NCBI GenBank assembly: GCA_034430115.1
Contig: DAOUFG010000078.1
Location: 10,606-74,605 of the forward strand
DNA length: 64,000 nucleotides
Source: Thermoflexales bacterium
Lineage (GTDB): Bacteria; Chloroflexota; Anaerolineae; J036; Brachytrichaceae
Direction of reading: 5' to 3'
The translations under genes were made by a program, and so were the position numbers. This document shows, piece by piece, positions 1-64,000 of the stretch; the stretch's first letter is position 1; every line of letters begins with the position of its first letter. The notes beneath the pieces were generated by a model, which had not been told where the DNA came from, made no database searches, and was given only the letters and a program-made list of their open reading frames with translations.

Positions 1-33
1 GACCTGCTGAACTGCCCGGCGCTGGCTGCCGGC

Positions 34-1341
34 TTGGAAGCCGCGCTGCCGATGCTGGTGCAACTGGCCGACGCCTCCGACCCGCAGCGCCCGCACCAGA
101 CCTTTTTGCATCAGGCCGTCTCGCGCCTGGGCGAGCTGGAGCTATACGTCGATTGCATCCGCCAGTTGCGCGCGCTATTCGGCAGCGTGGAAGGGCGATT
201 TCACTCCGCTGGGCTGCGCCAACTACACCAGATGCTGGTCGCCCGCGAGGCGGACCCGGCCTTCCAATCACTCGCCGCCGAGTTACCTGCGCTCAGCGAA
301 AAGATGCGCAACGTGCGCAGTATCTCGGTAGGCATCAACCTCAGCCCGCAGTTGCAGCCGGTGGCGGCCACGCTGCTGTCGATCAGTTCGGAGCGTTACA
401 GGGGCGCGTCAAAGTCGTTGCTGGGCAAATTGTTGGGCACCCCCGCCAAGGATGAGGCCGACGAATACCAGGGCCTGGCCGAAATTCACAGCCTCCCGCT
501 CACTTCCAGCCTGCCGCATGGCAGCCTGGACGGTTCGGGGGAATATGTGAACCCCATGCTGGTGCCGCTCTTCCGCGACCTGAACGACATCTTGCAATCG
601 GTGGCCAGGCCGGTGGTGAAGGCGCTGGGGCGCTATATCAAGCTGAACGGGCAATTCGTCATCGCGCTGGAGGGGGAAATCGCGTTCTACCTGGGCGCGT
701 GCCGGCTGATCCAGCGCGTGCGCGCCGCCGGCTTGCCGCTGTGCCGTCCCGAGGTGCTCGGCATGCAGGCGCGCGTCTGTGAGGTGCAGGACACCTATAA
801 CCTGAACTTCGCGCTACGGCTGATGGAACGCCAGCCCGGCGCGGACCTGAGCGGGCAGGTGGTGACCAACGACGTCGCCTTCAACGACGCAGGGCGCATC
901 TTCATCCTCACCGGCCCCAACCAGGGCGGCAAGACCACCTACACCCAGGCCGTTGGGCTGATACAGGTGTTGTGTCAGGCGGGGCTTTACGTGCCGGGCA
1001 CCCATGCGCGCATCAGCCCAGTGGACGGCATCTACACGCACTTTCCGGTGGAGGAACGCCCCAGCCTGGAGGCGGGCCGGCTGGGCGAAGAGGCCAAACG
1101 GCTGAGCGACATCTTCGCGCAGGCCACCCGGAATAGCCTGGTGCTATTGAACGAATCATTAGCCAGCACCAGCCCCGGCGAAGGACTATACCTGGCGCGC
1201 GACGTGTTGCGTGCGCTCAAGCTGTTGGGGGCGCGCGTGATCTTCGCCACGCACCTGCACGAGCTGGCCGGGGGATTGCAAGCTGGTCAGCCTGGTGGCG
1301 TGCGCCGCCCCAGGCGACGACGCAGCCCGCCGCACCTATAA
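34..1341 (+). CDS. MutS-family ATPase (domain V), 5'-partial at window edge. The reading frame breaks near 1270-1285 and the conserved C-terminus continues in the +1 frame to 1458
   Basis: Walker A FILTGPNQGGKTTYTQ and THLHEL motif typical of the MutS ABC ATPase. The downstream +1 frame encodes CKLVSLVACAAPGDDAARRTYKIVPGPSMGQSYAKDIAARFGI, which matches the MutS C-terminal segment. Confidence 0.7.
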   Translation: MEAALPMLVQLADASDPQRPHQTFLHQAVSRLGELELYVDCIRQLRALFGSVEGRFHSAGLRQLHQMLVAREADPAFQSLAAELPALSEKMRNVRSISVGINLSPQLQPVAATLLSISSERYRGASKSLLGKLLGTPAKDEADEYQGLAEIHSLPLTSSLPHGSLDGSGEYVNPMLVPLFRDLNDILQSVARPVVKALGRYIKLNGQFVIALEGEIAFYLGACRLIQRVRAAGLPLCRPEVLGMQARVCEVQDTYNLNFALRLMERQPGADLSGQVVTNDVAFNDAGRIFILTGPNQGGKTTYTQAVGLIQVLCQAGLYVPGTHARISPVDGIYTHFPVEERPSLEAGRLGEEAKRLSDIFAQATRNSLVLLNESLASTSPGEGLYLARDVLRALKLLGARVIFATHLHELAGGLQAGQPGGVRRPRRRRSPPHL

Positions 1342-1458
1342 AATCGTGCCCGGCCCGTCGATGGGCCAGAGCTACGCCAAAGACATCGCGGCGCGCTTCG
1401 GCATCAGCTTCGAGCAACTGGCGCGCACCCTGCGCGAGCGCAAGGAGATCGAGGGGTG
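1262..1458 (+). pseudogene. Frame-shifted 3' segment of the MutS-family gene (frame 2, open 1241-1458)
   Basis: Frame 2 has no start codon yet encodes the conserved MutS C-terminus (YKIVPG...SYAKDIAARFGI). A G-run at about 1268-1274 is the likely indel site. Confidence 0.55.
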
Positions 1459-1578
1459 AACAGCAGAGAAGCGAAGAAGCAGAGAAGCAAAGGAACACAG
1501 GACCAAAGATAAATATGATCTCTGCGTCCTCCGCGCCTCAGCGGTAAACTCCTATTTCTTAATCTCTGTGGTGAGTCA
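1455..1578. repeat. Inverted copy of the 140-190-bp repeat family that flanks the GNAT gene (units gcagagaagc...caaagg and aatctctgtggtgag)
   Basis: The reverse complement matches cctttgcttctctgcttcttcgc and ctcaccacagag blocks seen at 6075-6265 and 7062-7196. Confidence 0.55.
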
Positions 1579-1606
1579 TCTAGCCCGCCCGCTCACGTTT
1601 CAATCT

Positions 1607-3106
1607 CTACTCTCCAATCTCTTCTTTTGCCCTCTGCGCCAGCACCTTCGCCCGCGCCGGCGCATCCCCGACATAGACGCTGGCGTCCAGCAAGGCGCGC
1701 GCGGTGGCGGCATCCACGTAGCGCGTCACCTGCGGGTCGGCACACAGCGAATCGATCAGCGGGTTCGGCTCGCCCGCGCTGACTCTGGCCCACGCTCGCA
1801 GGCTGTGCTGGCGGATCAACTCGTGCATCTGTTGCCGGTCGGCCCCGGCCTTCACGGAGACCATCAGCAACCGCTCGGTTGCGGCGAAGGGGCCATAGAC
1901 GCGCATGTTATGTGCCACCTGTGCCTCGTTTACGCGCAAGCCCTTCACCAGGCGCGTCGCCACGCGGATGATCTCATCGGCGCTGAGGAAAGCCTCGGCC
2001 AGCACCACGCGCCGGTTGGCCGAGTCGTCCAGCGTGCGCTCCAGCAGCGAGTGCGCCGCGTTGTCCCACATCACGCGCGGCAGGCCGGCCATGAAACGCG
2101 CCAGCGAATCGATCTTCTCGGCGTTGATCGGGTTGCGCTTGAACGGCATGGCCGACGAACCCACCTGTTTAGCGCCGAAGGGTTCGGCCCACTCGCCGAT
2201 GGGCGGCGACTGCAAAATGCGCAGGTCGAAGGCGAACTTATACAGCGACTGTGCGATGCCGGCCAGCACGTTCACCGCCAGCCAGTCCTGCTTGCGCGTA
2301 TATGTCTGCGTCGCCGCCGTGAACGCCTCCAGCCCCAGCTTTGCCAACACGCGCTCCTCTAAACTCTTATCCACGAATTGGCGCGAATCATCACCAATAG
2401 ATTCGCTTCCATTCGTGGAGATTCGTGGATGCCCTAATTCCATGTACGACGCGCTGGTGCCGACGGCGCCCTTCAGCCCTTTGCCTTTGATGCCGCCCAG
2501 GCAACTGAGCAGGGCGTCCAGGTCCATCAGCAAATCCTGCAAATACTGCGCCAGCCGATAGCCCAGCGTAGTCGGCTCGGCCGGTTGCAGGTGCGTGAAG
2601 GCCATCGTGGGCAGGTCGGCATACTGCGCCACCTTCTCGGCCAGTTCGCCGATCAGCCCGCGCAACGACGTGTGGATCAGCGCCAGCGCGTCGCGCAAGC
2701 GCAAGGCGTCGGCGTTGTCCTCGATGTCCATCGAGGTCGCGCCCAGGTGAATGACGCCGCCGCCTACCGGGCACTGCTCGGCATAGGCGCGCACCTCGGC
2801 CATCAGGTCGTGCTGGATGTCGCGTTCGATCTCCAGCGCCCGCGCGATGCTCGCCTCGGTCACGTCTTCGGCGTGCGCCCGCAGGTCGGCCAGTTGTTCG
2901 GCGCTGACGATGCCCATTTCGTGCTCGGCCTCGGCCAGCGCCACCCACACCCGCCGCCACAGCAGCCGCTTATTGCGCTCGCTCCAAATCGCGCGCATCG
3001 CCTCACTGCCATAGCGGGTGGTGAATGGAGATTGGTAATTAGAGATAGCAGATTGGAGATTAGAGATTGAGTTCACAGATATTCCCTTTACAACTTCCAT
3101 TTTCAT
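1607..3106 (-). CDS. purB: Adenylosuccinate lyase. The start is uncertain because the ORF track extends to 3178 through an AT-rich repeat.
   Basis: Fumarate-lyase family signature GSSAMPFKRNP and MAFTHLQPAEPTTLGY. The N-terminus YQSPFTTRYGS aligns with the PurB start. Candidate starts are ATG at 3106 or GTG at about 3082 preceded by aaggga. Confidence 0.9.
   Translation of the reverse strand: MKMEVVKGISVNSISNLQSAISNYQSPFTTRYGSEAMRAIWSERNKRLLWRRVWVALAEAEHEMGIVSAEQLADLRAHAEDVTEASIARALEIERDIQHDLMAEVRAYAEQCPVGGGVIHLGATSMDIEDNADALRLRDALALIHTSLRGLIGELAEKVAQYADLPTMAFTHLQPAEPTTLGYRLAQYLQDLLMDLDALLSCLGGIKGKGLKGAVGTSASYMELGHPRISTNGSESIGDDSRQFVDKSLEERVLAKLGLEAFTAATQTYTRKQDWLAVNVLAGIAQSLYKFAFDLRILQSPPIGEWAEPFGAKQVGSSAMPFKRNPINAEKIDSLARFMAGLPRVMWDNAAHSLLERTLDDSANRRVVLAEAFLSADEIIRVATRLVKGLRVNEAQVAHNMRVYGPFAATERLLMVSVKAGADRQQMHELIRQHSLRAWARVSAGEPNPLIDSLCADPQVTRYVDAATARALLDASVYVGDAPARAKVLAQRAKEEIGE
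3026..3072. repeat. GATTGGAGAT-type repeat cluster (ggagattggtaattagagatagcagattggagattagagattgag) overlapping the predicted 5' end of purB
   Basis: Direct reading. The AT-rich codons (tct aat ctc caa tct) contrast with the GC-rich body of purB. Confidence 0.6.
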
Positions 3107-3191
3107 GGGAAGCACACGGCCATAGAAATGGGGCCCGCGAATCGGGCTTTCCCAAGCCTGCCGTCGGTTTTGAGCCAATAGCGCCCGATCA

Positions 3192-4121
3192 TTAAATCAC
3201 GCGCGATGCGCCGGCGGCCCTCAACGCTTCGCGCAGCGGGCCGGCGCTCACTTCGTCGCGCGCCAGAGCAATCATATTCCCACCTCGCCCGCCGCCCGAA
3301 AGCTTTGCGCCCAGCGCGCCCGCCTGGCGCGCCGCCTGGCACAGGGCATCCAGCTCGCGGCACGACACGTCCATGCGCTGCAACAGGGCGTGATTCGCGT
3401 CCATCAATCGGCCCAGGCAGGGCCAATCGGCGGTTTGCAGTGCCTGGCGCGCGTCCGTCACCACCGCGGCGATCTGGTCGAATAAGGCCTCGTAACGTTG
3501 CGGGTCGGCCTCCCAACCCGCGCGCACGTCGCCCACGGGGATGCGCGTGGGCGTGGCGATGCCCGTATCGGCCACCACCAGCACCGGCGCGTGAGGGATG
3601 TTCATCGGCGTCGCGACCGAGGCCGCGCCATGCTGGCCGCGCACGAACCACACCGGCTGTTCGTGCGCCACCACCGTGTTGTCGATCCCGCTGGGCGAGC
3701 CGTGATAGATCTTCTCGGCCTCGAACGCCAGGTGGCTGGCTTCGTCGGGCGTGAGTTCGCGCCCGGCGTAGGCTGCCACAGCGCACGCGCAGGCCACCGC
3801 CACCGACGCGCTGCTGCCCAAGTGCGACGACGCCGGGATGTCGGAAGTGATGGTGAGCGTGCCGCCCAACACCGGCTGTTGCGCAAATTCGAACGCCAGC
3901 CGCGCTAGCACCGAAAGCGGACGGGTGGCATCGGACGCCAGGTCAAACTCGGCGTGAATATCCGGCGCGCAAATATGAAAAGGCCGATCCTCCGGCACGA
4001 CGGTGGCACGCGAACGCAAATGCCTTAGCGGCAGCGCGATGGCCGGGCGGCCATACACCACCGCGTGTTCGCCACACAAGATGACCTTCGCACAGGCGGA
4101 ACGGGTAACGATGACCTTCAT
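3192..4121 (-). CDS. GHMP kinase, probably mevalonate kinase
   Basis: N-terminal KVILCGEHAVVYG motif (mevalonate kinase), GHMP motif HLGSSASVAVA, C-terminal KLSGGGRGG. The start MKVIVTRSA is at 4121. Confidence 0.6.
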   Translation of the reverse strand: MKVIVTRSACAKVILCGEHAVVYGRPAIALPLRHLRSRATVVPEDRPFHICAPDIHAEFDLASDATRPLSVLARLAFEFAQQPVLGGTLTITSDIPASSHLGSSASVAVACACAVAAYAGRELTPDEASHLAFEAEKIYHGSPSGIDNTVVAHEQPVWFVRGQHGAASVATPMNIPHAPVLVVADTGIATPTRIPVGDVRAGWEADPQRYEALFDQIAAVVTDARQALQTADWPCLGRLMDANHALLQRMDVSCRELDALCQAARQAGALGAKLSGGGRGGNMIALARDEVSAGPLREALRAAGASRVI

Positions 4122-4136
4122 AGGCGCGACACTCCA

Positions 4137-4222
4137 CATGAAACATGAAACGTAAGCGCTGGGCTGATGGGTCCGTCATGATGCTCAGCGTGCGGCTGGT
4201 CATGCTTCTTTCACGTTTCATC
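4137..4222. repeat. TGAAACG-heptamer palindromic element, copy 1 (catgaaacatgaaacgtaag ... ctttcacgtttcatc)
   Basis: Tandem heptamers on the left arm, their reverse complement on the right arm, about 50-nt spacer. It fills the whole UbiA-stop to kinase-start gap. Confidence 0.65.
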
Positions 4223-5145
4223 TACGATTGCGGCAATAGGTACAACACGACTACCGCCGAAAGCGCCCATAACGCGATGGCGATTTGCATGGGCCGATCG
4301 GTGAGCAACAGTTCGTCGGGCGCGCCGCCCTCGCCTTTCACATGCACCAGGTATAGGTAACGGAACACGCCGTACATGACGAACGGGATCGTCAACATCA
4401 TGGTGTGGTTCGCCGGCAGTTGCGGCGCGGAGAAGGTGTAGAAGGAATAGGCGGCCAGGATCGCAGCCGTGACGATGGAGATGATCTGATCCAGCAGCGG
4501 CACCGTGTATTCATTCAATATTGCGCGCGTGCTGGCATTGCCGTTCAGTTCCACCAGTTCCTGGCGGCGCTTGCCAAAGCCCAATAGCAGCGCCAGCAAC
4601 AACATGCACACATACATCCACGGCGAAAAACGGATCGCCTCGGCCAGCACGGCCCCGGCGCCCACGCGCAACACGAACCCCAGCGCCAGCACCAGCACGT
4701 CCACGATCACCACGTGCTTCAGCACGAACGTGTAGAGCACTGTGGAGACGAAGTAGAGTAGCCCAATGATGGCAAAGCCGGGGTGAATCAGGTATGCCAC
4801 CACCAGCGACCCCACGGCCAGCACCGTCGCCCAGGTCACCGCCAGCGCCGGCGAAACGACGCCGCGCGCAATCGGGCGGTTACGCTTGGTGGGGTGCAGC
4901 CGGTCCGCCGGGGCATCGACCACGTCGTTGATCAGATACACCGCGCTGGAGAGGAAGCAAAACACGATAAAGCCGATGATCGAAGGCAGCAGGTACCTTT
5001 CCTGGAACAACTTGCCATCGAACACCACTGCTGCAAACACAAACCCGTTTTTCGTCCACTGCTTGGGGCGCATGGAACGGAACAGGCCGCGCACGACATT
5101 GATGAAACTGGACGGCTGCGCGCCCGTCCCCTTGTCAACACCCAT
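4222..5145 (-). CDS. UbiA-family prenyltransferase, decaprenyl-phosphate phosphoribosyltransferase-like
   Basis: NDVVDAPADRLHPTKRNRPIARGVV (UbiA NDxxDxxxD plus RP motif) and N-terminal RPKQWTKNGFVFAAVVF as in DPPR synthases. The protein is polytopic and hydrophobic. Confidence 0.65.
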   Translation of the reverse strand: MGVDKGTGAQPSSFINVVRGLFRSMRPKQWTKNGFVFAAVVFDGKLFQERYLLPSIIGFIVFCFLSSAVYLINDVVDAPADRLHPTKRNRPIARGVVSPALAVTWATVLAVGSLVVAYLIHPGFAIIGLLYFVSTVLYTFVLKHVVIVDVLVLALGFVLRVGAGAVLAEAIRFSPWMYVCMLLLALLLGFGKRRQELVELNGNASTRAILNEYTVPLLDQIISIVTAAILAAYSFYTFSAPQLPANHTMMLTIPFVMYGVFRYLYLVHVKGEGGAPDELLLTDRPMQIAIALWALSAVVVLYLLPQS

Positions 5146-5180
5146 AAAGCAATGATAAATGATTTATAAGGACGGGTAAC

Positions 5181-5240
5181 ACATGAAACGTGAAGATTGA
5201 AATATGAACGATCACTCTCTCATGTTTCATTCTTCACACG
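5181..5240. repeat. TGAAACG-heptamer palindromic element, copy 2 (four tandem TGAAnnn heptamers, then inverted partner)
   Basis: acacatgaaacgtgaagattgaaatatgaacga ... tcatgtttcattcttcacacg, between divergent ubiA-like and fhaA-like genes. Confidence 0.6.
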
Positions 5241-5294
5241 CCAATCATCGTCGATCAACCATCGTCAATAGTACAATCCCGCCAGGCAAAACAG

Positions 5295-6092
5295 ATGGAT
5301 AGATTTGAAGACCTGGCACAACGGCTGATCGAAAATTCGCTTGCGCGCATCCTGCACGAACGCCTCCAACCCGAAGAAGTGTTGCAGGCGATTGTGCATG
5401 CCATCGAAGACGCCCACACATTGGGCCCCAACAACGAGCCAATTGCGCCGAATCATTTCTGGGTCACCTTGAGCGAGCAGGACCTGGCCCCGCTGGAATA
5501 TCACCAGCCCGACCTGGCCGACCAACTGGCCGAAAGCGTGCGCCAGATGATCGTGCAGATGGGCCTGCGCATGGATATGCCGCCGCGCGTCTTGCTGCAG
5601 GGCGTGATCGACGTGCCCCCGCATCATCTGCGCGTCACAGCGCGCTGGATTCCGCCCGACCTGCCCGTCACCGCGACGACCCAACACCCCGCCCAGCCGG
5701 AGCACGAAGTGACGCTGCCGCGCCGGCCTTTCTTGATCGTGGATGGCCGCCGGCAGATTGCGCTGTCGAGCGAGCTGGTGCGCATCGGGCGCTCACGCGA
5801 AAATGACGTGGTGGTGGATGACCGGCGGGTCTCGCGGCATCATGCCGAGTTGCGCTGGCAGACGGAGGCGCAAAAGTTCCTCTACCTGGACATGGACTCC
5901 ACCGGCGGCACCAAGCTGAACGGCTACCCAATCCAGCAGTGCACGCTGGAGGCCGGGGACATCCTATCGCTGGGCGGCGTGGAGATCATCTACGGCGAGG
6001 AATTCCAGTTGCAGTCCACGCGCGCCAACGCGCCCATCGACGCCGATACCGACACAAGCACGCCGGCCGGTAATTCACCGCAGAGTCGCTGA
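5295..6092 (+). CDS. FhaA-like protein: DUF3662-type N-terminal domain plus C-terminal FHA domain
   Basis: N-terminus MDRFEDLAQRLIENSLARIL resembles the FhaA N-domain. C-terminus GRSRENDVVVDDRRVSRHHAEL...DSTGGTKLNG is a canonical FHA motif. Confidence 0.6.
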   Translation: MDRFEDLAQRLIENSLARILHERLQPEEVLQAIVHAIEDAHTLGPNNEPIAPNHFWVTLSEQDLAPLEYHQPDLADQLAESVRQMIVQMGLRMDMPPRVLLQGVIDVPPHHLRVTARWIPPDLPVTATTQHPAQPEHEVTLPRRPFLIVDGRRQIALSSELVRIGRSRENDVVVDDRRVSRHHAELRWQTEAQKFLYLDMDSTGGTKLNGYPIQQCTLEAGDILSLGGVEIIYGEEFQLQSTRANAPIDADTDTSTPAGNSPQSR

Positions 6093-6265
6093 GAACTTTG
6101 TCTCACCACAGAGTCACGGAAAGCACAGAGGATTCTATGTCTTGATTCTCTTGGCGGTTTATTCATTCGCACCGCAGAGTCGCCGGGGACGCAGAGAATT
6201 CACTTTATATCCTTTGCTTCTCTGCTTCTTTGCTCCTTCGCGGTTTGCTATGGTGATGAGGTTGC
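6075..6265 (+). repeat. Upstream copy of the GNAT-flanking direct repeat (tctcaccacagag...atgtcttgattctcttggcggtt ... ctttgcttctctgcttctttgc)
   Basis: 23-nt and 22-nt near-identical blocks are shared with 7062-7196. Confidence 0.7.
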
Positions 6266-6284
6266 CCGGCATAGGAGGGACTCA

Positions 6285-7061
6285 ATGAATGCTGTTCATC
6301 CGGCACGCTATTACTTGGACTGCATCGACAAAGGAATTTGCCTTTACTGGCGTTCACTGGGCAAAGCCCGCAACATGGAAATTCACGCCGGCGACATCGA
6401 ATACGTCCTCTCCACCCCGCGCGGCGGCCCGGAACGGATTTATAGGGTGAGCCTGGCGCCGGAAACGGCGGAACAACGCATCGCAGAAATCGGCGCGGGC
6501 ATTCGAGCCGGCAGCTTGCCCAACGGCATGCTCATCACGCCTGCCAGCACCCCCGAAAACCTGGTTGCTTTGCTGGTCAGGCACGGTTTCAGCATCGACA
6601 CAGCCGACCCCTGCATGGCCTTGGACCTGTGCAATCTTCGGAAGCCTTCCCCCACCGATGAAGCAATCCAGGTATTCACCCTGACGGACGACACCCGCTT
6701 GAGGCAGTGGGCCGATATTCTGAATGTGGCCTTATGCGGGTCGGAGATCATGCGCTACGAACAGTTGCATGATCTCTACGATCTCAACTATGCCACATTC
6801 TTTATGGCCCTCTATGAAGATGTGCCGGCTGCGGTGTCGATGACGCTCCGCGAAGGTGACACGGCCACGCTGGAGTTCGTCGCGACGCTCAAGGAACAGC
6901 GCCATAAGGGGCTCGGACGTGCCGTGGTAGGCGCTGCACTACGGCACCTGCGCGACGCGGGAATCGTGACCGTCACGCTGCGCGCCGAGCAGGATGGCAT
7001 TCGTCTCTACCAGCACATGGGGTTCATGGAAATCTGCAAGCGGACGGTGGCATATCTCTGA
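6285..7061 (+). CDS. GNAT-family N-acetyltransferase with N-terminal extension
   Basis: C-terminal acetyl-CoA binding motif QRHKGLGRAVVGAAL. SD aggaggg lies upstream of the ATG. Confidence 0.6.
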   Translation: MNAVHPARYYLDCIDKGICLYWRSLGKARNMEIHAGDIEYVLSTPRGGPERIYRVSLAPETAEQRIAEIGAGIRAGSLPNGMLITPASTPENLVALLVRHGFSIDTADPCMALDLCNLRKPSPTDEAIQVFTLTDDTRLRQWADILNVALCGSEIMRYEQLHDLYDLNYATFFMALYEDVPAAVSMTLREGDTATLEFVATLKEQRHKGLGRAVVGAALRHLRDAGIVTVTLRAEQDGIRLYQHMGFMEICKRTVAYL

Positions 7062-7196
7062 TCTCACCACAGAGAGCACGGAGAACGCCATGTCTTGATT
7101 CTCTTGGCGGTTAGGTCAGATTCACACAAAGAAACGAAGCAACAAAGACCACAAAGACTTCCCATTCTTTGCTGCTCTGCTTCTTTGCGGTTTAAC
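7062..7196 (+). repeat. Downstream copy of the GNAT-flanking direct repeat
   Basis: tctcaccacagagagcacgg...atgtcttgattctcttggcggtt ... ctttgctgctctgcttctttgcggttt. It abuts the acpS stop. Confidence 0.7.
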
Positions 7197-7570
7197 TACA
7201 TCGCGACGACGAACGCCACGGCATACTCCCGCTCGTGGGTCAGCGAGATGGACCACTCCTTCAGGCCCAACTCCTCCGCCCGGCGTGCCGCGCCACCATA
7301 CAGACGCACCAGCGGCTTGCCGCGCAGGTCGCCAATGACTTCGGCCTCGTGCCACAGGATGCCGTCGCGCGCCAGGATGCGCATTCCCACCCCCAGCGCT
7401 TTGCCCACCGCCTCCTTGGCGGCAAACCGCACGGCCAGTTCCGGCACGCGTTCGCGGCAATACAGGCGCTCCATCGGCGTGTACACCCGCTCCAGGAAGC
7501 GATCACCAAACTCGTGGATCGCCCGCTCCACGCGCGGGACGTAGATAATGTCAACACCAGTCGTTAGCAT
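7196..7570 (-). CDS. acpS: Holo-[acyl-carrier-protein] synthase (4'-phosphopantetheinyl transferase)
   Basis: GVDIIYVPRVE, FAAKEAVGKALGVG and WSISLTHEREYAVAFVV are characteristic of AcpS. ATG at 7570; the ORF-track extension to 7660 runs through a repeat. Confidence 0.8.
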   Translation of the reverse strand: MLTTGVDIIYVPRVERAIHEFGDRFLERVYTPMERLYCRERVPELAVRFAAKEAVGKALGVGMRILARDGILWHEAEVIGDLRGKPLVRLYGGAARRAEELGLKEWSISLTHEREYAVAFVVAM

Positions 7571-7663
7571 GATATTTACGATTTTGGATTGACGATTGCC
7601 GATTAACGCCTGCCATTGAAGAGAAGGGCAAATCGTCAATCCGCAATCTACAATCGTCAATCC
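7571..7663. repeat. GATTG-type palindromic element (ggattgacgattg ... caatcgtcaatcc twice)
   Basis: Perfect 13-nt inverted repeat with the right arm duplicated, between the M16 peptidase stop and the acpS start. Confidence 0.6.
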
Positions 7664-8962
7664 TCAGGCTCCTGCCGTCGTCAGGATGAAGTTTTGCGGG
7701 TCCAGCCACTTTTGTGCAGCGGCGCGAATATCGGCCAGGGTCACGCTGTGCACGCGTTCGGAATAGTGCAGCAGGTAATCCAGCCCCAGGTCGTAACGCA
7801 CCATATTGGCGATGTGGCCGGCAATGCCTTCGTTCGTCTCCATCTGCAACGGCAACGAACCGACGAAGTAGGACTGGTTATCCTCCAACTCCGTTTGCTT
7901 CACCTTGCGCTCGCGAATCCGCCGCACCTCGGCCACCGAGATGTCCACCACGCGGTTCACTGTGTTGGGGTTCGTGCCGGCGCTGATCGTCCACGCGCCG
8001 GGGCCGGGGCCACCCTCAAAGCGGCTGCCGATGTAATATACCAACCCCTCTTCCTTGCGCACGCTCTCGCCTAGCCGGCCATACATGCCAAACTGGCCCA
8101 GGATGCTGTTCATCAACACGCAACTGATCCAGTCCGGCTCATAGCGCGACGGGCCTGGAATGCCCCAGATCAGCGTCGTCTGGCTCTTGCCCGGCATGGA
8201 GATATCCTTGCGCGATTGCCCGCTCACGCGTGGCACGGGCGGCATTTCGGGGCGCGCCGGGCGCACGGCTTCCCAATCGCCAAAGGCCGCCTGCACGCGT
8301 TCACAGGCCTCCTGCGCCTTGAGCGCTCCCACGACGACCACCACCATCCCTTCCGGGGCGTAATAGGTGCGATGAAAATCCGCCACGTCGTCGCACGTAA
8401 TCGCCTGCGCCGTCTCGGGGTAACCCTCCACCGAGTAGTGATAGGGATGCGTATCGGGGTAGCACATCTCGCGGAAGGCCAGGCCCGCCCGCGCACTGGT
8501 GCTGTTGGCGCGCTCCTCCAGTCCGGCGAGCCACTCGCCGCGTTCCTTCTCCACCCCTTCCGCGGGGAAGGTGGGGCGGCGAATCACGTCGCTCAGCATA
8601 TCCAGCATGAAAGGCATGTCCTCGGCCAGGCTCTTGGAAAAGAACCCCGTGGAGTGCATACCCGAAGAGACGCTCAAATTCGCGCCGATGGACTCGGTCA
8701 ATTCAAAGAGCTGCTCGTAGCTGAAGCGCTCCGTGCCGCGCATCAGGCAGTCCGACACGAACGAGGCCAGCCCCGCCTTGGCAGGCATTTCATCGCGCGC
8801 GCCAACGTTCAAATAGCCGCTCACCACCACCGCCGGGCTGGCGAAGTTTTCGTAGGCAAAAACGCGAATGCCATTTTTCAGTTTGAGCTGCACGATGTTG
8901 GCCTCACAAGGCAGCGACTGTGCCACCGCGCGCTTCGCTTGATACTTTTGTCTGCTTGGCAT
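7664..8962 (-). CDS. M16-family peptidase, non-catalytic (beta-type) subunit
   Basis: M16-like architecture with no HxxEH motif. Immediately downstream of the active M16 gene. Confidence 0.65.
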   Translation of the reverse strand: MPSRQKYQAKRAVAQSLPCEANIVQLKLKNGIRVFAYENFASPAVVVSGYLNVGARDEMPAKAGLASFVSDCLMRGTERFSYEQLFELTESIGANLSVSSGMHSTGFFSKSLAEDMPFMLDMLSDVIRRPTFPAEGVEKERGEWLAGLEERANSTSARAGLAFREMCYPDTHPYHYSVEGYPETAQAITCDDVADFHRTYYAPEGMVVVVVGALKAQEACERVQAAFGDWEAVRPARPEMPPVPRVSGQSRKDISMPGKSQTTLIWGIPGPSRYEPDWISCVLMNSILGQFGMYGRLGESVRKEEGLVYYIGSRFEGGPGPGAWTISAGTNPNTVNRVVDISVAEVRRIRERKVKQTELEDNQSYFVGSLPLQMETNEGIAGHIANMVRYDLGLDYLLHYSERVHSVTLADIRAAAQKWLDPQNFILTTAGA

Positions 8963-8970
8963 GAATGTCC

Positions 8971-10356
8971 CTACTTCTCTTGCCCCCGGTAGTGGCCCAC
9001 CGTCACGTTATCGCGACTGAGATATTTCTCGGCCACGCGTCGCACGTCCTCTATGCCGACAGCGCTGAGGTTGTCCACAAAGCGGATGAACCACGCATAA
9101 TCGGCAAACACCTCACAGTACCCTAACCAGAACGCCTGGTTGGTGACAGACTCACTGCTGAAAGCGAACTGTGCTTTGGATTGTTTGATCGCCTTATCCA
9201 GCTCGGCCTGGGTGACGGACGACAGTTTCACCTTCTCGATCTCATCCCACAGCACGCGTTCCAGTTCGTCGATGTCCTTGCCCGGCTGCACCGTAGCAAA
9301 GAATGAATAGAGATAGGGATCGATTGTAGGCGTCACGCCTGCGCCCACATCGGCGGCCAGGCCGGTATCCACCAGCGCCTTGCTAAGCCGGCTGGAACGG
9401 TTGCTGGTGCCGCCGCCGGCAAATGAGAGCCCGCTCGCGCCGCATAACACCGAATCCAGCGCCATCAGCGGGAAGAAGTCCTCGTGCGCCTGGCTGTCGG
9501 GCCCGATTGGTGGCGGCGCATGAAACGACATCAGCAGATAGTCGGTACTGCCCTCGCCCTTCACCGTCACGCGGCGCTCGCCGCGCTGCTCCGGCTCATT
9601 GACCGAAAGCGGCGCAAGGTCGGGCCCGCGCTTCAGCTTGCCGTATAGCTGCGTCAGGCGCGCCAGCATCTCCTGCGTGTCAAAGTCGCCGGCCAGCGCG
9701 ACGATTGCGTTATTGGGCGTGTAGTAACGGCGATAGTGCGCGTATAAATCCTCGCGCGTCATGCTGGTCAGGTCGCACAGGTGGCCCACCACTTCATGCC
9801 CATAAGGGTGTACCTTGAAGGCCGCCGCCTGCACCTCCTCCGCCAGCCGGAAGACCGGGCTGTTTTCCGAACCCTGCCGCTCGTTGATGATGACGGTGCG
9901 TTCGCTCTGCACCTCCTGCGGGTCGATCAGCGAGTGCACCATGCGGTCCGCTTCCAGGCGCAACGCCAGGTCGATCTTGTTCGACGGCATCGTCTCATAG
10001 TAAGTGGTCCAATCGACCCAGGTCATGCCGTTGCGCATGCCGCCCTCGCGGCTCACCAGCCGGTCTAGTTCGGTTTCGCTGTACGTGGGCGTGCCTTTGA
10101 AGAGCATGTGCTCCACCCAGTGCGAAATGCCCGTGATGCCCAGGTGTTCATTGCGCGACCCCACGCGATACCACACCCAGAACGACGTCACCGGCGCAAT
10201 GTGCATCTCCTTCAGCACAAGCGTCAACCCATTGGGCAAGGCGGCCTTGGTAATGCCATCATGCTGCGCCAGGATGCGCGGGCGTGCAGATGGGAGGCGG
10301 CGTTTCGCAGCGCCGGTACGCGATAACCGTGCCGGCGCGCGAGTGTTTTTCGGCAT
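8971..10356 (-). CDS. M16-family zinc peptidase (pitrilysin/insulinase-like), catalytic subunit
   Basis: Inverted zinc-binding motif HWVEH followed by the EGGMRNG region. Confidence 0.8.
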   Translation of the reverse strand: MPKNTRAPARLSRTGAAKRRLPSARPRILAQHDGITKAALPNGLTLVLKEMHIAPVTSFWVWYRVGSRNEHLGITGISHWVEHMLFKGTPTYSETELDRLVSREGGMRNGMTWVDWTTYYETMPSNKIDLALRLEADRMVHSLIDPQEVQSERTVIINERQGSENSPVFRLAEEVQAAAFKVHPYGHEVVGHLCDLTSMTREDLYAHYRRYYTPNNAIVALAGDFDTQEMLARLTQLYGKLKRGPDLAPLSVNEPEQRGERRVTVKGEGSTDYLLMSFHAPPPIGPDSQAHEDFFPLMALDSVLCGASGLSFAGGGTSNRSSRLSKALVDTGLAADVGAGVTPTIDPYLYSFFATVQPGKDIDELERVLWDEIEKVKLSSVTQAELDKAIKQSKAQFAFSSESVTNQAFWLGYCEVFADYAWFIRFVDNLSAVGIEDVRRVAEKYLSRDNVTVGHYRGQEK

Positions 10357-10361
10357 TTGTC

Positions 10362-11759
10362 TTACGATCCTTTATTGGTGGCGACAGGCTTCACGTCATT
10401 CCAATCCACTTTCGGTTGTGCGCCATTGCGGCCATTCGCGTAAGCCTGACCATAGCCACGGCCTAGGCCGCGGTAGATGAAGCCCATTTCATACATGACA
10501 GTTGGGTCATACAGGTTGCGCCCATCGATGAAGATCGGCAACTTCATGGAGCGCTTCACACGCTTCAAGTCCAAGTTCTTAAATTCGTTCCAGTCCGTCG
10601 CCAGGACGACCACGTCACACCCCTCGGCCAAATCGTAGGCGTCCTCGCACAGCTTGACCTCCTTCAACACGCGCGCGGAGTTTGGCATCGCCACCGGGTC
10701 ATAGGCTTTCACCAGCGCGCCCTGCTCCTGGAACAGATGTGCCAGGTCGATGCCGGGTGAATCGCGGATGTCGTCGGTGTTGGGCTTGAACGCCAACCCC
10801 AGGATGCCAACTGTCTTGCCGTTCAGGCCGCCGGCCAGTTCACGCGCCTTGGTGATCACGCTGCGGCGCTGGTCGGCATTGATCTGCATCACAGCCTGCA
10901 ACATTTGCGGGTGCTTGCCTTGCACGTTCGCCATGTGCATCAATGCGCTGACGTCCTTCGGGAAACACGAGCCGCCGTAGCCCAGCCCGGCATCCAGGAA
11001 GGCACGCCCAATGCGCTTGTCATAGCCCATGCCCACGGCCACTTCCTTCACATCCGCACCCAGCGCCTCGCAGATATTGGCGATCTCGTTAATGAACGAG
11101 ATCTTGGTCGCCAGGAATGCGTTGGAGGCATACTTGATCATTTCAGCGGTGCGCAGGTCGGTAACCACAATCGGCGCGCGCAATGGGAAGTAGAGTTGCG
11201 CCACGCGCTCGGCTGCGCTGCGGTCCAACGAGCCCAACACGATGCGGTCGGGGTTCAGGAAGTCGCTGATGGCGGAACCCTCGCGCAAAAACTCGGGGTT
11301 GCTCACCACACTGAAGGGAACGGGCTGGGGTTGCTTGTGAACCACGATGTCGGCCACCCAGTCACCTGTGCCGACGGGCACCGTGCTCTTATTGACGATG
11401 ATGACGGGGTGATCGATCATCTCGGCCACCGTCTCGGCCACCGCGCGCACGTAACGCAGGTCCGCCTCGCCATCCACGCCCTCGGGTGTACCCACGGCCA
11501 CGAACACCATCTCCGCCGGGGCCTCCGGGTTGTTCAACGCCTCCGCGTAGGAAGTGGTGAATGACAGGCGCCCCGCATTGACATTGCGACGCACCATTTC
11601 TTCCAACCCCGGCTCGTAAATCGGCATGACGTTTTGCCGCAACTTGGCGATGCGCTCCTCGTTCACGTCCAGGCACACCACCCGATTGCCCATATCGGCA
11701 AAACACGTTCCTGTAACCAGCCCAACGTAACCAACGCCAATGACAGTGATATTTCTCAT
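10362..11759 (-). CDS. ugd: UDP-glucose 6-dehydrogenase
   Basis: N-terminal Rossmann [14 protein letters not shown] and catalytic GGSCFPKD motif. Confidence 0.9.
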
Positions 11760-11764
11760 TTCTT

Positions 11765-11935
11765 TCCCCCAAACAAAAACGAGATTGGAGTTGGAGATGC
11801 GAGATTGGTTAATTCACCACAAATCAAAACGACTGTACAGGTGAGGGTTCCACCTGCATGATCGATGTCATCCGTAGTTGAGAGCGCCCAATCTCCATCT
11901 CAAATCTCTAATCTCTAGTTACCAATTAATCCCCA
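11765..11935. repeat. MITE-like element with about 35-nt imperfect terminal inverted repeats of GATTGGAGAT units flanking a roughly 65-nt core
   Basis: gagattggagttggagatgcgagattggttaatt ... aatctccatctcaaatctctaatctctagttaccaattaat, between the ugd start and the asd stop. Confidence 0.55.
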
Positions 11936-12991
11936 CTTTGCAGCCAACTCCGCATTGAGCAGGCTTCCGCCGGCAGCGCCACGTAAGGTGTTGTGCGCCA
12001 GCGTAACGTACTTTACACCACAACTTCCAAACAACGGCTCGGGCCGCACACGACCGACGACGGTGCTCATCCCCTTCCCCGTCAAGCGATCTCGCCGCGT
12101 CTGCGGGCGGTCGGGCTCGCTGCGCACCACGATCGGTTGCTCAGGCGCCATCGGCAAACCCTTCACTTCCGGGAAGCGATATTCGCTCAACGTGCGCGAC
12201 ACCTCTTCAGGCGTGGCCGGCGAGCCCAATTCCACGGACATGGTAACGATATGGCCATCAATCACCGGCACGCGGTTGCAGTGCGCGCTCAACGCCAGCG
12301 TCGCATCTTCGATGTGATCCTCGCGCAACGTCCCCAGCAGCTTGCGCGCCTCGGCTTCCAGCTTTTCCTCCTCACCTTTGATGTAGGGGATGACGTTATC
12401 GGTGATGTCGAGCGAAGGGACGCCCGGGTAGCCCGCCCCGCTCTCGGCCTGCATGGAAACCGCAAACACGCGCTTGATGCCGAAACGATCATACAACGGA
12501 CGCAGCGACATGCTTGGGCCGCTGACGGTGCAGTTGGTATTGCAGCAAATGCCGCCGCTCCAATCGCGCAGCCGGCGTTGCGCCTTGAGCAATTGTAAAT
12601 GACCGCCATTCACCTCGGTAATCACCAGTGGGACGTCGGATACCTGCCGGTGGAACGAGGCGTTGGAGAAAATAGTCACGCCGGCTTTGGCAAAATCCGG
12701 CTCGGCCGCCTGCGCTGAATCGTTGGGCAGTGCGCTGAAGGCGACGCTGAAATCGGCCCGCGTGCCAACGATCGTCGCCTGGGTGGGCAACAACACGACA
12801 TCGCGCACGTTCTCTGGGATATCGCCTTCGATGACCCAGTGCGCGGCATCGGCATAGCGCTTACCCTCACTGCGGTCCGAAGCCGTTAACGCAGCGATTT
12901 CGAATATCGGATGATTTGCGAGGAGCTGTATGAACCGCTGTCCGACGGCTCCTGTTGCACCAAGGACAGCTACAGGGATCTTGTTCGCCAT
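11915..12991 (-). CDS. asd: Aspartate-semialdehyde dehydrogenase
   Basis: N-terminal VAVLGATGAVGQ and active-site CNTNCTV Cys motif, followed by AVSMQAESGAG. Confidence 0.9.
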   Translation of the reverse strand: MANKIPVAVLGATGAVGQRFIQLLANHPIFEIAALTASDRSEGKRYADAAHWVIEGDIPENVRDVVLLPTQATIVGTRADFSVAFSALPNDSAQAAEPDFAKAGVTIFSNASFHRQVSDVPLVITEVNGGHLQLLKAQRRLRDWSGGICCNTNCTVSGPSMSLRPLYDRFGIKRVFAVSMQAESGAGYPGVPSLDITDNVIPYIKGEEEKLEAEARKLLGTLREDHIEDATLALSAHCNRVPVIDGHIVTMSVELGSPATPEEVSRTLSEYRFPEVKGLPMAPEQPIVVRSEPDRPQTRRDRLTGKGMSTVVGRVRPEPLFGSCGVKYVTLAHNTLRGAAGGSLLNAELAAKWGLIGN

Positions 12992-13076
12992 TTGGCTCTT
13001 GATGATACCTCAGGAGCATCAACGGACATTCGTTGGCGCGATTGACGCGAAATGCTCAAGCATCACTGGCCAGTTG

Positions 13077-13517
13077 TCAAGCCCTATTGCAATCCCATTC
13101 GTTTAAATTCGTTGACTCTCCGAGCGTGATGAAATCCTTGATCGCCGCAAAGATCGCATCGCCGATGCCCTTCACCTCACGAATATCCTCGATGCGTTTG
13201 AATGGCCCATGTTCCTGGCGATAGGCGATAATACGTTGCGCGAGTGTCGGGCCGATGTGTGGCAGGCTTGCCAGTGCGTCGGCGTCCGCCGTATTGATAT
13301 TGACTTTGTTCGCCGGCGAAGGAGTCTCCACGAGGGTAGTCGCGCGCGGGCTGCTCGTTGCACGTGGTGTGCGCGTGGGGTGTGCAGTTGGCTCTGGGGT
13401 GACGTAGAGCGTGGCCGATACAGCCGGCGTCTCGAGGATAATGGGTTGCGCAGCAGTGCCGCAGCCTGCCAGCAGGACGATGAGTATCAATAGCGCCCAC
13501 GTCGAACAATGGGTCAT
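13077..13517 (-). CDS. comEA: ComEA-like helix-hairpin-helix DNA-binding lipoprotein
   Basis: Signal peptide with LLAGCG lipobox. C-terminal VNINTADADALASLPHIGPTLAQRIIAYRQEHGPFKRIEDIREVKGIG tandem HhH. Confidence 0.7.
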   Translation of the reverse strand: MTHCSTWALLILIVLLAGCGTAAQPIILETPAVSATLYVTPEPTAHPTRTPRATSSPRATTLVETPSPANKVNINTADADALASLPHIGPTLAQRIIAYRQEHGPFKRIEDIREVKGIGDAIFAAIKDFITLGESTNLNEWDCNRA

Positions 13518-13552
13518 ATGTTGCTAGAATTATTATAAGGGCTCAACTCTTT

Positions 13553-14437
13553 ATGAATATCATTCTGATTGGCGCAAATGGGCAATTGGGAACCGACCTA
13601 TGCGCAGCATTGGCAGCACACAATGTGATTGCAGCCATCCAACCCGGCACACCCGCTGGTGATCTGAAGCAGGTGGTTGAACTTGACGTAAGTAACACCG
13701 CCCAGGTGCGCGCTTGTATCGCTCAGTATGCACCTCAGTTAGTCATTAATACGGCCGCCTTTCATCGTGTGGATGATATAGAAAAAGATGCTGCCATGGC
13801 ATTGCAGATCAACGCCTTGGCGGCACAGCAACTGGCACTCGTTTGCCGCGAAGCGGACATCGCCCTGATGTACTTCAGCACCGATTACGTGTTCGATGGC
13901 GCCCATGACACCCCCTACACCGAAGCAGACTTGCCCAACCCCATCAGCGCATATGGGGCGACCAAACTGGCCGGTGAACTCTTGATTCGCTCGGCCTGGC
14001 ACAAACACTACATCCTGCGCCCATGTGGGCTCTATGGCACTGCAGGTGCCATGGGCAAAGGCGGCAACTTCGTCAACACAATGCTCCGCCTGGCACGTGA
14101 AGGCAAGCCCATTCGCGTCATCGACGATCAAATCTGTACTCCCACCTTCACCCAGGATCTGGCCGCTCAAATCGCCACGCTGATCGAGACCGGCCAATAC
14201 GGCACGTACCACACGACAAATGATGGGGCATGCTCGTGGTACGAATTTACATTGGAAATCTTTCGTCTCGCAGGGCTATCACCAAGTGTCACCCCAATCA
14301 CGAGCGAGGAGTTCAACGCGCCCGCAAAGCGGCCCGCCTACTCCGTACTCGAAAATCACGCCCTGCGCCAGTTAGGGATCGACCGCATGCGTGATTGGCA
14401 CGCAGCATTGGCCGAATACATCCGGCTGGTTTGCTAA
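13553..14437 (+). CDS. rfbD: dTDP-4-dehydrorhamnose reductase
   Basis: MNIILIGANGQLG, STDYVFDG and PISAYGATKLAGE (YxxxK) are typical of RmlD. Confidence 0.85.
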   Translation: MNIILIGANGQLGTDLCAALAAHNVIAAIQPGTPAGDLKQVVELDVSNTAQVRACIAQYAPQLVINTAAFHRVDDIEKDAAMALQINALAAQQLALVCREADIALMYFSTDYVFDGAHDTPYTEADLPNPISAYGATKLAGELLIRSAWHKHYILRPCGLYGTAGAMGKGGNFVNTMLRLAREGKPIRVIDDQICTPTFTQDLAAQIATLIETGQYGTYHTTNDGACSWYEFTLEIFRLAGLSPSVTPITSEEFNAPAKRPAYSVLENHALRQLGIDRMRDWHAALAEYIRLVC

Positions 14438-14469
14438 GCCAACACATCTTCATTTCGGACGTCAACAGT

Positions 14470-15741
14470 ATGTCAACAGCAATCGAATTTTCGCACGTTT
14501 CCAAGCATTTCCGCCTGGAACGTGATAAACCCCGCGCTTTTCAAGATCTCTTCATCTCCCTGGCCCAGCGCAGACGCAACCGGGAGGCGGAGGAATTCTG
14601 GGCACTGAAAGACGTCAGTTTCGACGTACAACGTGGCGAGACAATAGGTTTGATCGGCTCTAATGGTTCCGGCAAGAGCACTTCACTCAAGTTGATCACT
14701 CGCATCATTTCACCTAGCGCCGGAACAGTGAGTATACATGGGCGTGTTACAGCTTTATTGGAACTTGGTGCAGGCTTTCACCCTGAACTCAGCGGACGCG
14801 ACAACGTCTATCTAAACGGGACCATACTAGGCCTTTCACGCAAGGAAATCAGCAAGAAGATAGATGCCATCATTGAGTTCTCTGAGCTTGAAGACTTCAT
14901 CGACGTACAGGTCAAGAACTACTCCAGTGGGATGTATGCCAGGCTAGGCTTCGCTGTTTCTGTCTACCTGGACCCTGAAATTCTTCTTATAGATGAAGTA
15001 TTATCGGTTGGAGATCAAAGCTTTCAGCAAAAATGCAATGAGCGCATGCTCAAATTAAGGCAGCAGGGAATTACCATCGCTTTTGTATCCCATGACTTAG
15101 ATAGCGTCAGCCGCTTATGTTCCAGAGCAGTATGGCTTGATCATGGTCACGTCATCATGGACGATGAAGCCCCTAAAGTAACAGAAGCCTACTACAAACA
15201 CGTCTTAGAGAAAGATAGTTCGGATCGCAACGAAGGCACAGCGTGGGCAGGGAATCGTCTCGGAAGTGGCGAAGCACGGATCACAAAGATAGAGTTTTTA
15301 GGCAAAGAGGGGACTTTACGCCATGTGTTCTTGACCAACGAGCCATTGACTATCAGAATGTACTATAAAACTTTTCAACGAATAGAACTGCCAGTATTTG
15401 GACTCGCCTTCTATCATGCAGCCTCAGGGACACATCTTTCTGGGCCAAACAACCGCTTCGACAATATAAAGTTCCCTGTTATCTCAGACCAGGGGTACAT
15501 TGATTACCACATTGACAAGATACCCTTCCTTCCAGGCGACTACTTACTCAGCACCTCGATTTATGATTGGAACGATACACACCAATATGACTTCTATCAC
15601 CATTGCGCGCGTTTCACAATCATCCCCGGCGGGACAAATGAGCGTTACGGGCTAGTTTCCATGAATGGTTCGTGGGACCATATAGCTTTGAGCACAAAGA
15701 TTGATATGGCTGAAGCAGAAAGAACAACAGGAATAATGTGA
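14470..15741 (+). CDS. wzt: Wzt/TagH-type polysaccharide-export ABC ATPase with C-terminal carbohydrate-binding domain. No adjacent wzm permease.
   Basis: Walker A GSNGSGKST, ABC signature YSSGM and Walker B LLIDE. A roughly 190-aa C-terminal extension after the NBD, as in Wzt. ATG at 14470. Confidence 0.75.
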   Translation: MSTAIEFSHVSKHFRLERDKPRAFQDLFISLAQRRRNREAEEFWALKDVSFDVQRGETIGLIGSNGSGKSTSLKLITRIISPSAGTVSIHGRVTALLELGAGFHPELSGRDNVYLNGTILGLSRKEISKKIDAIIEFSELEDFIDVQVKNYSSGMYARLGFAVSVYLDPEILLIDEVLSVGDQSFQQKCNERMLKLRQQGITIAFVSHDLDSVSRLCSRAVWLDHGHVIMDDEAPKVTEAYYKHVLEKDSSDRNEGTAWAGNRLGSGEARITKIEFLGKEGTLRHVFLTNEPLTIRMYYKTFQRIELPVFGLAFYHAASGTHLSGPNNRFDNIKFPVISDQGYIDYHIDKIPFLPGDYLLSTSIYDWNDTHQYDFYHHCARFTIIPGGTNERYGLVSMNGSWDHIALSTKIDMAEAERTTGIM

Positions 15742-15819
15742 CATGGGTGTTCTTCACGGAATACTGGCTACCTTGGGCAATAAAGATGATGTCGGGAATG
15801 GCGCAGCCAAGAATTCACA

Positions 15820-15960
15820 GCAGACTTCAAAGCGCAAGTGGTGCTGGAACCGTTAATTAGGGAGAAGAACGCCACAAAATTGGCCTGCGAGCATGACATC
15901 AAAGATAACTTGACCGGTGGCCTGACATGTGCAATTTGTGGAACGCAACGCACACGCGTC
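15820..15960 (+). mobile_element. Degraded fragment of an IS transposase OrfA (HTH_Tnp_1-like N-terminus); no intact ORF
   Basis: Translation ADFKAQVVLEPLIREKNATKLACEHDIKDNLTGGL resembles the conserved FKAQVVLEAL...ELA...V..NQI start of IS3/IS911-type OrfA. The frame is then lost. It lies at the GC-content transition. Confidence 0.35.
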
Positions 15961-16115
15961 GCCGAACTAGGGCAAATGATCGGTTGATTGACGATGCAAC
16001 CGGCAATGGCGGAAAGCATCGGTGTAGCTGGACTCCACAAGGAATAGAAGCACAAGCGATCATGAAGACACTGGTGGGGATATCAGCGATACGATTGCTT
16101 TATAATCTGCGTTTC

Positions 16116-17165
16116 TTACTCCCACCCTCGCAACCACGGCGTGCGACTCACCAGAGTGCGTGAATAATATAAGCCCCTATGCTCTTTTGCCTGTTCTTCG
16201 CGTAACAATTCCTCTCTATCCCATTGAGCAAGCTGTTGCGTCTGTATAAGAATATCCTTCTTGGGACGAGCAAGTATGTAGTCAAATAAAGATGAATTCG
16301 GATGTTTTGTCAGAAATTTCTCATCCGCGCGCATAATATGCTCCAACCAAGACAACTGTTCAGCAGAGCTTGCTCTTGAAAAGTTAACATTATGGGTTAG
16401 AACCACATATGCTAAAGCGCCACCTCCATGCTTGTAATCATCAATATGAAAATAACGCTGCAAAAAGGGAACGATTAACTCGGAGTGTATCGCTTCTGTA
16501 GGATCCAATGAGAGCATTGTGGGCAAGTGAGGGTAACGCATTTGTTGGCGAAGTGAAGTGGGCAATGTACTATTTAGCCACAAAGCCGCTACCCATTGGC
16601 GAACAGGATACTGATTACGATGAGGCCCTACATAATCGTAACTCACAAAACATCCATCTTCTGGTAATAGTTCAGCAATCTTATGGAATATCCTGTTTAA
16701 ATAAGCATTATGATGAGCTGCAGCATAATTCACAACGAGGTCGTAACCATCTTCAGGGAAGTCGGCGCTGTTTGTGTCCATTTGATAATAGCGTAAAGGT
16801 AACCCCATGGCTTTTTTACGTGCCTGTTCTAGCAAGCCAGTTAAAAAATCCACCCCCACAGCCTCATCAAATAATCCTTGTGCAAACAGAGCACGTTCTA
16901 CCCACCCATCACCACAATTTAGGATCAGAGCTTTTTTAAAGCGGCGCCCTTTCACAGTCTTCTGAAAATACTCATCCCATGAGACAAAGACATCTCCGCT
17001 GATTCTCCGATTCACCTCCATTGCAATATAACGATAATCGTTCCAGTAGACGCCTTGATAATAATTGGCGTTTTTAATGCTTGGGACAATATTGTCAGAT
17101 ACCGGGGCAGGCCCAATTAAATCTCCCCCTTTATGCATTAATACGCTGCAAAGCTTGTTGTACAT
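16116..17165 (-). CDS. Class I SAM-dependent methyltransferase (start uncertain; ORF track extends to 17249)
   Basis: Motif I LILNCGDGWVERAL. Low-GC codon usage. Confidence 0.5.
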   Translation of the reverse strand: MYNKLCSVLMHKGGDLIGPAPVSDNIVPSIKNANYYQGVYWNDYRYIAMEVNRRISGDVFVSWDEYFQKTVKGRRFKKALILNCGDGWVERALFAQGLFDEAVGVDFLTGLLEQARKKAMGLPLRYYQMDTNSADFPEDGYDLVVNYAAAHHNAYLNRIFHKIAELLPEDGCFVSYDYVGPHRNQYPVRQWVAALWLNSTLPTSLRQQMRYPHLPTMLSLDPTEAIHSELIVPFLQRYFHIDDYKHGGGALAYVVLTHNVNFSRASSAEQLSWLEHIMRADEKFLTKHPNSSLFDYILARPKKDILIQTQQLAQWDREELLREEQAKEHRGLYYSRTLVSRTPWLRGWE

Positions 17166-18708
17166 TTGCTTGAAAATGATTCTTGTCGTATTTTCGACTG
17201 TCGTGGAGAGCCGTGTCTGCCATTTTTTCACGCAATATCGGCTGTTCAATTAACGATTTTGTATAACCTTTTAACTCCCTAATACTATTCCACAAAAATC
17301 CATTGTATCCATGTCGCACGATTTCTGGTTGTCCGCCCCTGGCAATTACAACCGGCACACAGCCGGATGCCATAGCCTCCACGGTGGTAATGCCAAAATG
17401 TTCAAACTTTATTGGTTCTCGGTTTTCATCTTCTCCAAATCCACTGGCATGCCAGTAAATTGAGCTTTGGGCATAGAGTTGTACTAATTCTTGAAACGAC
17501 ACATCTGTATGAACGACAATAGGGTATCCTCTAGCCTCTTCAATTACCCGCTGCAAATATTCCTGCTGAATAGCGCTCGGGCTTGTTCCTCCGACTAAAT
17601 GAAGTTCCCACCCCTGTAGTCCCTCGTTCAACATTTCCTTGAACGCACGAATCATCGCAAGGTGTTTCTTATTATGACTGCCCTCAAAGAATCGCCCCGC
17701 GTTGATTATCCAGGGATGTTTTTCCCCAGGCGCAAACTGATCGACATCAATCGGCGGATTCACCACGCAGCTATTATGTCCCCAATATGAGTGTATCCAA
17801 CGCTTCGTGAAATCCGATATCGCCCAAATCTCATCATATGTGTCGACGGCATCTAACAGTGAAGCAGAAGAGACTGGAGATATTCCATTCAACCTGAGTC
17901 CCCATTCCTTGAACCAATTTTCAAACAGAATCTGATAGAGCCGGTAACGAGGGTGTTCAATTTCAATATTCGACACAGCAATTTTATAAGGAGATTCTCC
18001 TTTTTGCTCCGCCGACATTTCAGCCTGCAATTGCAGATCGTGAAACTTCTGATGGATCCCCGTTGGAACAATTAACTCGCACTGTGTAAACCTGTGATTT
18101 GCAGGCAATGGAATTTGTTGAACCATCTGGCTGTCCAGGTAAACCTGCACTTGTCGTACCGCTGTGTCTTGCGATGCAATATTGAAATGTATGGAATAAG
18201 GCCTGTCACATACAGGCAGCTCGGCCTTGAGCTTAGAAGTCGCGGGTCTATACTGCTGTCCTCCTACGGTTGTCACACCAAACACGCCCTCTGTAAACGT
18301 GGGAACCATAAGCTGGCGCTTTATCTCTCTTCCAATCATGCTGCGAAATGTGGTCTGAGATGTAATTGGAAGAGGGAAGTAAACAACAAGTATGCTATGA
18401 GGTGCCTGCGAGGGCACAAGGTCAAGGTGAGATGCATTAATGAAAAGGTCATAGTTAGATGTGATCGAGCCCAACTCCATAGCGGGATGGTCGGGTATCA
18501 CAAGAAAATTAACACGCGATATTTCCACATTTAGTCTGCTACTAGCAACCTCCCTAGATACAGATGTGTGACTTATCACATCGACCGAGTGTTCTTTGCT
18601 TAGGTATTCAGCTATCGCAAGGCTATGTTTTTCCCCTCCACCCAGAGTCGATAACCAACGGTTATAAATTGCGACGCGCATCTTTTTACTCGCTATTTTT
18701 ATCCTCAA
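17131..18708 (-). CDS. Glycosyltransferase family 4 (GT-B) with inserted middle domain
   Basis: N-terminal MRVAIYNRWLSTLGGGEKH and C-terminal EHFGITTVEAMASGCVPVV (E-x7-E region). Confidence 0.65.
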   Translation of the reverse strand: MRIKIASKKMRVAIYNRWLSTLGGGEKHSLAIAEYLSKEHSVDVISHTSVSREVASSRLNVEISRVNFLVIPDHPAMELGSITSNYDLFINASHLDLVPSQAPHSILVVYFPLPITSQTTFRSMIGREIKRQLMVPTFTEGVFGVTTVGGQQYRPATSKLKAELPVCDRPYSIHFNIASQDTAVRQVQVYLDSQMVQQIPLPANHRFTQCELIVPTGIHQKFHDLQLQAEMSAEQKGESPYKIAVSNIEIEHPRYRLYQILFENWFKEWGLRLNGISPVSSASLLDAVDTYDEIWAISDFTKRWIHSYWGHNSCVVNPPIDVDQFAPGEKHPWIINAGRFFEGSHNKKHLAMIRAFKEMLNEGLQGWELHLVGGTSPSAIQQEYLQRVIEEARGYPIVVHTDVSFQELVQLYAQSSIYWHASGFGEDENREPIKFEHFGITTVEAMASGCVPVVIARGGQPEIVRHGYNGFLWNSIRELKGYTKSLIEQPILREKMADTALHDSRKYDKNHFQANVQQALQRINA

Positions 18709-20083
18709 CGAACCATCTGGAAATACTTACTTGCTTCACTTTCCGTGAAGACTGAATATGGTGACGTCTGTGAATCAACTTTGGAGCCCAACTAAAGAGA
18801 GTCACACATATATGAATTTGGATTAGCACTTGCCTAAAATACGGCCTCCATCCCTTACGTCTGTGCGAAATCATGCTCATCATATTCACAGCGTTACGAA
18901 CAACGCTCGCAGCAAAACCCAGCCAAGCGTCTCTAATTTGTGATGTTGAGCCGTTTTTGAACACCATGGCCAGCCGGTTACGCTCTGTCAGATACATGAA
19001 ACGAGGAGACCACTCTTCTGACGTACCACAATGAACATGTCGGACTACAGCCTGCGGTGAGTAAAGTACTTGCCAATTTCTCAGATGTGCCCGCCAAGAC
19101 AAATCCATGTCTTCGTAGTAAGCGAAGAAGTCATCATCCAGCAGGCCAATATCGTCTAACATTGTGCGGCGCATTAACAAACTAGCGCCACAACCAGCAA
19201 ATACATCCTCGACCTGGTTATATTGTTCTCTGTCCGTTTCATAGAATACTTCAGATCTACGCACATAGACCCCACGATCTCGCCCGTAACCACCTCGAAG
19301 GGCAACTGTTCCAGCATTTTGTACCAACGGCAGCGCAGCATTGCGCGTTGTTGCAGGTAGCGTCAAGATGTAGTCTGCTGGAACCACACTTGACACTTGT
19401 ATTTGTGCAAGTGAACTCAGTCCAGACATTATGTGCACGGGGAGATTAGTGGCACATGAGGCGGATAGTCTCAAACACAATTGCCAGGGGCCATCACCAG
19501 TGGGAATAGGAACACCCAGAAGTGCTTTTTTGTCAATCCGGCGAAATCGTTCTCCCGAGGGGAGAATTTCCCATTGACTGAAGCCTTGCAAGTACTGTAC
19601 ATGCCCTCTTGACACACCGCTATCAACGCCTGAAATGATTACGCCACAGCTTTGATCATCGCGCGCAAGCAGGCTAGCCTCAGTCTCAATTGATATCTCA
19701 AATTGGTCGTGGAATAACTGCAGATGCCCAGTAACTATCCCCGCATCTTGGTTTGCTTCTGCAACAGAAATCATGTTCTCCAGCCAATTTGATGTGACTG
19801 CTGTGTCGTTATTCAACAATACAATGTAGTCTCCACGCGCGTATTGGATAGCAGTGTTACATCCACCAGTAAATCCAAGATTAACTCGATTTACGACAAG
19901 TCGCACGCTGGGGTAATGATCTTGTACAAATTGGATCGAACCATCGCTTGATCCGTTATCCACCAGAATAATTTCGTAGCAATCTGTTGGGTAACTCTGT
20001 AGAAGTAAAGCGTCTAAGCAAGTAGCTAAATATTGCCTACCATTGAAGTTGGGGATAATCACCGATGCGAATGGTAAACTCAT
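18686..20083 (-). CDS. Glycosyltransferase family 2
   Basis: VIIPNFNG, LVDNGSSDGS and DxD-type motifs in a GT-A fold. Confidence 0.75.
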   Translation of the reverse strand: MSLPFASVIIPNFNGRQYLATCLDALLLQSYPTDCYEIILVDNGSSDGSIQFVQDHYPSVRLVVNRVNLGFTGGCNTAIQYARGDYIVLLNNDTAVTSNWLENMISVAEANQDAGIVTGHLQLFHDQFEISIETEASLLARDDQSCGVIISGVDSGVSRGHVQYLQGFSQWEILPSGERFRRIDKKALLGVPIPTGDGPWQLCLRLSASCATNLPVHIMSGLSSLAQIQVSSVVPADYILTLPATTRNAALPLVQNAGTVALRGGYGRDRGVYVRRSEVFYETDREQYNQVEDVFAGCGASLLMRRTMLDDIGLLDDDFFAYYEDMDLSWRAHLRNWQVLYSPQAVVRHVHCGTSEEWSPRFMYLTERNRLAMVFKNGSTSQIRDAWLGFAASVVRNAVNMMSMISHRRKGWRPYFRQVLIQIHICVTLFSWAPKLIHRRHHIQSSRKVKQVSISRWFVEDKNSE

Positions 20084-21540
20084 GCTTTCCCCAATGTGCG
20101 CTTAACCCAAAAGTAAAGCCGCAGTGGCAATAGGCGATGATATCGCGCAAGTGACTGTTCCAAGGCGATTCGCTCTTTAGTCTGCCTTTCCAATGCAGCG
20201 TCTCTCTCTTGAACAATTTGCGACCAATACCTATCTTTATCTTGAGCGACTCGTTGGGCCTCCGTCAAGGTTTCACGATCTGACACACGGATACGCTTTT
20301 CTCGTGATTGAGATAGAGGTTCAATTACTCGTCTATACATCAATCGGACATGCTCAAGCCCATGTTGCCAGTCATTTGCCATAAGATTCTTTAACCCAGA
20401 TGGTTCAACGAATCCGCCAAATATCGCGCTAATACCATAGCTATTCATCAATTGATAATGTGCCTGTTGATACTCTGAGGAGCCAAACCAAGGGGCAAGA
20501 GTAAGCGAGTTGGTCCGTGAAAAAATGTCCATATCTTTACGGCGACGATGATCCTGAATCAACTTCCTTTTAGTCATAATATCGTCGAAGTGATCCACTA
20601 CATCATTCATTGCCGTAATCTGCGCATGCTCGTACCAGAACATATCATATTGTAGTGGCTCTTCCTCAGAAGAAGGACGTTGCACTTTGTTCTCAAAACG
20701 GCACCGATCCATATCAACACCACTCGTTCGGGCCAGTAAATATATATGTTTAAACTGCAACATCAGAGCCAGTGGCAATATCTGATCAAGGTATCGCTGC
20801 TCATAGTTTTTTAATATGGTAAAAAGGGCATTCTTTTCTAAGATGTATGCCATCTGGGCTGGAGATTTTTTTGATGATGTGCCAAAGTGCACATGGTAGC
20901 AGATGGATTGGGGAGCGAAAAGTACTTTATATCCTAATATCCATAGCCGCCAACCTAAATCAACATCCTCGTAATAACTCCCATAGGCTTCATCAAACCC
21001 CCCTACTTCCAAGAAGATTTTTCTGCTTATTAACATCGCCCCTCCACAGGGGGCAAGTATCGCTCGTACTGTGTCATATAATGGCTTGTCCGGCTCGTGG
21101 TAACCTTCAGCCGTTGCACGGCCCAGGAATGAAATAAGTGTTCCTCCAAAGTCAATAGCCTTACCATCCCAAGTAAGGATTTTTGAGCTAGCGCATATAG
21201 CGTCTGGAGCGTTACCAAGCGCATTGACTAGTCCCAACAACCAATGCGGCTCCACTCGCATATCCGAATTCAGGAAGGCGACAAATTCACTTCCCACCTG
21301 CTCGGACGCTTTGTTGTTACCCCTACAGAATCCATAATTCTGCTCAAATGCGATGATTCGTACCTTGGGGAAGTTTTGCCGTACATATTCAACAGAACCA
21401 TCACTAGAACCGTTATCAGCTAAAACGAGTTCTACCCGATCTATGGGATATTCAAGGGCAGATAATGAAGCAAAGCACTCCTGCATGTAACGCAGGCCGT
21501 TATAGTTCAAGACAATAACACTAACTGAAGGTAGTTCCAT
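20080..21540 (-). CDS. Glycosyltransferase family 2 with C-terminal coiled-coil extension
   Basis: SVIVLNYNG and LADNGSSDGS. 4-nt overlap with the downstream GT2 gene. Confidence 0.75.
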   Translation of the reverse strand: MELPSVSVIVLNYNGLRYMQECFASLSALEYPIDRVELVLADNGSSDGSVEYVRQNFPKVRIIAFEQNYGFCRGNNKASEQVGSEFVAFLNSDMRVEPHWLLGLVNALGNAPDAICASSKILTWDGKAIDFGGTLISFLGRATAEGYHEPDKPLYDTVRAILAPCGGAMLISRKIFLEVGGFDEAYGSYYEDVDLGWRLWILGYKVLFAPQSICYHVHFGTSSKKSPAQMAYILEKNALFTILKNYEQRYLDQILPLALMLQFKHIYLLARTSGVDMDRCRFENKVQRPSSEEEPLQYDMFWYEHAQITAMNDVVDHFDDIMTKRKLIQDHRRRKDMDIFSRTNSLTLAPWFGSSEYQQAHYQLMNSYGISAIFGGFVEPSGLKNLMANDWQHGLEHVRLMYRRVIEPLSQSREKRIRVSDRETLTEAQRVAQDKDRYWSQIVQERDAALERQTKERIALEQSLARYHRLLPLRLYFWVKRTLGKA

Positions 21541-21551
21541 GAATTGCCACC

Positions 21552-22943
21552 TTACAATCCGCGAAAATATCGAATAATATGCTGCAGTAGACCATCGTTG
21601 CCACGGATATAGGACCTTCTTGATCTACCACTTGTATTTTCTGAAGAAGCGGCGTAGAACCGACGTGAATTCACATATGAACGATATGGGTCATTATTGT
21701 TGTCTTTCTCATATAACGGAGGATGCATTGACGGCTCCATTTTATCCGATGCATTATACGGAGCAGCGCAGAAATTCTGTAAACAACGAGTGGTATTAGT
21801 CCACGTCAATTGCTGTGCAACTCGCTTAAAATGAGTTACGAACTGCCCCCGTTGTATCTCGCAACTTCTAAGAATAGCATCCGCTGTGCTTTGCACGTCA
21901 CCATAATCCACTACCCATCCAAGATGCTCTCTCTCAACAATTTCACTCAACACATCTCCCCGCGTTACAATCATTGGCAAAGCAGCCCAAATATAATCAA
22001 GCAAGCGTGTTCGGAATGAATACCTCGTTTCTATATGCTCGAAATGCAAACTGACACCAATATCTGCTTCAAGCAAGTAATTTTGCCGCTCAGTATAAGG
22101 GGTCCAGTCTCTAAAAAATACTGTGGTCTCATATAACCCCAATTCTTGAGATAATGCAATTGCACGTTCAACCATATCGCCGACGACAACCGATGAATTT
22201 GGATGCCGGATCCCCATAAACACAAGCTTTACATCCTCACGATGCCCTCTAACTGACGCCATCGCGCGAATCAAAGTCAATGGGTCGAACCAGTTATATA
22301 TTCCTCCCCCCCAAACAATCACTTTATCAGATTGCCCTATCTTGGGATGCACTCCTTTCATAACGGGATTAATGTGCACTGGTGGACTATCAGGGATTCC
22401 AAATGCGACTACATCTATTAGGTGTCGAAGCGAAGGATCGTCATCATAAGTCGCCGTATTGACACGGTTAAACGCACTTAACCAACCCAGCCAATAATCT
22501 CGTTGTCGCTCGCTCGCACATAGGAAGAAATCACCCGATTTAATCAGATCAACAATGGCAGCATTTGCTTGATGTTGTACTTCCAGTCTTCTAGGGAGTG
22601 ATTGCCCTTTAAACAAAGGAAAACTCTCAAGTTGGAAAGGATCATAAAGATCAACGACAAGAGGCATTTCCAACTCCTTAAGAAAGGGGTGGGCCTGCAA
22701 CATATATCCTGAAATAATTATCACATCGTTACTATGTGCTATTACTTTCAGATTTGACGCATCATATGTCTCCAGCTTGAAGGATTGATTTACAAACGAA
22801 GCTGGGAATTGATACGGTGTGGCAAGAGTTACCTCAGCTTGATGGCTTAACACACGAGCGAATTCCCAACACCGTACTGCTGGCCCAGCCATAGAGTCAC
22901 CTATTACATCATGCGTAAGTACCAGAATTCTATGCTTTGACAT
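21552..22943 (-). CDS. Glycosyltransferase, GT-B (family 1/4-like)
   Basis: N-terminal HRILVLTHDVIGDSMAGPAV and overall GT-B pattern. The match is weaker. Confidence 0.45.
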   Translation of the reverse strand: MSKHRILVLTHDVIGDSMAGPAVRCWEFARVLSHQAEVTLATPYQFPASFVNQSFKLETYDASNLKVIAHSNDVIIISGYMLQAHPFLKELEMPLVVDLYDPFQLESFPLFKGQSLPRRLEVQHQANAAIVDLIKSGDFFLCASERQRDYWLGWLSAFNRVNTATYDDDPSLRHLIDVVAFGIPDSPPVHINPVMKGVHPKIGQSDKVIVWGGGIYNWFDPLTLIRAMASVRGHREDVKLVFMGIRHPNSSVVVGDMVERAIALSQELGLYETTVFFRDWTPYTERQNYLLEADIGVSLHFEHIETRYSFRTRLLDYIWAALPMIVTRGDVLSEIVEREHLGWVVDYGDVQSTADAILRSCEIQRGQFVTHFKRVAQQLTWTNTTRCLQNFCAAPYNASDKMEPSMHPPLYEKDNNNDPYRSYVNSRRFYAASSENTSGRSRRSYIRGNDGLLQHIIRYFRGL

Positions 22944-23168
22944 ATATGATTCTTAGACTTCCCATTGTTCTGCCAGTCATGCTGATGGGCAACACTATCC
23001 GTCCACAAGCATCATCACACGTGGCGAGATATCTCAAGCTGGGTTCTTCGGGTATAAATTCCCCATTCACAAATCAAAGATGCTAGAGATAGGATATTGC
23101 TTCATAACAAGAAGACTCTTGCTCTACTTAGCAGATATCCTATGATAATCTCCTGTGAGAATACAGCT

Positions 23169-24155
23169 TCAATTCTTGAGACGTAAATGTTTATACCTCG
23201 TTGGCACTAACCATAGTGGCTCAAATGGCATTAGCATTGCATATATTGTCAATTGGGAAACCCTCTTTTCCCTGTCGAATCTTTTCATCCATATTGCGCA
23301 CAGACCTCGAACCCCCTGTATCCGACCATAGATAGCATTTGTATCACCACGTGTTAGAAGAGCATATACTATTGCCGCAAAGTCATACGCCACAATCAGC
23401 GGCAAATATAGCCAGAGTTGTGGCGTAGGGTAATTCTTTGCAATCAGCCACACCTTATTGCGTCCGAGCAAACGATTCTTGAAGGGGCTGCCCTCCCCAC
23501 CTGTTGCGGAGTGATGATGCAACACACGCGCCTGCGGCACACACAGCGCCTGCCAGCCAGCCCATTGGGCGCGCCAGGCCAGGTCCACATCCTCCAGGTA
23601 GGCAAAGAAGTCCTCATCGAAGAGACCAATCTCATCCAGCATCGCACGCCGATACAGGGCCGCCCCTGCACATGCCCCAAAGACAGGTGTAGGGTGCTTC
23701 TGGATGGCGCTGACCGGCTGTCCACCTTGCAAGTCCCAGGCGATGCCGGCGCGATCGACTGCAATGCCGGCCGAGTTGATAACCTCGGGCCGATCTGCGA
23801 ATAGCATGACGGATGCTGCCGTGCCCACGCCAGGGTTTTCGTCCAGCACTCGCACAAGCGCCTCCAGCCAACCCGCATCCGCGACCGTGTCATTATTCAA
23901 CGTGGCGACATATTCCGCGTGGCCGGCTCGGATGCCCTGATTGTTTGCCTCAGCAAATCCTCTGTTATCAGGGTTGCAAATCAGGTGCACGTTGGGGTAA
24001 CGATCTCTCAGAAACTCAACCGAGCCGTCGGTCGAGCCGTTATCCACCAGCCAAACCTGAAAATCAGCGAACGTTTGGCGTGCGAGCGCTTCCAGGCACG
24101 GAGCAAGGTATTTCAATCCATTCCAGTTTACGATGACGACGTCAACAGATGGCAT
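23169..24155 (-). CDS. Glycosyltransferase family 2 (rhamnosyltransferase-like); high-GC, outside the low-GC island
   Basis: VDVVIVNWNG and LVDNGSTDGS. Confidence 0.75.
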   Translation of the reverse strand: MPSVDVVIVNWNGLKYLAPCLEALARQTFADFQVWLVDNGSTDGSVEFLRDRYPNVHLICNPDNRGFAEANNQGIRAGHAEYVATLNNDTVADAGWLEALVRVLDENPGVGTAASVMLFADRPEVINSAGIAVDRAGIAWDLQGGQPVSAIQKHPTPVFGACAGAALYRRAMLDEIGLFDEDFFAYLEDVDLAWRAQWAGWQALCVPQARVLHHHSATGGEGSPFKNRLLGRNKVWLIAKNYPTPQLWLYLPLIVAYDFAAIVYALLTRGDTNAIYGRIQGVRGLCAIWMKRFDREKRVSQLTIYAMLMPFEPLWLVPTRYKHLRLKN

Positions 24156-24418
24156 ATATTTCCTTCAGGGGATGAGTATAATCTCAAAGTCACATAGACC
24201 ATCAATAGAAGGTTAGCACCTATTCAAAGCCACATTTGGTCTGCGCGCAACGTCTAGCTTGCACAAACCGTGAGATGAGCAGCAGCACTTCAACGCTACG
24301 CACAGGCCATGTACACACTGATTCACTTCATGTATCTTGAGCCGTCATCGCGCGTGCTTCTACCGGCGGCCATCTGAAATTACCATACCTACCAAGATCA
24401 CATAAACTAAATCTGATA

Positions 24419-25471
24419 TTGATTGAACGGAAAGAGGAACACATGAAAACCTTTATTACGGGAGGAGTCGGGTTCATTGGCTGCAACATGGCAGCACGAT
24501 TCCTCAAGCGGGGCGACCAGGTCACCATCTTCGACAACCTCTCTCGCCCTCGCACCGACAATAACCTAAGCTGGCTAAAGCAGCAGTTCGGCGAGGACTG
24601 TCTGCACTTCGTCAAAGGGGACGTGCGGGATTTCGAGGCGCTCTCGCAGGCCGTGAGCAGCGCCGCCCCCGACCTGCTGGTGCACCTTGCCAGCCAGGTG
24701 GCCGTCACCACCTCCGTGAAGGACCCACGCGAGGATTTTGAAATCAACGCGCTGGGCACCTTCAACGTGCTGGAGGCCGCTCGCGCTCAGAGCACCCCAC
24801 CGGCGGTATTCTTCGCCTCCACAAACAAGGTGTATGGCGGCATGGAAGACGTCGCCGTTGTAGAGGGAGAGACGCGTTACCGCTATCGCGATTTGCCCCT
24901 AGGGGTGAGCGAACAACAGCCACTGGACTTCCACTCTCCCTATGGCTGCTCCAAAGGCACCGGCGATCAATACGTGCGTGACTACGCACGCATCTACGGC
25001 ATGCGCACGGTCGTCTTCCGCCAGAGCTGCATCTATGGTGAACGCCAGTTCGGCGTGGAAGATCAGGGCTGGGTGGCACACTTCATCATCGCCGCTGCGA
25101 TGAAGCGCTCGATCAATATCTATGGCGACGGCAAACAGGTACGTGACCTGCTATACGTGCAGGACCTGATCAACGCCTACGAGTCGGCCTGGCAACAATT
25201 GGATAAAGCCAGCGGCCAGGTGTTCAACGTGGGCGGCGGCATGGCAAACACACTCTCCATCTGGGCGGAATTCGGCCCGCTATTGGAGCAGATGGCAGGC
25301 CACCCCATCCCCATCCATCGGGGGGACTGGCGCCCCGGCGACCAGCCCGTATTCATCAGCGACAACAGCAAAGCTAAACGCGTATTAGGCTGGGAACCTC
25401 ACGTTTCGGTAAAAGAAGGTGTACAGAAGCTGTGGGATTGGGTCAGTTCCAATCCAGACCTGTTCAAGTGA
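24419..25471 (+). CDS. NAD-dependent sugar-nucleotide epimerase, CDP-paratose 2-epimerase family
   Basis: FITGGVGFIGCN, FDNLSRP, DFHSPYGCSKG, GDGKQVRD and DWV motifs closely mirror the RfbE/CDP-paratose epimerase pattern. Confidence 0.7.
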   Translation: MIERKEEHMKTFITGGVGFIGCNMAARFLKRGDQVTIFDNLSRPRTDNNLSWLKQQFGEDCLHFVKGDVRDFEALSQAVSSAAPDLLVHLASQVAVTTSVKDPREDFEINALGTFNVLEAARAQSTPPAVFFASTNKVYGGMEDVAVVEGETRYRYRDLPLGVSEQQPLDFHSPYGCSKGTGDQYVRDYARIYGMRTVVFRQSCIYGERQFGVEDQGWVAHFIIAAAMKRSINIYGDGKQVRDLLYVQDLINAYESAWQQLDKASGQVFNVGGGMANTLSIWAEFGPLLEQMAGHPIPIHRGDWRPGDQPVFISDNSKAKRVLGWEPHVSVKEGVQKLWDWVSSNPDLFK

Positions 25472-25496
25472 CGTCCCCGCCTCGTCCGCACGTAAC

Positions 25497-25534
25497 CAGG
25501 GGCCTCCGGCAAGCACAACGTTTGCCGGAGGTTT
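25497..25534 (+). terminator. Rho-independent terminator after the epimerase gene
   Basis: cctccggcaa-gcacaacgt-ttgccggagg stem-loop followed by tttttgtttc. Confidence 0.75.
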
Positions 25535-25576
25535 TTGTTTCACATGAAACATCGAAGGGCCTACGGATGTTTCACG
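25529..25576. repeat. TGAAACG-heptamer palindromic element, copy 3 (gtttcacatgaaacatc ... gatgtttcacgtgaaac)
   Basis: 17-nt inverted repeat with one mismatch. Contains the perfect 16-nt palindrome tgtttcacgtgaaaca. Confidence 0.65.
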
Positions 25577-25635
25577 TGAAACAGCATCAGGCGCGCAGCA
25601 GGGAATCAGGAATAGCAGGGGGGGGGGATAAAAAG

Positions 25636-25709
25636 CGCGCCTAGCAGGATTTGAACCCACAACCCCTTGATCCGAAGTCAAGTGCTCTATCCAGTTGAGC
25701 TATAGGCGC
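25636..25709 (-). tRNA. tRNA-Arg, anticodon TCG
   Basis: Cloverleaf: acceptor GCGCCTA/TAGGCGC, D-arm GCTC...GAGC, anticodon stem CTTGA/TCAAG with loop CTTCGGA (U33, anticodon UCG), T-loop TTCAAAT. CCA is not encoded. Confidence 0.75.
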
Positions 25710-26060
25710 GAATTGGGCAAATTATACTGCAATTGACATGCCCGCGCTATGCCTGTATGATCTGTAAGCTAACCAGTTAGACAAACTGCCCTGGTCTTCC
25801 AGTGATGAAGTTCAAGTTTGTTGAGAGGTGAGCCAAAACATGAGGACAAGTTGGTGTGGTTGACTGTGTTGCTGGGTCTTGTGCGGCGGAAGCCTTCGAA
25901 CCCCGCCAGGATCGGAAGGTAGCAACGGTAAGGAGTCACTTCTGGGTGTCACAGGGGTGCCTGGCAACACAGTCAACCGCATCAGCACCCGGCCTAAGGT
26001 TCATCTATCCATCAACAAGATAATGGCACATTGCTCGTGGTGCAAACTCGCTAGCTCAAT

Positions 26061-27539
26061 ATGAATTCCGGAAAAGACTCGTCTTCAGCGCGTCCAACCG
26101 GCGCAGACTCACCCCATCTTCAACCGTGGCAAAAAAGGGTCCCCTGGAAGGTTGTCCCTGTCATTCTTGCATTTTTCAGCCTACTGACCGCCGGATATTT
26201 CGGCACCTTCACGCCCGTCAAGATCATCGATGGCGAGCGCGTCATCCCCCTTAGCACACACCAAACAACCGTCGGCGCAGCACTCAATGAAGTCGCCATT
26301 GTATTGAACCCCGAAGACATCGTGACGCCCCCGCTGAACGCACCGCTGAACCGGAATGACACGATCATCATCCAACGCGCCAGATTAGTGAAAGTGAATA
26401 TCGATAACAAGGACATTCAACTCGTTCACACGCAAAGCCAGTCTGCCGCAGAGGTCATCGCTTCGCTAGGCATCACCCCCAGTTCTCAGGATAGCATCCT
26501 CGTCAACGGACAATTCACCGACCAGTTGCCGCCGCGCGCACAACCCACGGAGGGTAACGACGAAGCGGTCAGCGCCGAGATATCCTTAAAACGCGCTCAA
26601 TCGGTAACGATCCAGGAGCAGGGTCAACCGTCCATCACCCTACAGACCACCCTGCCAACCGTGGGCGAAGCGCTGATGCAAGCAGGCTATAAGATTTACC
26701 TGGCTGATCGCGTAAGCCCTTTACCAGGTGAGCCAATCAAAGCCGGGGAACAGATATCGATCACGCGCTCCAAGCCGGTGAGTGTGTGGGTGGATGGCCG
26801 GCGACTAAAGACGCGCACGCTGGCAGCCAGCGTGGCAGATGTATTGGCTGGGTTGAACGTGGTGCTATACGGCGAAGACTATACCCAGCCGGACTTACAG
26901 GCCCCCACCACCGACGGCCAGGAAATTCGCGTGGTGCGCGTGCGGCACGAAATCGTGATCGACCAGGAAGTGATTCCCTTCGACACGCGCCACGAAGCCG
27001 ACCCGGACGTTGAATTGGACCACGAAGTGCTAGGCCAGGAGGGCGTGCCGGGCGTGCACGAACGGCGCACACTGGTCACCTACGAGGATAACAACGAGAC
27101 GAAACGCGAATTGATCGCCGATTTCATCGCGCGCCAGCCGGAGCCCAAGATCTATAAGTATGGCACCAAAGTGGTTCTACGCACATTGAACACGCCCAAC
27201 GGCCAGGTGCAATACTGGCGCGTCATCCGTATGCTGGCGACCTCCTATTCTGCCAGCACGGCCGGCGTTTCACTCGGCGCACCCTACTATGGGCGCGTGC
27301 GCTGCGGGTTCGCGATGCGCGGCGGCGTGGTTGCCGTGGACACAAGCATGATCCCATTGCGGACGAACATCTACGTGGAAGGTTATGGCATTGGCAGTGC
27401 CTGCGATACCGGCAGCGCCATCACCGGCAAACGCATCGACCTGGGCTATGACGACAACAACCTGCAGTTATGGTATCGTTGGGTCGATGTTTATTTGCTT
27501 ACACCGGTCCCCGACGACATTCGCTATAACCTGGATTAG
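26061..27539 (+). CDS. YabE-like cell-wall protein: DUF348 repeats, G5 domain, C-terminal 3D (MltA-like) domain
   Basis: N-terminal TM segment and C-terminal ATSYSASTAGVSLGAPYYG...DTGSAITGKRIDLGYDD 3D-domain motif. Sits directly upstream of rsmA, as yabE-ksgA does in Bacillus. Confidence 0.6.
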   Translation: MNSGKDSSSARPTGADSPHLQPWQKRVPWKVVPVILAFFSLLTAGYFGTFTPVKIIDGERVIPLSTHQTTVGAALNEVAIVLNPEDIVTPPLNAPLNRNDTIIIQRARLVKVNIDNKDIQLVHTQSQSAAEVIASLGITPSSQDSILVNGQFTDQLPPRAQPTEGNDEAVSAEISLKRAQSVTIQEQGQPSITLQTTLPTVGEALMQAGYKIYLADRVSPLPGEPIKAGEQISITRSKPVSVWVDGRRLKTRTLAASVADVLAGLNVVLYGEDYTQPDLQAPTTDGQEIRVVRVRHEIVIDQEVIPFDTRHEADPDVELDHEVLGQEGVPGVHERRTLVTYEDNNETKRELIADFIARQPEPKIYKYGTKVVLRTLNTPNGQVQYWRVIRMLATSYSASTAGVSLGAPYYGRVRCGFAMRGGVVAVDTSMIPLRTNIYVEGYGIGSACDTGSAITGKRIDLGYDDNNLQLWYRWVDVYLLTPVPDDIRYNLD

Positions 27540-27542
27540 CGC

Positions 27543-28382
27543 ATGAGCACGACGCCCAGCCTGCGCGAGCGCCTGCGCATCCACGGTATTTCGCCACGCA
27601 AATCGCTGGGGCAGAATTTCCTCATCGATGCTGCGCTGGCGCAACGCATCGTGACGCTCTCCGGCCTGCAAGCACATGAAGTCGCCATCGAAATCGGTCC
27701 TGGGGCAGGAGCGCTGACGCATTCCCTGGCGTCAGCAGCACGTCAGGTCATCGCCATCGAGATCGACCGGACGTTGATCCCCGTGCTGCAACAGGAGCTG
27801 GCAACCGCTAGCAACGTGACGCTCATCCAGGCCGACGCATTGGAGGTTGACTTCGCGGCGCTCTTGCGCGAGCACGCAGGCGATGCAACGTTGCCGGTGC
27901 GCTTTGTCGGCAACCTGCCCTACTACATCACCTCGGCGTTGGTGCGCAAGATGCTGGAAGCCAGGTTGAACGTGCAATCCATCACGCTGACGGTGCAACT
28001 GGAAGTGGCGCAACGCATGGTTGCCGAACCCGGCGAGATGAGCCTGCTCGCCGTGAGCGTGCAATTCTATGGCACGCCGGAGCTGCTCATGCGGCTCAGC
28101 CCTTCGGCGTTTTACCCGCAGCCGGAGGTGGACTCGGCTGTCGTGCGCATCACGCCACACCCCACCGCCTGCGATGCCACCACGCTCTTCACGCTGGCGC
28201 GGGCCGGGTTCAGCCAGCGGCGCAAACAATTGCGCAATACGCTTTCCGCCGGCCTAAGTTGGCCTAAGGAAGAAGCTGATCAACTGCTACGCAGCGCAGA
28301 AATCGACCCCGCCCGGCGCGCCGAAACGCTCAGCATGTCCGAATGGGTCCGCCTGAGCGAAACCGTCCAACGCCAGAGCTAA
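27543..28382 (+). CDS. rsmA: 16S rRNA (adenine1518/1519-N6)-dimethyltransferase
   Basis: SLGQNFLID, EIGPGAGALT and VGNLPYYITS motifs. Confidence 0.9.
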   Translation: MSTTPSLRERLRIHGISPRKSLGQNFLIDAALAQRIVTLSGLQAHEVAIEIGPGAGALTHSLASAARQVIAIEIDRTLIPVLQQELATASNVTLIQADALEVDFAALLREHAGDATLPVRFVGNLPYYITSALVRKMLEARLNVQSITLTVQLEVAQRMVAEPGEMSLLAVSVQFYGTPELLMRLSPSAFYPQPEVDSAVVRITPHPTACDATTLFTLARAGFSQRRKQLRNTLSAGLSWPKEEADQLLRSAEIDPARRAETLSMSEWVRLSETVQRQS

Positions 28383-28504
28383 ACTCCGCCATTATATTGA
28401 GGACAACTCGCGCAAGATTGTGATAAGCTCGGCCCGTGTAACAATCTCCTCTCGGAATTATTTTCCTGATATATCTCATTGAGTAGCAGCGCACGTGTGC
28501 GTTG

Positions 28505-28550
28505 ATGTCAAGCTTGACTCAGTAGCCCTTTGGGTGAACAAGGGCTTTTT
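28505..28550 (+). promoter_or_regulatory. Candidate attenuator: 6-codon uORF (MSSLTQ) whose stop overlaps an intrinsic-terminator hairpin 20 nt upstream of the ABC ATPase start
   Basis: atg tca agc ttg act cag tag, then agccctt-tgggtgaac-aagggct stem followed by ttttt. Confidence 0.35.
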
Positions 28551-28569
28551 CATTCATGGCGAGGGCCGG

Positions 28570-29514
28570 ATGGGCACAATTCTAGAAGTCCACGATTTGA
28601 AGAAGAAGTACGGCGAGTTGGAGGCGGTGCGCGGCATCAGCTTCGGCATTGAAGCCGGCGAAATCTTCAGCCTGCTTGGCCCGAACGGGGCAGGCAAGAC
28701 CACCACCATTTCAATGCTTTCCACCTTGCTTGAACCAACCAGTGGAGATGCCACGATCGGCGGGCACTCCATCCGCCAAGACCCCATGGCCGTGCGGCGG
28801 ATCATCGGCATGGTGCCGCAAGAGATCGCGCTCTACGACACGCTAAACGCGCGCGAGAACCTGTTCTTCTGGGGACGCATGTATGGCATGGGTGGCAGTG
28901 ATCTGGCAAAACGGGTGGATGAGGTGCTACAGCAGATTGGGCTGGTGGAAAAGGCCAAAACCCGTGTGCAGACCTATTCCGGCGGAATGAAGCGCCGGCT
29001 GAACATCGGCGTGGGGCTACTGCACCATCCACAGATCATCTTCATGGACGAGCCAACCGTCGGGATTGACCCCCAATCCCGGCGCAACATCCTGGACGCC
29101 GTGAAAGAACTCAACCGGCAAGGCATGACCGTGGTGTACACAACCCACAACATGGAAGAAGCCCAGGAGCTTTCCAACCGGGTCGGGATCATTGACCACG
29201 GCAAGATGATTGCCCTGGGAACACAAAAGGAGCTGACTCAGAAGGTCGGCGAACACGAGACGTTGCGCTTGCAACTGGACGAATCCTCCAACGCCAAAGC
29301 GCTGGCAGAAGGGTTGCGGATAATGCCCGGCACATTCCAGGTCTCGGCCACAGATTACGAAGTGGTGATGATGGTGACGCGAGCCGCCGAAGCACTGGCC
29401 CCCGCTGTAACAAAGGCGAACGAACTGGGGATCAAGATTCACTCGATCAACATGGAAGAGCCCAACCTTGAGGCGGTCTTCCTCCAATTGACCGGCCGCG
29501 CGTTGCGCGATTGA
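28570..29514 (+). CDS. ABC transporter ATP-binding protein (ABC-2/DrrA-like)
   Basis: Walker A GPNGAGKTT, signature YSGGMKRRL, Walker B IFMDEPT. ATG at 28570 after SD ggcgaggg. Confidence 0.85.
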   Translation: MGTILEVHDLKKKYGELEAVRGISFGIEAGEIFSLLGPNGAGKTTTISMLSTLLEPTSGDATIGGHSIRQDPMAVRRIIGMVPQEIALYDTLNARENLFFWGRMYGMGGSDLAKRVDEVLQQIGLVEKAKTRVQTYSGGMKRRLNIGVGLLHHPQIIFMDEPTVGIDPQSRRNILDAVKELNRQGMTVVYTTHNMEEAQELSNRVGIIDHGKMIALGTQKELTQKVGEHETLRLQLDESSNAKALAEGLRIMPGTFQVSATDYEVVMMVTRAAEALAPAVTKANELGIKIHSINMEEPNLEAVFLQLTGRALRD

Positions 29515-29524
29515 GAGGGACACC

Positions 29525-30790
29525 ATGAAGAAAGCGCTTGCAATTGCGCAGAAAGATTTGCTAATGACATTTCGCGATCGGGCCGGGCTGCTCTTGATGC
29601 TGGTGGCCCCACTGGCATTGACGCTGGTCGTGGCCTTCGCCTTTGGCAGCGGGAGCAGCGATACGGGCGGCATCAGCCAGATCCCCATCCTGGTGGTGAA
29701 CCAGGACGCCGGCAGCTACGGCCAGTTCCTGGTAGAAGCGTTTCAATCGGAGCAGATCAAGGACCTGGTGCAGGCGGAAGAGACGAACGACCTCGCCGCC
29801 GCTCGCGCGCGGATCGACCACGACGAAGCCACCGCGCTGGTGATCATTCCGGCCAACTTCTCGACGAGCATCGTCCCCGCCGGGTTAAACGACACGAACG
29901 TCGAGAATACTCAGGGCAGCACCAGTGAAGTCGTCATCTATGCCAACCCATCCCGGCCGGTCACCTCACAGGTGGTCAAGACAATCGTGGACACCATCCT
30001 GGAGCGCTTCGTGGTCTCCTCCGTTGGCGGGCAGGTGGCAGTGGAACAACTGTTGAAGAGCGGCCTGCTCAGCCCGCAGAACGCACAAGCACAGGGCCGC
30101 ATGATCGGCGAACAGGCGGCCCGCTCGCTCACCCAGGCGGATATGGTGCAGATCGAACGCCAGATCGGCGCCGATACCTCACAGCAAAGCTTTAGCTGGT
30201 TGAAGTACATCGCCCCCAGCCTGGCGATTTTGTTCCTGATGTTTTCGCTCTCGCTGGCAGCCCGCACCATCCTGGTGGAGCGCAACATGGGCACGTTGCC
30301 ACGCATGTTGGTCAGCCCATCCAGCCGGGCAAGCGTGCTGGGCGGCAAGATGCTGGGCAACTTCCTGATCGGGCTGGTGCAGATGGGGGTGCTGCTCTTG
30401 GCGAACGCGCTGCTCTTTCACCTGAGCTGGGGCGACCCGCTGGCGGTAGTGTTGCTGACATTATGCCTGGTGGCAGTGGTCACGGCCTGGGGGCTGGTAG
30501 AGGCGGCGATCGCCCAAAACCCCAGCCAGGCCAATGCCATTGGCGTTGCGACCAACCTGACCTTCGCAGCCCTGGGTGGCACCTTTGTGCCACGAACCAA
30601 TTACCCGGGCTGGATGATCCCACTGGGCAATATCACCCCTAACGCCTGGGGCACCGAAAGCTACTTCAAGCTGATGTACGGCGGTAGTCTGCAAGACATC
30701 TTGCCGGCCCTGCTCGCGCTGAGCTTGATGGCGGTGGTGCTATTTGCAATCGCCGTGCTAATCTTCCGCCGGCGTTACGCATTTTCTTAG
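29525..30790 (+). CDS. ABC-2 family transporter permease
   Basis: N-terminal KDLLMTFRDRAGLL ABC-2 pattern, large extracytoplasmic loop, then 5-6 C-terminal TM helices. Confidence 0.7.
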   Translation: MKKALAIAQKDLLMTFRDRAGLLLMLVAPLALTLVVAFAFGSGSSDTGGISQIPILVVNQDAGSYGQFLVEAFQSEQIKDLVQAEETNDLAAARARIDHDEATALVIIPANFSTSIVPAGLNDTNVENTQGSTSEVVIYANPSRPVTSQVVKTIVDTILERFVVSSVGGQVAVEQLLKSGLLSPQNAQAQGRMIGEQAARSLTQADMVQIERQIGADTSQQSFSWLKYIAPSLAILFLMFSLSLAARTILVERNMGTLPRMLVSPSSRASVLGGKMLGNFLIGLVQMGVLLLANALLFHLSWGDPLAVVLLTLCLVAVVTAWGLVEAAIAQNPSQANAIGVATNLTFAALGGTFVPRTNYPGWMIPLGNITPNAWGTESYFKLMYGGSLQDILPALLALSLMAVVLFAIAVLIFRRRYAFS

Positions 30791-30803
30791 CGGGAGGCGA
30801 ACG

Positions 30804-32024
30804 ATGCTCACCAAAATACTCGCCATTGCGTGGAACGACATCAAGATCGAGTTTTCCTACCGCTCGACGTATATCTTCTTCCTGGTGCTGCCAATTCTCT
30901 TCACCACGGTGCTCGGGCTGGCCATGAATAGCATGTACAGTGATAGTGGCGCCAGCGACAAGCTTGCGCTGCCGGTGGCGAACCTGGATGAAGGAACGTT
31001 TTCTGAACAACTGATCGAGACGCTTAAAGCGTCGCCGATTGTGTCACCCACTCTTTACCCTACCAAAGAGGATGCCCAAGCGGCCTTCGAGAAAGATGCT
31101 TTGCAGGCCATGCTGGTCATCCCGGCCGGGTTCACCCAGGACTTGCAGGCCGGCAAGCCGGGCAAATTGCAAATGCTGGAATCGCCCAGTGCCGCCGATG
31201 CCCTGAACCTGGAACAGATCGTCCGGTCGGCCGCCGGCCGGCTGAACATGACGATAATGATCGCCTCTGAATCCGTCAACCAGGCCGAGAAGATACAACC
31301 TTTTGCCAGTCCGTCGGATCGGCAGGTTTATTACGATAGCAGCCTGGCGCAGGCGGAGCAGTTGCTGGCTCACCCGCCGACCCAGGCAGTCGTCGAGACG
31401 GTGGGCACGCAGACGAATGCGAATGCAATCGCCAGCGGCTTCGAACAATCCTCCGCCGGCCAGTTGATCACCTGGGTGCTCATCACACTCCTGGGTGGTT
31501 CGGAAGTCTTTGTGGCCGAGCGCCAGGGCGGGACGTTGCGCCGCTTACTGACGACGGCCACCAACCGTGGCACGATCTTGGCCGGCAAAATCCTCGGGCG
31601 CTTTTTAATGGGCATGACCCAGATGGCAATTCTGATCGGCTTTGGGGTCCTGGTGCTGGGGATTCACTGGGGGAAGGAACCCCTGGCATTGGCGGTATTG
31701 CTGACGGCATTTGGGTTAGCCGGCACCTCACTGGGTGTGATGTTAGGCGCCTTTGCCCGCACCAGCTCGCAGGCCAGCAACCTGACGACCCTCTTTTCAA
31801 TGCTCCTGGCCGCCCTGGGCGGGGCCTGGTGGCCGCTGGAGGTGACGCCGCCGGTCTACCAGGCGGTGGTGAAGGTATTCCCAAGCACCTGGGCCATGAA
31901 CGGGATGACCGACATCGTGGCGCGCGGGCGTGGCGTTATGGATATTCTGCCCAACGCGCTGGTGTTGATCGGTTTTGCGGCGCTGTTCTTTGTGATCGGC
32001 CTGCGCAAGGTAAAGTTCGAGTAA
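30804..32024 (+). CDS. ABC-2 family transporter permease (second subunit)
   Basis: Same architecture as the previous gene. Confidence 0.7.
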   Translation: MLTKILAIAWNDIKIEFSYRSTYIFFLVLPILFTTVLGLAMNSMYSDSGASDKLALPVANLDEGTFSEQLIETLKASPIVSPTLYPTKEDAQAAFEKDALQAMLVIPAGFTQDLQAGKPGKLQMLESPSAADALNLEQIVRSAAGRLNMTIMIASESVNQAEKIQPFASPSDRQVYYDSSLAQAEQLLAHPPTQAVVETVGTQTNANAIASGFEQSSAGQLITWVLITLLGGSEVFVAERQGGTLRRLLTTATNRGTILAGKILGRFLMGMTQMAILIGFGVLVLGIHWGKEPLALAVLLTAFGLAGTSLGVMLGAFARTSSQASNLTTLFSMLLAALGGAWWPLEVTPPVYQAVVKVFPSTWAMNGMTDIVARGRGVMDILPNALVLIGFAALFFVIGLRKVKFE

Positions 32025-32091
32025 CTCAGTATTCAACGCAGGCGTGAAGCGCTCACGGTTGGCGCGGGTATGAAACCCGCGCCCCGGTCTG

Positions 32092-33114
32092 CTAAACGAT
32101 GTGTTCGCCGACGGTATGTTCCGGCGCGTAGCCGATCAGCGCCGTCGCCCGATCATAACTGACCAGCGTCGTAGCACCCGGGATGGGCTTCTTGCGCGCC
32201 GTCACCGCGGGGAAGAAGAGCTTTAGCAACGTCTCCGAATCGATGCCGGGGTTGTTGTCGCGTTGCGTCACGAAGAGCGGGTGACTGCCTTCAAAGTCGG
32301 CCAGCAGCGACTTTTCAAATGCCTGCGCCGCATCCTCTACCGTGATGATCGACCAAAAATCCGTATAGCCGAACCCCGCGATCTGAGAGGGGTCAAACTC
32401 CGGGGGAGGTTCGTCATTCCACGGCTTCTCTGTCGCCCGCGTCCGGCGCATCTCCGCCAGGTTGGCGAAGATTTTGTCCAGCCAGGCGCGCTGCTTCTCC
32501 GCCGGCGAAGCGATCAACTCCGCCATAACGCGCTGATAGGTGTCCAGCATGCCCTTCATCTCTTTCATCCAGGGCACACGCTCATCGTAGGCAAACACGA
32601 ACGGCATACGCAAGCTGGTGCTGGAAATCCCCTCGCGTCGCCAGTAATAGTCCGCAATAGACTCGATTGTCTGCTTGGAGAAAGAATAGGGGTCGGTGGT
32701 AAAGATCGGGTGCGCTTCGTCTATCGGGAAATACTCGATTGGGAAGCTCTTGATGCCATAGTTAAAGCCAAGCGCGTTGATCGAACTGGCGCAGCTCACG
32801 CGCCGGATGCCCTCCTGTGCCGCCGCCTCATAAACGTTGTAGGTGCCCCAGCAGTTCACACGGTAGATTTCAGGCCCGGGTGCGGCAGCCGGATAGGGAT
32901 ATGCCGCCAGGTGGATGATGCCCTCCATCCCGCGCACCTGTTCACGTAGATCGTCAAAGCGGGTGATGTCGCACGTCACATACTCAGCACCCGGCAAACG
33001 ATTCTGCGGGTCCGCGCGCAAGTCAACCACGCGTACCACGTGCCCGCTGTTCACCAGGCGGGTCACGACGCCCCGCCCAACACCGCCCGTGCCGCCCGTA
33101 ACAAGAATTTTCAT
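32092..33114 (-). CDS. NAD-dependent epimerase/dehydratase family protein (SDR)
   Basis: MKILVTGGTGGVGRGV Rossmann motif. ATG at 33114; the ORF track uses an upstream TTG. Confidence 0.75.
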   Translation of the reverse strand: MKILVTGGTGGVGRGVVTRLVNSGHVVRVVDLRADPQNRLPGAEYVTCDITRFDDLREQVRGMEGIIHLAAYPYPAAAPGPEIYRVNCWGTYNVYEAAAQEGIRRVSCASSINALGFNYGIKSFPIEYFPIDEAHPIFTTDPYSFSKQTIESIADYYWRREGISSTSLRMPFVFAYDERVPWMKEMKGMLDTYQRVMAELIASPAEKQRAWLDKIFANLAEMRRTRATEKPWNDEPPPEFDPSQIAGFGYTDFWSIITVEDAAQAFEKSLLADFEGSHPLFVTQRDNNPGIDSETLLKLFFPAVTARKKPIPGATTLVSYDRATALIGYAPEHTVGEHIV

Positions 33115-33155
33115 GAGTCTGTGTCCTTCGCCGGTGCCTGGATCAATGTGCCGGA

Positions 33156-34211
33156 TCAACCGGGCAAGCTGAATTGGTCACTGAACCGCACAAGCAGTTG
33201 CGCAAGGATCTCGTCCGACCCTGCGCCGAGCGCCGCAAACGAAACCGAACTGTAGTCCACGCCGCTCACCAACGGGAAGATGCCACCTGGGTGATTCGTT
33301 ACCGCCTTGCCGCCGGCTTCTTCGATGATGGGCCACAGCGCCGCCACGTCCCACACGTGGACCGTTGAATCGAACGCGCCGATGCAGGCGCCGGCGGCCA
33401 GCATGGCAAAATCAAACCCGCTGGAGCCGGGCAGGCGCAGTTTGCAGGGGATGTCGGGCTTGCCCTGCTTGAGCGAGCGCGTGCCAAGCACGAACAACTG
33501 CGTGCTGGTTAAGGTCTTATCCGTGGCGGTATGGATCGCCCCATCGCCATAGCCGATCTCCGTCTTACGCCACGCGCCTCGCCCGTGCGCTGCGTAAAAC
33601 TGCTGGCCGATGGGTGGAAACTCCGCGACCCCCAGCACCGGCTGGCCGCGATGCAATAACGCGATCAACACACCCCAGGCCGGGAAGCCCCAGGTGAAGT
33701 TCGTGGTGCCGTCGATCGGGTCGATGACCCAACACCATTCCTCGCCGCGATACACCTTTTCGCCCTCTTCCGAGAGCACGCCATGATCGGGGTAGCGCGC
33801 ATGAATGGCGTCGCCCAGGCGTTGATCGGCCTCAATATCGGATGCCGTCACGAGCGTGCCATCCTTCTTCAACGAGGCAATCAACTGGCCGCTGGCATAC
33901 TTCAGGCGCTCACCCGTCTGATGCGCCAGGTCACGCGCAAAATCCAGCACGCCGGAGGGCAGGTCGCTTTCCGGCAGGCGCGCCAGCGCCGTTTGCGCCT
34001 CCGCAGGTGGGGCCGCCGGCTCGTCCTGGATCACGCGCAATGCAAAGCGCGCCGCCTCACGCTGCTCCGCGATGCGCTGCGGGTCGGCGCTGATCTGATC
34101 CAATAACCCCTGCACAGCCTTGCGTTCGTCGTTGCTCAACTGCTCCCAGGCCAGGCGCACCTGTTGCTCATCCGCGCTAAAAATGTGTTCCCAAAGTTGA
34201 TCTAAATCCAT
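33156..34211 (-). CDS. Inositol-monophosphatase-family phosphatase with roughly 100-aa N-terminal extension
   Basis: WVIDPIDGTTNF metal-binding motif and WGVLIAL region. Confidence 0.6.
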   Translation of the reverse strand: MDLDQLWEHIFSADEQQVRLAWEQLSNDERKAVQGLLDQISADPQRIAEQREAARFALRVIQDEPAAPPAEAQTALARLPESDLPSGVLDFARDLAHQTGERLKYASGQLIASLKKDGTLVTASDIEADQRLGDAIHARYPDHGVLSEEGEKVYRGEEWCWVIDPIDGTTNFTWGFPAWGVLIALLHRGQPVLGVAEFPPIGQQFYAAHGRGAWRKTEIGYGDGAIHTATDKTLTSTQLFVLGTRSLKQGKPDIPCKLRLPGSSGFDFAMLAAGACIGAFDSTVHVWDVAALWPIIEEAGGKAVTNHPGGIFPLVSGVDYSSVSFAALGAGSDEILAQLLVRFSDQFSLPG

Positions 34212-34333
34212 AGCTACTATGCCTGTATTCTAGGCGAGATGTGGACTTAGCCCACGGAGATACCAACACAAAGCAACAAAGGCTGCCAGGAAAAACCTGG
34301 TTGCTTTATGCTGTGTTCTTATTGCCCTGTACG

Positions 34334-35517
<1,184 letters not shown>

Positions 35518-35522
35518 CGGCC

Positions 35523-36896
35523 TCATTGCCCAAATAACGTCGTTTGAGGCACAACGACGACCTGTCCCTCGCTCGCGCCTGAAAGGACCTCGCTGAAGTT
35601 ATCGTTGCGTAAGCCAATCTGCACTTCCACCTCACGCGTGGTCTTGTTATCCACCTGGATGGTCAGGTATGACTTGCCGCTTTGCTTATCGCGCCGGATG
35701 GCCCAGTTCGGCGCCAGCAAAGCATTCTCGTGCGTTTCCAGCACGATGGAGGCGTTGGCCGTCATGCCGGAACGCAACGGCGCATCGGTTTTGTCAATCA
35801 CGACCCGCACCGGATACGAGACGACGCCATTCACCGTCGTCGAAGTGCCGGCGATACGATCCACCTTGCCGGTCAACGTCACATCGGGGAGCGCATCCAA
35901 CGTCACCGATACGAGTTGCCCCACCTTCAGCTTGGCAATGTCGATTTCATCCACCGTGATATCGATGTGCAACAACGACACATCCACCAGCGTCATGGCC
36001 GGGCCCATCCCAGTAGATTCGCCCTCTTTGATGTTCACCGCCGAGACGGTGGCATCCAATGGTGCGACGAGGCGCGCCTTATCCAATTGCCGCTGCGCCT
36101 GCTGCACCTGGATTTGCGCCTTCTGCACGTCGGCCAGCGCCTGATCCACAGCATATTGTTTCACGGGCTCCTGGAGTTTGGTCAACTGCGCACGCGCCTG
36201 CTGCACTTGCTGAAAAGCTGTGGCGAGCTGGGCCTGGTCGGCCCCGCGCACCATCTTGTCATACTGCTGGCGCGCGGCATCCAGGTTATTGCGCGCCTGT
36301 TGAAGTTGCGTGATGGTGGGGCTGCTGGGGTAGTTCTGCGTGTCGTATTTATATACCAGGTCGTTGGCGGCTTCGGCGGCCCGCTCTGCCGCCTCGGCAC
36401 TGCGCACGGCTGCCTCGGCCGCGGCGATGTCGGCGCTATCCGCACCGGCGCGCAGCTTTGCGTAGGCGGCGTTGGCTGCGTTCAGCGCAGCCTGTGCAGC
36501 GCTCACGTCGGCCGGCTGGGCGCCCTCCACGGTACGGCTATAGGCGTCGCGGGCGATCACCAGTGACGCTTGCGCCTGTGCCAGGGCGGTTTCCAGGTCG
36601 GCCGTGTCCAGGGTCGCCAGCACGTCGCCTTTCTTCACCTCATCCCCACGCGACACATTCACCTTGGTGATATCGCCGGTGGATTGGAAGGTCAGATCCA
36701 CTTCAGACTCCGCCTGAATGTTGCCCGTCGCGCTGGCGGTGGCGACGAGCGTCCCTTTCGACAGCGTCGCCGTGCGCTGCGATCCTGTATTCTGGTTATT
36801 GGTGAGTGGGTTGCTGCACGCCACCAGCAACATCACCGTTACAGTGATTGCCCCCAGGCGCAAACAGATTCCCTTTAGGCTACGATTCTGTCGCAT
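35523..36896 (-). CDS. HlyD-family periplasmic adaptor (membrane-fusion) lipoprotein
   Basis: Lipobox LLVACS, biotin-lipoyl-like GDVLATLDTADLE, long Ala/Gln-rich coiled coil, C-terminal beta-barrel region. Confidence 0.65.
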   Translation of the reverse strand: MRQNRSLKGICLRLGAITVTVMLLVACSNPLTNNQNTGSQRTATLSKGTLVATASATGNIQAESEVDLTFQSTGDITKVNVSRGDEVKKGDVLATLDTADLETALAQAQASLVIARDAYSRTVEGAQPADVSAAQAALNAANAAYAKLRAGADSADIAAAEAAVRSAEAAERAAEAANDLVYKYDTQNYPSSPTITQLQQARNNLDAARQQYDKMVRGADQAQLATAFQQVQQARAQLTKLQEPVKQYAVDQALADVQKAQIQVQQAQRQLDKARLVAPLDATVSAVNIKEGESTGMGPAMTLVDVSLLHIDITVDEIDIAKLKVGQLVSVTLDALPDVTLTGKVDRIAGTSTTVNGVVSYPVRVVIDKTDAPLRSGMTANASIVLETHENALLAPNWAIRRDKQSGKSYLTIQVDNKTTREVEVQIGLRNDNFSEVLSGASEGQVVVVPQTTLFGQ

Positions 36897-37190
36897 ATTG
36901 AGTCAAGTCCTCACAATATTGAACAACTTATTATATTGGCGCCGGCACGGGTATGCCGGCAATCGCGCTCCTATCGTCAAGCACTCTGGTGCAATGCTCA
37001 TCTGCATCAAGGCATTACACTCGAAGCCCTTCCCCTTGCACAATTCAGATCGATCATAGCCCAACCAACCGCTGGGGCCGTGTGGCGCTGAAACGAGGGG
37101 TGAACAACGTGTAAAAGTTGGGTAAACCTCTCAGGAAAATATTAACCTATAAGCAGACGCTGATAGGTACGCGAAGTACAAGGAATAACA

Positions 37191-38681
37191 GTGCAACAAC
37201 AACAAACCAATCGTCTCGCATGGATCATTCTCGGATGTGCGCTCGTGGCAGGGCTGCTTGGGGATTTGCTTTTGAAAGCGCCACGCTGGGGCATCAACCT
37301 GCCGCTCTATGTGGTCGTCATTTGCGCGAGCCTGCTAGTCACGGCGCGCGCCACCGGACAACGCCTGACGGGGGGCGGGCGTTGGTTGGCAATCCCTGCA
37401 ATCCTGTGCGCCGCCGTCTACGCCTGGCACGACTCAGCGATGCTCCTGGCCGGTAATCTGATGGTGGTTCTGCTGCTTCTGGCGCTCTTCTTCGAGCGGG
37501 GCCGCATCGGCAGACTACGCGTAGCAAGCGTGACGGATTATGTGTTGGGCATCTTCATCGCCGGGATCAATGCCATCTTTGGCATGTTGGTGTTGCTCTT
37601 CAACGATATTCAGTGGCAAACGCTACGGCAGGGGGCGTCGTCCAAACGAGCCGTTTCCGGCATAGCCCGTGTGGGAGTAGGCGTGTTGCTGGCGTGCCCA
37701 TTGTTATTGATCTTCGGCGCGCTCTTTGTCGCCGCCGACGCGAACTTCGCCCAATTGATCCACGACCTGTTCGCCTGGGACATCAAAGACTTGCCGCTGC
37801 ACCTTTTCCTGATCGCGCTCTTCTTTTGGCTCTGCGCCGGCGCGCTACGCACCACGCTGCTCAGCACGCCGTTGCACACCGAAGCAATTCAATCCTCCGG
37901 CGGACGATTGGGCATCGTCGAAATCGCCACGGTGCTGGGGTTACTGGACGTCATGTTCCTGGCCTTCGTGGTGCTGCAATTCCGCTACCTGTTTGGCGGC
38001 GCAAGCACATTGGGGTATGCCGAATATGCCCGGCGCGGATTTTTTGAACTCGTGGCGGTGGCAATACTGGTGTTGCTGGTGCTACTGGCGACGCACTGGT
38101 TACTCCGCAAAGACGCCCCATTTCACGTGCGGCTCTTCAACGGGCTGGCCGGGCTGCTAATCGGGTTAGAATTCGTTATCATGGCCTCGGCGGTGCAACG
38201 CATGGCCCTCTACGTGAACGAGTTCGGGCTGACGGAGTTGCGCCTGTATACGACGGCCTTTATGGGGTGGCTGGCGCTGATCTTGGTATGGTTCGTTTTG
38301 ACCGTCCTGCGCGGCAAAGGCGAGCGTTTCGCCTTCGGGATGCTGTTAGCGGGACTCATCATCACTGTGGGGTTAAATGTGTTGAATCCGGATGCTTTTA
38401 TCGCACACATCAATATCACCCATCTCGCGCAAGATGGCAGCGCTGCCGAACGCCCGTTGGACGCGGCCTACCTGGCCCGTCTTAGCGCAGACGCCGTGCC
38501 GACGTTGCTGGAAGCCTTACCCAACGTGCCCGACCCACAGCGCTGCCAGGCAGCAGCGCTCATTTTGCAACGCTACGCCACACCGGTCACCGATTGGCGC
38601 GCGTGGAACTGGAGCCGTGCGCAGGCCATACAACTGGTCAGCGCGCAACAGGATTACTTAGAGGAGATTGCATGCCGGTGA
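37191..38681 (+). CDS. Polytopic membrane protein of unknown function (possibly DUF4153/DUF4173-like)
   Basis: At least 10 predicted TM helices; no catalytic motif recognised. Confidence 0.3.
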   Translation: MQQQQTNRLAWIILGCALVAGLLGDLLLKAPRWGINLPLYVVVICASLLVTARATGQRLTGGGRWLAIPAILCAAVYAWHDSAMLLAGNLMVVLLLLALFFERGRIGRLRVASVTDYVLGIFIAGINAIFGMLVLLFNDIQWQTLRQGASSKRAVSGIARVGVGVLLACPLLLIFGALFVAADANFAQLIHDLFAWDIKDLPLHLFLIALFFWLCAGALRTTLLSTPLHTEAIQSSGGRLGIVEIATVLGLLDVMFLAFVVLQFRYLFGGASTLGYAEYARRGFFELVAVAILVLLVLLATHWLLRKDAPFHVRLFNGLAGLLIGLEFVIMASAVQRMALYVNEFGLTELRLYTTAFMGWLALILVWFVLTVLRGKGERFAFGMLLAGLIITVGLNVLNPDAFIAHINITHLAQDGSAAERPLDAAYLARLSADAVPTLLEALPNVPDPQRCQAAALILQRYATPVTDWRAWNWSRAQAIQLVSAQQDYLEEIACR

Positions 38682-39682
38682 TGAAGCTTGGGAGATTAGC
38701 CAAAAGCATCCTGGGAGGGCTGCGCAATTTCGTCCTGGCGCTGATTGCTTTCTACGGCTTCTGCGCCACGGTCTATATCGTGTTGCACTTCCTGGTGGGC
38801 GAACAACTGCACCTCATCGCAGTGCTCAATAACTTCGTTCCACTGCTGCTGTTGCCCGCCGTGCCGCTCGCCGTGTTGTGCTTCGCACTGCGACGCTCCC
38901 GCGTCAGCCTGGTGCTGATGCCTGCGCTATTGATGCTGCTCATTTCCTACGGGCCATTGCTGGTGCCGGAACATGCCCATGCGGCCACCACCGAGGGGCA
39001 ACCTCTCACCCTGCTTACCTATAACCTGCACGGCAGCGTGCAAACCGATGGCAAAGCGTCCATCATCGACATCGTGAAACAGGCCGATGCCGACGTGGTG
39101 ACGCTGCAAGAGCTAAGCCCCCATATGGCCGAAATCATGGCACCCCTGTATCCCTATCACGCGCTGCACATCAACAAGGACTCGCTCGTGGTGGGCCAGG
39201 GCGTGCTCAGCCGGTATCCAATCATTCAAGACGATTATTGGGTGATGGGGCTAGGGATGCAACGCGTGATGCTAAACGTCAATGGGACGCACGTCATCCT
39301 TTATAACGTCCACATTCGAAACCCGTTCATCAAGGAGGTGGAGGGCTCAAAGGTGGATGTATCGTTGCGCAACGCCGCCATCGATGATCTGCTGCGCCGC
39401 ACGGAAGACGAAAAAAGCCCGCTCATCATCGCCGGAGATCACAACATGACCGATCAGACGGACAGCTACAAGAAGATGAGCGCGCGCTACCACGACACGT
39501 TCCGCGAGGTAGGATCATGGCTGGGTTCCACTTACCCGGCCGATTTATCCCCGATTCCCCCACTGGCGCGCATCGACTACGTCTTCCACGACGACAGCGT
39601 GCACAGCATCGCAGCGCGCGTCTGGCCCACCGGCGGCGGGTCCGACCACCGGCCCGTATGGGTGGAACTATCTATCCAATAA
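38672..39682 (+). CDS. Endonuclease/exonuclease/phosphatase (EEP) family protein with N-terminal TM segments
   Basis: LTYNLHG, VVTLQEL and GGGSDHRPVWVEL are EEP catalytic motifs. SD gaggag; the start overlaps the upstream stop by 10 nt. Confidence 0.65.
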   Translation: MPVMKLGRLAKSILGGLRNFVLALIAFYGFCATVYIVLHFLVGEQLHLIAVLNNFVPLLLLPAVPLAVLCFALRRSRVSLVLMPALLMLLISYGPLLVPEHAHAATTEGQPLTLLTYNLHGSVQTDGKASIIDIVKQADADVVTLQELSPHMAEIMAPLYPYHALHINKDSLVVGQGVLSRYPIIQDDYWVMGLGMQRVMLNVNGTHVILYNVHIRNPFIKEVEGSKVDVSLRNAAIDDLLRRTEDEKSPLIIAGDHNMTDQTDSYKKMSARYHDTFREVGSWLGSTYPADLSPIPPLARIDYVFHDDSVHSIAARVWPTGGGSDHRPVWVELSIQ

Positions 39683-39768
39683 TTTACGATTGTGGATTGC
39701 CGTGTCGCTTCGCCAACGTATCCTGCGTTGCGACGGACAATCCAAAATCTAAAATCGTGAATCAGAAA

Positions 39769-39993
39769 TCAAAAGATTCCGCGCAAGACGAGCAAGAAGC
39801 CGAAAATGATCAGCGGAATCCCGACAATCGCGCCAACCACCGTCACGGTGAGCAATACGCCAACGATCAGCAATACCAGCCCCAGCACAGCCGCAACCAG
39901 ACGGCCCGTCAACGCCAAAATGAGGGTCACTAACCGCCAGACGGCCCAAAACGGCCACAGCAGAACAGGCACATGTGAGCCTTGTGTCATCAT
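39769..39993 (-). CDS. Small two-TM membrane protein (about 75 aa), YccF/DUF307-like
   Basis: Start ATGATG preceded by ggaggt. Hydrophobic, with a GIPLI motif. Confidence 0.4.
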   Translation of the reverse strand: MMTQGSHVPVLLWPFWAVWRLVTLILALTGRLVAAVLGLVLLIVGVLLTVTVVGAIVGIPLIIFGFLLVLRGIF

Positions 39994-40064
39994 ATCTCTA
40001 CCTCCAATCAATATAGATACGTAGAAAGCCGCGTCATAGTTGCACCCTCTAAAGAGCCTTTCAA

Positions 40065-40919
40065 TCAAACCAGTTCACGCAACACAGCCCAGTCGCCGGT
40101 TTTGCCATCTAGCGCGATGCCGGGCTGCACCAGCCCATCTGCGGCGAGTTGGTCCAGCGCGCGCTCGGCATCGGCGCGCTTCCAACCAAAGAGCTTCATC
40201 ACGTCCTGGGGCCTGGCCGCACCGGCCGAGCGCAGGTAGACCTCGCTCAATTTGCGACGTGCCTGCGCCTGTGTGATCTTGCGCGCCTGGTCGGGCAAAT
40301 GGGGGAAATGGCGCGCCGTGATCTCGCAAATGAACGCATAACGCCACGCGCCCGCCTGCGCCACGCCGATGGGCAACACCTTGAAATCGCCCTCCAATTC
40401 AAGCAGCGCACGGTTGAAGCGATAGTCGCTCTCCTTGCTGCTCAGGCCGGCTGCGCGGCGCAATTGAATCGTGTGCAGCGGCCCCTCGCGCAACAACGCC
40501 TCATAGATCAGTTTCGCTTCGGTGCTCAGCAACCCCTGATCATATTGGAGCAGGTAATCCTCTTCCGGGGAGCCGAAGTTCTCTGAGAGCGCATAAAAGT
40601 AGGGAGCCACGTCCAACGCAATCAGGGTGGATTTGTGGCGCAGCACCTTGGCGTAATACCATTTGCGCTTACCGAGCAACGAGTCCTTCCAACCCCACGT
40701 TATGTGACCTGGGTCGTCATGCGCATCCGCCACCGGGCGATCCCCTGCGACGGCCACCCACAGGCTGGGCAAGCGCACTTCTTTGATCGGCCAGAAAAAG
40801 GCAAACCCGCGTTCATTCACAAACGACACAGCTTCATCTATGTTGCGCACGCGCCGATCGGGGGTGCTGCGAAACGTCTGCGCCTGATAGGCACGCACAC
40901 GCTTGGAAATAGCAATCAT
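40065..40919 (-). CDS. Conserved hypothetical protein (possible winged-helix domain)
   Basis: No diagnostic motif. Codon usage matches the background. Confidence 0.3.
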   Translation of the reverse strand: MIAISKRVRAYQAQTFRSTPDRRVRNIDEAVSFVNERGFAFFWPIKEVRLPSLWVAVAGDRPVADAHDDPGHITWGWKDSLLGKRKWYYAKVLRHKSTLIALDVAPYFYALSENFGSPEEDYLLQYDQGLLSTEAKLIYEALLREGPLHTIQLRRAAGLSSKESDYRFNRALLELEGDFKVLPIGVAQAGAWRYAFICEITARHFPHLPDQARKITQAQARRKLSEVYLRSAGAARPQDVMKLFGWKRADAERALDQLAADGLVQPGIALDGKTGDWAVLRELV

Positions 40920-41398
40920 AGCGACACAAATACTCTTAAAGTCTGGTTAAAGCTCACTTTGCGTAGCGAGATATTTATGCTAAAGTCTAGTGCTAGGCGC
41001 TGAAGCCTTTAATGCACGTCCATTTGCATGAATGCGCATTAAATCACAGTCGCCAGGTTACGGCATCGGCTAAAATTCCAATAAGCTGGTGACTGAAGTT
41101 CACAACAAGTGAGATGCCATTGCACCATGTCGAGAATATTCCGTGCCTGCCAGCCCAGCAGGCTCCGGCAAGACAATAAACGGCAAGGCCGTAGAATGCA
41201 TCCACGTATAATGACCAACCCGGTTTCACCCGACGCGTCGGGAGTCGGCCGTTGCTAAAGTCCATTGAGAAGCTTACCCCTACATATTCATGTCTTGTCT
41301 ATCATTTTCTCTCTCACTCGTGCTTAAGAAGGAGGCTCCAACAGCATCCCTCAGCGAAGCAAAAAACCACTTTTATCTGGAGGTTGTGAAAGTTCTAT

Positions 41399-43432
41399 AT
41401 GAAAGAGTATGCAACTGATAAATTGCGCAATGTGGTGTTGCTTGGCCACGGCGCAAGTGGTAAAACCACCTTCACCGAAGCGTTATTATTTGCCGCCGGC
41501 AACACGACCCGGATGGGCAAGGTCGAAGATGGCAGCACCCTCTCCGACTATGATGCCGAGGAAAAACGCCGTGGCCAATCACTGAATTTAAGTGTGATCC
41601 CGGTGGAGTACAAGGACTATAAGATCAACCTGCTGGACACGCCTGGCTTCCCCGACTTCGTGGGCGAAATGCGCAGCACCGTCCGCGTCGCCGACCTGGG
41701 CCTTATTTTTGTGGACGCCGTGGCCGGCATTGAAGTGGGCACCGAAATGGCGATGCAGGCCGTGGATGACGCACAAATCGCCCGTGCTGTGCTGATCTCA
41801 CGCATGGATCGCGAGAACGCCAACTTCAACCAGGTGCTCGCCAACCTGCACGAAGCATTTCATTCCGACATCGTGCCGCTGATGCTGCCCGTCGGCGCGC
41901 AGGCCGGCTTCTCCGGCGTGATCGACCTGGTCAGCCAGAAGTACCTGAAAGGGCCCAAGGGTGAGGTCGCCGATATTCCGTCCGACATGGCGGCCGAAGT
42001 GGAAGAGGCGCGCAACAAATTGATGGAAGCCGCCGCCGAGGGCGAAGACGAGTTGATGGAAAAGTTCTTCGACACGGGCACGTTGAGCGATGAAGACTTC
42101 GTACGCGGGCTGCGCTCGGCCATCCGCAAGCGCACTTTCGTGCCGGTTTTCTGCGCTGCGCCGGATTCCGGCATCGGCGCAAACGCGATGCTGTTCTCGC
42201 TCGTCAATTATGCCCCTTCTCCCGCCGACGTGGAAAGCAAGCCACTGAACGGCACAGCGCTGTTCGTCTTCAAGACGGTAGCCGACCCCTTCGTGGGCAA
42301 AGTCTCCTACTTCCGCGTGATGGGCGGTTCCATCCACGGCGGAGATACCCGCCTGGTCGTGGCGCGCAACAGCGCAGAAGAACGCATTGCGACGATTTAC
42401 GTCCCACGCGGCTCAGAAGAAATACCAATCGGCCAGTTGAGCTGCGGCGACATCGGCATTGCGACCAAGCTGACGCAGACCCAGACGGGCGACACATTGT
42501 GCGACCGGGCACACGTCGTGGCGCTGCCACGCATCGAATTCCCGCACCCGCTCTTTGCGGTGGCGGTACACCCCAAGTCGAAGAATGATACGGCCAAACT
42601 CAGCCCCTCGCTCACGCGCATCTGCGAAGAAGATCCCAGCCTGGTGTGGGGCGCCGAAGCCGCGACTGCGGAGATGATCCTGCGCGGTATGGGCCAGACC
42701 CACGTCGAAGTGGCGATTGCCAAGCTGCACAATAAGTTCGCCGTGGACGTGGAAACCACCATCCCCAAGGTGGAGTATCACGAGGCGATCACAAAACATG
42801 GCCAGGCACGCCACCGCCACAAGAAACAGACCGGCGGCGCCGGGCAGTTTGCAGAAGTTGAGATGGCTGTCGAACCTACACCTCCAGGTTCCGGTTACGT
42901 ATTTGAGTGGAAAGTGTTCGGCGGCGCCATCAGCAACTCCTACCAATCGAGCATTGAAAAAGGCATTCATAGCGTGATGCAGACGGGCGTCGTCGCCGGG
43001 TACAATATCTCGGACGTCAAATGCCAGGTGCTGGACGGCAAAGAGCACCCGGTGGACTCGAAACCAATCGCTTTTGAAATTTGTGCGCGGCGGGTGTTCC
43101 GCGATGCGTTCGAGCAGGCCGGACCGATCCTGCTGGAACCAATCTATCGTTTCTCAATCATTGTGCCTGAAGATAACGCTGGTGATGTGATGGGTAACCT
43201 GAACACCAAGCGCGCTCAGATCGTGAGTATGGATCAAGTGGGCAATAAGGCCGTCATCACCGCCGATGCCCCGCTCGCCGAGATGCAGCGTTACTCGACT
43301 GACCTGCGCAGTCTAACGCAGGGTCGTGGCATTTACGAAATGAAGTTCGAGCGCTATGCCCAGGTGCCTAGCCATCTTGCGCAGACGATCATCGCCAAGC
43401 ACAAGGCCGAACAGAAAGAAGAAGAAGAATAA
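41399..43432 (+). CDS. Elongation factor G paralogue (EF-G2-like translational GTPase)
   Basis: G1 GHGASGKTT, G3 DTPGFPDF, and EF-G domains II-V. Confidence 0.85.
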   Translation: MKEYATDKLRNVVLLGHGASGKTTFTEALLFAAGNTTRMGKVEDGSTLSDYDAEEKRRGQSLNLSVIPVEYKDYKINLLDTPGFPDFVGEMRSTVRVADLGLIFVDAVAGIEVGTEMAMQAVDDAQIARAVLISRMDRENANFNQVLANLHEAFHSDIVPLMLPVGAQAGFSGVIDLVSQKYLKGPKGEVADIPSDMAAEVEEARNKLMEAAAEGEDELMEKFFDTGTLSDEDFVRGLRSAIRKRTFVPVFCAAPDSGIGANAMLFSLVNYAPSPADVESKPLNGTALFVFKTVADPFVGKVSYFRVMGGSIHGGDTRLVVARNSAEERIATIYVPRGSEEIPIGQLSCGDIGIATKLTQTQTGDTLCDRAHVVALPRIEFPHPLFAVAVHPKSKNDTAKLSPSLTRICEEDPSLVWGAEAATAEMILRGMGQTHVEVAIAKLHNKFAVDVETTIPKVEYHEAITKHGQARHRHKKQTGGAGQFAEVEMAVEPTPPGSGYVFEWKVFGGAISNSYQSSIEKGIHSVMQTGVVAGYNISDVKCQVLDGKEHPVDSKPIAFEICARRVFRDAFEQAGPILLEPIYRFSIIVPEDNAGDVMGNLNTKRAQIVSMDQVGNKAVITADAPLAEMQRYSTDLRSLTQGRGIYEMKFERYAQVPSHLAQTIIAKHKAEQKEEEE

Positions 43433-43445
43433 GAGGCAAAAACTA

Positions 43446-44654
43446 ATGGCTGACCTTTTTGACAAAATCGCAAATGACAGCACGCTGCAGCAGGCACGCA
43501 TGGGCCGCGAAATGGGCATCTACCCATATTTCAAGCCCCTGTCTGAAACTGAAGGCACGGAAGTGGTGATCGACGGGAAGCGTCTGATCATGATCGGCTC
43601 CAACAACTACCTGGGGCTGACGACTCACCCACACGTGAAGCAGGCGGCAATCGAAGCCATCCAGAAATATGGTACCTCATGTACAGGCAGCCGATTTTTG
43701 AATGGCTCACTGGAATTGCACAAGGAACTGGAACGCCGGCTGGCAAAGTTCATTGGCAAAGAGGCAGCCATCGTGTTTAGCACCGGCTATCAGAGCAACC
43801 TGGGCGCGATCACCGCGCTGATGGATCGAGACGACATCGCCATCTGTGACAAAGATGCGCATGCCTCACTGGTGGACGCGGTGAAGATGTCGGGCTGCCA
43901 GATGAAGCGCTTCCGCCACAATGACATGGCCGACCTGGAGCGCCTGTTGAAAGAGACCCAGGGCACAGCACGCATGATCATCGTGGACGGCGTCTACTCA
44001 ATGGGCGGCGACCTGGCCAACGTGCCGGAGATCATCGCGCTGTGCAAGCAGTATGGCGCGCGCTTCTTCCTCGACGATGCGCATGGCCTGGGCGTGATGG
44101 GCGAAGGCGGGCGCGGCACGTGCTGGCACTTCAACGCCATCAACGACGTGGACGTGGTGATGGGCACGTTCAGCAAGTCGTTCGCCTCGTTGGGCGGCGT
44201 GATCGCCGGCGATAAGGACGTGATCGACTTCATCCAGCACAAGGCGCGCCCGTTCATCTTCAGCGCCTCCATGCCGCCCGCCAACGTGGCGGCGGTGCTG
44301 GCCTGCCTGGACGTCATCGAACAGGACCCGGGTTACGTCCAGAACGTGCACCGCCAGGCGGCCAAAGTGCGCAAGGCCCTGCGCGAGATGGGCTACAACT
44401 GCGGCGAGAGCGTCACGCCGGTGGTGCCCGTTTACACCGGCAGCGAGATGAACACCATCTTCGCCTGGAAGGCGTTCTACGATCACGGCGTGTACGTGAA
44501 CCCCGTGCTGCCGCCGGCGGTGCCGCCAAACAAGAGCTTGTTGCGCACCAGCTACATGGCCAGCCACACCGACGAGCAGATTGATCGGGTGATCAAGGCG
44601 TTCTACGAGGTAGGCACCTACATCGGCCTGATCGAGGATAAAGCGACGGCCTGA
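43446..44654 (+). CDS. Alpha-oxoamine synthase, most similar in pattern to serine palmitoyltransferase
   Basis: AIVFSTGYQSNLG, RFRHNDMADLERL, DGVYSMGGD, PLP-lysine GTFSKSFASLGG, FIFSASMPP, YVNPVLPPAVP. SD aagagg upstream. Confidence 0.7.
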   Translation: MADLFDKIANDSTLQQARMGREMGIYPYFKPLSETEGTEVVIDGKRLIMIGSNNYLGLTTHPHVKQAAIEAIQKYGTSCTGSRFLNGSLELHKELERRLAKFIGKEAAIVFSTGYQSNLGAITALMDRDDIAICDKDAHASLVDAVKMSGCQMKRFRHNDMADLERLLKETQGTARMIIVDGVYSMGGDLANVPEIIALCKQYGARFFLDDAHGLGVMGEGGRGTCWHFNAINDVDVVMGTFSKSFASLGGVIAGDKDVIDFIQHKARPFIFSASMPPANVAAVLACLDVIEQDPGYVQNVHRQAAKVRKALREMGYNCGESVTPVVPVYTGSEMNTIFAWKAFYDHGVYVNPVLPPAVPPNKSLLRTSYMASHTDEQIDRVIKAFYEVGTYIGLIEDKATA

Positions 44655-44684
44655 GCGTTTGCACTACGGTTCTCGCGCTCTCAA

Positions 44685-44721
44685 CCAGCGGATGGCGACT
44701 GCCATCCGCTGGTTTGTTTTT
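44685..44721 (+). terminator. Rho-independent terminator
   Basis: ccagcggatggc-gact-gccatccgctgg followed by tttgttttt. Confidence 0.75.
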
Positions 44722-44918
44722 CCGGAGGAAGAGTACATCTGTTCACTTACCTACTCAAAGAACATCTCACCGTGTACAATTTTCATTAGGGTGATTCACG
44801 TTACAAATCATCAGCCTATTCAGTTAGCGAACGATGATTTCCGTGCAGCAATACGTTTCAGGCTTCCATCAGCGCCGTCATCCGCTGAAGGAATGGTAGC
44901 TATTTTGCGGGGGGAGAA

Positions 44919-46655
44919 ATGACTAAAGCATCGTCAAAACGGTCGATAAACCTACTGCCGCATGTGGCCAGCTTTTTCATCTTGCTTTTGCTATTACAAG
45001 CCTGTGCCTCCCCGACACGACGTGATGCCACCCAAACAACGGCGAGTACAGTTGTTAACTTAACCCCAACAGATGACGGGGTTATCCAACAGGCACAGCC
45101 AATAGCGGACACACCAACTAACGTCCCTTCCGGCACTATCGCGCTGGCCACCTACACTGTACAACCCGGCGACACACTCTTTGGCATTGCTAGTGCATAT
45201 GGCCTGCGACCGGAGACAGTGTTGTGGTCCAACTACGGCGTATTGAGAGATAACCCCGACTTGCTGAGTGTTGGGATGGAACTGGTCATTCCGCCGTCCG
45301 ACGGACTAATCACCATAGCGGAAGAAGGTGACAGCATCGATGCTCTTGCACGTCGATTCCAGGTAAAGGCGGAAGACATCGTTAACGAGCCCACAAACAG
45401 GCTTACGAGCACCGACCAAGTGCTCACACCCGGACAACAACTGTTTATTCCAGGCGGGCAACGTGAGACGGGCATTTGGCTGTTGCCAAAACCATCTGAA
45501 CGCCAAACGCCAGTGCTAGCAGCACCACCTGCAGTAGCTGGTTGGACAGCTGACTATCGTCCAAATTGGATCGGATATTTGGACGCATCTGGCACTCTCA
45601 TTCTTGTTACTCCTGATGGATTGGGAGGTACTACTGCACAAACCAAGCTAGGTTGGCATGTCAACATCCAAGATAAACCCGGTGCCCCAATCATTGTCAC
45701 ACAAGCAGACAAGACAGGACATATTTCCACCTGGGTATTCAATCCAAGTACACAGAACGAATTCAACGAGATGTTGGCACAATGGCAACAAACTTTACAG
45801 GCTGAATACATGGCAGGTCCCTGCGTCGTGGGTATTAAGGGTCACGATGCCAATATCACTTTCATCGGGCCCCAAGCTCAGGCATGGTGCGCAGCGCTAG
45901 AGACGAATAGTTCATACAAGTATGTACGCCTTTCCACAGAACCAAACAGCATGCACATTGTGTGTGAAGTAGCTATCGATGGCGGACAAGTTCGCGTGCG
46001 AGATACGGGTGGACAAGTCATAGCCGCTGACATTTGCGAGCAACTGAAGGCATTCGGAGGAGATCCGCCACCGGCAAATTGGGATATTACTAAAAGCGTT
46101 CTATTGGCTAACGACACACTGGCAGATGCCCTGACATCACTTGAAAACAATGTGGAAGAACTAAAACAGGACACAAGTTTTGAGACCGTACTTGATAAGT
46201 ATGCTGAACTTTTGGCTCAAATGCAGGTTGACTACCAGAAAGAACAAGATGTTGGTTCAAAGTCACTTCCCTACTGCCAGAATCAAATAGACGCCCAAAA
46301 TGCTTCTTATCAGGTTGAGAATGGTCTATATAGCGTTAAAAATAATGACTATGCGCTGGATAATTTGGGGGCCACGCTTCAGAATGACCTGGACAATGTG
46401 ACAACCAATATTGCGGCTGTTCAAACAAAATTAAAGGAACTTCAAGCTGCTGTTTTCGCCAACAAAATGGGATATCCATTACCAAGGTACACAGAGGACG
46501 ATATTGACACATCCCTTGCAACTGCCCAAGCACAAGTTGACAGTTCAAGCAAAGCTCTTAACGATGCCAGAGTAAAGGCTGCCTCATTTGATAAGCAGGC
46601 TGCGGACCTTGCACAATCAGCCAGGCAACTCGCGGCCAGCATTAAGTGCCCCTAA
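44919..46655 (+). CDS. Secreted or lipoprotein LysM-domain protein with C-terminal coiled-coil; lower-GC gene
   Basis: Signal peptide with LLLLQAC lipobox-like sequence. Two LysM motifs (YTVQPGDTLFGIASAYG and ITIAEEGDSIDALARRF). Confidence 0.6.
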   Translation: MTKASSKRSINLLPHVASFFILLLLLQACASPTRRDATQTTASTVVNLTPTDDGVIQQAQPIADTPTNVPSGTIALATYTVQPGDTLFGIASAYGLRPETVLWSNYGVLRDNPDLLSVGMELVIPPSDGLITIAEEGDSIDALARRFQVKAEDIVNEPTNRLTSTDQVLTPGQQLFIPGGQRETGIWLLPKPSERQTPVLAAPPAVAGWTADYRPNWIGYLDASGTLILVTPDGLGGTTAQTKLGWHVNIQDKPGAPIIVTQADKTGHISTWVFNPSTQNEFNEMLAQWQQTLQAEYMAGPCVVGIKGHDANITFIGPQAQAWCAALETNSSYKYVRLSTEPNSMHIVCEVAIDGGQVRVRDTGGQVIAADICEQLKAFGGDPPPANWDITKSVLLANDTLADALTSLENNVEELKQDTSFETVLDKYAELLAQMQVDYQKEQDVGSKSLPYCQNQIDAQNASYQVENGLYSVKNNDYALDNLGATLQNDLDNVTTNIAAVQTKLKELQAAVFANKMGYPLPRYTEDDIDTSLATAQAQVDSSSKALNDARVKAASFDKQAADLAQSARQLAASIKCP

Positions 46656-46869
46656 GCCATTCAATTCCATGCGCGCATCTGCACGCCTTCCCGTAGAGTG
46701 TTCTTGTAAGAATCACCCAGAGCCCATCGAAGGGATCACCTTGTCGATGGGGCCTGAGATCAGCGAGACGAATGATAGGAACTGCCGACGGACGCCGATA
46801 GTAGTATCTGCGTTCATCTGCGTGTATCGGCGGTTCATTCTGCTGGAGCAACCTGGCCACACCTGAAGT

Positions 46870-49254
46870 TCAAGTGCGTTCGGCGTATCGATCAATCGCC
46901 GGAGCCAGCACGCCGAATTGATCGCACAACAAGCCTTCGTATCCGCTCGGCGCGCCGTCCCAGGTGCGCCAATCCACACCGCTGCCACAACCGCCATAGG
47001 CCGTGCCGTCTCCCATGCTGGCGCACAGCCCGGTCAGGAGCTGATCGGCTTCCTCGCGCAGGCCCACCTTGTAGAGCGCGGCGATGAAGTGACGCGCCTG
47101 CGAATGGGTCAGCCCGCCATTTTGATAAGACCCCATCGGCAGGTTGTGCTGCATGCTGGCGGTATCTGCATCGGGGATGCGCCACAGGTTGCCCGGCAAG
47201 CCCAGGCGAGCATCCGGCAGGTTAGCGCGTTGTAATTCGCGCCACAGGCGGGTGATGATGTCCCGCGCCGGCGCATCTTCCACCAGCCCAACGTTGACCG
47301 CCGCGCCATTCACAAACAAAAAGGCGTGATCATGCAATGCGCCATCCTGGCTGCGCCAGCCGCCGAACCAGCCGGTCGCCGGGTTGAAGAACGCCGCCAT
47401 AAAGCTGGCCCGCAATTGAGCCGCCCAATCCGCCAGGCCCTCTGCCAGCGCCGGCTGCCCCAGGCGCGGCAGCACATCCGCAAAGGTGCGCAGTGCCGGG
47501 TAGAGCAGGGCATTGGCAAAGGCATCCTTCCAACCGAACGAGATCACGTCAAACCAACAGGTGCTCCACTGGTGCTGTCCGCTAATGCCCACCCGGTAGG
47601 GGCTTTCGATCAATCCATCGCCGTCCAGGTCGCGTGCGCGCATGCGCCCCAGTTCCAGTTGAATGGCCGGCACATAATGAGCCAGCCATGCTGCGTCACC
47701 GGCAACCCGCAGGTAATCCGCCAGGCCCAACAACGCGCCGCTGCCGCTCATCAGGTACTCGTCCTCAAAGAGATGCTTACTGTGCGAGGACCAGCCACTG
47801 GCATAGCCTTGCCCGCCGTCCAGCCAGCGCTCCAGCGTGTCGCGCAGCAAATCGGTCGCGCGCAAGCCGGGCAGCACCTCGCCCATGCGCGTAGCGATGG
47901 CCGACCAGTTATCGGCGCAGATGATGGCGTGCATTGAGTTGCCATTGTTGGAGAAAGTGGCTGTGTCGGGCCGGTAGGTCAGCCCGGTGATTGCGCAACG
48001 ATTCAGCATCCGCCGTGCCACAGCGGGTGCACCTGCGCTGATGCGCACGAGCGGGGTCGTCTCCAGTTGCCATTCCACTTCGGCCTGGTGCTTGCCTGCA
48101 AGGAGCAGATAATCGCCCTCCGGCTGGGGCAGTTCGCCGACCTTCAGTTCATTCGTCGTGGTGAAGATGGGGCGGATCGAATCGGCGCGCCAGAGCGCCT
48201 CACCCTGGGCGTTCACGCGCAGCGTGCCAAAGCGCGGCGCGTGTAACAACACCGGTAGGGTGAGCAACCCGGCTTCACCCTGGCGCGTAATTGCGCCAAG
48301 CGTCGTCGTGGGCGCAACACGGCTATCAAACGGCACATGCCAGGCGCTGGACTCCCAGGCACGCAAGGGGCGCTCGCCCACGCGCTCGGCGGAGAGCAAC
48401 AGCCTATCGGGCTGCACCTCCCAGCGCAGCGAATATGTCTGTCCCACCCGCGCCAAGCGCAATTCATAGTGGATCACATTGCCCTCGATGCGCGTCGTCC
48501 CTTCAACGTCGTCATTGAGATACGAAAGCAGGTCCGGGGCCGTTTCCGGGCTGAGCCGCACCCCTTGCGACAGATAAGCGCGCAAAGGGTTGTTGAAAAA
48601 CCCCATGTGGCCCAATTGCAATAGATTGTCGGACGTGCGGCCCTGCCCTTCTTCGTCCAGCGCCAGGTAGGAGAAGGCCGCCTTGCGCACCCGGAAGCCC
48701 ACTTCGAGGTTCCGGGTGCGATAGCGCACTTCGCTCCCCAGCCACTCGGCCTGCACCCCGGCCGGTAAGGTCGCCAGGTCACACTGCGCCAGGGCCAGCA
48801 CCGGTTCGCGATGCGCCGGCACAGGTTGTTCCGCCAGTTCGCCGTCGAGGATGACCCCATCCATGGCGATGTTCCATGCCGGCCACCAGTTATCGACGGC
48901 GCAGCGGCGCAATTCCACCAAGACGGTCGCAGCCTCCAGGCCATGCAGATCGAACCACACCGTCTGCGCCGGATTCGCAGGTTGCGGCACATCGCGTAAC
49001 GCCAGCGCGACTGTCCAGGTCTGGCCGTCTCCCACGAGCAGGCGTAGGTCGGTAACCCAATCGGTCTGCGGGTCGCTGCCACACTTGAAATAGCCGGTGC
49101 CCACGCGCAAGCCCAGGCGGTGCAGGCGCAGGGGCACCTCTGAGCGCACGCCGCGCGAATGGATGATGCGCCGGCGCGGCGCGCCCTGTTCATGCGGCAG
49201 CGGCGCCGTCCATACGGCGCGGCAGAAAGAAGATGGAAGGGTTAGTAAATCCAT
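46870..49254 (-). CDS. Large hypothetical protein with C-terminal (alpha/alpha)6 six-hairpin glycosidase-like region
   Basis: Only weak pattern similarity (WFDVISFGWKDAFANALLYPAL-type helices). The N-terminal half is unassigned. Confidence 0.3.
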   Translation of the reverse strand: MDLLTLPSSFCRAVWTAPLPHEQGAPRRRIIHSRGVRSEVPLRLHRLGLRVGTGYFKCGSDPQTDWVTDLRLLVGDGQTWTVALALRDVPQPANPAQTVWFDLHGLEAATVLVELRRCAVDNWWPAWNIAMDGVILDGELAEQPVPAHREPVLALAQCDLATLPAGVQAEWLGSEVRYRTRNLEVGFRVRKAAFSYLALDEEGQGRTSDNLLQLGHMGFFNNPLRAYLSQGVRLSPETAPDLLSYLNDDVEGTTRIEGNVIHYELRLARVGQTYSLRWEVQPDRLLLSAERVGERPLRAWESSAWHVPFDSRVAPTTTLGAITRQGEAGLLTLPVLLHAPRFGTLRVNAQGEALWRADSIRPIFTTTNELKVGELPQPEGDYLLLAGKHQAEVEWQLETTPLVRISAGAPAVARRMLNRCAITGLTYRPDTATFSNNGNSMHAIICADNWSAIATRMGEVLPGLRATDLLRDTLERWLDGGQGYASGWSSHSKHLFEDEYLMSGSGALLGLADYLRVAGDAAWLAHYVPAIQLELGRMRARDLDGDGLIESPYRVGISGQHQWSTCWFDVISFGWKDAFANALLYPALRTFADVLPRLGQPALAEGLADWAAQLRASFMAAFFNPATGWFGGWRSQDGALHDHAFLFVNGAAVNVGLVEDAPARDIITRLWRELQRANLPDARLGLPGNLWRIPDADTASMQHNLPMGSYQNGGLTHSQARHFIAALYKVGLREEADQLLTGLCASMGDGTAYGGCGSGVDWRTWDGAPSGYEGLLCDQFGVLAPAIDRYAERT

Positions 49255-49300
49255 GGATGTGACCTTTTGAAGCTCAGAGTTGCGCGTCCCAACTCATGCG

Positions 49301-49660
49301 TTAACGCTCCCGATAAACCTTATCTTCTACAGACGGAGCACGAATCATGAACGTCTCCACGGGTGGATGGACTTCGAGCACGGCGTGATATTGCCCCGCG
49401 GGGAAGCAACAAAATTCGCGTGGCCCAACGGTGAAGCGCTCACCCTCCACTTCCACAACCAATGAGCCGCTCAGCACGATGAAGCACTCGTCGCTGAGGG
49501 TGTGCAGGTGCGACACTTCACCACTGCCCACCCAATTTGTATCGGTGTTGTTGTACCAGATTTGGAGTTGTTGAGACTGAAAGCCGGTCTCGTCGCGTGG
49601 TGCGCGACCGGAGAGAAGCGTGGAATGATCGGGCAGCTTTTGAAGATGGAACTTCGTCAT
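49301..49660 (-). CDS. Cupin-domain protein
   Basis: Cupin beta-barrel motifs G(X)5HXH-like (GSGEVSHLHT) and GX5PXG-like (CCFPAGQYHAV). Confidence 0.55.
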   Translation of the reverse strand: MTKFHLQKLPDHSTLLSGRAPRDETGFQSQQLQIWYNNTDTNWVGSGEVSHLHTLSDECFIVLSGSLVVEVEGERFTVGPREFCCFPAGQYHAVLEVHPPVETFMIRAPSVEDKVYRER

Positions 49661-49722
49661 TAGCCTGATTGTATCGTCCAACTACACGAAGCAAAGTAGA
49701 GGTGTAAGGGGATGACCAAAGG

Positions 49723-50262
49723 TTGGCTCTCATTCATTACCAGTTCGAAGCCATCCATCCATTTCTGGATGGGAATGGACGCATTGGACGGCTACTCGTC
49801 TCCCTGCTCCTGGTGAACTGGAACTTATTGCCGTTGCCACTCCTTTACCTGAGCGCCTTCTTCGAACAGCATCGCCAGGATTATTACCATCTCCTGCTTG
49901 AGGTGAGCAAGCATGGTGCATGGCGCGAGTGGCTAACCTTCTTCTTGCAAGGTGTGAGCCAGCAAGCCCAGGACGCCATCGATCGGGCCAAGAAGCTGCA
50001 AGATTTGCAAATCGAATGGCGACAGATGGTTACACAAACGCGCGCCTCAGCCTCTTTGGTACATCTCACCGAGAGCTTATTCAAATCGCCAATTGTGACA
50101 ATTCCCATGGTGCAAAAGACACTCGGCGTTACATATCGCAGTGCTCAATTGGATGCCGAAAAGCTCATTCGGCTGGGGATTCTCCAACCAATAAGCAGTA
50201 GATCTCAAAGAGGCAAAGCATTCGTAGCTGCCAAGATACTCCACATAACGGGCGAGGGCTAA
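49723..50262 (+). pseudogene. N-terminally truncated Fic/Doc-family gene (only the Fic-motif-to-C-terminus portion)
   Basis: The Fic motif HPFLDGNGRIGR sits at residue 11 of a 179-aa ORF. In intact Fic proteins it lies about 180-200 residues in. Confidence 0.55.
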
Positions 50263-50397
50263 CAGGGCTTATTATACTTTTTAGCCCAAAAGTATAATGG
50301 GGGCGATTGGAATTGTACCTTTTTACTACTTCTCACTTTAGCCACAACAAGTAGCCCTTCCTTCTCTCCTCGCCAGATAAGCCCTAAAATCAGATCC

Positions 50398-51090
<693 letters not shown>

Positions 51091-51153
51091 CCCGTTGCTG
51101 ACACATGATTGACACGCGCTCACCGTAGAACTGATCAATACGAGGAAATGAAG

Positions 51154-51216
51154 AATGAAACGTGAAACGTAAAGAATGCGCTGCAGACTTCTCACGTTTC
51201 ATGTTTCACGTTTCAA
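51154..51216. repeat. TGAAACG-heptamer palindromic element, copy 5 (tgaaacgtgaaacg ... cacgtttcatgtttcacgtttca)
   Basis: Two heptamers on the left arm, three on the right arm, inverted. Sits between the response-regulator and kinase genes. Confidence 0.65.
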
Positions 51217-51225
51217 TTGCCCAGT

Positions 51226-52752
51226 ATGTTCAAGCGACTAACGACCCGCCTGGTGCTCAGCCAGCTATTCGTGATCGGCGCGGCGACGGCAATTTTGATC
51301 TTCGTCTTGCTATCGCTGGTGCAAAACTACTTCGTGCAAGCCACGCTGGATAGCCTGCTCATTCAGGCCCGCCTGAGCGCACAAATGGTGACGCCCGGCA
51401 GCGCTACCGCACTTAACAACATCCAGCAGTCGCAACTGCCGTCGGCGTCCAACAGCATCCAGAACAATGCCCAAAGCCCATCCGCGCTCCAGGTGCAGAA
51501 CGTCACGCCGACGCTCGATCTCTCGCAAAGCCTGCCGGCACTGAGCAATGGCTTGCGCCTGAGCCTGGACCTGGAAACGCGCGTGCGCATCGTCAATGCG
51601 AATGGGATGGTTGAGTCCGACAGCGCCGGCACCGACCTGGGGCACAACGTCGGCGACGTGCCCGCCGTAAAGGCAGCGCTGGCGAACCAGGAGTCCGCCT
51701 ACGCCGAAGGCACCGAAGCCCTTGCGGCGGTTCCCTTGCCGCGCGTGGGTCGCGTGGTCGGCGTGGCCTTCCTCAGCCAGCCGCTGCGCGACGTCAGCAA
51801 CGTCATGGCCGACCTGCGCGCACGACTGCTGATTTCGGCGGCGATTGCGCTCATCTTTGCGGCGCTGGTGGGAGTGTTCCTGGCGCGTGGCATCGCCCGC
51901 CCTGTGCGCCAACTGACCATCGCCGCCAACGAACTGGCGCAAGGCGAATTTGACTACCCGTTGGAGGCTTCCTCGCCCGATGAACTGGGCGACCTGGCGC
52001 GCGCCTTTCGCCGCATGCGTGACGACCTGCAACAGATGTTACAGGCGCGCACCGACCTGGTGGCGAACGTCAGCCACGAGTTGCGCACGCCGCTGACGGC
52101 CATCAAAGGGCTGGTGGAAACATTGCGCGCCGGCGCCGTGGAAGATACCGCCGTGCGCGACACGTTCCTGGCTTCCATCGAGCAACAGACCGACCGCCTG
52201 ACTCGTCTGGTGAACGACTTGCTGATCCTTTCGCGTGCCGACTCACAGGCGCTGGCCCTGCAAGTGCGCCCGGTGGACCTGACGGCCCTGGCACATGCGT
52301 GCGTGCAGCAACTGGCCCCCAGGGCTGCGGCCACCCAGGTGACGCTGAAGGTGGAAGGCCCGTCCCTCACGGCGACTATCGACCCCGACCGGATTCAGCA
52401 GGTGCTGGTCAACTTGCTGGACAATGCCATCCGCTTCTCGCCACCCGGCGAGACGGTGAACGTCCGCATTTCCCAGGCGACGGATGGCGTGCGCGTCGCA
52501 GTGAGCGATCAGGGGCCTGGGATGGACGAAGCGGAGCAAGCGCGCGTGTTCGAGCGCTTCTACCGGGGCGATAAATCCCGTGTGCGCAGGGATGATAGCG
52601 GTGCAGGGCTGGGGCTCTCCATTGCCGAGGCACTGGTGCGCGCACATGGCGGCGAGATTGGCATCCATAGCCGGCCCGGTCACGGCACCAGCGTGTGGTT
52701 CACGCTTCCGAAGGGAGGGATTGGAGATGAGAGATTAGAGGCTGGAGATTAG
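51226..52752 (+). CDS. Sensor histidine kinase (HAMP plus HisKA plus HATPase)
   Basis: H-box HELRTPLTAIKG, N-box DNAIRFSP, G-boxes DQGPGM and GAGLGLSI. Two N-terminal TM segments. Confidence 0.9.
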   Translation: MFKRLTTRLVLSQLFVIGAATAILIFVLLSLVQNYFVQATLDSLLIQARLSAQMVTPGSATALNNIQQSQLPSASNSIQNNAQSPSALQVQNVTPTLDLSQSLPALSNGLRLSLDLETRVRIVNANGMVESDSAGTDLGHNVGDVPAVKAALANQESAYAEGTEALAAVPLPRVGRVVGVAFLSQPLRDVSNVMADLRARLLISAAIALIFAALVGVFLARGIARPVRQLTIAANELAQGEFDYPLEASSPDELGDLARAFRRMRDDLQQMLQARTDLVANVSHELRTPLTAIKGLVETLRAGAVEDTAVRDTFLASIEQQTDRLTRLVNDLLILSRADSQALALQVRPVDLTALAHACVQQLAPRAAATQVTLKVEGPSLTATIDPDRIQQVLVNLLDNAIRFSPPGETVNVRISQATDGVRVAVSDQGPGMDEAEQARVFERFYRGDKSRVRRDDSGAGLGLSIAEALVRAHGGEIGIHSRPGHGTSVWFTLPKGGIGDERLEAGD

Positions 52753-52954
52753 GAGAACCACGGATGACACGGATTGCACGGATTAAATCTGAGTCATCCG
52801 TGGTTGATTCAATCCCACATCTCCAATTTCTTTTTTGTGTTCTTTGTTGCTTTGTTTCTTCGTGTAGAGATATTCTTTACGATTGCCTCACGCTTGCCAC
52901 AGCGCTGACACATCCCTCTTCTACACTGGGTTCAATTTCTCACTGGAGGCAAAC

Positions 52955-53746
52955 ATGAACAAAGATACCTTTACGCTCATCGGCGGGCTGGCGGCTTTCG
53001 GCGCTGCGCTCATCATCCTCACGCGGCCTGTTCCCGCCAACAGCGCCGTCCCGCAGCAAACCAGCCCGTCGCGCACCATCCAGACCAACGGCAGCGCCGT
53101 CGTGCGCGTTCAACCCGACAAGGTCTCCGTGCGGCTGGGCGTGGAAACCTTCGCGGCCACGGCGCGCGAATCACAGGTGAATAATGCGCGCCTGATCGAG
53201 GCGGTGATCAAAGCAGTACGCAACCGCGGCGTGCCGTCGCAGGATATCTCCACGGACTACTTCTCCGTCAACCCGGAGTACGACTACAACAACTCGGCGC
53301 GCAAAGTCACCGGCTATCGCGCCAACAACACAATCCTGGTCACTTTGCGCCAGGTGAACAAACTCAGCGAAGTGCTCACTGCCGCGTTGGATGCCGGTGC
53401 CACCACTGTGCAAGACGTCAGCTTCAACACCTCGCGCCTGCGTGAACTGCGCGATCAGGCACGCGCGTTGGCGGTTCAAGCCGCACTGGAAAAGGCGCAG
53501 TCAATCGCCGGCGCGGCGAAGGTCTCGGCCGGCGACGTACAGACGATCACCGACAACACGAACTGGTATTACACCGGCTGGAGTTGGAACAGCCGCATGA
53601 GTGCCGCCGCGAATCTCTCAAACATGACCCAGAACGTGGCGCAGGCCGCTTCCGGCGCAACGGAGCTTCCCCCGGAGGACGGCGAATTCAGCCTGGGCCA
53701 GATTGCCGTGCAGGCCCAGGTGGATGTGAGCGTGGCGATCAAATAA
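52955..53746 (+). CDS. SIMPL/DUF541-family periplasmic protein (YggE-like)
   Basis: Signal anchor, SIMPL pattern (VRVQPDKVSVRLGVET ... ITGYRANNTILVTL). SD ggagg upstream. Confidence 0.65.
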   Translation: MNKDTFTLIGGLAAFGAALIILTRPVPANSAVPQQTSPSRTIQTNGSAVVRVQPDKVSVRLGVETFAATARESQVNNARLIEAVIKAVRNRGVPSQDISTDYFSVNPEYDYNNSARKVTGYRANNTILVTLRQVNKLSEVLTAALDAGATTVQDVSFNTSRLRELRDQARALAVQAALEKAQSIAGAAKVSAGDVQTITDNTNWYYTGWSWNSRMSAAANLSNMTQNVAQAASGATELPPEDGEFSLGQIAVQAQVDVSVAIK

Positions 53747-53969
53747 GGCCGGGTTGTCATCCCGACGAGCATGTCGAGAGGGCATCTTGGCCCGGCATAT
53801 CGACGGCCAAGATGCCCCGCTTCGCTCGGTATGAGGCGTCAACAGCAAACCCCCAAAAAACCACATCGGCAATGGCTCCCCGCACGACAGTGATCCATCT
53901 GTTTTCCGCCGTCACATCTATACTGCTAAAGCAAGCACATCATGGGTACGCACTCCGAGGAGGAAGCAC

Positions 53970-54929
53970 ATGGATTATCCATCGATCAAAGGGTTTAACT
54001 ACCAACCCAGCTACGGCAGCAACGGGTTCGAGCTATGGCAGAAGTTTGACGCGGCCGTCATCGAGCGCGAACTGGGCGCGGGCAAGCGTTACTTCCCAGG
54101 CATGAACGCCATTCGCGTTTGGCTCGCGTGGGATTCTTTCAAGCGCGCCCCCGAGAAGTTCGCCGCCAATTTCGAGGCGCTATTAACCATCGCCGCGCAG
54201 CATGATCTGCTGGTCATGCCGGTGTTGTTCAATCGCTGGCATGATAAGGCGCTGGATTACGGTGGCATTTATGTCGATCATTTCCTGCCCCGCGTGAGTT
54301 GGGTCCAACAGGCCGATATGTTCAAGCCCTACCTGGAAATGATCGTGGGGCGGCACGCCACCGACGCGCGCATCTTTGCCTGGGACCTGTGCAACGAGCC
54401 GTTCTCCTACTCCTGCCCGGTCGAAGAAATCCGGGCGATTTACGACGCCGAGTTCGCCTGGCTCTGCGGGTTACAGCAAACCTGCAAACAGCTTGGCGCC
54501 GCCGCACCGATCACCGTCGGCATCCATCCCGGGCATGGACGGGCAGGGCTGGAACTCATCTCGCAAATCAGCGACATCCTCAGCATTCACCCCTACTGGA
54601 CCGCCGACAGCCCCATGCACGACAAGGCCGTCTACGAGCATCTGCTGGATGAATATGTGGACGTGGCCGCGCAAGCCAACAAGCCCTTGCTGGCCACCGA
54701 GACTTGCTGGGGCGCGCTGGACGACGCAAAGCGGGTGGAGATCATCCGCTACACGCTGGGCGAACTGAAGCAGCGCAAGATCGGCTGGCTGGCCTATCTA
54801 CTGCATCATAGCCTGATCGCCGATGCGCACCGGCCCGAGTTCGGCCCCGTCACGGAACCGGGCAACCTGGCCTTCATCGAAGCCGACGATACTTTGCGGC
54901 CTGGGCACGAGATTTTCAACGCATTTTGA
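53970..54929 (+). CDS. Clan GH-A (TIM-barrel) glycoside hydrolase, GH5/GH113-like
   Basis: IRVWLAWD and the catalytic acid/base motif WDLCNEPF (NEP). Confidence 0.5.
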   Translation: MDYPSIKGFNYQPSYGSNGFELWQKFDAAVIERELGAGKRYFPGMNAIRVWLAWDSFKRAPEKFAANFEALLTIAAQHDLLVMPVLFNRWHDKALDYGGIYVDHFLPRVSWVQQADMFKPYLEMIVGRHATDARIFAWDLCNEPFSYSCPVEEIRAIYDAEFAWLCGLQQTCKQLGAAAPITVGIHPGHGRAGLELISQISDILSIHPYWTADSPMHDKAVYEHLLDEYVDVAAQANKPLLATETCWGALDDAKRVEIIRYTLGELKQRKIGWLAYLLHHSLIADAHRPEFGPVTEPGNLAFIEADDTLRPGHEIFNAF

Positions 54930-54940
54930 GCCCGAACCGT

Positions 54941-55006
54941 AACCCTCCGGGTTCCCAGACCGAGCGAGCGATCCTCAATGCTCGCTCGGCAAGACCCCGG
55001 AGGGTT
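54941..55006 (+). other. 66-nt composite stem-loop (nested inverted repeats aaccctccggg/cccggagggtt and gagcgagcg/cgctcgctc) after the glycoside-hydrolase gene
   Basis: Direct reading. No downstream T-tract. Confidence 0.5.
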
Positions 55007-55196
55007 TGACGATGGCAACTTGCGCTCATCCTTGACCACGTTGATCGGGAATAGCCGGTAGATGAGCTACTTGTAGCATCAGCACATCGCCCTTATGTAA
55101 GACCACCTCACACCCCAGCCTGGGAGTGTCAGATAGTTGTCATATATTTGGGCTGGGGCATGCTAAACTCAATCTGTAAGGTAAAAGCGGTGTCAC

Positions 55197-55982
55197 ATGA
55201 TGCTCAATAATGCCTGGTCTTTCGTCATTGCCTGGTACAACCTCCCATTCACCATCTTGCTGGTGCTGGCATGTATCTTGGCTGCATTACAACTGGTGGG
55301 GTTGGGAGGAGAGGCTGACCAGGACACAGATATGGATAGCGATGCGGAGATCGACCTCCACGCAGACGTGGATGCCGACGCGGACCTGTCGGTCGATCAC
55401 GACTTGGATCTCGACCATGATGTGGATTTTGACCACGACGCTGACCTCGATCACGATGCCGACCTGGACCATGACGTAGATCACGATGCAGGCGTAGAAG
55501 GCGCGCCCAATGCGCTCACGCTGCTGGCATTCGTCGGCATGGGCAAAGCACCGCTCGCGGTGGTGTTGCTCATCCTCTTCGGCGCAATTGGGATTTTGGG
55601 TTGGCTACTCAATAGCCTGGCGCTTAGCCTGTTCGGGTCCTACCCAGGCATCGCACTTGCCGCCGTTGTGCCACTCAGCCTCGTCGCGGGCGGGCTGGTC
55701 AGTTCGCGCATCAGCCGGCTGATCGGGCGCGCGCTGCCGCCCGTCAGCACCACAGCCATGCGTGCTCAGGCCCTGGTGGGCCGGCGCGGCACGGTAATCA
55801 GCCCCTACGTGGACGCTAAATATGGGATGGTGCACCTGCGCGACCAGGGCGGTACGCTCATCAGCGTATTTGCGGTGAACCCCAGCGAACAAGTCATCAA
55901 GCGCGGTGGCGACGTGGTGCTGGTCTCTTATGATCCGCTCAAACGCCAATACACCATCGCGCCGCTGGATCATCCTCAATAA
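55197..55982 (+). CDS. NfeD-like (YuaF-type) membrane protein with C-terminal OB-fold, plus an inserted acidic His/Asp repeat
   Basis: TM helices, C-terminal LVGRRGTVISPY...GDVVLVSYDP OB-fold pattern. Directly upstream of the flotillin gene. Confidence 0.65.
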   Translation: MMLNNAWSFVIAWYNLPFTILLVLACILAALQLVGLGGEADQDTDMDSDAEIDLHADVDADADLSVDHDLDLDHDVDFDHDADLDHDADLDHDVDHDAGVEGAPNALTLLAFVGMGKAPLAVVLLILFGAIGILGWLLNSLALSLFGSYPGIALAAVVPLSLVAGGLVSSRISRLIGRALPPVSTTAMRAQALVGRRGTVISPYVDAKYGMVHLRDQGGTLISVFAVNPSEQVIKRGGDVVLVSYDPLKRQYTIAPLDHPQ

Positions 55983-56075
55983 CCAAGGGACTTCACCAAC
56001 CCGGCTAAACGCGACGTGGGTGTTGCGCTTGCTACGCAAGACGGGTGAAGTTCGTATCGTATAAAGGAGCAAAAC

Positions 56076-58178
56076 ATGCCAAACACGACTTCCTTTGACG
56101 TGGCACCCTTGATCACCCTCGCAGTGGTCATCGTCGTGGCCCTGATTGCGCTTGCGCTGATGCGTTCCATCATGCGCGCATATATCAAGACGCCCGCCAA
56201 CCGCGCCTTCGTGCGCACCGGCGGCCTGTTCCGCAAGCCCAACGACCCGCCGAAGGTGGTGATGAACGGCGGCGCGTGGGTATTCCGCACCATCCACGAG
56301 GTCACCTGGGTGGACCTGGGCACGATGGCGATCGAGATCGAGCGCACCGAGAATAACGCTCTGCTGACCATCGACCCGCAGTATGCAGACATCAAGGCGA
56401 TCTTCTACATCAAAGTGAACCCCACGGTGGAAGGGATCATCGACGCGGCACGCACCATCGGCGGGCGCCAGGTGGACGCCAACGCCGTGAAACAACTGGT
56501 GGATGCCAAGCTGGACGGCGCACTGCGCGACGTGGCCGCTTCGTTCACGTTGATGAGCCTGCACCAGGAACGCGAAAAGTTCATCCAGGAAGTGCAGAAC
56601 CGCCTGAAGACCGACCTGGAAGAGAACGGCTTGATGCTAGAGGCCGTGTCCATCCTCACCCTGCGCGCAGCGCGCCAGGGTTCCTTCGGCACCGACGACG
56701 TGTTCGGCGCACAGGTGGCACGCGCCAACGCGCAGGTGATCCAACAGGCGCAGCGCGAACGGAATGACATCGAGCGGCGCACAGAGATCGAAATAAAGCA
56801 ACGCGATACCGATACGGCCAAACAACGCCTGGACCTGGATCAGCAACTGGCGCTGGCCGCCGCCGCCCAGGAGCGCGAAGTGCGCACCATGCAGGCTGCC
56901 GAGAAAGCACAGGCCGACCAGAAGGTGTTCGAGGAATTGCAGAAATCGGAGATGGCGCGCGTGGCAAAGGAGCGCGCCGTGGCGCTGGCCGAGCTGGAAC
57001 GCGATCAGCAATTGGCGATCCAGAATGAACGGAAACAGCAGGAAGTGGCAAGCGCGGAAGTGACGCGCCGGCAAACGCTGGAATTGGCCGAACAGCAGCG
57101 CCAGATCAACGTGCTGGTGGAGCAGCAGAAGCGCACCGCCTCGGAGAAGGAATTGCTGGTCGTCGCGGCACAACGCATGGATGCCGAACAGGCCGTGAAG
57201 ACGGTGGAAGCCACCCAACAGGCGCAACGCGATGCCCGCATCAAGGTGATCGAAGCAGAACGTGAGGCGCAGGAAGCCATGATCGATCAGAAGAATAAGA
57301 TCGAACTGGAAGCGCTGCGCAAGCAACGCGAAGCCGAAGCGCAGGCCAAGGCGTTGAAAGAGACCGCCGCCGCACAGGCCGAAGCGGCATTGAAGCAGGC
57401 CGAAACGTTGCGCACCCAGGCCGAGGCGGAAATGGAAGCCGAGAAGATGCGCGCCGATGCAGCGCGCGCCTCCGCTTCGGCCACAGGTCTGGCTGAGGCG
57501 GAAGTGGCCAAGGCGAAGGCTGAAGCCGGATTGCGCGAAGCAGAAGCGGTGCGCGTGAAGGGCGTGGCCCAGGCCGAAGCGATCCGCGCCCAGGGGTTGG
57601 CCCAGGCCGAGAGCGATAAGGCGAAGGCTGAGGCGCTGGCCGCCTACGATGGCGTGGCACAGCGCGTGGAATTGATGAAGCTACAACTCGACGCTCAGGT
57701 GCGCATCGAAGTGGCTAAGTCGCAGGCGCTGGGCAGCGCGATGGCCGCGATGAACATCAAGCTGATCGGCGACCCGAACGCCGCTTCGTCACTGCTCAAG
57801 ATGGTGACGCTGGCCGATGGGTTGGGCGATGTGGTCAAAGCGACCCCGCAGCCCCTGCGTGAGATTGGGCAACAGTTGCTCAACAAGGCCACCGGCAACG
57901 CCGATGGCGATGCGCTCCTGAAGGCGAATGACGGGCACGGCGCAAGCCTGAGCGAACTGGCGCTGCTGGTGCCTCAGATTGTGAGCATCACCGAAAAGAC
58001 GCTCGACGTGAGCACGCTGAAGGGCCAGACGGTGGGCGAGGTGCTGGCTACGTTGGTGAAACAGGTCAAGGATGAAGACCGCCCGGCGGTGCAGAAGGCT
58101 CAGCAAGCTGCCGAGGCCCTGCCGATCATCAACAACCTGCCCTTTGAAGATTTCTATCTGCGCGCCACAACGAAGTAG
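56076..58178 (+). CDS. Flotillin-like SPFH/band-7 protein with a long Ala/Glu-rich coiled coil
   Basis: N-terminal TM segment, SPFH domain, then a roughly 300-aa EA-repeat coiled coil, as in FloT/YuaG. Confidence 0.8.
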   Translation: MPNTTSFDVAPLITLAVVIVVALIALALMRSIMRAYIKTPANRAFVRTGGLFRKPNDPPKVVMNGGAWVFRTIHEVTWVDLGTMAIEIERTENNALLTIDPQYADIKAIFYIKVNPTVEGIIDAARTIGGRQVDANAVKQLVDAKLDGALRDVAASFTLMSLHQEREKFIQEVQNRLKTDLEENGLMLEAVSILTLRAARQGSFGTDDVFGAQVARANAQVIQQAQRERNDIERRTEIEIKQRDTDTAKQRLDLDQQLALAAAAQEREVRTMQAAEKAQADQKVFEELQKSEMARVAKERAVALAELERDQQLAIQNERKQQEVASAEVTRRQTLELAEQQRQINVLVEQQKRTASEKELLVVAAQRMDAEQAVKTVEATQQAQRDARIKVIEAEREAQEAMIDQKNKIELEALRKQREAEAQAKALKETAAAQAEAALKQAETLRTQAEAEMEAEKMRADAARASASATGLAEAEVAKAKAEAGLREAEAVRVKGVAQAEAIRAQGLAQAESDKAKAEALAAYDGVAQRVELMKLQLDAQVRIEVAKSQALGSAMAAMNIKLIGDPNAASSLLKMVTLADGLGDVVKATPQPLREIGQQLLNKATGNADGDALLKANDGHGASLSELALLVPQIVSITEKTLDVSTLKGQTVGEVLATLVKQVKDEDRPAVQKAQQAAEALPIINNLPFEDFYLRATTK

Positions 58179-58338
58179 AACGCGGGAGTTGGGGATTGGA
58201 GACTAGAAATTGGAGATGGTCGGTGCCTGGAGACTGGGTTTCGAAGTGAAACCTGCATTCGGGCACTGTGTAGGGGAGCATCACTAGACTGATCAACATT
58301 GGGAACGTAATAATGCGGAAGACACGAGCGAGGTCATC

Positions 58339-58641
58339 TTGCCACATTACAGAATCCAATTTTCGATTGAAGCGCTCGAACACATACGCTTACTGACAGC
58401 AAGACAACGCACATCTATTCTGGATAAGATCGAAAAACAGTTGTCGCATGAGCCGAGAGTGGAGACAAGAAACCGGAAGCTCATGCGACAAAATACACTT
58501 GCCGTTTGGGAATTACGTGCCGGCGATTTACGTGTGTATTATGATGTTCAAGACAAACCGGAAATAGTCGTGATCGTCCGGGCAGTTGGCGTCAAAGACC
58601 ATGAAATAGTGCGTATTGCCGGGAAGGAGTTTAAGCTGTGA
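58339..58641 (+). CDS. RelE/ParE-family toxin-like protein
   Basis: IQFSIEALEHIRLL...KL..Q..LAVWELRAGDLRVYYDVQDKPEIVVIVRAVGVKDHE fits the RelE/ParE fold pattern. Confidence 0.5.
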   Translation: MPHYRIQFSIEALEHIRLLTARQRTSILDKIEKQLSHEPRVETRNRKLMRQNTLAVWELRAGDLRVYYDVQDKPEIVVIVRAVGVKDHEIVRIAGKEFKL

Positions 58642-58988
58642 GTGTAGTCAAAATCGAGAGAAATGAGGCAACAGCCAGCCTGGCCGACTATGTCGGTCAA
58701 GTAGGCGGTAGCCCGATTGTGATCACTGAAAGCGGGAAACCCGTCGCTGTGCTCCTATCCGCCAACGCCGCCGACCTTGAAACGCTGTCCTTAACCTCAA
58801 ATGCGGAGTTCTGGAAGATCATAGAGCGTTCACGCACGCGTGACGAGAACGAAGGCACCATCTCACTAGAGGACGTTCGCCTCATGTTTGCGCACGATGG
58901 GGCCACCACACGCGTTGCCGATGAAGATGCGGATTACCGGGTAGACAACACTCCCGAGCCTCCTGATGAAGCCGGATCAGAAGAATGA
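58638..58988 (+). CDS. Phd/YefM-family antitoxin-like protein (located downstream of the toxin)
   Basis: SPIVITESGKPVAVLLS is the hallmark Phd/YefM N-terminal motif. GTG start overlaps the upstream TGA (GTGA). SD gggaaggag. Confidence 0.55.
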   Translation: MSVVKIERNEATASLADYVGQVGGSPIVITESGKPVAVLLSANAADLETLSLTSNAEFWKIIERSRTRDENEGTISLEDVRLMFAHDGATTRVADEDADYRVDNTPEPPDEAGSEE

Positions 58989-59608
58989 ACTTGCTTAATC
59001 GTCTCTCACTCGCCCTGCGCGCGGCGGCCAGCGACCTCTTTAGCGAAGAAGCACCTGCCCCGCAAGACAAGGCCGCACAGCTCTTGAAAACGGCTCAGCA
59101 GCGCGTGGACAGGCTGAACGAGCAGCTTGCACAGGCCGTTGCGCGCGAGAAGCGCGCCGAACAGGACTGGCGCACCGCCCGCGCCGGGGTTGAGGCGTTG
59201 GAAGCCGAAGTGGATGCAGCGGTGCGCGCGCACCAGGATGAAACGGCCCGTCTGAAGCTGGCGCAGGTGAACCAGGCACAGAACAAGCTGCAACAACTCA
59301 GCGATAGCTGGAAAGCCTATGCCGCTTCCAGCGAGAAGCTGCGCATCGAGATGCAGGACCTGCACACCCAACTGGCAGCGGCGCAACAGCGCTTACAACA
59401 GTTGGGCGAGCGCGAGGGCAATGCCGGCGGCATGGAAACACTGCAACAGGCGCGCCGCGAACAGCGCAACGAAGCGGCCCAGGTACACCAGGAACTTGCG
59501 GCACGCGAAGAGCAAACCGCCCGCCGCGAAGATCACATCGCCGCGCGCGAAGAGCTGGATCAAACGCGCATCGCCGATTTGCTCAAAAAACACGACAAGG
59601 AATCGTGA
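58985..59608 (+). CDS. PspA/IM30/Vipp1-like coiled-coil protein
   Basis: N-terminal amphipathic MNLLNRLSLALRAAASDLFSEE...P resembles the PspA start. The remainder is heptad-repeat coiled coil. ATGA overlap with the upstream gene. Confidence 0.45.
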   Translation: MNLLNRLSLALRAAASDLFSEEAPAPQDKAAQLLKTAQQRVDRLNEQLAQAVAREKRAEQDWRTARAGVEALEAEVDAAVRAHQDETARLKLAQVNQAQNKLQQLSDSWKAYAASSEKLRIEMQDLHTQLAAAQQRLQQLGEREGNAGGMETLQQARREQRNEAAQVHQELAAREEQTARREDHIAAREELDQTRIADLLKKHDKES

Positions 59609-60111
59609 CGACGATGGCCCTGACATCCGAACAACAACACGCGCTGGACGAGCTATTCAATGTAGGAGTAGGGGCGCACGGCTGTGCGCCCTTGACCGGT
59701 GCGCCCCTACCAAACACGCCGGCCGCTGCTGGGCAGGACGGCCTCGCGCCCTACATCGCCAAATTGCAGTCGCTCCTACAGACCAAAGACCATCTGACGC
59801 TGCAAGCGTTGGACATTGCCGAGAACAACCCATTGGACGCCGCGATGGGCTTCCTGGCCGCGGCCTCGCTGGCGTTCTATGCCGCGGAGAAGGGTCACAA
59901 CCCCAAGGTCACAACGTACATCGACGCCTTCTATTACATCTCTACCTGCGCATCCGTCGGCTATGCCGATATCTTTGCCTGCACACAAACCGGGCGCGCC
60001 ATCGCGGCATTGGTGATGATCGTCGGCCCGGCGCTTGCCTCGCACGCGCTCGACCGGCCGGCAGCAAACCTCACACAAAGCGACCCGGTGCCAAAGGATA
60101 AACAGGCGTAA
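59605..60111 (+). CDS. Two-TM KcsA-like ion-channel protein (Ion_trans_2) with a non-canonical filter
   Basis: M1 helix, pore helix plus filter YIDAFYYISTCASVGYADIF (TVGYGD-like), M2 helix GRAIAALVMIVGPALA. GTGA overlap with the upstream gene. Confidence 0.5.
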   Translation: MTTMALTSEQQHALDELFNVGVGAHGCAPLTGAPLPNTPAAAGQDGLAPYIAKLQSLLQTKDHLTLQALDIAENNPLDAAMGFLAAASLAFYAAEKGHNPKVTTYIDAFYYISTCASVGYADIFACTQTGRAIAALVMIVGPALASHALDRPAANLTQSDPVPKDKQA

Positions 60112-60192
60112 AAAGCGCCGAAGCACACGCGTTGTGCTTCGGCCAAGATGACCAATTCCTTTTATCCGTGTTCATCTGCATTTATCTGTGGT

Positions 60193-61968
60193 TCAATTCT
60201 TTGCTTCCAACACCGCCCGGATGCGCCGCACACCCTGGCCGACCGCTTCTTGCTTGACGATTGTGAAGCTGCCCAATTCGCCCGTGTGTGTGACGTGCGG
60301 CCCGCCGCACACTTCCTTGGAAAACCCGTCGATGGTATAGACCTTCACCTGCTCGCCATACTTCTCGCCAAAGAAGGCCAGCGCGCCCGCCGCCAGCGCC
60401 TGATCCAACGCCATCGTCTCGCACGAGACGGGCACATCCCGCCCGATCTGCTCATTCACGATTTGCTGCACCTGATGCAATTGCTCGTCGCTCAGCTTGC
60501 TCGGATAGGAAAAGTCGAAGCGCAGGCGCTCTGCCGTGATGTTCGAACCCTTCTGTTGCACGCTGGGCCCCAGCACCTGCCTGAGCGCCGCGTGCAACAG
60601 GTGCGTGGCCGTGTGCAGGCGGGTGGTTTGTTCGGCATGGTCGGCCAGCCCGCCCTTGAACTTCTGCTCCGTGCCGCGCCGTGAAAGGTCGCGGTGTTCA
60701 AGCTCAAGCGCCTCAAAACGCGCCGCATCCACCTGCAAACCTTGCTCACGCGCCAGTTCGGCGGTCAATGCCAGCGGGAAGCCAAACGTCTCGTATAGGT
60801 TAAAGGCTTCCTCGCCAGGGATGCAGGTGATCTGCTTGCGGCGCAGGCGCTCCGCCACCTTATGATATTCATGCAGGCCGCGTTCCAGCGTGGCTTTGAA
60901 CTTCGTTTCCTCGCGCGCCATCTCCTCGGCGATCACCTGCTTGTTCTGCTCCAAGACAGGGTAGGCCCCGGCGAAGATGCCCAACACCGCCTCCGAAAAG
61001 CCGGCGCAGAAATCCTCCTGGATGTCCAGTTCCCGCCCGTAGCGGATCGCCCGCCGCAACAGGCGACGCACGATGTACCCGGCTTCCACGTTCGATGGCT
61101 TCGCGCCGTCGGCAATGGCAAACGTCGCCGCGCGCAGATGGTCCGCTACGATGCGGAAGGGGCGCGGGTCATCGGCATAGCGCCGGCCGGAGAGGCTTTC
61201 CAGGGCGTCGATCAACGGGCGCAGCGTGTCGATCATGTAAATGTCGTCATATCCATTCAGCACGGCCACGCTGCGATCCAGCCCCATGCCGGTATCCACG
61301 TTAGGCCGCGGCAACCGCTCCAGGTTGCCCGCTGCGGTGCGTTGATAGGTCATGAACACGTTGTTCCAAATCTCAAACCATTTGCCGCAGCCGCACCCCG
61401 GCCGGCAGCCTGGATGATCCGGCCGGCCCGTGTCATAGAAGATTTCCGAATCGGGGCCGCACGGGCCGGTATTGCCCACCGGGCCCCACCAGTTGTCCTC
61501 TTTAGGCAAAAAGTAGATGCGATCCGCCGGCATGCCCAGCGCGCGCCAAAGCTCCGCCGATTCATCGTCGCGCGGGGCATCGGCATCGCCGGCAAACACA
61601 GTCACCGCCAGCCTGTTCAACGAGATGCCCAACACGCGGGTCAGAAACTCATAGCTCCAAGCCAGCGATTCCTGATTGAAATAATCGCCCAACGACCAGT
61701 TGCCCAACATCTCAAAGAAGGTCAGATGCGAGCTATCTCCCACCTCATCGATGTCGCCGGTGCGGAGGCAACGCTGGGCGTTCACCAGCCGGCGGCCCAT
61801 TGGGTGCGCCTCACCCAGCAGGTAGGGCACCAGCGGCTGCATACCGGCGGTGGTGAAGAGAACGGTCGGGTCGTTCTCGGGCAGCAGCGGCGCGGAAGGG
61901 ATGCGCTTGTGCCCGCGTTCTTCAAAAAACCGCTGGTAAATCTCTCTCATCTCTGTGACTTGCATCAT
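60193..61968 (-). CDS. alaS: Alanine--tRNA ligase, compact form (catalytic plus tRNA-recognition plus editing core; no C-Ala domain)
   Basis: Class II motifs (FTTAGMQPLVPY, HLTFFEMLGNWSLGDYF), editing-site HTATHLLH and CGGPH. 591 aa compared with about 870 aa typical. Confidence 0.8.
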   Translation of the reverse strand: MMQVTEMREIYQRFFEERGHKRIPSAPLLPENDPTVLFTTAGMQPLVPYLLGEAHPMGRRLVNAQRCLRTGDIDEVGDSSHLTFFEMLGNWSLGDYFNQESLAWSYEFLTRVLGISLNRLAVTVFAGDADAPRDDESAELWRALGMPADRIYFLPKEDNWWGPVGNTGPCGPDSEIFYDTGRPDHPGCRPGCGCGKWFEIWNNVFMTYQRTAAGNLERLPRPNVDTGMGLDRSVAVLNGYDDIYMIDTLRPLIDALESLSGRRYADDPRPFRIVADHLRAATFAIADGAKPSNVEAGYIVRRLLRRAIRYGRELDIQEDFCAGFSEAVLGIFAGAYPVLEQNKQVIAEEMAREETKFKATLERGLHEYHKVAERLRRKQITCIPGEEAFNLYETFGFPLALTAELAREQGLQVDAARFEALELEHRDLSRRGTEQKFKGGLADHAEQTTRLHTATHLLHAALRQVLGPSVQQKGSNITAERLRFDFSYPSKLSDEQLHQVQQIVNEQIGRDVPVSCETMALDQALAAGALAFFGEKYGEQVKVYTIDGFSKEVCGGPHVTHTGELGSFTIVKQEAVGQGVRRIRAVLEAKN

Positions 61969-61997
61969 CTTGCTCCTTTTACTCCTTACCGTGTACG

Positions 61998-62330
61998 AAA
62001 AACAAAAAAGCTCGTCCTCCGTTTAAAACGGAGGACGAGCTAAAACTCGTGGTACCACCCCACTTCGCCCAGACCTCACAGGCTGGACCTTATGCACCAC
62101 TCGTATGAATGGCGTTGCTCTGTAACAGGAGCACCTGGCAAGTTCTACTGGCCTGTATCAGGCGTTCTTCTTGCGCCTCAAGGGTGGCTATCCCCATGAA
62201 TGACGAGCACCAGGCTCACACCACCGGCTTTGGCATTGCAAAACCAGGCCTGGCTCTCTGCGCTGTCCTTCAAGGTTTGTTCCCTCTCCAAGACTTTGAT
62301 ATGTGTGATTTGAAGCTTATTTTAACAGAA
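61998..62330 (-). ncRNA. Probable T-box riboswitch leader of alaS (5' boundary approximate)
   Basis: The minus strand carries GGGUGGUACCACG (T-box consensus AGGGUGGNACCGCG; the UGGU bulge matches A73 of tRNA-Ala) 10 nt before a strong terminator (gctcgtcctccgtttaaaacggaggacgagc plus UUUUUUGUUUUU), and then SD aaggag plus the alaS ATG. An upstream AGAGAG box is present. Confidence 0.5.
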
Positions 62331-62386
62331 CGAAAAGAAACCCGATCACTGCGAAAGATTGGGTTTCCAGTCATCGCGTCACACGC

Positions 62387-63553
62387 TTATTCGGCATACG
62401 CCTGCTCCCGGTCGATCACGCCTTTCGAAAAGGCCGTTTGCAGCACATACGCGTTGCCGCGCCGCTTGAAGTACAACGCGGCATAGTTACGCTGCTTTGG
62501 CGAGCCGTTCAAAAGATAGTGCCCAATCCGGTTGCTCCCCTCCGGCGTATGCACCAGGCCCAAGGCGAAGTCGGCCAGCTTGAGCGTGGGCAGGTCGTCC
62601 TGCGCCGCCAGCGATTGCATGAGCTGATCGACGTCTTGCGGGCGTCCCTGCGTCCCCAGCGCGACGAACGCGTCGTAGCGCCCCGGGTCGTGCTGCCCTA
62701 CCTGCGCCTCCGTGGAAGCCAGGAAGGGCATGATCAGCCTGACGGTGTCGAGCAGCACGTGCCCCGCCTTCGGGATCATCGCCGTCACCAGGTGCGGCAA
62801 AAGCCGCTGCATACGCTGCGCGATCTTGTGCGCGGGCCGCAGGCTATCCTTCTCGCCCACCAGCAACATCACCGGCATCGTCAAGCGGCGCAATTCCTCA
62901 TCGCTAAAGAGAGGCAGCACGCCCATGCGCGACTTGAAGTGCAACATCATCAGGCGCGCGATCTCATAAGCCTCCGGCGGCGCGGGTAAATCGCCGAACA
63001 TGCTGCCGATCAGGCGCTCCATCCCGCGCCGGCCCATGAAAGACGCCGCCACGGCGCGCAGGAGGAACGACATCCGGTCGGGCGTGACGCCGCCTGGGCA
63101 TAGCAGCACCAGCCGGCCAACACGCTCTGGATACAGCGTCGCGAACTTCAACGCCGTCCAGCCGCCCTGCGAGATGCCGACCAGGGTGGGGCACTGAATC
63201 TGCAATCCATCGAACACGTCCAGCAGCCATTCCGCATACGCCGGGCTTTTCCAGGTAGGACGATTCGGCGCGCTCTTGCCTGCCTCACCCAACAGGTCCG
63301 CCGCATACACGCGATGCTTGCGGCTGTACTTGAGACTATCGGATGCCCAAATCGCAGAGTTGGAGCCGGCACCATGCAACAGGACGAGCGGCGGCGCAGC
63401 AATGTCACCGCAGGCAACCACAAACGTATCTCCGTGGCGGGTGGAGATGGTGCGCGTATCGCATGGCACCGGCCAGCGCGCCAATACAGCATCATACAAG
63501 CCCTGGATGGCTTGCTCACCTGCGGTTGATCGATATAACGTTTGTGTGCTCAT
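62387..63553 (-). CDS. Alpha/beta-hydrolase-fold protein with C-terminal domain of unknown function
   Basis: LLHGAGSN and the nucleophile elbow GISQGG. SD gaggag before the ATG at 63553. Confidence 0.6.
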   Translation of the reverse strand: MSTQTLYRSTAGEQAIQGLYDAVLARWPVPCDTRTISTRHGDTFVVACGDIAAPPLVLLHGAGSNSAIWASDSLKYSRKHRVYAADLLGEAGKSAPNRPTWKSPAYAEWLLDVFDGLQIQCPTLVGISQGGWTALKFATLYPERVGRLVLLCPGGVTPDRMSFLLRAVAASFMGRRGMERLIGSMFGDLPAPPEAYEIARLMMLHFKSRMGVLPLFSDEELRRLTMPVMLLVGEKDSLRPAHKIAQRMQRLLPHLVTAMIPKAGHVLLDTVRLIMPFLASTEAQVGQHDPGRYDAFVALGTQGRPQDVDQLMQSLAAQDDLPTLKLADFALGLVHTPEGSNRIGHYLLNGSPKQRNYAALYFKRRGNAYVLQTAFSKGVIDREQAYAE

Positions 63554-63595
63554 TGCATTTCTCCTCAAAAGCATGAATTGCTACCGGCACAGGAC

Positions 63596-63630
63596 AACAA
63601 AAAAGGCGCGGCATGTATATGCCGCGCCTT
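63596..63630 (-). terminator. Rho-independent terminator (minus strand), probably ending the rRNA operon upstream of the hydrolase gene
   Basis: aaggcgcggcat-gta-tatgccgcgcctt hairpin followed on the minus strand by ttttttgttg. Confidence 0.6.
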
Positions 63631-63912
63631 GTAGGTTCCGGTTGTCCTGCTCTTAACGATGTACGACGAACCCTCCTACGCAACGCAGCGCAGGCGGGCA
63701 ATCAGAGCGAACGTCGAGAACAAAAACAGCAAACATTTGAGACCTTTAGCGCCAAGATGCTATCAATTCAGGCGCGCGTTGTCAAGCAATTTGCTCGCAA
63801 AATGGCAAAACAAAAAATCCTGGGGCATCTGGGAAGAACGCATCAATAGGGCAATGAGGACACATGGCGTATGTCTGGGGTGACGATAGGGGGGAAAGGA
63901 AGAGGAAGGAAT

Positions 63913-64000
63913 CCCAGGCAATGACCTACTCTCGCACGCAGTCACCCACGTACTACCATCGGCGCTGACGAGCTTAACGACCGGGTTCGGGATGGGACCG
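63913..64000 (-). rRNA. rrf: 5S rRNA, 3' portion (the gene continues beyond the window edge)
   Basis: Minus strand reads ...CCGAACCCGGTCGTTAAGCTCGTCAGCGCCGATGGTAGTACGTGGG...GCGAGAGTAGGTCATTGCCTGGGAT, matching the universally conserved 5S 3' half (CGCCGATGGTAGT ... GCGAGAGTAGG). Confidence 0.8.

What the first reader, a model, noticed from the sequence alone, without database searches (positions are those of the whole stretch)
4137..4222. Family of palindromic intergenic elements built from tandem TGAAACG heptamers (5 copies in 64 kb)
Copies lie at 4137-4222, 5181-5240, 25529-25576, 35472-35517 and 51154-51216. Each has 2-4 tandem heptamers (TGAAACG, TGAAACA, TGAAGAT...) on one arm and the reverse complement on the other, around a short spacer. 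Copy 3 contains the perfect 16-nt palindrome tgtttcacgtgaaaca with a CACGTG core. All copies are in short intergenic gaps. Two sit inside operons (kinase-ubiA, RR-HK). One lies between divergent promoters. One covers the annotated tgt start. A 7-nt periodicity is unusual for transcription-factor sites (usually 10-11 nt), so this looks more like a REP/BIME-like structured element or miniature mobile element. A shared regulator-binding site linking these genes cannot be excluded.
Basis: seen in the sequence. Interest (0 to 1): 0.55.

Follow-up and report, generated by a model that had tools for sequence, protein, structure and literature searches.

The report
Heptamer-repeat hairpins plus a parS pair
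The five sites are real but are two different things. One is a conserved pair of chromosome-segregation (parS) sites. The other four are fast-changing intergenic hairpins built from tandem 7-base repeats, a known kind of bacterial simple repeat seen here in a Chloroflexota genome.

Summary
In detail: five clusters of RTGAAAC/GTTTCAY heptamers lie at the stated places, all between genes, far above chance. They are not one family.

**Copy 3 is a parS pair.** Site 25568-25583 is the exact consensus TGTTTCAC-GTGAAACA. Site 25536-25551 has one mismatch. The pair sits at the same spot, just after a terminator, in two relatives.

**Copies 1, 2, 4 and 5 are inverted arrays of tandem heptamers that fold into hairpins.**
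- They behave like hypermutable simple repeats. A 98.6%-identical strain differs by exactly 14 nt (two units) in copy 5 and by 7 nt in a second array with a different unit. These are the only indels of 3 nt or more in 9.7 kb.
- Copies 1 and 2 are absent from relatives at 72-89% protein identity.
- Copy 4 is kept in one relative.
- At the copy-5 site, other relatives carry different or nested heptamer arrays.
- The window holds further heptamer arrays with other units.

The closest known kind is the heptamer simple repeats of cyanobacteria (STRR hairpins) and Xanthomonas. No repeat-associated (RAYT-type) or other transposase, regulon or Rfam family fits.

The unit equals a parS half-site, so weak ParB binding is possible but untested. 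This is a new member of a known kind, of modest interest.

The parts
4138..4221 (.). Copy 1: heptamer-array hairpin. The left arm is ATGAAAC ATGAAAC GTAAGCG (4138-4158). The right arm is GCTT CTTTCAC GTTTCAT (4204-4221). The interior is a unique 45 nt. It fills the gap between the UbiA-family gene stop (4222-4224) and the mevalonate kinase Shine-Dalgarno and ATG (4121).
   Evidence: minimum free energy -26 to -30 kcal/mol. Absent from relatives, where the ubiA stop overlaps or abuts the kinase ATG. Interior unique.
5183..5237 (.). Copy 2: heptamer-array hairpin, ATGAAAC GTGAAGA TTGAAAT ATGAACG ... GTTTCAT TCTTCAC, between the divergent starts of the UbiA-family gene (5145) and an FHA-domain gene (5295).
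   Evidence: (-21 to -22 kcal/mol, z -2.7 and -4.9). Absent from relatives at 89%, 77% and 72% identity.
25503..25536 (+). Intrinsic terminator of the epimerase gene: CCTCCGGCAA-N9-TTGCCGGAGG followed by a T run that leads directly into the first parS site.
   Evidence: 10-nt perfect arms. Conserved in relatives.
25536..25551 (.). parS site 1, TGTTTCACATGAAACA (1 mismatch to consensus).
   Evidence: A parS-like site is at the same position in L222 and L223.
25568..25583 (.). parS site 2, TGTTTCACGTGAAACA, identical to the consensus parS used in ParB studies.
   Evidence: 10.1101/724823. Orthologous sites are TGTTTCACATGAAACA in L222 and TGTTCCACGTGAAACA in L223.
35467..35514 (.). Copy 4: heptamer-array hairpin, TTGAAGG ATGAAAC GTAAGGA ... 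GTTTCAT CCTTCAC GTTTCAC, between the efflux-adaptor gene stop (35523) and tgt.
   Evidence: 15-nt perfect arms; -22.5 and -25.2 kcal/mol. Present but diverged at the same site in relative L222, with one change on both arms.
51148..51216 (.). Copy 5: heptamer-array hairpin, ATGAAGA ATGAAAC GTGAAAC GTAAAGA ... TTCTCAC GTTTCAT GTTTCAC GTTTCAA, between the response-regulator stop (51090) and the histidine-kinase ATG (51226).
   Evidence: -29 kcal/mol, z about -4. Strain L227 lacks exactly 14 nt, which is 2 units. Relatives L228-L230 carry other or nested heptamer arrays at this site.
7586..7663 (.). Same class, different unit: inverted heptamer arrays GATTGAC GATTGCC GATTAAC ... GTCAATC CGCAATC TACAATC GTCAATC, between two co-directional genes.
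52717..52828 (.). Same class, different unit: a (GGAGATT)-type array (GATTGGA GATGAGA GATTAGA GGCTGGA GATTAGG), a central hairpin, and an inverse arm (CAATCCCACATCTCCAAT), at the 3' end of the histidine-kinase gene.
   Evidence: A 7-nt indel against strain L227 at 52728.

Best explanation
The five sites are two unrelated kinds of feature that share a heptamer.

**(a) 25536-25583 is a tandem pair of parS centromere sites.** These are the 16-bp palindromes where ParB loads to organise and segregate the origin region. The pair is conserved in position in related species.

**(b) Copies 1, 2, 4 and 5 are inverted arrays of tandem heptamers.** The unit is RTGAAAC, degrading to RTGAAGR or GTAARGA. 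This is a hairpin-forming simple-sequence repeat of the type called STRR in cyanobacteria.

- *Shown:* units are added and lost in steps of 7 nt. Whole elements appear, disappear and nest inside one another on short evolutionary time scales. They sit almost only between genes.
- *Inferred:* the step changes come from slipped-strand mispairing at replication, the mechanism proposed for heptamer repeats (PMC4692102). When transcribed, they form -21 to -30 kcal/mol stem-loops between cistrons. These could alter mRNA stability, processing or translational coupling, as proposed for STRR hairpins and REP elements, or could be nearly neutral.
- *Inferred:* because the unit equals a parS half-site, ParB may bind them weakly as a side effect.
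For: **parS pair**
- Exact consensus at 25568-25583 and a 1-mismatch site at 25536-25551.
- The consensus is confirmed in 10.1101/724823.
- Both sites are conserved directly after the same terminator in two relatives with 88% epimerase identity.
- Full parS sites are rare elsewhere: one 1-mismatch site among the Chloroflexota loci fetched, roughly 1 Mb.

**Repeat hairpins**
- Window versus a 98.6% nt-identical strain: the only indels of 3 nt or more in 9.7 kb are 14 nt in copy 5 and 7 nt in a GGAGATT-type array.
- Copies 1 and 2 are absent from relatives at 89%, 77% and 72% identity. The 86% relative's gene table shows copy 1 absent as well. In the 89% and 86% relatives the ubiA stop overlaps the kinase start, and in the others it abuts it.
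- Copy 4 is retained in one relative, with a change on both arms.
- The orthologous response regulator-kinase gap holds (GATTGGR)n in L228. In L229 it holds a nested (GGAGATT)n[(TGAAACR)n...(GTTTYAT)n](AATCTCC)n.
- Period 7 is the commonest non-triplet tandem period. The window has 8 such arrays against 0-3 for periods 4, 5 and 8. In 635 kb of related contigs there are 48 against 9-20.
- Element interiors are unique.
- The same TGAAACG arrays occur in 69 Chloroflexota loci and in scattered other phyla. 76% of genome hits carry further in-register units, against 2% for a permuted control pattern in viral contigs.
- 123 of 124 copies are intergenic.
- Hairpins are stable on both strands.

**Literature**
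- 7-bp STRR hairpins lie between hupS and hupL in cyanobacteria (PMC2670836).
- Heptamer repeats are over-represented, variable in length and sometimes inverted in Xanthomonas and Nostoc (PMC4692102).
Against: - Slippage explains unit-number change but not how an ~84-nt element with a unique interior arose at a former gene overlap (copy 1). Some insertion or template-switch step is unexplained.
- The same heptamer recurs across phyla and equals the parS half-site. That is unlikely for an arbitrary repeat unit, at roughly 1 in 1000 per unit class.
- No expression data exist, so any RNA-level role is only an analogy.
- Across 50 elements lying between co-directional genes, the sense strand does not fold better than the antisense strand (26 versus 24, p = 0.9). 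This gives no support for selection on an RNA structure.
- The whole genome was not available, so copy number and position relative to the origin are unknown.
- No parA, parB or dnaA gene lies in the window.
Confidence: 0.65

Rival explanations
1. The TGAAACR arrays are functional ParB-binding sites. They would be clusters of parS half-sites that recruit or store ParB near the centromere, or shape the nucleoid, and the phage copies would exploit host ParB.
For: - The unit GTGAAAC/GTTTCAC is exactly a parS half-site.
- P. aeruginosa ParB binds single half-sites GTTTCAC and GTTTCAT genome-wide (PMC5961200).
- Four arrays lie within 26 kb of the parS pair.
- Each adjacent pair of units matches the 14-bp parS core at 11 of 14 positions (read directly from the sequence).
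- The unit recurs in many phyla that share this parS.
- A Lachnospiraceae locus has two full parS sites fused to such arrays (L040).
Against: - Arrays with unrelated units (GGAGATT, GATTGAC, GACCAAG and others) have the same architecture and the same 7-nt indel behaviour.
- Copies 1 and 2 are not conserved even at 89% identity.
- In complete genomes the arrays are scattered around the chromosome.
- Across taxa the arrays keep NNTCACG. The P. aeruginosa ParB motif instead needs T at position 3.
- Half-sites did not support ParB spreading (PMC5961200).
Confidence: 0.12
2. They are REP/REPIN- or MITE-type mobile elements, moved in trans by a transposase (RAYT or other) that recognises the heptamer arms.
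For: - Presence/absence polymorphism and apparent insertion into a gene overlap.
- Nesting of one array type inside another.
- In Caldilineaceae MAGs the heptamer hairpin sits inside a ~150-nt multi-copy composite repeat with conserved flanks.
Against: - No shared GTAG/CGTC tag and no target-site duplication (read directly).
- Interiors are unique.
- No transposase or recurrent protein lies next to 124 copies.
- Length differences between strains are exact multiples of 7 inside the arms.
Confidence: 0.12
3. They are operators of one transcription factor that co-regulates the flanking genes. Candidates are a ribbon-helix-helix protein binding 7-bp heptads, or a LacI-type protein binding TGAAACG/CGTTTCA half-sites.
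For: - Proteins that bind 7-bp heptad arrays in direct and inverted orientation exist (omega of pSM19035, WATCACW; PMC9499535).
- TGAAACG resembles LacI-family half-sites (own knowledge).
- Copy 2 lies between divergent promoters.
Against: - Flanking genes are functionally unrelated.
- More flanking genes have a copy downstream of them (114) than upstream (77). Convergent contexts (30) outnumber divergent ones (12).
- Spacers vary from 0 to about 65 nt in other genomes, with a ~45-nt interior in copy 1.
- Sites are not conserved between close relatives.
Confidence: 0.04

Closest known systems
Cyanobacterial STRR (short tandemly repeated repetitive) heptamer sequences, e.g. the hupS-hupL intergenic hairpin
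   Same: - 7-bp units in tandem.
- Intergenic, often between co-transcribed genes.
- Able to form hairpins.
- Many copies per genome, and function unknown (PMC2670836).
- Some related loci even carry near-identical units: TTGGTCC in L148 against STRR TTGGTCA (own knowledge).
   Different: - Different phylum (Chloroflexota, class Anaerolineae).
- Different unit (RTGAAAC).
- Here nearly every copy is an inverted pair of short arrays (2-4 units) rather than a long one-directional run.
Heptameric simple-sequence repeats of Xanthomonas (GGGAATC) and Nostoc (GGGGAYT)
   Same: - Over-represented intergenic heptamer repeats with heterogeneous units.
- Length varies between close relatives.
- Some occur as inverted pairs that could form stem-loops.
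- Polymerase slippage has been proposed as the mechanism (PMC4692102).
- The window's second unit, GGAGATT, is one base from the Nostoc unit.
   Different: - Those repeats are G-rich and were discussed as quadruplex formers.
- The TGAAACR unit cannot form quadruplexes, and its arrays are shorter.
Chromosomal parS / ParB centromere
   Same: Copy 3 is two parS sites by sequence and by conservation. The heptamer of the other copies is a parS half-site.
   Different: Copies 1, 2, 4 and 5 have the half-sites in tandem and facing outward, (GTGAAAC)n...(GTTTCAC)n. No full 16-bp palindrome is formed, and they are not conserved.
REP/BIME and REPIN elements of proteobacteria
   Same: Short, dispersed, extragenic palindromes, often inside operons or at 3' ends of genes, with presence/absence variation.
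   Different: No GTAG/CGTC tag, no RAYT found, arms made of tandem 7-mers, and unit-number slippage.
Omega (ribbon-helix-helix) heptad arrays of plasmid pSM19035
   Same: Contiguous 7-bp units in direct and inverted orientation, with a similar core (WATCACW against NNTCACG).
   Different: Those arrays are contiguous without spacers, lie at three promoters of one plasmid, and have a known binding protein. Here copies are dispersed, carry spacers and are unstable.

Membership tests
parS (ParB-binding centromere site), copy 3 only | 16-bp palindrome matching TGTTTCACGTGAAACA with few mismatches | tested here: met
   0 and 1 mismatch at 25568 and 25536. Consensus taken from 10.1101/724823.
parS (ParB-binding centromere site), copy 3 only | Conserved at the orthologous position in related genomes | tested here: met
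   L222 and L223 each have two parS-like sites after the same terminator.
parS (ParB-binding centromere site), copy 3 only | Origin-proximal location and a ParB encoded in the genome | not testable with these tools
   No parA, parB or dnaA gene in the 64-kb window.
Heptamer simple-sequence repeat / STRR-like hairpin, copies 1, 2, 4, 5 | Tandem units of 7 nt, heterogeneous in sequence | tested here: met
   Unit spectrum.
Heptamer simple-sequence repeat / STRR-like hairpin, copies 1, 2, 4, 5 | Unit-number variation between close strains, in steps of 7 nt | tested here: met
   14-nt and 7-nt indels are the only indels of 3 nt or more in 9.7 kb against L227.
Heptamer simple-sequence repeat / STRR-like hairpin, copies 1, 2, 4, 5 | Intergenic location, with several unit types in the same genome | tested here: met
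   123 of 124 copies intergenic. Other units at 7586-7663, 52717-52828, 3026-3069 and elsewhere.
Heptamer simple-sequence repeat / STRR-like hairpin, copies 1, 2, 4, 5 | Inverted arrays able to form a hairpin | tested here: met
   Copies 2, 4 and 5 give z-scores of -2.7 to -4.9. Copy 1 is weaker (z -0.9 and -1.6) because of its long interior.
REP/REPIN (RAYT-mobilised) | Conserved GTAG or CGTC tag at one end of the palindrome | tested here: not met
   The flanks of the four copies share no tag. The GTAG next to copy 1 is the ubiA stop-codon context.
REP/REPIN (RAYT-mobilised) | Cognate RAYT gene in the genome | not testable with these tools
   The whole genome was not available. None was found near 124 copies.
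MITE | Terminal inverted repeats plus a target-site duplication and a conserved interior shared among copies | tested here: not met
   Inverted arms are present, but no duplication is evident and interiors are unique.
Rfam structured RNA families | Match to a covariance model | tested here: not met
   No hit on any copy at the gathering threshold or at E <= 5.
Intrinsic terminator | GC-rich hairpin followed by a U run | tested here: not met
   No T run follows either arm of copies 1, 2, 4 or 5 (read directly). The true terminator next to copy 3 is a separate hairpin at 25503-25531.

The most novel reading that the evidence does not exclude
The TGAAACR-type heptamer arrays are not arbitrary repeats. 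They are arrays of parS half-sites that ParB occupies in vivo, forming a dispersed, fast-evolving layer of low-affinity ParB sites in Chloroflexota and other phyla. Phages copy this layer: a phage contig carries about 8-10 such arrays in 10 kb. This would link heptamer simple repeats to chromosome organisation.
Probability: 0.12. Interest if true: 0.7.

Novelty: new member of a known kind. Interest (0 to 1): 0.3.

Why it matters
- **Annotation.** The window gains a real centromere, a conserved parS pair. That pair is a useful marker of the origin-proximal region in an uncultured Anaerolineae genome.
- **Caution for motif grouping.** Motif-sharing sites should not be pooled. A parS pair and unstable repeats share a heptamer here.
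- **Range of heptamer repeats.** Heptamer-repeat hairpins, known mainly from cyanobacteria and Xanthomonas, are shown to be common in Chloroflexota. They change by 7-nt steps between near-identical strains.
- **Effects on genes.** They can break gene overlaps (ubiA-mvk), sit just before start codons, and alter protein C-termini.
- **Open question.** Why the unit equals a parS half-site in many phyla is unanswered, and is cheap to test by ParB ChIP-seq.

Tried and rejected
- **Rfam.** No family covers the elements at the gathering threshold or at E <= 5.
- **Literal sequence search of the literature.** Searching for GTGAAACGTGAAAC returned only unrelated miRNA primer papers.
- **Regulon idea.** An all-against-all BLAST of 191 flanking proteins found no recurrent family. 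Pfam on genes lying between paired elements showed only housekeeping enzymes and no transposase.
- **RNA-level selection.** The sense strand does not fold better than the antisense strand for 50 elements between co-directional genes (p = 0.9).
- **Origin-proximity genes.** No parA, parB or dnaA gene was found in the window.
- **Extending the genome.** Two look-ups failed because the guessed start codons did not match recorded proteins.
- **Raw hit counts in viral contigs.** A permuted control pattern gave more hits (64) than the real pattern (17). Only the in-register extension test discriminates, at 76% against 2%.
- **Tn3-like inverted-repeat resemblance.** A similarity to the flank of the Ardenticatenaceae copies was considered. 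It was dropped because it is one-sided and weak.

Full report
**Observation.** The five clusters exist where stated.
- The arm pattern TGAAACRTGAARM, with one mismatch allowed, occurs 9 times against 0.54 expected.
- A two-arm pattern occurs 4 times against 0 expected.
- The hexamer TGAAAC/GTTTCA clusters only at these five places.
- A period-7 scan for TGAA finds no additional hidden copy, and shuffles give 0-0.05.
- The refined limits are 4138-4221, 5183-5237, 25536-25583, 35467-35514 and 51148-51216.

**Setting.** The window comes from an uncultured Chloroflexota (Anaerolineae-type) organism. Its proteins are found in JGI and Logan metagenome assemblies, and its closest named relatives are Anaerolineae MAGs. 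The neighbouring genes are as follows:
- mevalonate kinase (start at 4121) and a UbiA-family decaprenyl-phosphate phosphoribosyltransferase (4222-5145), both on the minus strand
- an FHA-domain protein (5295-6092)
- an SDR epimerase (24419-25471)
- tRNA-Arg and SRP RNA
- tgt and an efflux adaptor gene
- an OmpR-type response regulator (50398-51090) and a histidine kinase (51226-52752)

The rest of the window encodes housekeeping and cell-envelope genes. It has no parA, parB or dnaA.

**Copy 3 is a parS pair.**
- The 16-mer at 25568-25583, TGTTTCACGTGAAACA, is letter for letter the consensus parS used in ParB biochemistry (10.1101/724823).
- The site at 25536-25551 differs at one central base.
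- The two sites lie 32 bp apart, centre to centre. They directly follow the epimerase terminator (25503-25531 plus a T run).
- Two relatives whose epimerase is 88% identical have the same layout. After the same terminator they carry TGTTTCACGTGCAACC, then TGTTTCACATGAAACA in L222 or TGTTCCACGTGAAACA in L223.
- Full parS sites are otherwise rare. The Chloroflexota loci fetched, roughly 1 Mb, hold one site with one mismatch.

I therefore read copy 3 as a real, conserved centromere element.

**The other four copies are heptamer-repeat hairpins.** Each is an array of 2-4 tandem heptamers (ATGAAAC, GTGAAAC, GTGAAGA, TTGAAAT, GTAAAGA and similar), then a spacer, then the reverse-complement array.
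- They fold stably on either strand: -21 to -30 kcal/mol. For copies 2, 4 and 5, z is -2.7 to -4.9. Copy 1 is weaker because its interior is long.
- None is followed by a T run, so they are not canonical intrinsic terminators.

**Dynamics among relatives.**
- *Copies 1 and 2 are recent gains.* In the relative with 89% UbiA identity (L226, GCA_036504435.1) the ubiA stop overlaps the kinase start (ATGA), and the FHA-ubiA gap has no array. The relatives at 77% and 72% lack both copies too. The gene table of the 86% relative shows ubiA and the kinase overlapping, so copy 1 is absent there.
- *Copy 4 is older.* It is present at the same tgt-adaptor junction in L222 in diverged form, with one position changed on both arms.
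- *Copy 5 differs between near-identical strains.* A strain 98.6% identical in nucleotides (L227) lacks exactly 14 nt, which is two units, of the right arm. The only other indel of 3 nt or more in 9.7 kb of alignment is a 7-nt indel inside a different heptamer array at 52728.
- *The copy-5 site is a hot spot.* In 81-82% relatives the same response regulator-kinase gap holds other heptamers. L228 has (GATTGGR)n. L229 and L230 have a nested element, (GGAGATT)n[(TGAAACR)n ... (GTTTYAT)n](AATCTCC)n.
- *Interiors are unique.* They match nothing else in the data.

**It is a general class.**
- Tandem Repeats Finder shows that period 7 is the dominant non-triplet period. The window has 8 arrays of 2.8 copies or more, against 0-3 for periods 4, 5 and 8. 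In 635 kb of related contigs fetched through the UbiA homologue there are 48, against 9-20.
- The window holds further inverted heptamer elements with other units, at 7586-7663 (GATTGNC) and 52717-52828 (GGAGATT). It also holds one-directional arrays at 1601-1621, 3026-3069, 11897-11917 and 39739-39756.

**Distribution of the TGAAACG type.**
By my count of the record titles, 69 are Chloroflexota (Anaerolineae, Caldilineaceae, Ardenticatenaceae, Litorilinea, Leptofilum, Chloroflexia). Several MAGs have 4-7 hits.
- The remaining loci are spread over Verrucomicrobiota, Planctomycetota, Bacteroidota, Desulfobacterota, Gallionellaceae and others.
- These are true arrays. In 76% of hits the heptamer just outside the matched pattern repeats the unit at 5 of 7 positions or better. 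For a permuted control pattern in viral contigs the figure is 2%.
- The commonest unconstrained units are TGAAACG, TGAAGCG, TAAAACG and TGATGCG.
- 123 of 124 copies are intergenic. Convergent gene contexts (30) outnumber divergent ones (12).
- Flanking proteins share no family and include no transposase.
- In Caldilineaceae MAGs the heptamer hairpin sits inside a ~150-nt multi-copy composite repeat.

**Comparison with what is known.**
- Cyanobacterial STRR sequences are 7-bp tandem repeats that form hairpins between co-transcribed genes such as hupS-hupL. Their function is unknown (PMC2670836).
- Heptamer repeats are over-represented in many bacteria. In Xanthomonas and Nostoc they are intergenic, heterogeneous, variable in length between relatives and sometimes inverted. 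Polymerase slippage has been proposed as the cause (PMC4692102).
- All defining features of this kind were tested here and met. The defining features of REP/RAYT elements and MITEs that could be tested were not met. No Rfam family matches.

**Mechanism.**
- *Shown:* 7-nt step changes, gain and loss of whole elements, nesting, intergenic restriction and hairpin potential.
- *Inferred:* slipped-strand mispairing as the source of the step changes, and an effect of the transcribed hairpins on mRNA stability, processing or translational coupling. Copy 1 replaced an ATGA gene overlap by 84 nt plus a new Shine-Dalgarno sequence. Copy 5 ends 10 nt before the kinase ATG.
- The one test available gives no support for RNA-level selection. 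For 50 elements between co-directional genes, the sense strand folds no better than the antisense strand.
- How a complete element with a unique interior arises at a new site remains unexplained.

**The ParB question.** The unit is exactly a parS half-site. P. aeruginosa ParB binds single GTTTCAC and GTTTCAT half-sites genome-wide without spreading (PMC5961200). A functional link is therefore conceivable, and it would explain why this unit recurs in many phyla. Four points argue against it:
- Arrays with unrelated units have the same architecture and dynamics.
- The copies are not conserved between close relatives.
- The arrays are scattered around complete chromosomes.
- Across taxa the conserved positions are NNTCACG, which is not the ParB half-site pattern.

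I give this reading about 12%.

**Verdict.** The finding resolves into a known element (parS) plus a new member of a known kind (heptamer simple-repeat hairpins in Chloroflexota). Interest is modest. The half-parS identity of the unit and the dense phage copies are the only points that could raise it.

Noticed in passing
window 7586-7663: A second heptamer hairpin with a different unit: GATTGAC GATTGCC GATTAAC ... GTCAATC CGCAATC TACAATC GTCAATC. It lies between the M16 peptidase gene stop and the 4'-phosphopantetheinyl transferase gene.
   Followed up: partly
window 52717-52828: A (GGAGATT)-type heptamer array overlaps the last codons and the stop of the histidine-kinase gene, followed by a central hairpin and an inverse arm. 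A 7-nt indel against strain L227 goes with a different kinase length (508 aa here, 501 aa in P0241), so repeat slippage probably rewrites the protein tail.
   Followed up: partly
window 3026-3069 and 1601-1621: CAATCTC-type heptamer arrays flank the adenylosuccinate-lyase gene in inverted orientation, 1.4 kb apart. The upstream array lies inside the longest ORF, where 3 units of 7 nt encode a repeated ISNxQSx peptide. The true start codon is uncertain.
   Followed up: no
L229 1790-1925 (also L230): The orthologous response regulator-kinase gap holds a nested element. TGAAACR arms lie inside GGAGATT arms, which suggests that one heptamer hairpin arose or inserted within another.
   Followed up: partly
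L016 (IMG/VR 3300048819_000301) 570-9730: A phage contig with a large terminase and a Mu gp27-like protein carries about 8-10 TGAAACG arrays in 10 kb. Three one-directional arrays end 5 nt upstream of start codons (GTTTCA-N5-ATG).
   Followed up: partly
L041, L049, L067, L108, L116, L139 (Caldilineaceae MAGs): A ~150-nt multi-copy composite repeat has a central (GTGAAAC)n GTGAGATC..loop..CACCTCAC (GTTTCAC)n hairpin. Its flanks are conserved (GGTGGCGAAGCCACGATTTGCGTG on one side, GTTGGTTGGCCGACCGACTAACGC on the other). It sometimes occurs in tandem.
   Followed up: partly
window 62028-62299 (-): A T-box leader match below the gathering score (52 bits, E = 1.5e-8) lies upstream of an alanyl-tRNA-synthetase-like gene (60193-61968, minus strand).
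   Followed up: no
L030 917-1818 (Bdellovibrionota MAG): A cluster of four parS sites (0-2 mismatches) within 900 bp, evidently that genome's centromere region. It was picked up by chance in the pattern scan.
   Followed up: no
L040 5228-5278 (Lachnospiraceae MAG): Two full parS sites are fused to an inward heptamer array: TGTTTCAC GTGAAAC GTGAAAC AGACAAT GTTTTAC GTTTCAC GTGAAACA. The layout resembles window copy 3.
   Followed up: no
window ~44.7-49.7 kb versus L227 2088-9051: Strain-variable island. Where the window has a LysM protein and a short Fic protein, the 98.6% strain has an AAA_15/AAA_21 ATPase plus a DUF4276 protein, an Mrr-type restriction endonuclease and a longer Fic protein.
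   Followed up: no
L148 4253-4320; L195 16889-17026; L217 1006-1109; L011 323-398: Further inverted heptamer arrays with other units (GACCAAG/TTGGTCC, GCATCCT, ACGTAAA/ACGTTTG, AGTCCAA) in unrelated Chloroflexota metagenome contigs and one viral contig. TTGGTCC is one base from the cyanobacterial STRR unit TTGGTCA (own knowledge).
   Followed up: no

Follow-up and report, generated by a model that had tools for sequence, protein, structure and literature searches.

The four co-directional genes at positions 58339-60111 (plus strand) of the window, by which we mean the whole 64,000-nucleotide stretch of Thermoflexales DNA analyzed here, probably form a composite locus, in which a conserved membrane operon carries a horizontally acquired toxin-antitoxin cassette in its flotillin|pspA junction. 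One part would be a vertically inherited operon of four genes, encoding a YqiJ/NfeD-like protein, a flotillin, PspA and a KcsA-like pore protein. The other would be a type II cassette inserted at the junction in an ancestor of the source organism and its nearest relatives, at a site that appears since to have gained and lost cassettes of two unrelated families. The initial annotation had instead read toxin, antitoxin, PspA and channel as one obligate abortive-infection or stress module and had left the nfeD-flotillin genes outside it.

Gene layout and translational starts

The toxin-first cluster lies, as first described, directly downstream of the nfeD-like and flotillin genes, and its four open reading frames were confirmed. 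The upstream genes encode a YqiJ/NfeD-like membrane protein (55197-55982; 261 aa), the first product of the conserved operon, and a flotillin/YqiK-like SPFH protein (56076-58178; 700 aa). After a 160-bp spacer (58179-58338) come the genes for a RelE/ParE-superfamily toxin (58339-58641; TTG start, 100 aa), a Phd/YefM-type antitoxin (58638-58988; GTG start, 116 aa), a PspA/IM30/Vipp1-family protein (58985-59608; ATG start, 207 aa), which is the third gene of the conserved operon, and a KcsA-like two-helix pore-loop protein (59614-60111; ATG start, 165 aa), which is its last. All six are on the plus strand.

Three 4-nt overlaps had been reported within the cluster. The GTGA shared by toxin and antitoxin (58638-58641) is real: an AAGGAG Shine-Dalgarno sequence stands 8 nt upstream, and a 4-nt ATGA or GTGA overlap occupies the same position in 76 of 77 metagenomic loci of the toxin family. 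The ATGA at the antitoxin/pspA boundary (58985-58988), within which the antitoxin gene stops, is also real in the source genome. It is not conserved, the sister locus L009 having an 8-nt gap, and its TGA comes from pspA's own ATG-A(A/C) start, which is also present in relatives without the pair. The third, a GTGA between pspA and the channel gene (59605-59608), is most likely a longest-ORF artifact. The longest channel ORF (59605-60111) begins with GTG and would yield 168 aa; a lookup among recorded genes returned no such product, while the 165-aa product starting at ATG 59614 is on record as a called gene. We therefore re-set the start to that ATG, which leaves a 5-nt spacer after the pspA stop. 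In the channel alignment, 23 of the other 25 sequences start at an aligned Met-x-(L/I/V)-(T/S)-x-E-Q; one of the remaining two has a short N-terminal extension and the other begins one residue later. The pspA-to-channel gap in other species is mostly 1 to 228 nt, with a 10-nt overlap in L025. The tight, co-oriented layout originally described thus stands as to orientation and two credible overlaps and falls as to the third, a mis-called GTG. Co-orientation and the very tight spacing make co-transcription of the four genes in the source genome likely; this, the candidate cassette promoter and the putative translational coupling are read from spacing and consensus matches.

The flotillin-to-toxin spacer, in which GC drops to 0.46-0.53, contains the GATTGGAGAT-type repeat noted earlier between these genes; GATTGGAGA-type heptamer repeats lie at about 58185-58235, and the heptamer is dispersed over the window (16 matches at one mismatch versus 4.2 expected). 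Just upstream of the toxin start is a sigma-70-like site (58285-58314, TAGACT-18-AATAAT), a consensus match. At the other end of the cluster, between the convergent channel and AlaRS-like genes, a terminator scan found a GC-rich hairpin (60117-60143, minus strand) of 11 pairs followed by GCTTTTTACG. Its T-run is on the minus strand, and the plus-strand operon probably has its 3' end at this hairpin as well.

Identity of the encoded proteins

Profile and structure matches bear out all four domain calls of the initial annotation. The toxin scores just under the Pfam ParE_toxin cut-off (E = 2e-4), and its AlphaFold model (pLDDT 90.9) has a predicted RelE/ParE fold. Foldseek matches of this model in the PDB were, at the top, nearly all RelE-, YoeB-, ParE- or YafQ-type toxins with a probability of about 1.0, the best being 2khe, 3g5o (TM 0.74/0.84) and 9g12, and the only matches in a PDB sequence search were RelE/ParE-type toxins. 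The antitoxin passes TIGR01552 (24.8 bits, cut-off 20.8) and lies just under the cut-off of Pfam PhdYeFM (PF02604; 27.8 against 29.8), and a four-sequence profile matches Mycobacterium tuberculosis RelB1 (9g12_C, E = 0.007). Matches of the single sequence to PDB entries (rotavirus VP4, MIC-A) were at chance level and were discarded, the search being informative only with the small family profile. A Phd/YefM-type domain is predicted with moderate confidence, and for the N-terminal half only. The acidic C-terminal tail of the protein exceeds the family norm by about 25-30 residues, antitoxins of the family usually having 82-104 aa (77 loci); a search of this tail for a DUF433/DUF5615 remnant found none. 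The pair in the window reads as intact, with predicted toxin activity: Ka/Ks for phd between the window and L009 is 0.12, and every family-invariant residue is kept in the toxin.

PspA matches Pfam PspA_IM30 (PF04012) over residues 2-195 (37.8 bits, cut-off 33.9), as do 22 of 26 orthologs, and its family profile, A3, matches Vipp1/PspA structures from residue 1 (E = 5e-18). The match is thus full-length and includes the N-terminal amphipathic helix; ring or rod assembly is predicted from the family. The flotillin has a Band_7 domain (Pfam, E = 5e-15); against NCBIfam FloT it scores 44.9 bits, below the cut-off of 700. The YqiJ/NfeD-like protein matches Pfam YqiJ_N (34.3 bits; cut-off 23) and carries an Asp/His-rich repeat, with a period-18 repeat at 55393-55486; NCBIfam matches of this protein to MSCRAMM adhesins were due to the Asp-rich repeat and were rejected.

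The toxin-antitoxin pair belongs to a self-contained family

Homologs of the toxin number 340 and are spread over many phyla. Every metagenomic toxin locus with room for it (77 of 77) has a homologous antitoxin gene downstream on the same strand, and adjacent, co-directional, consistently paired genes are also found in L009, L063 and L065; Phycisphaerae RAS1 has the same arrangement. In this RelE-Phd family the toxin comes first as a rule, so that the remark calling such an order atypical does not hold here. Homologs of PspA, the channel, flotillin or YqiJ were found near the toxin-antitoxin genes in none of 80 metagenomic loci, of which 37 reach at least 900 bp past the antitoxin and 31 include 1.5 kb or more on the upstream side of the toxin; beyond the antitoxin, PspA and the channel were absent from all 37. 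Relatives of the toxin were likewise missing from plasmids (tblastn) and from viral contigs (toxin-profile scan), so that nothing points to a plasmid- or phage-borne cassette. By these features the pair would be an ordinary, autonomous type II cassette.

With the type II RelBE and YefM-YoeB modules (RelBE1, Rv1246c-1247c, and RelBE2, Rv2865-2866, of M. tuberculosis; RelE of Thermus thermophilus) the pair shares the RelE/ParE toxin fold, a Phd/YefM-type antitoxin N-terminus with the RelB1 match given above, and the form of a small two-gene module with overlapping frames and a wide, patchy distribution over phyla. It differs in its consistent toxin-first order, which resembles that of HigBA-type modules, in its low similarity to characterized members, with the ParE_toxin and PhdYeFM scores just under their cut-offs, and in the extra acidic tail of the antitoxin; RelE-type catalysis is putative.

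A membrane operon conserved across Chloroflexota

The companions of pspA and the channel gene are, by gene neighborhood, the nfeD-like and flotillin genes upstream. We collected 53 loci, one genome per species, with the channel alignment; by tblastn of the window's proteins against them, yqiJ, flotillin, pspA and channel genes recur in the same order and orientation, with yqiJ homologs upstream of flotillin in most. A species-level subset with at least 3 kb upstream of the channel comprised 39 loci. Flotillin precedes the channel in 36 of these, where the proteins are 70-93% identical to the window's flotillin, and pspA lies between the two in 31 of the 39; this is at odds with the view of nfeD-flotillin as a unit separate from pspA-channel. 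The distance from flotillin to channel is 525-810 bp in nearly all loci, a space that can hold pspA and nothing more; in L023 and L034 the value is larger, probably as an artifact of locating the flotillin end. The operon is conserved over Chloroflexota, including Anaerolineae, Thermoflexales, Ardenticatenaceae and others. Outside this phylum, L057 (Armatimonadetes) and L058 (Polyangiaceae) combine yqiJ-like, flotillin and channel genes but lack pspA. The four membrane genes can come apart, since a close relative (L067/L068) has kept pspA-channel and lost yqiJ-flotillin.

Probable turnover of cassettes in the flotillin|pspA junction

A RelE-Phd pair stands ahead of pspA-channel in just the source organism and one sister lineage, L009, whose locus has the same four genes in the same order (RelE 72% and Phd 65% identical to those of the window). 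In the closer relatives L007, L008 and L066 the junction holds a C-terminal remnant of RelE, the first 12 or so codons of phd, and a DUF433-DUF5615 pair. A DUF433-DUF5615 pair also occupies the junction of L039; its sister L016 (flotillin 91% identical) has a 36-nt junction and no pair, and the 297-nt flotillin-to-pspA gap of L018 gave no match to the pair. A toxin-antitoxin pair of either family occurs at this site only in two sister clades, one of them that of the window, and L039 is the only one of the 36 flotillin-upstream species loci with any pair in the junction. Between L007 and L039, Ks for the DUF433-DUF5615 pair is similar to that of the flanking genes; cassettes can therefore persist in the junction for long periods.

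The pair is compositionally foreign relative to the operon. GC3 is 0.47 in the toxin gene and 0.57 in the antitoxin gene versus 0.71-0.80 in the four membrane genes, GC falls to 0.455-0.56 across 58200-58900, and in L007 the pair is likewise set apart (GC3 0.32 and 0.53 versus 0.72-0.79). We considered whether the pair is ancestral and was lost elsewhere, and rejected this on parsimony, on the foreign GC3, and because two different families occupy the slot.

These data bear directly on the idea of an integrated module, in which the pair would sense or control, the channel would dissipate membrane potential, PspA would limit self-damage, and all four would be obligately co-expressed. The tight spacing and two credible overlaps in the source genome speak for such a module, as do the identical order in L009 and the purifying selection on all four genes. 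However, the four do not co-occur beyond the source organism and L009: the pair family adjoins PspA or the channel in 0 of the 37 informative loci elsewhere, a pair of any kind sits in the junction of 1 of 36 flotillin-channel loci, and in the nearest relatives the slot has been taken over by an unrelated family or is empty. The foreign composition of the pair argues the same way. Nor did the locus show signs of lying in a defense island. The flanking genes are housekeeping genes (histidine kinase, SIMPL, GH5-like, AlaRS-like, hydrolase), the pair has no relatives on viral contigs or plasmids, and PADLOC, run on the six proteins, gave no match for five and only weak coiled-coil matches for PspA, which we rejected as compositional. 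We regard the integrated module as exceedingly unlikely.

A different use of the cassettes was also weighed, namely that they were repeatedly captured at the junction as a regulatory module for pspA-channel, and not as a killing system, a stress-responsive, autorepressed promoter and stop-start coupling providing useful extra control. The RelE-Phd and DUF433-DUF5615 pairs are unrelated and yet sit in the identical slot; in the window, in L007/L008/L066 and in L039, pspA's ATGA contains the stop of the last cassette gene; the cassettes have persisted over divergence with Ks at or near saturation; and the promoter-like consensus match stands just upstream of the toxin. The shared slot and shared ending could hint at selection for coupling and not at accident, a point against the composite reading. 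Most species, however, do without a cassette, the L009 cassette does not overlap pspA, the TGA of the overlap belongs to the pspA start context whether or not a cassette is present, and short junctions with dispersed repeats are plausible neutral landing sites. On balance we consider such lineage-specific domestication improbable. A fuller version, in which selection has kept cassettes of two or more families at the junction and PspA and the pore thereby come under toxin-antitoxin control by de-repression and coupling, as a lineage-specific, cassette-gated membrane response, we consider very improbable. If it were true, the response might be abortive-infection-like or persistence-like, acting on a flotillin-scaffolded, noncanonical cation pore.

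The pore protein

The last gene of the operon encodes a member of the pore-loop superfamily, as judged from its profile match and predicted structure. The protein matches Pfam Ion_trans_2 (PF07885; 30.4 bits, above the cut-off of 22.5), and its AlphaFold model, with a pLDDT of 84-93 in the pore core, has the predicted fold of TM1, pore helix, loop and TM2 that is common to KcsA and the minimal two-helix K+ channels. Foldseek superposes it on KcsA with 29-30% identity and an rmsd of 3.3 A over 83 columns (probability 1.0). It departs from KcsA in its filter, in a short TM2 with almost no C-terminal domain, and in family-specific helices. In place of the canonical T-[VI]-G-[YF]-G signature (T-V-G-Y-G-D in KcsA) it has S-V-G-Y-A-D, within a filter-like motif, T-C-A-S-V-G-Y-A-D, that is invariant in the Chloroflexota clade. 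The fifth filter position in the wider family is A, S, D, C, H or T, with G in 9 of 149 cluster representatives. Chloroflexota members share an almost invariant N-terminal cytoplasmic helix (L-T-x-E-Q-Q-x-A-L-D-E-L), while those of other phyla have a C-terminal helix instead. K+ selectivity should not be assumed, and conduction is putative.

The missing or variable second signature glycine, which makes ion conduction a prediction only, is a further point against our reading, and it favors another, that the protein is no working ion channel and serves instead as a membrane anchor or adaptor, either recruiting PspA or being a client of the flotillin scaffold. It would then be analogous to LiaI for LiaH, to PspB/PspC for PspA, or to YdjG/YdjH in Bacillus subtilis. 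The near-invariant N-terminal helix of the Chloroflexota proteins resembles a partner-binding element, and in B. subtilis it is small membrane proteins, together with an SPFH protein, that recruit PspA (PMC8581546, PMC9239133). On the other hand, conservation is strong in the pore helix, in the S-V-G-Y core and in both transmembrane helices, the model superposes on KcsA, and the simplest account of a conserved pore-loop architecture is that it binds or conducts ions. An anchor is a possibility to be kept in mind, though we think it rather unlikely.

Discussion

Given these gene identities, the conserved operon and a foreign, mobile pair, we infer the functional steps as follows. The antitoxin would bind and neutralize the RelE-like toxin, and the complex would repress the cassette promoter, as in its family. 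Because the antitoxin stop sits in pspA's ATGA, pspA and the channel gene are probably also read from the cassette promoter in the source genome; this would be a by-product of the landing place and not a designed dependency. Going by their families, flotillin and its NfeD-like partner would build an SPFH scaffold on the cytoplasmic membrane, and PspA, an ESCRT-III-type polymer, would bind and seal stressed membrane through its N-terminal amphipathic helix. The pore protein, presumably tetrameric, would be the operon-specific integral-membrane partner; most likely it is a cation pore, placed or regulated by the scaffold, that would tune ion balance or membrane potential when the membrane is under stress.

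Much of the operon has precedents. Operons combining PspA with band-7/flotillin and YqiJ/YuaF genes are described by Ravi et al. 2024 (PMC11237479) and Popp et al. 2022 (PMC9239133). In the class of Ravi et al., pspA is adjacent to a TM + band-7 + flotillin gene and to one of YqiJ/YuaF type, as it is here. That class also has a CesT/Tir-type chaperone with PspA and often an AAA+ ATPase; Pfam finds neither in the window's operon, which is therefore a variant of the class. The order yqiJ, flotillin, pspA, channel also sets the window's operon apart, and the KcsA-like last gene goes unmentioned in the passages retrieved from the two papers, where the only K+ channel is a ligand-sensing one in a separate polyamine operon. 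Escherichia coli yqiJ-yqiK and B. subtilis yuaF-floT (Hinderhofer et al. 2009, PMC2636767) likewise have an NfeD-like gene followed by a flotillin-like SPFH gene; the window's operon continues with pspA and the pore gene, and some organisms outside Chloroflexota continue with the pore gene alone. In B. subtilis pspA-ydjGHI (PMC8581546), PspA is encoded with an SPFH protein and with small membrane proteins that direct it to the membrane, but the partners differ (YdjG, YdjH and YdjI versus a YqiJ-like protein, a 700-aa flotillin and a pore-loop protein), as does the gene order.

The conserved small pore protein with its S-V-G-Y-A-D filter appears to be an undescribed operon partner and the sole modestly new element. 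In the literature searched we found neither a small KcsA-like pore protein with an S-V-G-Y-x-[DN] filter encoded with flotillin or PspA nor a description of a flotillin or Band_7 operon with a K+ channel; matches to a "GYA" filter were only "Gya" (giga-years ago) and unrelated. Genetic or physical pairing of an SPFH scaffold with a membrane protein that transports ions is a parallel by analogy, through unrelated transporters: examples are a flotillin-associated rhodopsin (PMC10308929) and, in eukaryotes, stomatin with ASIC3 (PMC3433786) and Erlin with the IP3 receptor (PMC13449098), animal SPFH proteins being linked to the regulation or turnover of ion channels. On membranes, proteins of the SPFH family assemble into domed rings (PMC12624060).

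Read as one module, the four genes would have been a defense or stress system of a new kind. The locus cautions that tight gene spacing in one genome can mislead about function, the pair here being a routine mobile cassette. On a small scale, the junction illustrates how toxin-antitoxin cassettes come and go in nature at one chromosomal position. The interest that is left lies in the conserved operon with its dedicated pore protein, linked to flotillin in several phyla and to PspA throughout Chloroflexota. It would offer a simple bacterial system for asking whether an SPFH scaffold and PspA act on a pore protein, and how PspA-type membrane repair relates to ion balance.

Gene content and start codons of the locus

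Profile searches of the four plus-strand ORFs bore out the domain assignments of the initial annotation. The first ORF (58339-58641, TTG start, 100 aa) matches ParE_toxin just under the cut-off (E=2e-4), and the second (58638-58988, GTG start, 116 aa) is of the Phd/YefM type, with TIGR01552 above the cut-off and Pfam PF02604 just under it. The third (58985-59608, ATG start, 207 aa) scores 37.8 bits against PspA_IM30 (cut-off 33.9), and the fourth, as first called (59605-60111, GTG start, 168 aa), scores 30.4 bits against Ion_trans_2 (cut-off 22.5). For PspA, a profile of 26 orthologs matches Vipp1/PspA structures end to end, starting at residue 1 (E=5e-18), and 22 of these orthologs pass PF04012. 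The reported position directly downstream of nfeD-flotillin is also correct: a yqiJ-like gene (55197-55982, YqiJ_N above cut-off) and a gene encoding a 700-aa flotillin (56076-58178, Band_7 above cut-off), both on the plus strand, lie immediately upstream of the toxin ORF and run in the same direction as the four ORFs.

Within the yqiJ-like gene, an 18-nt tandem repeat at 55393-55486 encodes an Asp/His-rich segment, (D-H-D-x-D-x)n, placed after the first membrane helix and ahead of the rest of the protein. Similar segments occur in homologs from other phyla (loci L021, L057, and L058), and binding of metal ions or of protons is a possible function; matches of the protein to Ser-Asp-repeat adhesins were spurious and stem from the repeat. 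On the other side of the operon, 3' of the channel gene, is a convergent gene (60193-61968, minus strand) for a 590-aa alanyl-tRNA-synthetase-like protein, which aligns with positions 1-453 of the 552-position catalytic-domain profile and with a tRNA_SAD domain. Canonical bacterial AlaRS is much longer. Close relatives (L001-L009, L066, and L067) keep the gene beside the operon.

Of the three 4-nt overlaps originally described, two stand. The toxin/antitoxin GTGA is real, with an AAGGAG ribosome-binding site ahead of it. The antitoxin/pspA ATGA is real in the window genome, where the antitoxin ends at a TGA embedded in the ATG-AAC of pspA; the same TGA context at pspA starts is also found where no cassette is present. 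The third overlap, the GTGA at 59605-59608, is not credible, because the product from ATG 59614 is on record, where the GTG-start product is absent, and because of the aligned N-termini of homologs: 23 of the 25 other channel homologs in the alignment start at an aligned Met-x-(L/I/V)-(T/S)-x-E-Q, while one of the remaining two has a short N-terminal extension and the other begins one residue later. With ATG 59614 as its start, the channel begins 5 nt past the pspA stop. The corresponding gap in other species is mostly 1 to 228 nt, with a 10-nt overlap in one locus.

A conserved membrane operon and an autonomous toxin-antitoxin pair

The channel has 431 homologs, mostly in Chloroflexota. Scanning a single genome per species gave 53 channel loci, and comparison with the window's proteins by tblastn revealed a recurring order of yqiJ-like, flotillin, pspA, and channel. 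Sequence of 3 kb or more precedes the channel in 39 loci; flotillin is found upstream in 36 of these, and pspA lies between the two genes in 31. Flotillin and the channel are 525-810 bp apart in nearly all of them, which leaves space for pspA only; larger values in L023 and L034 are probably artefacts of locating the flotillin end. Two loci, L057 (Armatimonadetes) and L058 (Polyangiaceae), have the yqiJ-like, flotillin, and channel genes without pspA. Toxin-antitoxin homologs were absent from the loci surveyed by tblastn, save the window, L009, L007, L008, L066, and L039.

The initial annotation had proposed that the pair, PspA, and the channel act as one abortive-infection or stress module. 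This model is not supported. The four genes were not found together elsewhere beyond the window and its sister locus L009, and the neighborhood consists of housekeeping genes. PADLOC, run on six proteins, returned no defence-model match beyond weak coiled-coil ones to PspA, and relatives of the toxin were not found on plasmids (by tblastn) or on viral contigs (by profile scan).

A structural model of the toxin (30 homologs, pLDDT 90.9) has as its top PDB matches nearly exclusively RelE/YoeB/ParE/YafQ-type toxins, with TM scores up to 0.84, among them Thermus thermophilus RelE and Mycobacterium tuberculosis RelE2 and RelE1. The small family profile of the antitoxin matches M. tuberculosis RelB1 (E=0.007). 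The toxin family, roughly 99 aa in length, spans many phyla. Among 80 metagenomic toxin loci, all 77 with room carry a homologous antitoxin immediately 3' of the toxin in the same orientation, 76 of them with a 4-nt ATGA or GTGA overlap. Toxin-first order, which had been called atypical, is thus the rule, and both it and the overlap are family traits rather than peculiarities of this locus. Homologs of PspA, the channel, flotillin, and YqiJ are missing from all 80 loci, 37 of which reach at least 900 bp past the antitoxin and 31 of which include 1.5 kb or more on the 5' side of the toxin.

Judged from its sequence, the pair looks functional: the window's toxin keeps all family-invariant residues and antitoxin Ka/Ks is about 0.12. 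The window's antitoxin exceeds the typical length of 82-104 aa by about 25-30 residues. GC3 is 0.47 in the toxin and 0.57 in the antitoxin, versus 0.71-0.80 in the four membrane genes, and the GC profile drops over 58200-58900. The pair is foreign and autonomous, a further member of an already known module type.

Probable cassette turnover at the flotillin-pspA junction

In the window and L009 the junction holds the RelE-Phd pair, with the two proteins 72% and 65% identical between the loci. Three loci whose channel is about 80% identical (L007, L008, and L066) carry the C-terminal third of the toxin and the first dozen antitoxin codons, followed by a DUF433-DUF5615 (PIN-like) pair that is unrelated to RelE-Phd and, in L007, equally deviant in GC3. 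L039 has an orthologous DUF433-DUF5615 pair only, and its sister L016 (91% flotillin identity) has an empty junction of 36 nt. Most probably, a mobile toxin-antitoxin cassette inserted into the flotillin-pspA junction of the conserved operon, and this junction has since turned over cassettes of two families.

L067 and L068, with the same outer flanks, retain pspA-channel only, without yqiJ-flotillin or the pair, as if the first half of the operon had been cleanly deleted. In this close relative (L067 3275-5462, and L068; channel 74% identical) pspA-channel directly follows a 319-aa gene whose window counterpart is GH5-like (53970-54929).

A promoter-like consensus match lies at 58285-58314, and it is plausible that pspA-channel is co-transcribed from the cassette promoter in the window genome. 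Such transcription would be a by-product of where the cassette landed; co-option of toxin-antitoxin control for pspA-channel we consider unlikely.

The repeat noted between flotillin and toxin was recovered as a heptamer array (TGGAGAT / GATTAGA type) at 58185-58235. Further arrays are scattered through intergenic regions of the window (3026-3069; 11783-11810 with inverted 11897-11917; 52719-52752 with inverted 52815-52830), where the heptamer has 16 matches at one mismatch versus 4.2 expected. Some arrays form inverted pairs around a hairpin, as at 52757-52805 (AACCACGGATGA...TCATCCGTGGTT). In relatives, the motif is also found 3' of the flotillin stop codon, with arrays at L007 6381-6410, L009 6618-6632, and L039 2696-2725. 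L007 (6420-6570) and L009 (6640-6700) have long near-perfect hairpins (e.g., AAACCGCCGATGAACGCGG...CCGCGTTCATCGGCGGTT) in the stretch that separates the flotillin stop from the toxin-antitoxin genes; the 52757-52805 hairpin, adjoining a heptamer array, is related to these in sequence. The arrays resemble a repeat family spread between genes across the whole genome, which may be a REP-like or miniature mobile element.

The pore protein and a proposed role for the operon

The channel model (pLDDT 84-93 in the pore core) superposes on KcsA with 29-30% identity, an rmsd of 3.3 Å, and probability 1.0. In contrast to the KcsA-type filter T-V-G-Y-G-D, its filter-like motif is S-V-G-Y-A-D, which is invariant within the Chloroflexota clade. 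Across the wider family, which comprises 184 clusters at E<=1e-10, the residue at the fifth filter position varies among A, S, D, C, H, and T; a G stands there in just 9 of 149 cluster representatives. Members of this pore-loop family (P0241-P0389 and window 59614-60111) are about 130-180 aa long with the motif S-V-G-Y-x-[DN]. Those from Chloroflexota have a conserved N-terminal helix, L-T-x-E-Q-Q-x-A-L-D-E-L; those of other phyla have a C-terminal helix, L-D-A-I-L-x-E-L-R, in its place. In the deltaproteobacterial locus L059, a channel homolog (5947-6402) without flotillin nearby is followed by a gene (6422-8320) for a 632-aa protein that combines Castor/Pollux and RCK-like domains, modules that regulate ion channels.

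Operons that join PspA to band-7/flotillin and YqiJ/YuaF have been described and are read as assemblies for membrane dynamics and repair (PMC11237479, PMC9239133). In Bacillus subtilis, PspA is linked to the membrane by an SPFH protein (PMC8581546); SPFH proteins assemble into domed rings on membranes (PMC12624060) and in animals are tied to ion-channel regulation or turnover (PMC3433786, PMC13449098). From these operons and the SPFH literature, we propose a model in which a membrane patch would be scaffolded by flotillin together with its NfeD-like partner and sealed or remodeled by PspA, and in which the small tetrameric pore protein would be the integral-membrane component held by the scaffold. 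This component is most likely a cation pore that would influence membrane potential or ion balance during stress. Given the non-canonical filter and the conserved cytoplasmic helix, a role as adaptor or anchor is a serious alternative, although a less probable one.

The operon is a variant of the known PspA-flotillin-NfeD class; in the literature searched, we found no description of a dedicated pore-protein partner. The four-gene finding as first posed is largely explained away. The interest that remains is modest and lies in the association of flotillin, PspA, and a pore protein and in the non-canonical pore family itself.

What the first reader, a model, noticed from the sequence alone, without database searches (positions are those of the whole stretch)
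61998..62330. T-box riboswitch-like leader upstream of alaS
On the minus strand, the sequence GGGUGGUACCACG (T-box consensus AGGGUGGNACCGCG, with a UGGU bulge complementary to the ACCA end of tRNA-Ala with A73) lies 10 nt upstream of a 14-bp perfect terminator hairpin plus U-tract. This is followed within 30 nt by SD aaggag and the alaS ATG. About 250 nt of structured leader with an AGAGAG box and GCC triplets (candidate Ala specifier) precedes it. A separate hairpin (about 62343-62371) terminates the upstream hydrolase gene, so this terminator is dedicated to the alaS leader.
Basis: partly seen in the sequence, partly recalled or inferred. Interest (0 to 1): 0.55.

Follow-up and report, generated by a model that had tools for sequence, protein, structure and literature searches.

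The report
Alanine T-box leader before alaS
This is a genuine T-box riboswitch that senses uncharged alanine tRNA and lets transcription continue into the alanyl-tRNA synthetase gene; the mechanism is textbook, here in an uncultured Chloroflexi bacterium where standard annotation thresholds miss it.

Summary
On the minus strand, 62299..61997 is a complete class I (transcriptional) T-box leader. It has Stem I with a K-turn, a specifier loop presenting GCC (62188..62186) followed by A, an AGAGA bulge and a GGUGUGA distal motif. It also has Stem II, the IIA/B pseudoknot with F-box, Stem III, the T-box sequence with a UGGUACC bulge, and an antiterminator that competes with a 14-15 bp terminator plus U-tract.

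Rfam's T-box model matches end to end (52.3 bits, E=1.3e-10) but below the gathering score of 93, so a default scan reports nothing. Ten non-identical Chloroflexi loci carry the same leader before the orthologous gene, all below threshold and all with GCC and UGGU. On an 8-sequence alignment, 91.8% of cells pair (about 41% in slid controls) and 34 of 59 pairs show compensatory changes. One divergent relative uses GCA, also an Ala codon.

The regulated gene is the short (~590 aa) AlaRS type that lacks the C-Ala domain. Differences from the canonical leader are hairpin insertions and GCC rather than the Firmicute-preferred GCU.

Verdict: an ordinary mechanism and a new member of a known kind. 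tRNA binding and the cognate tRNA were not testable.

The parts
62319..62327 (-). Candidate extended -10 promoter TGTTAAAAT for the leader (inference only)
   Evidence: Read. Comparable TGnTAnAnT/TATAAT elements sit 19-40 nt upstream of Stem I in L001, L003, L004 and L006. The sigma-70 scan found no two-hexamer promoter on this strand.
62176..62293 (-). Stem I: K-turn base, specifier internal loop, AG bulge, upper stem and distal loop
   Evidence: CM alignment. RNAalifold recovers it independently. Helices 1-5 are 83-100% paired with compensatory changes. Coordinates.
62186..62188 (-). Specifier codon GCC (Ala), followed by A62185
   Evidence: Aligned to the specifier columns of RF00230. GCC is invariant in 11 Chloroflexi-type leaders, and GCA occurs in the divergent L141.
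62255..62259 (-). AG bulge AGAGA (one of the two T-loop motifs that dock the tRNA elbow)
   Evidence: AG[A/C]GA is conserved in all aligned leaders.
62216..62247 (-). Distal loop: a lineage-specific inserted hairpin (about 24 nt) followed by the conserved GGUGUGA motif (62222..62216)
   Evidence: CM shows a 30-nt insertion. The insert folds as a hairpin stacked on the upper stem in the window, L002 and L003, leaving GGUGNNA unpaired.
62138..62174 (-). Stem II with GAA/AGUAG internal loop
   Evidence: helices 6-7. Coordinates.
62117..62137 (-). Stem IIA/B pseudoknot: IIA 62137..62126; loop GCUC 62132..62129 pairs with GAGC 62120..62117; F-box CCUGUUA 62129..62123
   Evidence: Helices 8 and 9. 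Three of the 4 pseudoknot pairs show compensatory changes (for example CG:4 UA:4).
62095..62114 (-). Extra hairpin in the IIA/B-Stem III linker (CGCCA...UGGUG), absent from the Rfam consensus
   Evidence: RNAalifold. Helix 10: 97.5% paired, 4 of 5 pairs compensatory. It is expanded in L002, L004, L080 and L085, and absent in L083.
62067..62088 (-). Stem III
   Evidence: Helix 11: all 6 pairs show compensatory changes.
62048..62065 (-). T-box sequence AAGUGGGGUGGUACCACG; 7-nt bulge UGGUACC at 62057..62051, of which UGGU is complementary to the ACCA 3' end of the tRNA
   Evidence: UGGU is present in all 12 leaders examined.
62031..62061 (-). Antiterminator (helices A1 and A2 flanking the bulge), -6.6 kcal/mol on its own
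   Evidence: Helices 12-13 (95-100% paired, 4 pairs compensatory). Energy.
61997..62041 (-). Intrinsic terminator (14-15 bp, -27.2 kcal/mol) plus U-tract; its 5' arm 62040..62031 is also the 3' arm of the antiterminator
   Evidence: A terminator plus U-tract is present in all homologous leaders.
61973..61987 (-). Two AAGGAG Shine-Dalgarno sequences downstream of the terminator, not sequestered
60193..61968 (-). alaS, short-type alanine--tRNA ligase (591 aa from the first ATG, 590 aa from ATG 61965), lacking the C-Ala domain
   Evidence: Pfam tRNA-synt_2c 6-456 and tRNA_SAD 541-583. NCBIfam NF002436 at 853.5 bits over the full length. The 590-aa product is on record in JGI metagenomes.
62337..62367 (-). 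Terminator-like hairpin of the upstream alpha/beta-hydrolase gene, which separates it from the leader
   Evidence: Hydrolase domains.

Best explanation
The 62299..61997 minus-strand segment is a class I (transcription-attenuation) T-box riboswitch specific for tRNA-Ala, and it controls the downstream alaS gene. Transcription probably starts a few bases after an extended -10 element near 62319. Stem I folds first and captures tRNA-Ala in two ways: codon-anticodon pairing between the specifier GCC (62188..62186) and anticodon GGC, and stacking of the tRNA elbow on the platform formed by the AGAGA bulge and the GGUGUGA distal motif. If the tRNA is uncharged, its free 3' ACCA end pairs with UGGU in the T-box bulge (62057..62054). 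This stabilises the weak antiterminator (62061..62031), stops the 14-15 bp terminator (62041..62009) from forming, and RNA polymerase reads into alaS. If the tRNA is charged, the amino acid blocks this contact, the much more stable terminator forms and transcription stops at the U-tract. The result is negative feedback of Ala-tRNA charging on AlaRS synthesis. Shown here: the sequence and structure anatomy, its conservation and covariation, the mutually exclusive helices, and the identity of the regulated gene. Inferred from established knowledge of T-box leaders: tRNA binding, charge discrimination, and the direction of regulation.
For: RF00230 aligns end to end (model 1-219) at 52.3 bits, E=1.3e-10, with GCC then A in the specifier columns and GGUGGUACCACG in the T-box columns. 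The terminator is detected independently, and its 5' arm overlaps the antiterminator 3' arm (-27.2 versus -6.6 kcal/mol). The same leader lies 40-90 nt upstream of the orthologous short alaS in all 8 Chloroflexi genomes among the best 80 genome loci, and in 2 further metagenome contigs. It is absent upstream of the short alaS in the 72 non-Chloroflexi genome loci. RNAalifold, without any prior, recovers Stem I with the specifier internal loop, Stem II, the pseudoknot pairing, Stem III and the terminator, with 34 of 61 pairs compensatory. For the explicit canonical antiterminator-form structure, 91.8% of cells pair against 38-42% when partners are slid, 34 of 59 pairs have double changes against 8-11, and 0 of 500 shuffles reach any measure. 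The specifier triplet is GCC in 11 of 11 Chloroflexi-type leaders while its flanking bases vary (preceding A/C/G, following A/C/G). A divergent T-box (103.5 bits) upstream of another short alaS has GCA, so only Ala codons occur there. UGGU is invariant. The downstream gene is a bona fide alanine--tRNA ligase.
Against: The CM score is below Rfam's gathering threshold (52.3 against 93), so a default scan of the window reports no T-box. Single-sequence MFE folding does not reproduce the canonical Stem I register, and one MFE fold pairs the CC of the specifier. The S-turn of the specifier loop is degenerate (AACAAA/GAUA instead of AGUA/GAA), and the base after the codon is not a conserved purine in the relatives (A, C or G). 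No tRNA-Ala gene is available in the window or in the loci, so anticodon GGC and discriminator A73 are assumed rather than shown. There are no expression data. The promoter is only a consensus-like match.
Confidence: 0.9

Rival explanations
1. A relic T-box: the leader descends from a T-box but no longer responds to tRNA (degenerate S-turn, inserted hairpins), and acts as a constitutive partial terminator or simply as a 5' UTR.
For: Sub-threshold CM score. A non-canonical specifier-loop S-turn and a 24-nt insertion in the distal loop.
Against: Every functional element is kept across leaders whose AlaRS proteins are only 53-72% identical. These include the GCC codon, the UGGU bulge, the AG bulge, the GGUGNNA motif, the pseudoknot and the antiterminator/terminator overlap. 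Helices are maintained by compensatory changes. That pattern indicates purifying selection on the tRNA-sensing structure. The insertions sit at positions that leave the conserved motifs intact.
Confidence: 0.05
2. A T-box of another specificity, read in a different frame of the specifier loop: AGC (Ser) or CCA (Pro) in AUAGCCACCC.
For: The window's loop contains the overlapping triplets AGC and CCA. Bacterial tRNA-Pro generally also has A73 (general knowledge, not tested here).
Against: Only GCC is conserved. The base before it is A, C or G, and the base after it is A, C or G in the relatives, so AGC and CCA are each present in a minority. The CM register puts GCC in the specifier columns. The regulated gene is alaS in every case. 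From general knowledge, tRNA-Ser usually has G73, which would call for UGGC.
Confidence: 0.02
3. A plain intrinsic terminator or protein-dependent attenuator, with a fortuitous match to the T-box 13-mer.
For: The 13-mer pattern with one mismatch occurs at least once in 12 of 100 shuffles of the window. There is no hit at the Rfam gathering threshold.
Against: A full-length CM alignment with E=1.3e-10, conservation of the entire roughly 300-nt architecture in 10 other loci, and strong covariation in all 13 helices.
Confidence: 0.01
4. A translational (class II-like) T-box that sequesters the Shine-Dalgarno sequence rather than terminating transcription.
For: T-boxes outside Firmicutes, such as actinobacterial ileS, often act on translation (PMC11297988; TBDB paper PMC7778990).
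Against: The alternative helix is a GC-rich 14-15 bp hairpin followed by U6GU5, a canonical intrinsic terminator. Both SD copies lie 22-31 nt downstream of it and are unpaired in the folds. Stem I is full length with Stem II and the pseudoknot, unlike the truncated class II leaders. U-tracts follow the hairpin in all relatives.
Confidence: 0.02

Closest known systems
Firmicute alaS T-box leaders (Ala-specific members of Rfam RF00230, for example in Lactobacillus and Bacillus; listed in RegPrecise, PMC3766115 supplementary file 2)
   Same: Same regulated function (alaS), same amino-acid specificity, and the same class I architecture: Stem I with K-turn, specifier loop, AG bulge and distal loop; Stem II; IIA/B pseudoknot; Stem III; antiterminator/terminator switch; UGGU bulge.
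   Different: The host is an uncultured Chloroflexi (Anaerolineae-like) bacterium. The specifier is GCC, whereas TBDB reports that Ala T-boxes prefer 3'-U codons (bioRxiv 10.1101/2020.06.17.157016). There is a hairpin inserted in the Stem I distal loop and an extra hairpin in the IIA/B-III linker. The specifier-loop S-turn is degenerate. The CM score is below the Rfam cut-off. The gene controlled is the short AlaRS without C-Ala.
Known Chloroflexi T-boxes (glyS, ileS, thrS, serS, trpS/trpB, valS, pheST in Herpetosiphon, Chloroflexus and Roseiflexus; ileS and trp genes in Dehalococcoides)
   Same: Same phylum and the same riboswitch class. These papers already establish that T-boxes occur in Chloroflexi (PMC3766115, PMC2494555).
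   Different: Neither of the two catalogues I could read lists an Ala-specific T-box or alaS for Chloroflexi. In PMC3766115 the Ala column is empty for all five Chloroflexi genomes, and PMC2494555 names only ileS and two trp genes for the two Dehalococcoides genomes. Here alaS leaders are found in Anaerolineae, Chloroflexia and Roseiflexaceae MAGs.
Staphylococcal glyS T-box with the lineage-specific stem Sa insertion (PMC9177973)
   Same: An otherwise canonical transcriptional T-box that carries a lineage-specific extra stem.
   Different: Stem Sa lies in the terminator/antiterminator domain. Here the extra hairpins lie in the Stem I distal loop, the Stem II apex (L083) and the IIA/B-III linker, and no functional role is known for them.
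Actinobacterial ileS translational T-box (class II)
   Same: Senses tRNA through a specifier and a UGGN bulge, in a non-Firmicute phylum.
   Different: Class II leaders have a truncated Stem I and sequester the SD. This one has a full Stem I, Stem II and pseudoknot, plus an intrinsic terminator.

Membership tests
T-box leader (Rfam RF00230, class I transcriptional) | Conserved T-box sequence forming an antiterminator with a 7-nt bulge 5'-UGGNACC-3' | tested here: met
   AAGUGGGGUGGUACCACG at 62065..62048, with bulge UGGUACC. Antiterminator helices are 95-100% paired with compensatory changes.
T-box leader (Rfam RF00230, class I transcriptional) | Mutually exclusive intrinsic terminator that shares a strand with the antiterminator, followed by a U-tract | tested here: met
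   The terminator at 62041..62009 shares 62040..62031 with the antiterminator. Energies are -27.2 versus -6.6 kcal/mol. The U-tract runs to 61997. Conserved in all relatives.
T-box leader (Rfam RF00230, class I transcriptional) | Stem I specifier loop presenting a codon that matches the amino acid of the regulated gene | tested here: met
   GCC at 62188..62186 falls in the specifier columns. It is invariant in 11 leaders, with GCA in L141, and the gene is alaS.
T-box leader (Rfam RF00230, class I transcriptional) | Conserved purine 3' of the specifier and an S-turn (AGUA/GAA) in the specifier loop | tested here: inconclusive
   The window has A after GCC, but the relatives have A, C or G. The window's loop is AACAAA/GAUA rather than AGUA/GAA. 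L059, L080 and L085 keep GAA.
T-box leader (Rfam RF00230, class I transcriptional) | K-turn (GA motif) at the base of Stem I | tested here: met
   G12 and A13 on the 5' side and GAG on the 3' side are invariant in alignment A1, and the flanking pairs are kept.
T-box leader (Rfam RF00230, class I transcriptional) | AG bulge and distal-loop motifs (interdigitated T-loops that form the tRNA-elbow platform) | tested here: met
   AGAGA at 62259..62255 and GGUGUGA at 62222..62216 match the model consensus AGAGA and GGUGaaA. A 24-nt hairpin is inserted 5' of the GGUG motif. The three-dimensional platform itself was not tested.
T-box leader (Rfam RF00230, class I transcriptional) | Stem II, Stem IIA/B pseudoknot with F-box (CCGUUA), and Stem III | tested here: met
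   Helices 6-9 and 11. Three of the 4 pseudoknot pairs and all 6 Stem III pairs show compensatory changes. F-box CCUGUUA is at 62129..62123.
T-box leader (Rfam RF00230, class I transcriptional) | Operational criterion (a curation cut-off, not a biological feature): covariance-model score at or above Rfam's gathering score | tested here: not met
   52.3 bits against a gathering score of 93. The ten related Chloroflexi leaders score 29.2-74.1 bits, all below the cut-off. E-values of 1e-7 to 1e-14 and full-length alignments show that the shortfall comes from insertions and divergence rather than from missing elements.
T-box leader (Rfam RF00230, class I transcriptional) | Binds cognate uncharged tRNA; the bulge N covaries with the tRNA discriminator (UGGU with A73) and the specifier pairs with the anticodon (GCC with GGC) | not testable with these tools
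   There is no tRNA-Ala gene in the window (only tRNA-Arg) or in 13 related loci. A73 in bacterial tRNA-Ala is taken from general knowledge.
Short-type alanine--tRNA ligase (NCBIfam NF002436 / PRK01584) | Full-length match above the curated cut-off; catalytic, tRNA-recognition and editing domains but no C-Ala | tested here: met
   853.5 bits (cut-off 529), residues 1-588 against profile positions 1-594 of 595. Pfam shows no DHHA1/C-Ala domain. The HxxxH and CxxxH editing motifs are visible in the translation.

The most novel reading that the evidence does not exclude
These leaders form a Chloroflexi-specific clade of Ala T-boxes that the T-box regulon catalogues I could read do not list and that default Rfam annotation cannot see: all 11 Chloroflexi-type leaders score 29-74 bits against a gathering score of 93. 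The clade is marked by variable hairpin expansions in the Stem I distal loop, the Stem II apex and the IIA/B-III linker, by GCC instead of GCU, and by control of the C-Ala-less short AlaRS. In four of the leaders (window, L002, L003, L085) the distal 'loop' T-loop motif appears to have become a one-sided internal bulge beneath an extension hairpin. That would be a structural variant of the tRNA-elbow platform.
Probability: 0.45. Interest if true: 0.3.

Novelty: new member of a known kind. Interest (0 to 1): 0.22.

Why it matters
There are three modest points. First, it assigns a concrete regulatory mechanism (feedback by uncharged tRNA-Ala) to alaS in an uncultured Anaerolineae-like lineage. 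Second, it shows that Rfam's current T-box gathering score misses a whole conserved set of Chloroflexi leaders, so T-box regulons in this phylum are probably under-counted. The published Chloroflexi tables I could read list no Ala T-box. Third, the naturally occurring hairpin insertions next to the tRNA-elbow platform and in the linker are free mutational data on which parts of a T-box tolerate expansion. None of this changes how T-boxes are understood to work.

Tried and rejected
A whole-window Rfam scan at gathering thresholds found no T-box. The hit only appeared with E-value thresholds on the local region.

Single-sequence MFE folds of the leader and of Stem I gave non-canonical registers. 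A fold forced onto the alignment-derived pairs scored poorly (-27.9 against -42.4 kcal/mol) because it enforced a non-pairing A-A column. I therefore rest the structure on the CM alignment and on covariation, not on MFE.

I looked for a tRNA-Ala gene in the window and in 13 related loci to test A73 and anticodon GGC, and found none.

The exact-sequence look-up with the first ATG found nothing. The second ATG gave the 590-aa product on JGI metagenome contigs.

Vitreschak et al. 2008 and Gutierrez-Preciado et al. 2009, the two most detailed T-box surveys, are not held in the library. So I cannot exclude that a Chloroflexi alaS T-box is listed there.

I considered and rejected alternative specifier frames (AGC, CCA), SD sequestration, a chance match and a relic element (see rival explanations).

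Two helper scripts stopped on regex failures after partial output, and I used only the lines they printed.

I did not build a custom covariance model, because a model of about 300 positions would exceed the calibration limit. An nhmmer profile of alignment A1 served instead.

Full report
**Observation.**
- GGGUGGUACCACG lies at 62060..62048 and is unique in the window.
- A perfect 14-bp hairpin lies at 62040..62010. It is 15 bp with the closing A-U pair, and it is followed by UUUUUUGUUUUU.
- There are two AAGGAG Shine-Dalgarno sequences, then ATG codons at 61968 and 61965.
- An AGAGA box and several GCC triplets lie upstream.
- A separate hairpin at 62367..62337 sits just after the stop codon of the upstream gene. 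That gene is an alpha/beta hydrolase.

There are two small corrections. The spacer between the T-box 13-mer and the terminator stem is 7 nt, not 10. The two SD copies are 22 and 31 nt after the stem.

A scan of the whole window at Rfam's gathering thresholds finds only a tRNA-Arg, the SRP RNA and a partial 5S rRNA, and no T-box. Re-scanning 61900..62450 with E-value thresholds gives RF00230 on the minus strand at 62299..62028. The alignment covers the model end to end (1-219 of 219) at 52.3 bits, E=1.3e-10, against a gathering score of 93. It places UGGAGAGGG...CCCUUGAGG as the K-turn and lower Stem I, AGAGA as the AG bulge, GCC followed by A in the specifier columns, CCUGUUA as the F-box, and GGGGUGGUACCACGAG...CUCGUCCUC as the antiterminator. 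It also reports a 30-nt insertion in the distal loop and a long insertion in the linker before Stem III. So the hit is statistically strong but falls under the curated cut-off.

**The regulated gene.** ORF 61968..60193 is an alanine--tRNA ligase (Pfam tRNA-synt_2c and tRNA_SAD), but it is only 590-591 aa long. It matches NCBIfam NF002436, a 595-position equivalog for alanine--tRNA ligase, over its whole length at 853.5 bits. The editing-site HxxxH and CxxxH motifs are present, and there is no C-Ala domain. The next genes are convergent on the plus strand, so no C-terminal piece is encoded separately nearby. The 590-aa product is on record on JGI metagenome contigs with the same gene neighbourhood. 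The window therefore comes from an uncultured organism.

**Comparative evidence.** A genome-collection scan with the protein returned 80 loci. The closest, at 63-72% identity, are Anaerolineae/Chloroflexi MAGs (L001-L006). Two more Chloroflexi appear, a Roseiflexaceae MAG (L059) and a Chloroflexia MAG (L080). The remaining 72 are Spirochaetes, Verrucomicrobia, Lentisphaerae, CPR bacteria and several archaeal groups. All encode the same ~590-aa form.

Rfam's T-box model hits seven of the eight Chloroflexi loci immediately upstream of alaS, full length, at 48.9-74.1 bits. The eighth, L002, has the T-box core and terminator but carries a ~110-nt insertion, and reaches only 29.2 bits. An nhmmer profile of the leaders and a regex for the T-box core find the element upstream of alaS in all Chloroflexi loci and in none of the other 72. 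The metagenome scan added two more Chloroflexi-type leaders, L083 (64.8 bits) and L085 (62.3 bits). It also added a divergent T-box in L141 (103.5 bits, above threshold) upstream of another short alaS.

**Structure and covariation.** I aligned eight leaders (alignment A1, 356 columns, mean column identity 58%). Without any prior, RNAalifold recovers:
- Stem I with its specifier internal loop and AG bulge;
- Stem II;
- the IIB pseudoknot pairing;
- an additional hairpin between the pseudoknot and Stem III;
- Stem III;
- the terminator.

Of the 61 predicted pairs, 34 show compensatory changes.

I then wrote the canonical antiterminator-form T-box structure explicitly (59 pairs, 13 helices, pseudoknot in square brackets) and counted pairs. 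91.8% of cells form standard pairs, against 38-42% when the 3' partners are slid by 1-3 columns. 34 pairs have changes on both sides, against 8-11 in the slid controls. The covariation score is 0.487 against 0.08-0.13, and no shuffle out of 500 reaches any observed measure. Every helix contributes, including the pseudoknot (3 of 4 pairs compensatory), Stem III (6 of 6) and both antiterminator helices.

**Specificity.** The triplet in the specifier columns is GCC in the window and in all ten non-identical Chloroflexi leaders, while the bases on either side vary. The overlapping frames AGC and CCA are therefore not conserved. The divergent L141 leader has GCA, another alanine codon. The bulge reads UGGU in all twelve leaders, which by the established T-box rule (UGGN pairs with NCCA) calls for a tRNA with discriminator A73. 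From general knowledge, that is the discriminator of bacterial tRNA-Ala. I could not check the tRNA itself. The window has only tRNA-Arg, and 13 related loci hold no tRNA genes.

**Mechanism.** The antiterminator (62061..62031, -6.6 kcal/mol in the canonical pairing) and the terminator (62041..62009, -27.2 kcal/mol) share 62040..62031. The terminator therefore wins unless something stabilises the antiterminator. In T-box leaders that something is the uncharged 3' end of the cognate tRNA, held in place by Stem I. The SD sequences lie downstream of the terminator and are unpaired. Control is therefore at transcription, not translation. An extended -10-like TGTTAAAAT (62327..62319) is the likely promoter, and similar elements precede the relatives, but this is inference only.

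**How it differs from the textbook leader.**
- *Distal-loop insertion.* A hairpin of about 24 nt is inserted in the Stem I distal loop, 5' of the conserved GGUGNNA motif. The window, L002 and L003 have unrelated sequences at this site that each fold into a hairpin. L085 has a 30-nt insertion at the same place.
- *Linker hairpin.* A hairpin in the IIA/B-III linker is conserved in the eight aligned leaders (helix 10, 97.5% paired, 4 of 5 pairs compensatory). It is expanded in L002, L004, L080 and L085 and absent in L083, which instead has a large Stem II insertion.
- *Specifier loop.* The S-turn is degenerate, and the base after the codon is not a conserved purine.
- *Codon choice.* The codon is GCC, whereas TBDB reports a preference for 3'-U specifiers in Ala T-boxes.

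These features plausibly explain the sub-threshold CM scores.

**What is already known.** T-boxes upstream of alaS are common in Firmicutes, and T-boxes are documented in Chloroflexi (PMC2494555, PMC3766115). The RegPrecise table for five Chloroflexi genomes lists Gly, Ile, Ser, Thr, Trp, Val and Phe T-boxes but nothing for Ala. Wels et al. list only ileS and trp genes for Dehalococcoides. The two most detailed surveys are not in the library. I therefore cannot rule out an earlier mention of a Chloroflexi alaS T-box.

**Verdict.** It is a new member of a well-known riboswitch family working by the known mechanism, with minor lineage-specific decorations and an annotation blind spot. Interest is low to modest.

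Noticed in passing
window 60193-61968 (-): The alaS here is the short (~590 aa) AlaRS type: catalytic, tRNA-recognition and a compact AlaX-like editing domain, with no C-Ala. It matches NCBIfam NF002436 over its full length. The same form occurs in Chloroflexi, Spirochaetes, Verrucomicrobia, Lentisphaerae, CPR bacteria and DPANN/Thorarchaeota/Methanosarcinales MAGs. Recent AlaRS papers state that the four-domain prototype is kept throughout biology (PMC10036535). Whether these genomes also hold a full-length alaS was not testable.
   Followed up: partly
window 63913-64000 (-): The 3' part of a 5S rRNA runs off the window end (61.9 bits). An rRNA operon therefore lies immediately upstream of the hydrolase and alaS on the same strand.
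   Followed up: no
window 25636-25709 (-) and 25870-25969 (+): tRNA-Arg(TCG) and the small SRP RNA lie 160 nt apart on opposite strands. They are the only other Rfam gathering-level hits in the window.
   Followed up: no
L059, minus strand, about 100 nt from the 3' end of the locus as held: A second T-box-like core (GCGGUGGCACCACGAG) followed by a GC-rich hairpin and a U-rich tail, in the Roseiflexaceae MAG. The bulge is UGGC (discriminator G73), so it belongs to a different gene on the opposite strand from alaS.
   Followed up: no
L141 58-308 and 701: A T-box scoring above the Rfam threshold (103.5 bits), with specifier GCA and a UGGU bulge, lies about 390 nt upstream of the short alaS start. 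There is no convincing ORF in between, so the post-terminator leader is unusually long.
   Followed up: partly
L001 about 2630-2700: Heptamer tandem repeats (CTTGACA x3, then CTGATAA/CTGTTAA/CCGATAA x6) sit directly upstream of the TATAAT promoter of the alaS leader in an Anaerolineaceae MAG.
   Followed up: no
window 56076-60111 (+): A translationally coupled plus-strand operon is convergent with alaS. It encodes a Band_7 protein (700 aa), a 100-aa ORF, a PhdYeFM-antitoxin-like protein (116 aa), PspA/IM30 (207 aa) and an Ion_trans_2 channel protein (165-168 aa). The arrangement is conserved on the JGI contigs.
   Followed up: no
L083 440-500; L002 about 2800-2910: Large lineage-specific insertions occur in otherwise conserved leaders: about 55 nt in the Stem II apex of L083, and about 110 nt in the IIA/B-III linker of L002. 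These two are among the leaders whose Rfam scores fall below threshold (64.8 and 29.2 bits).
   Followed up: partly
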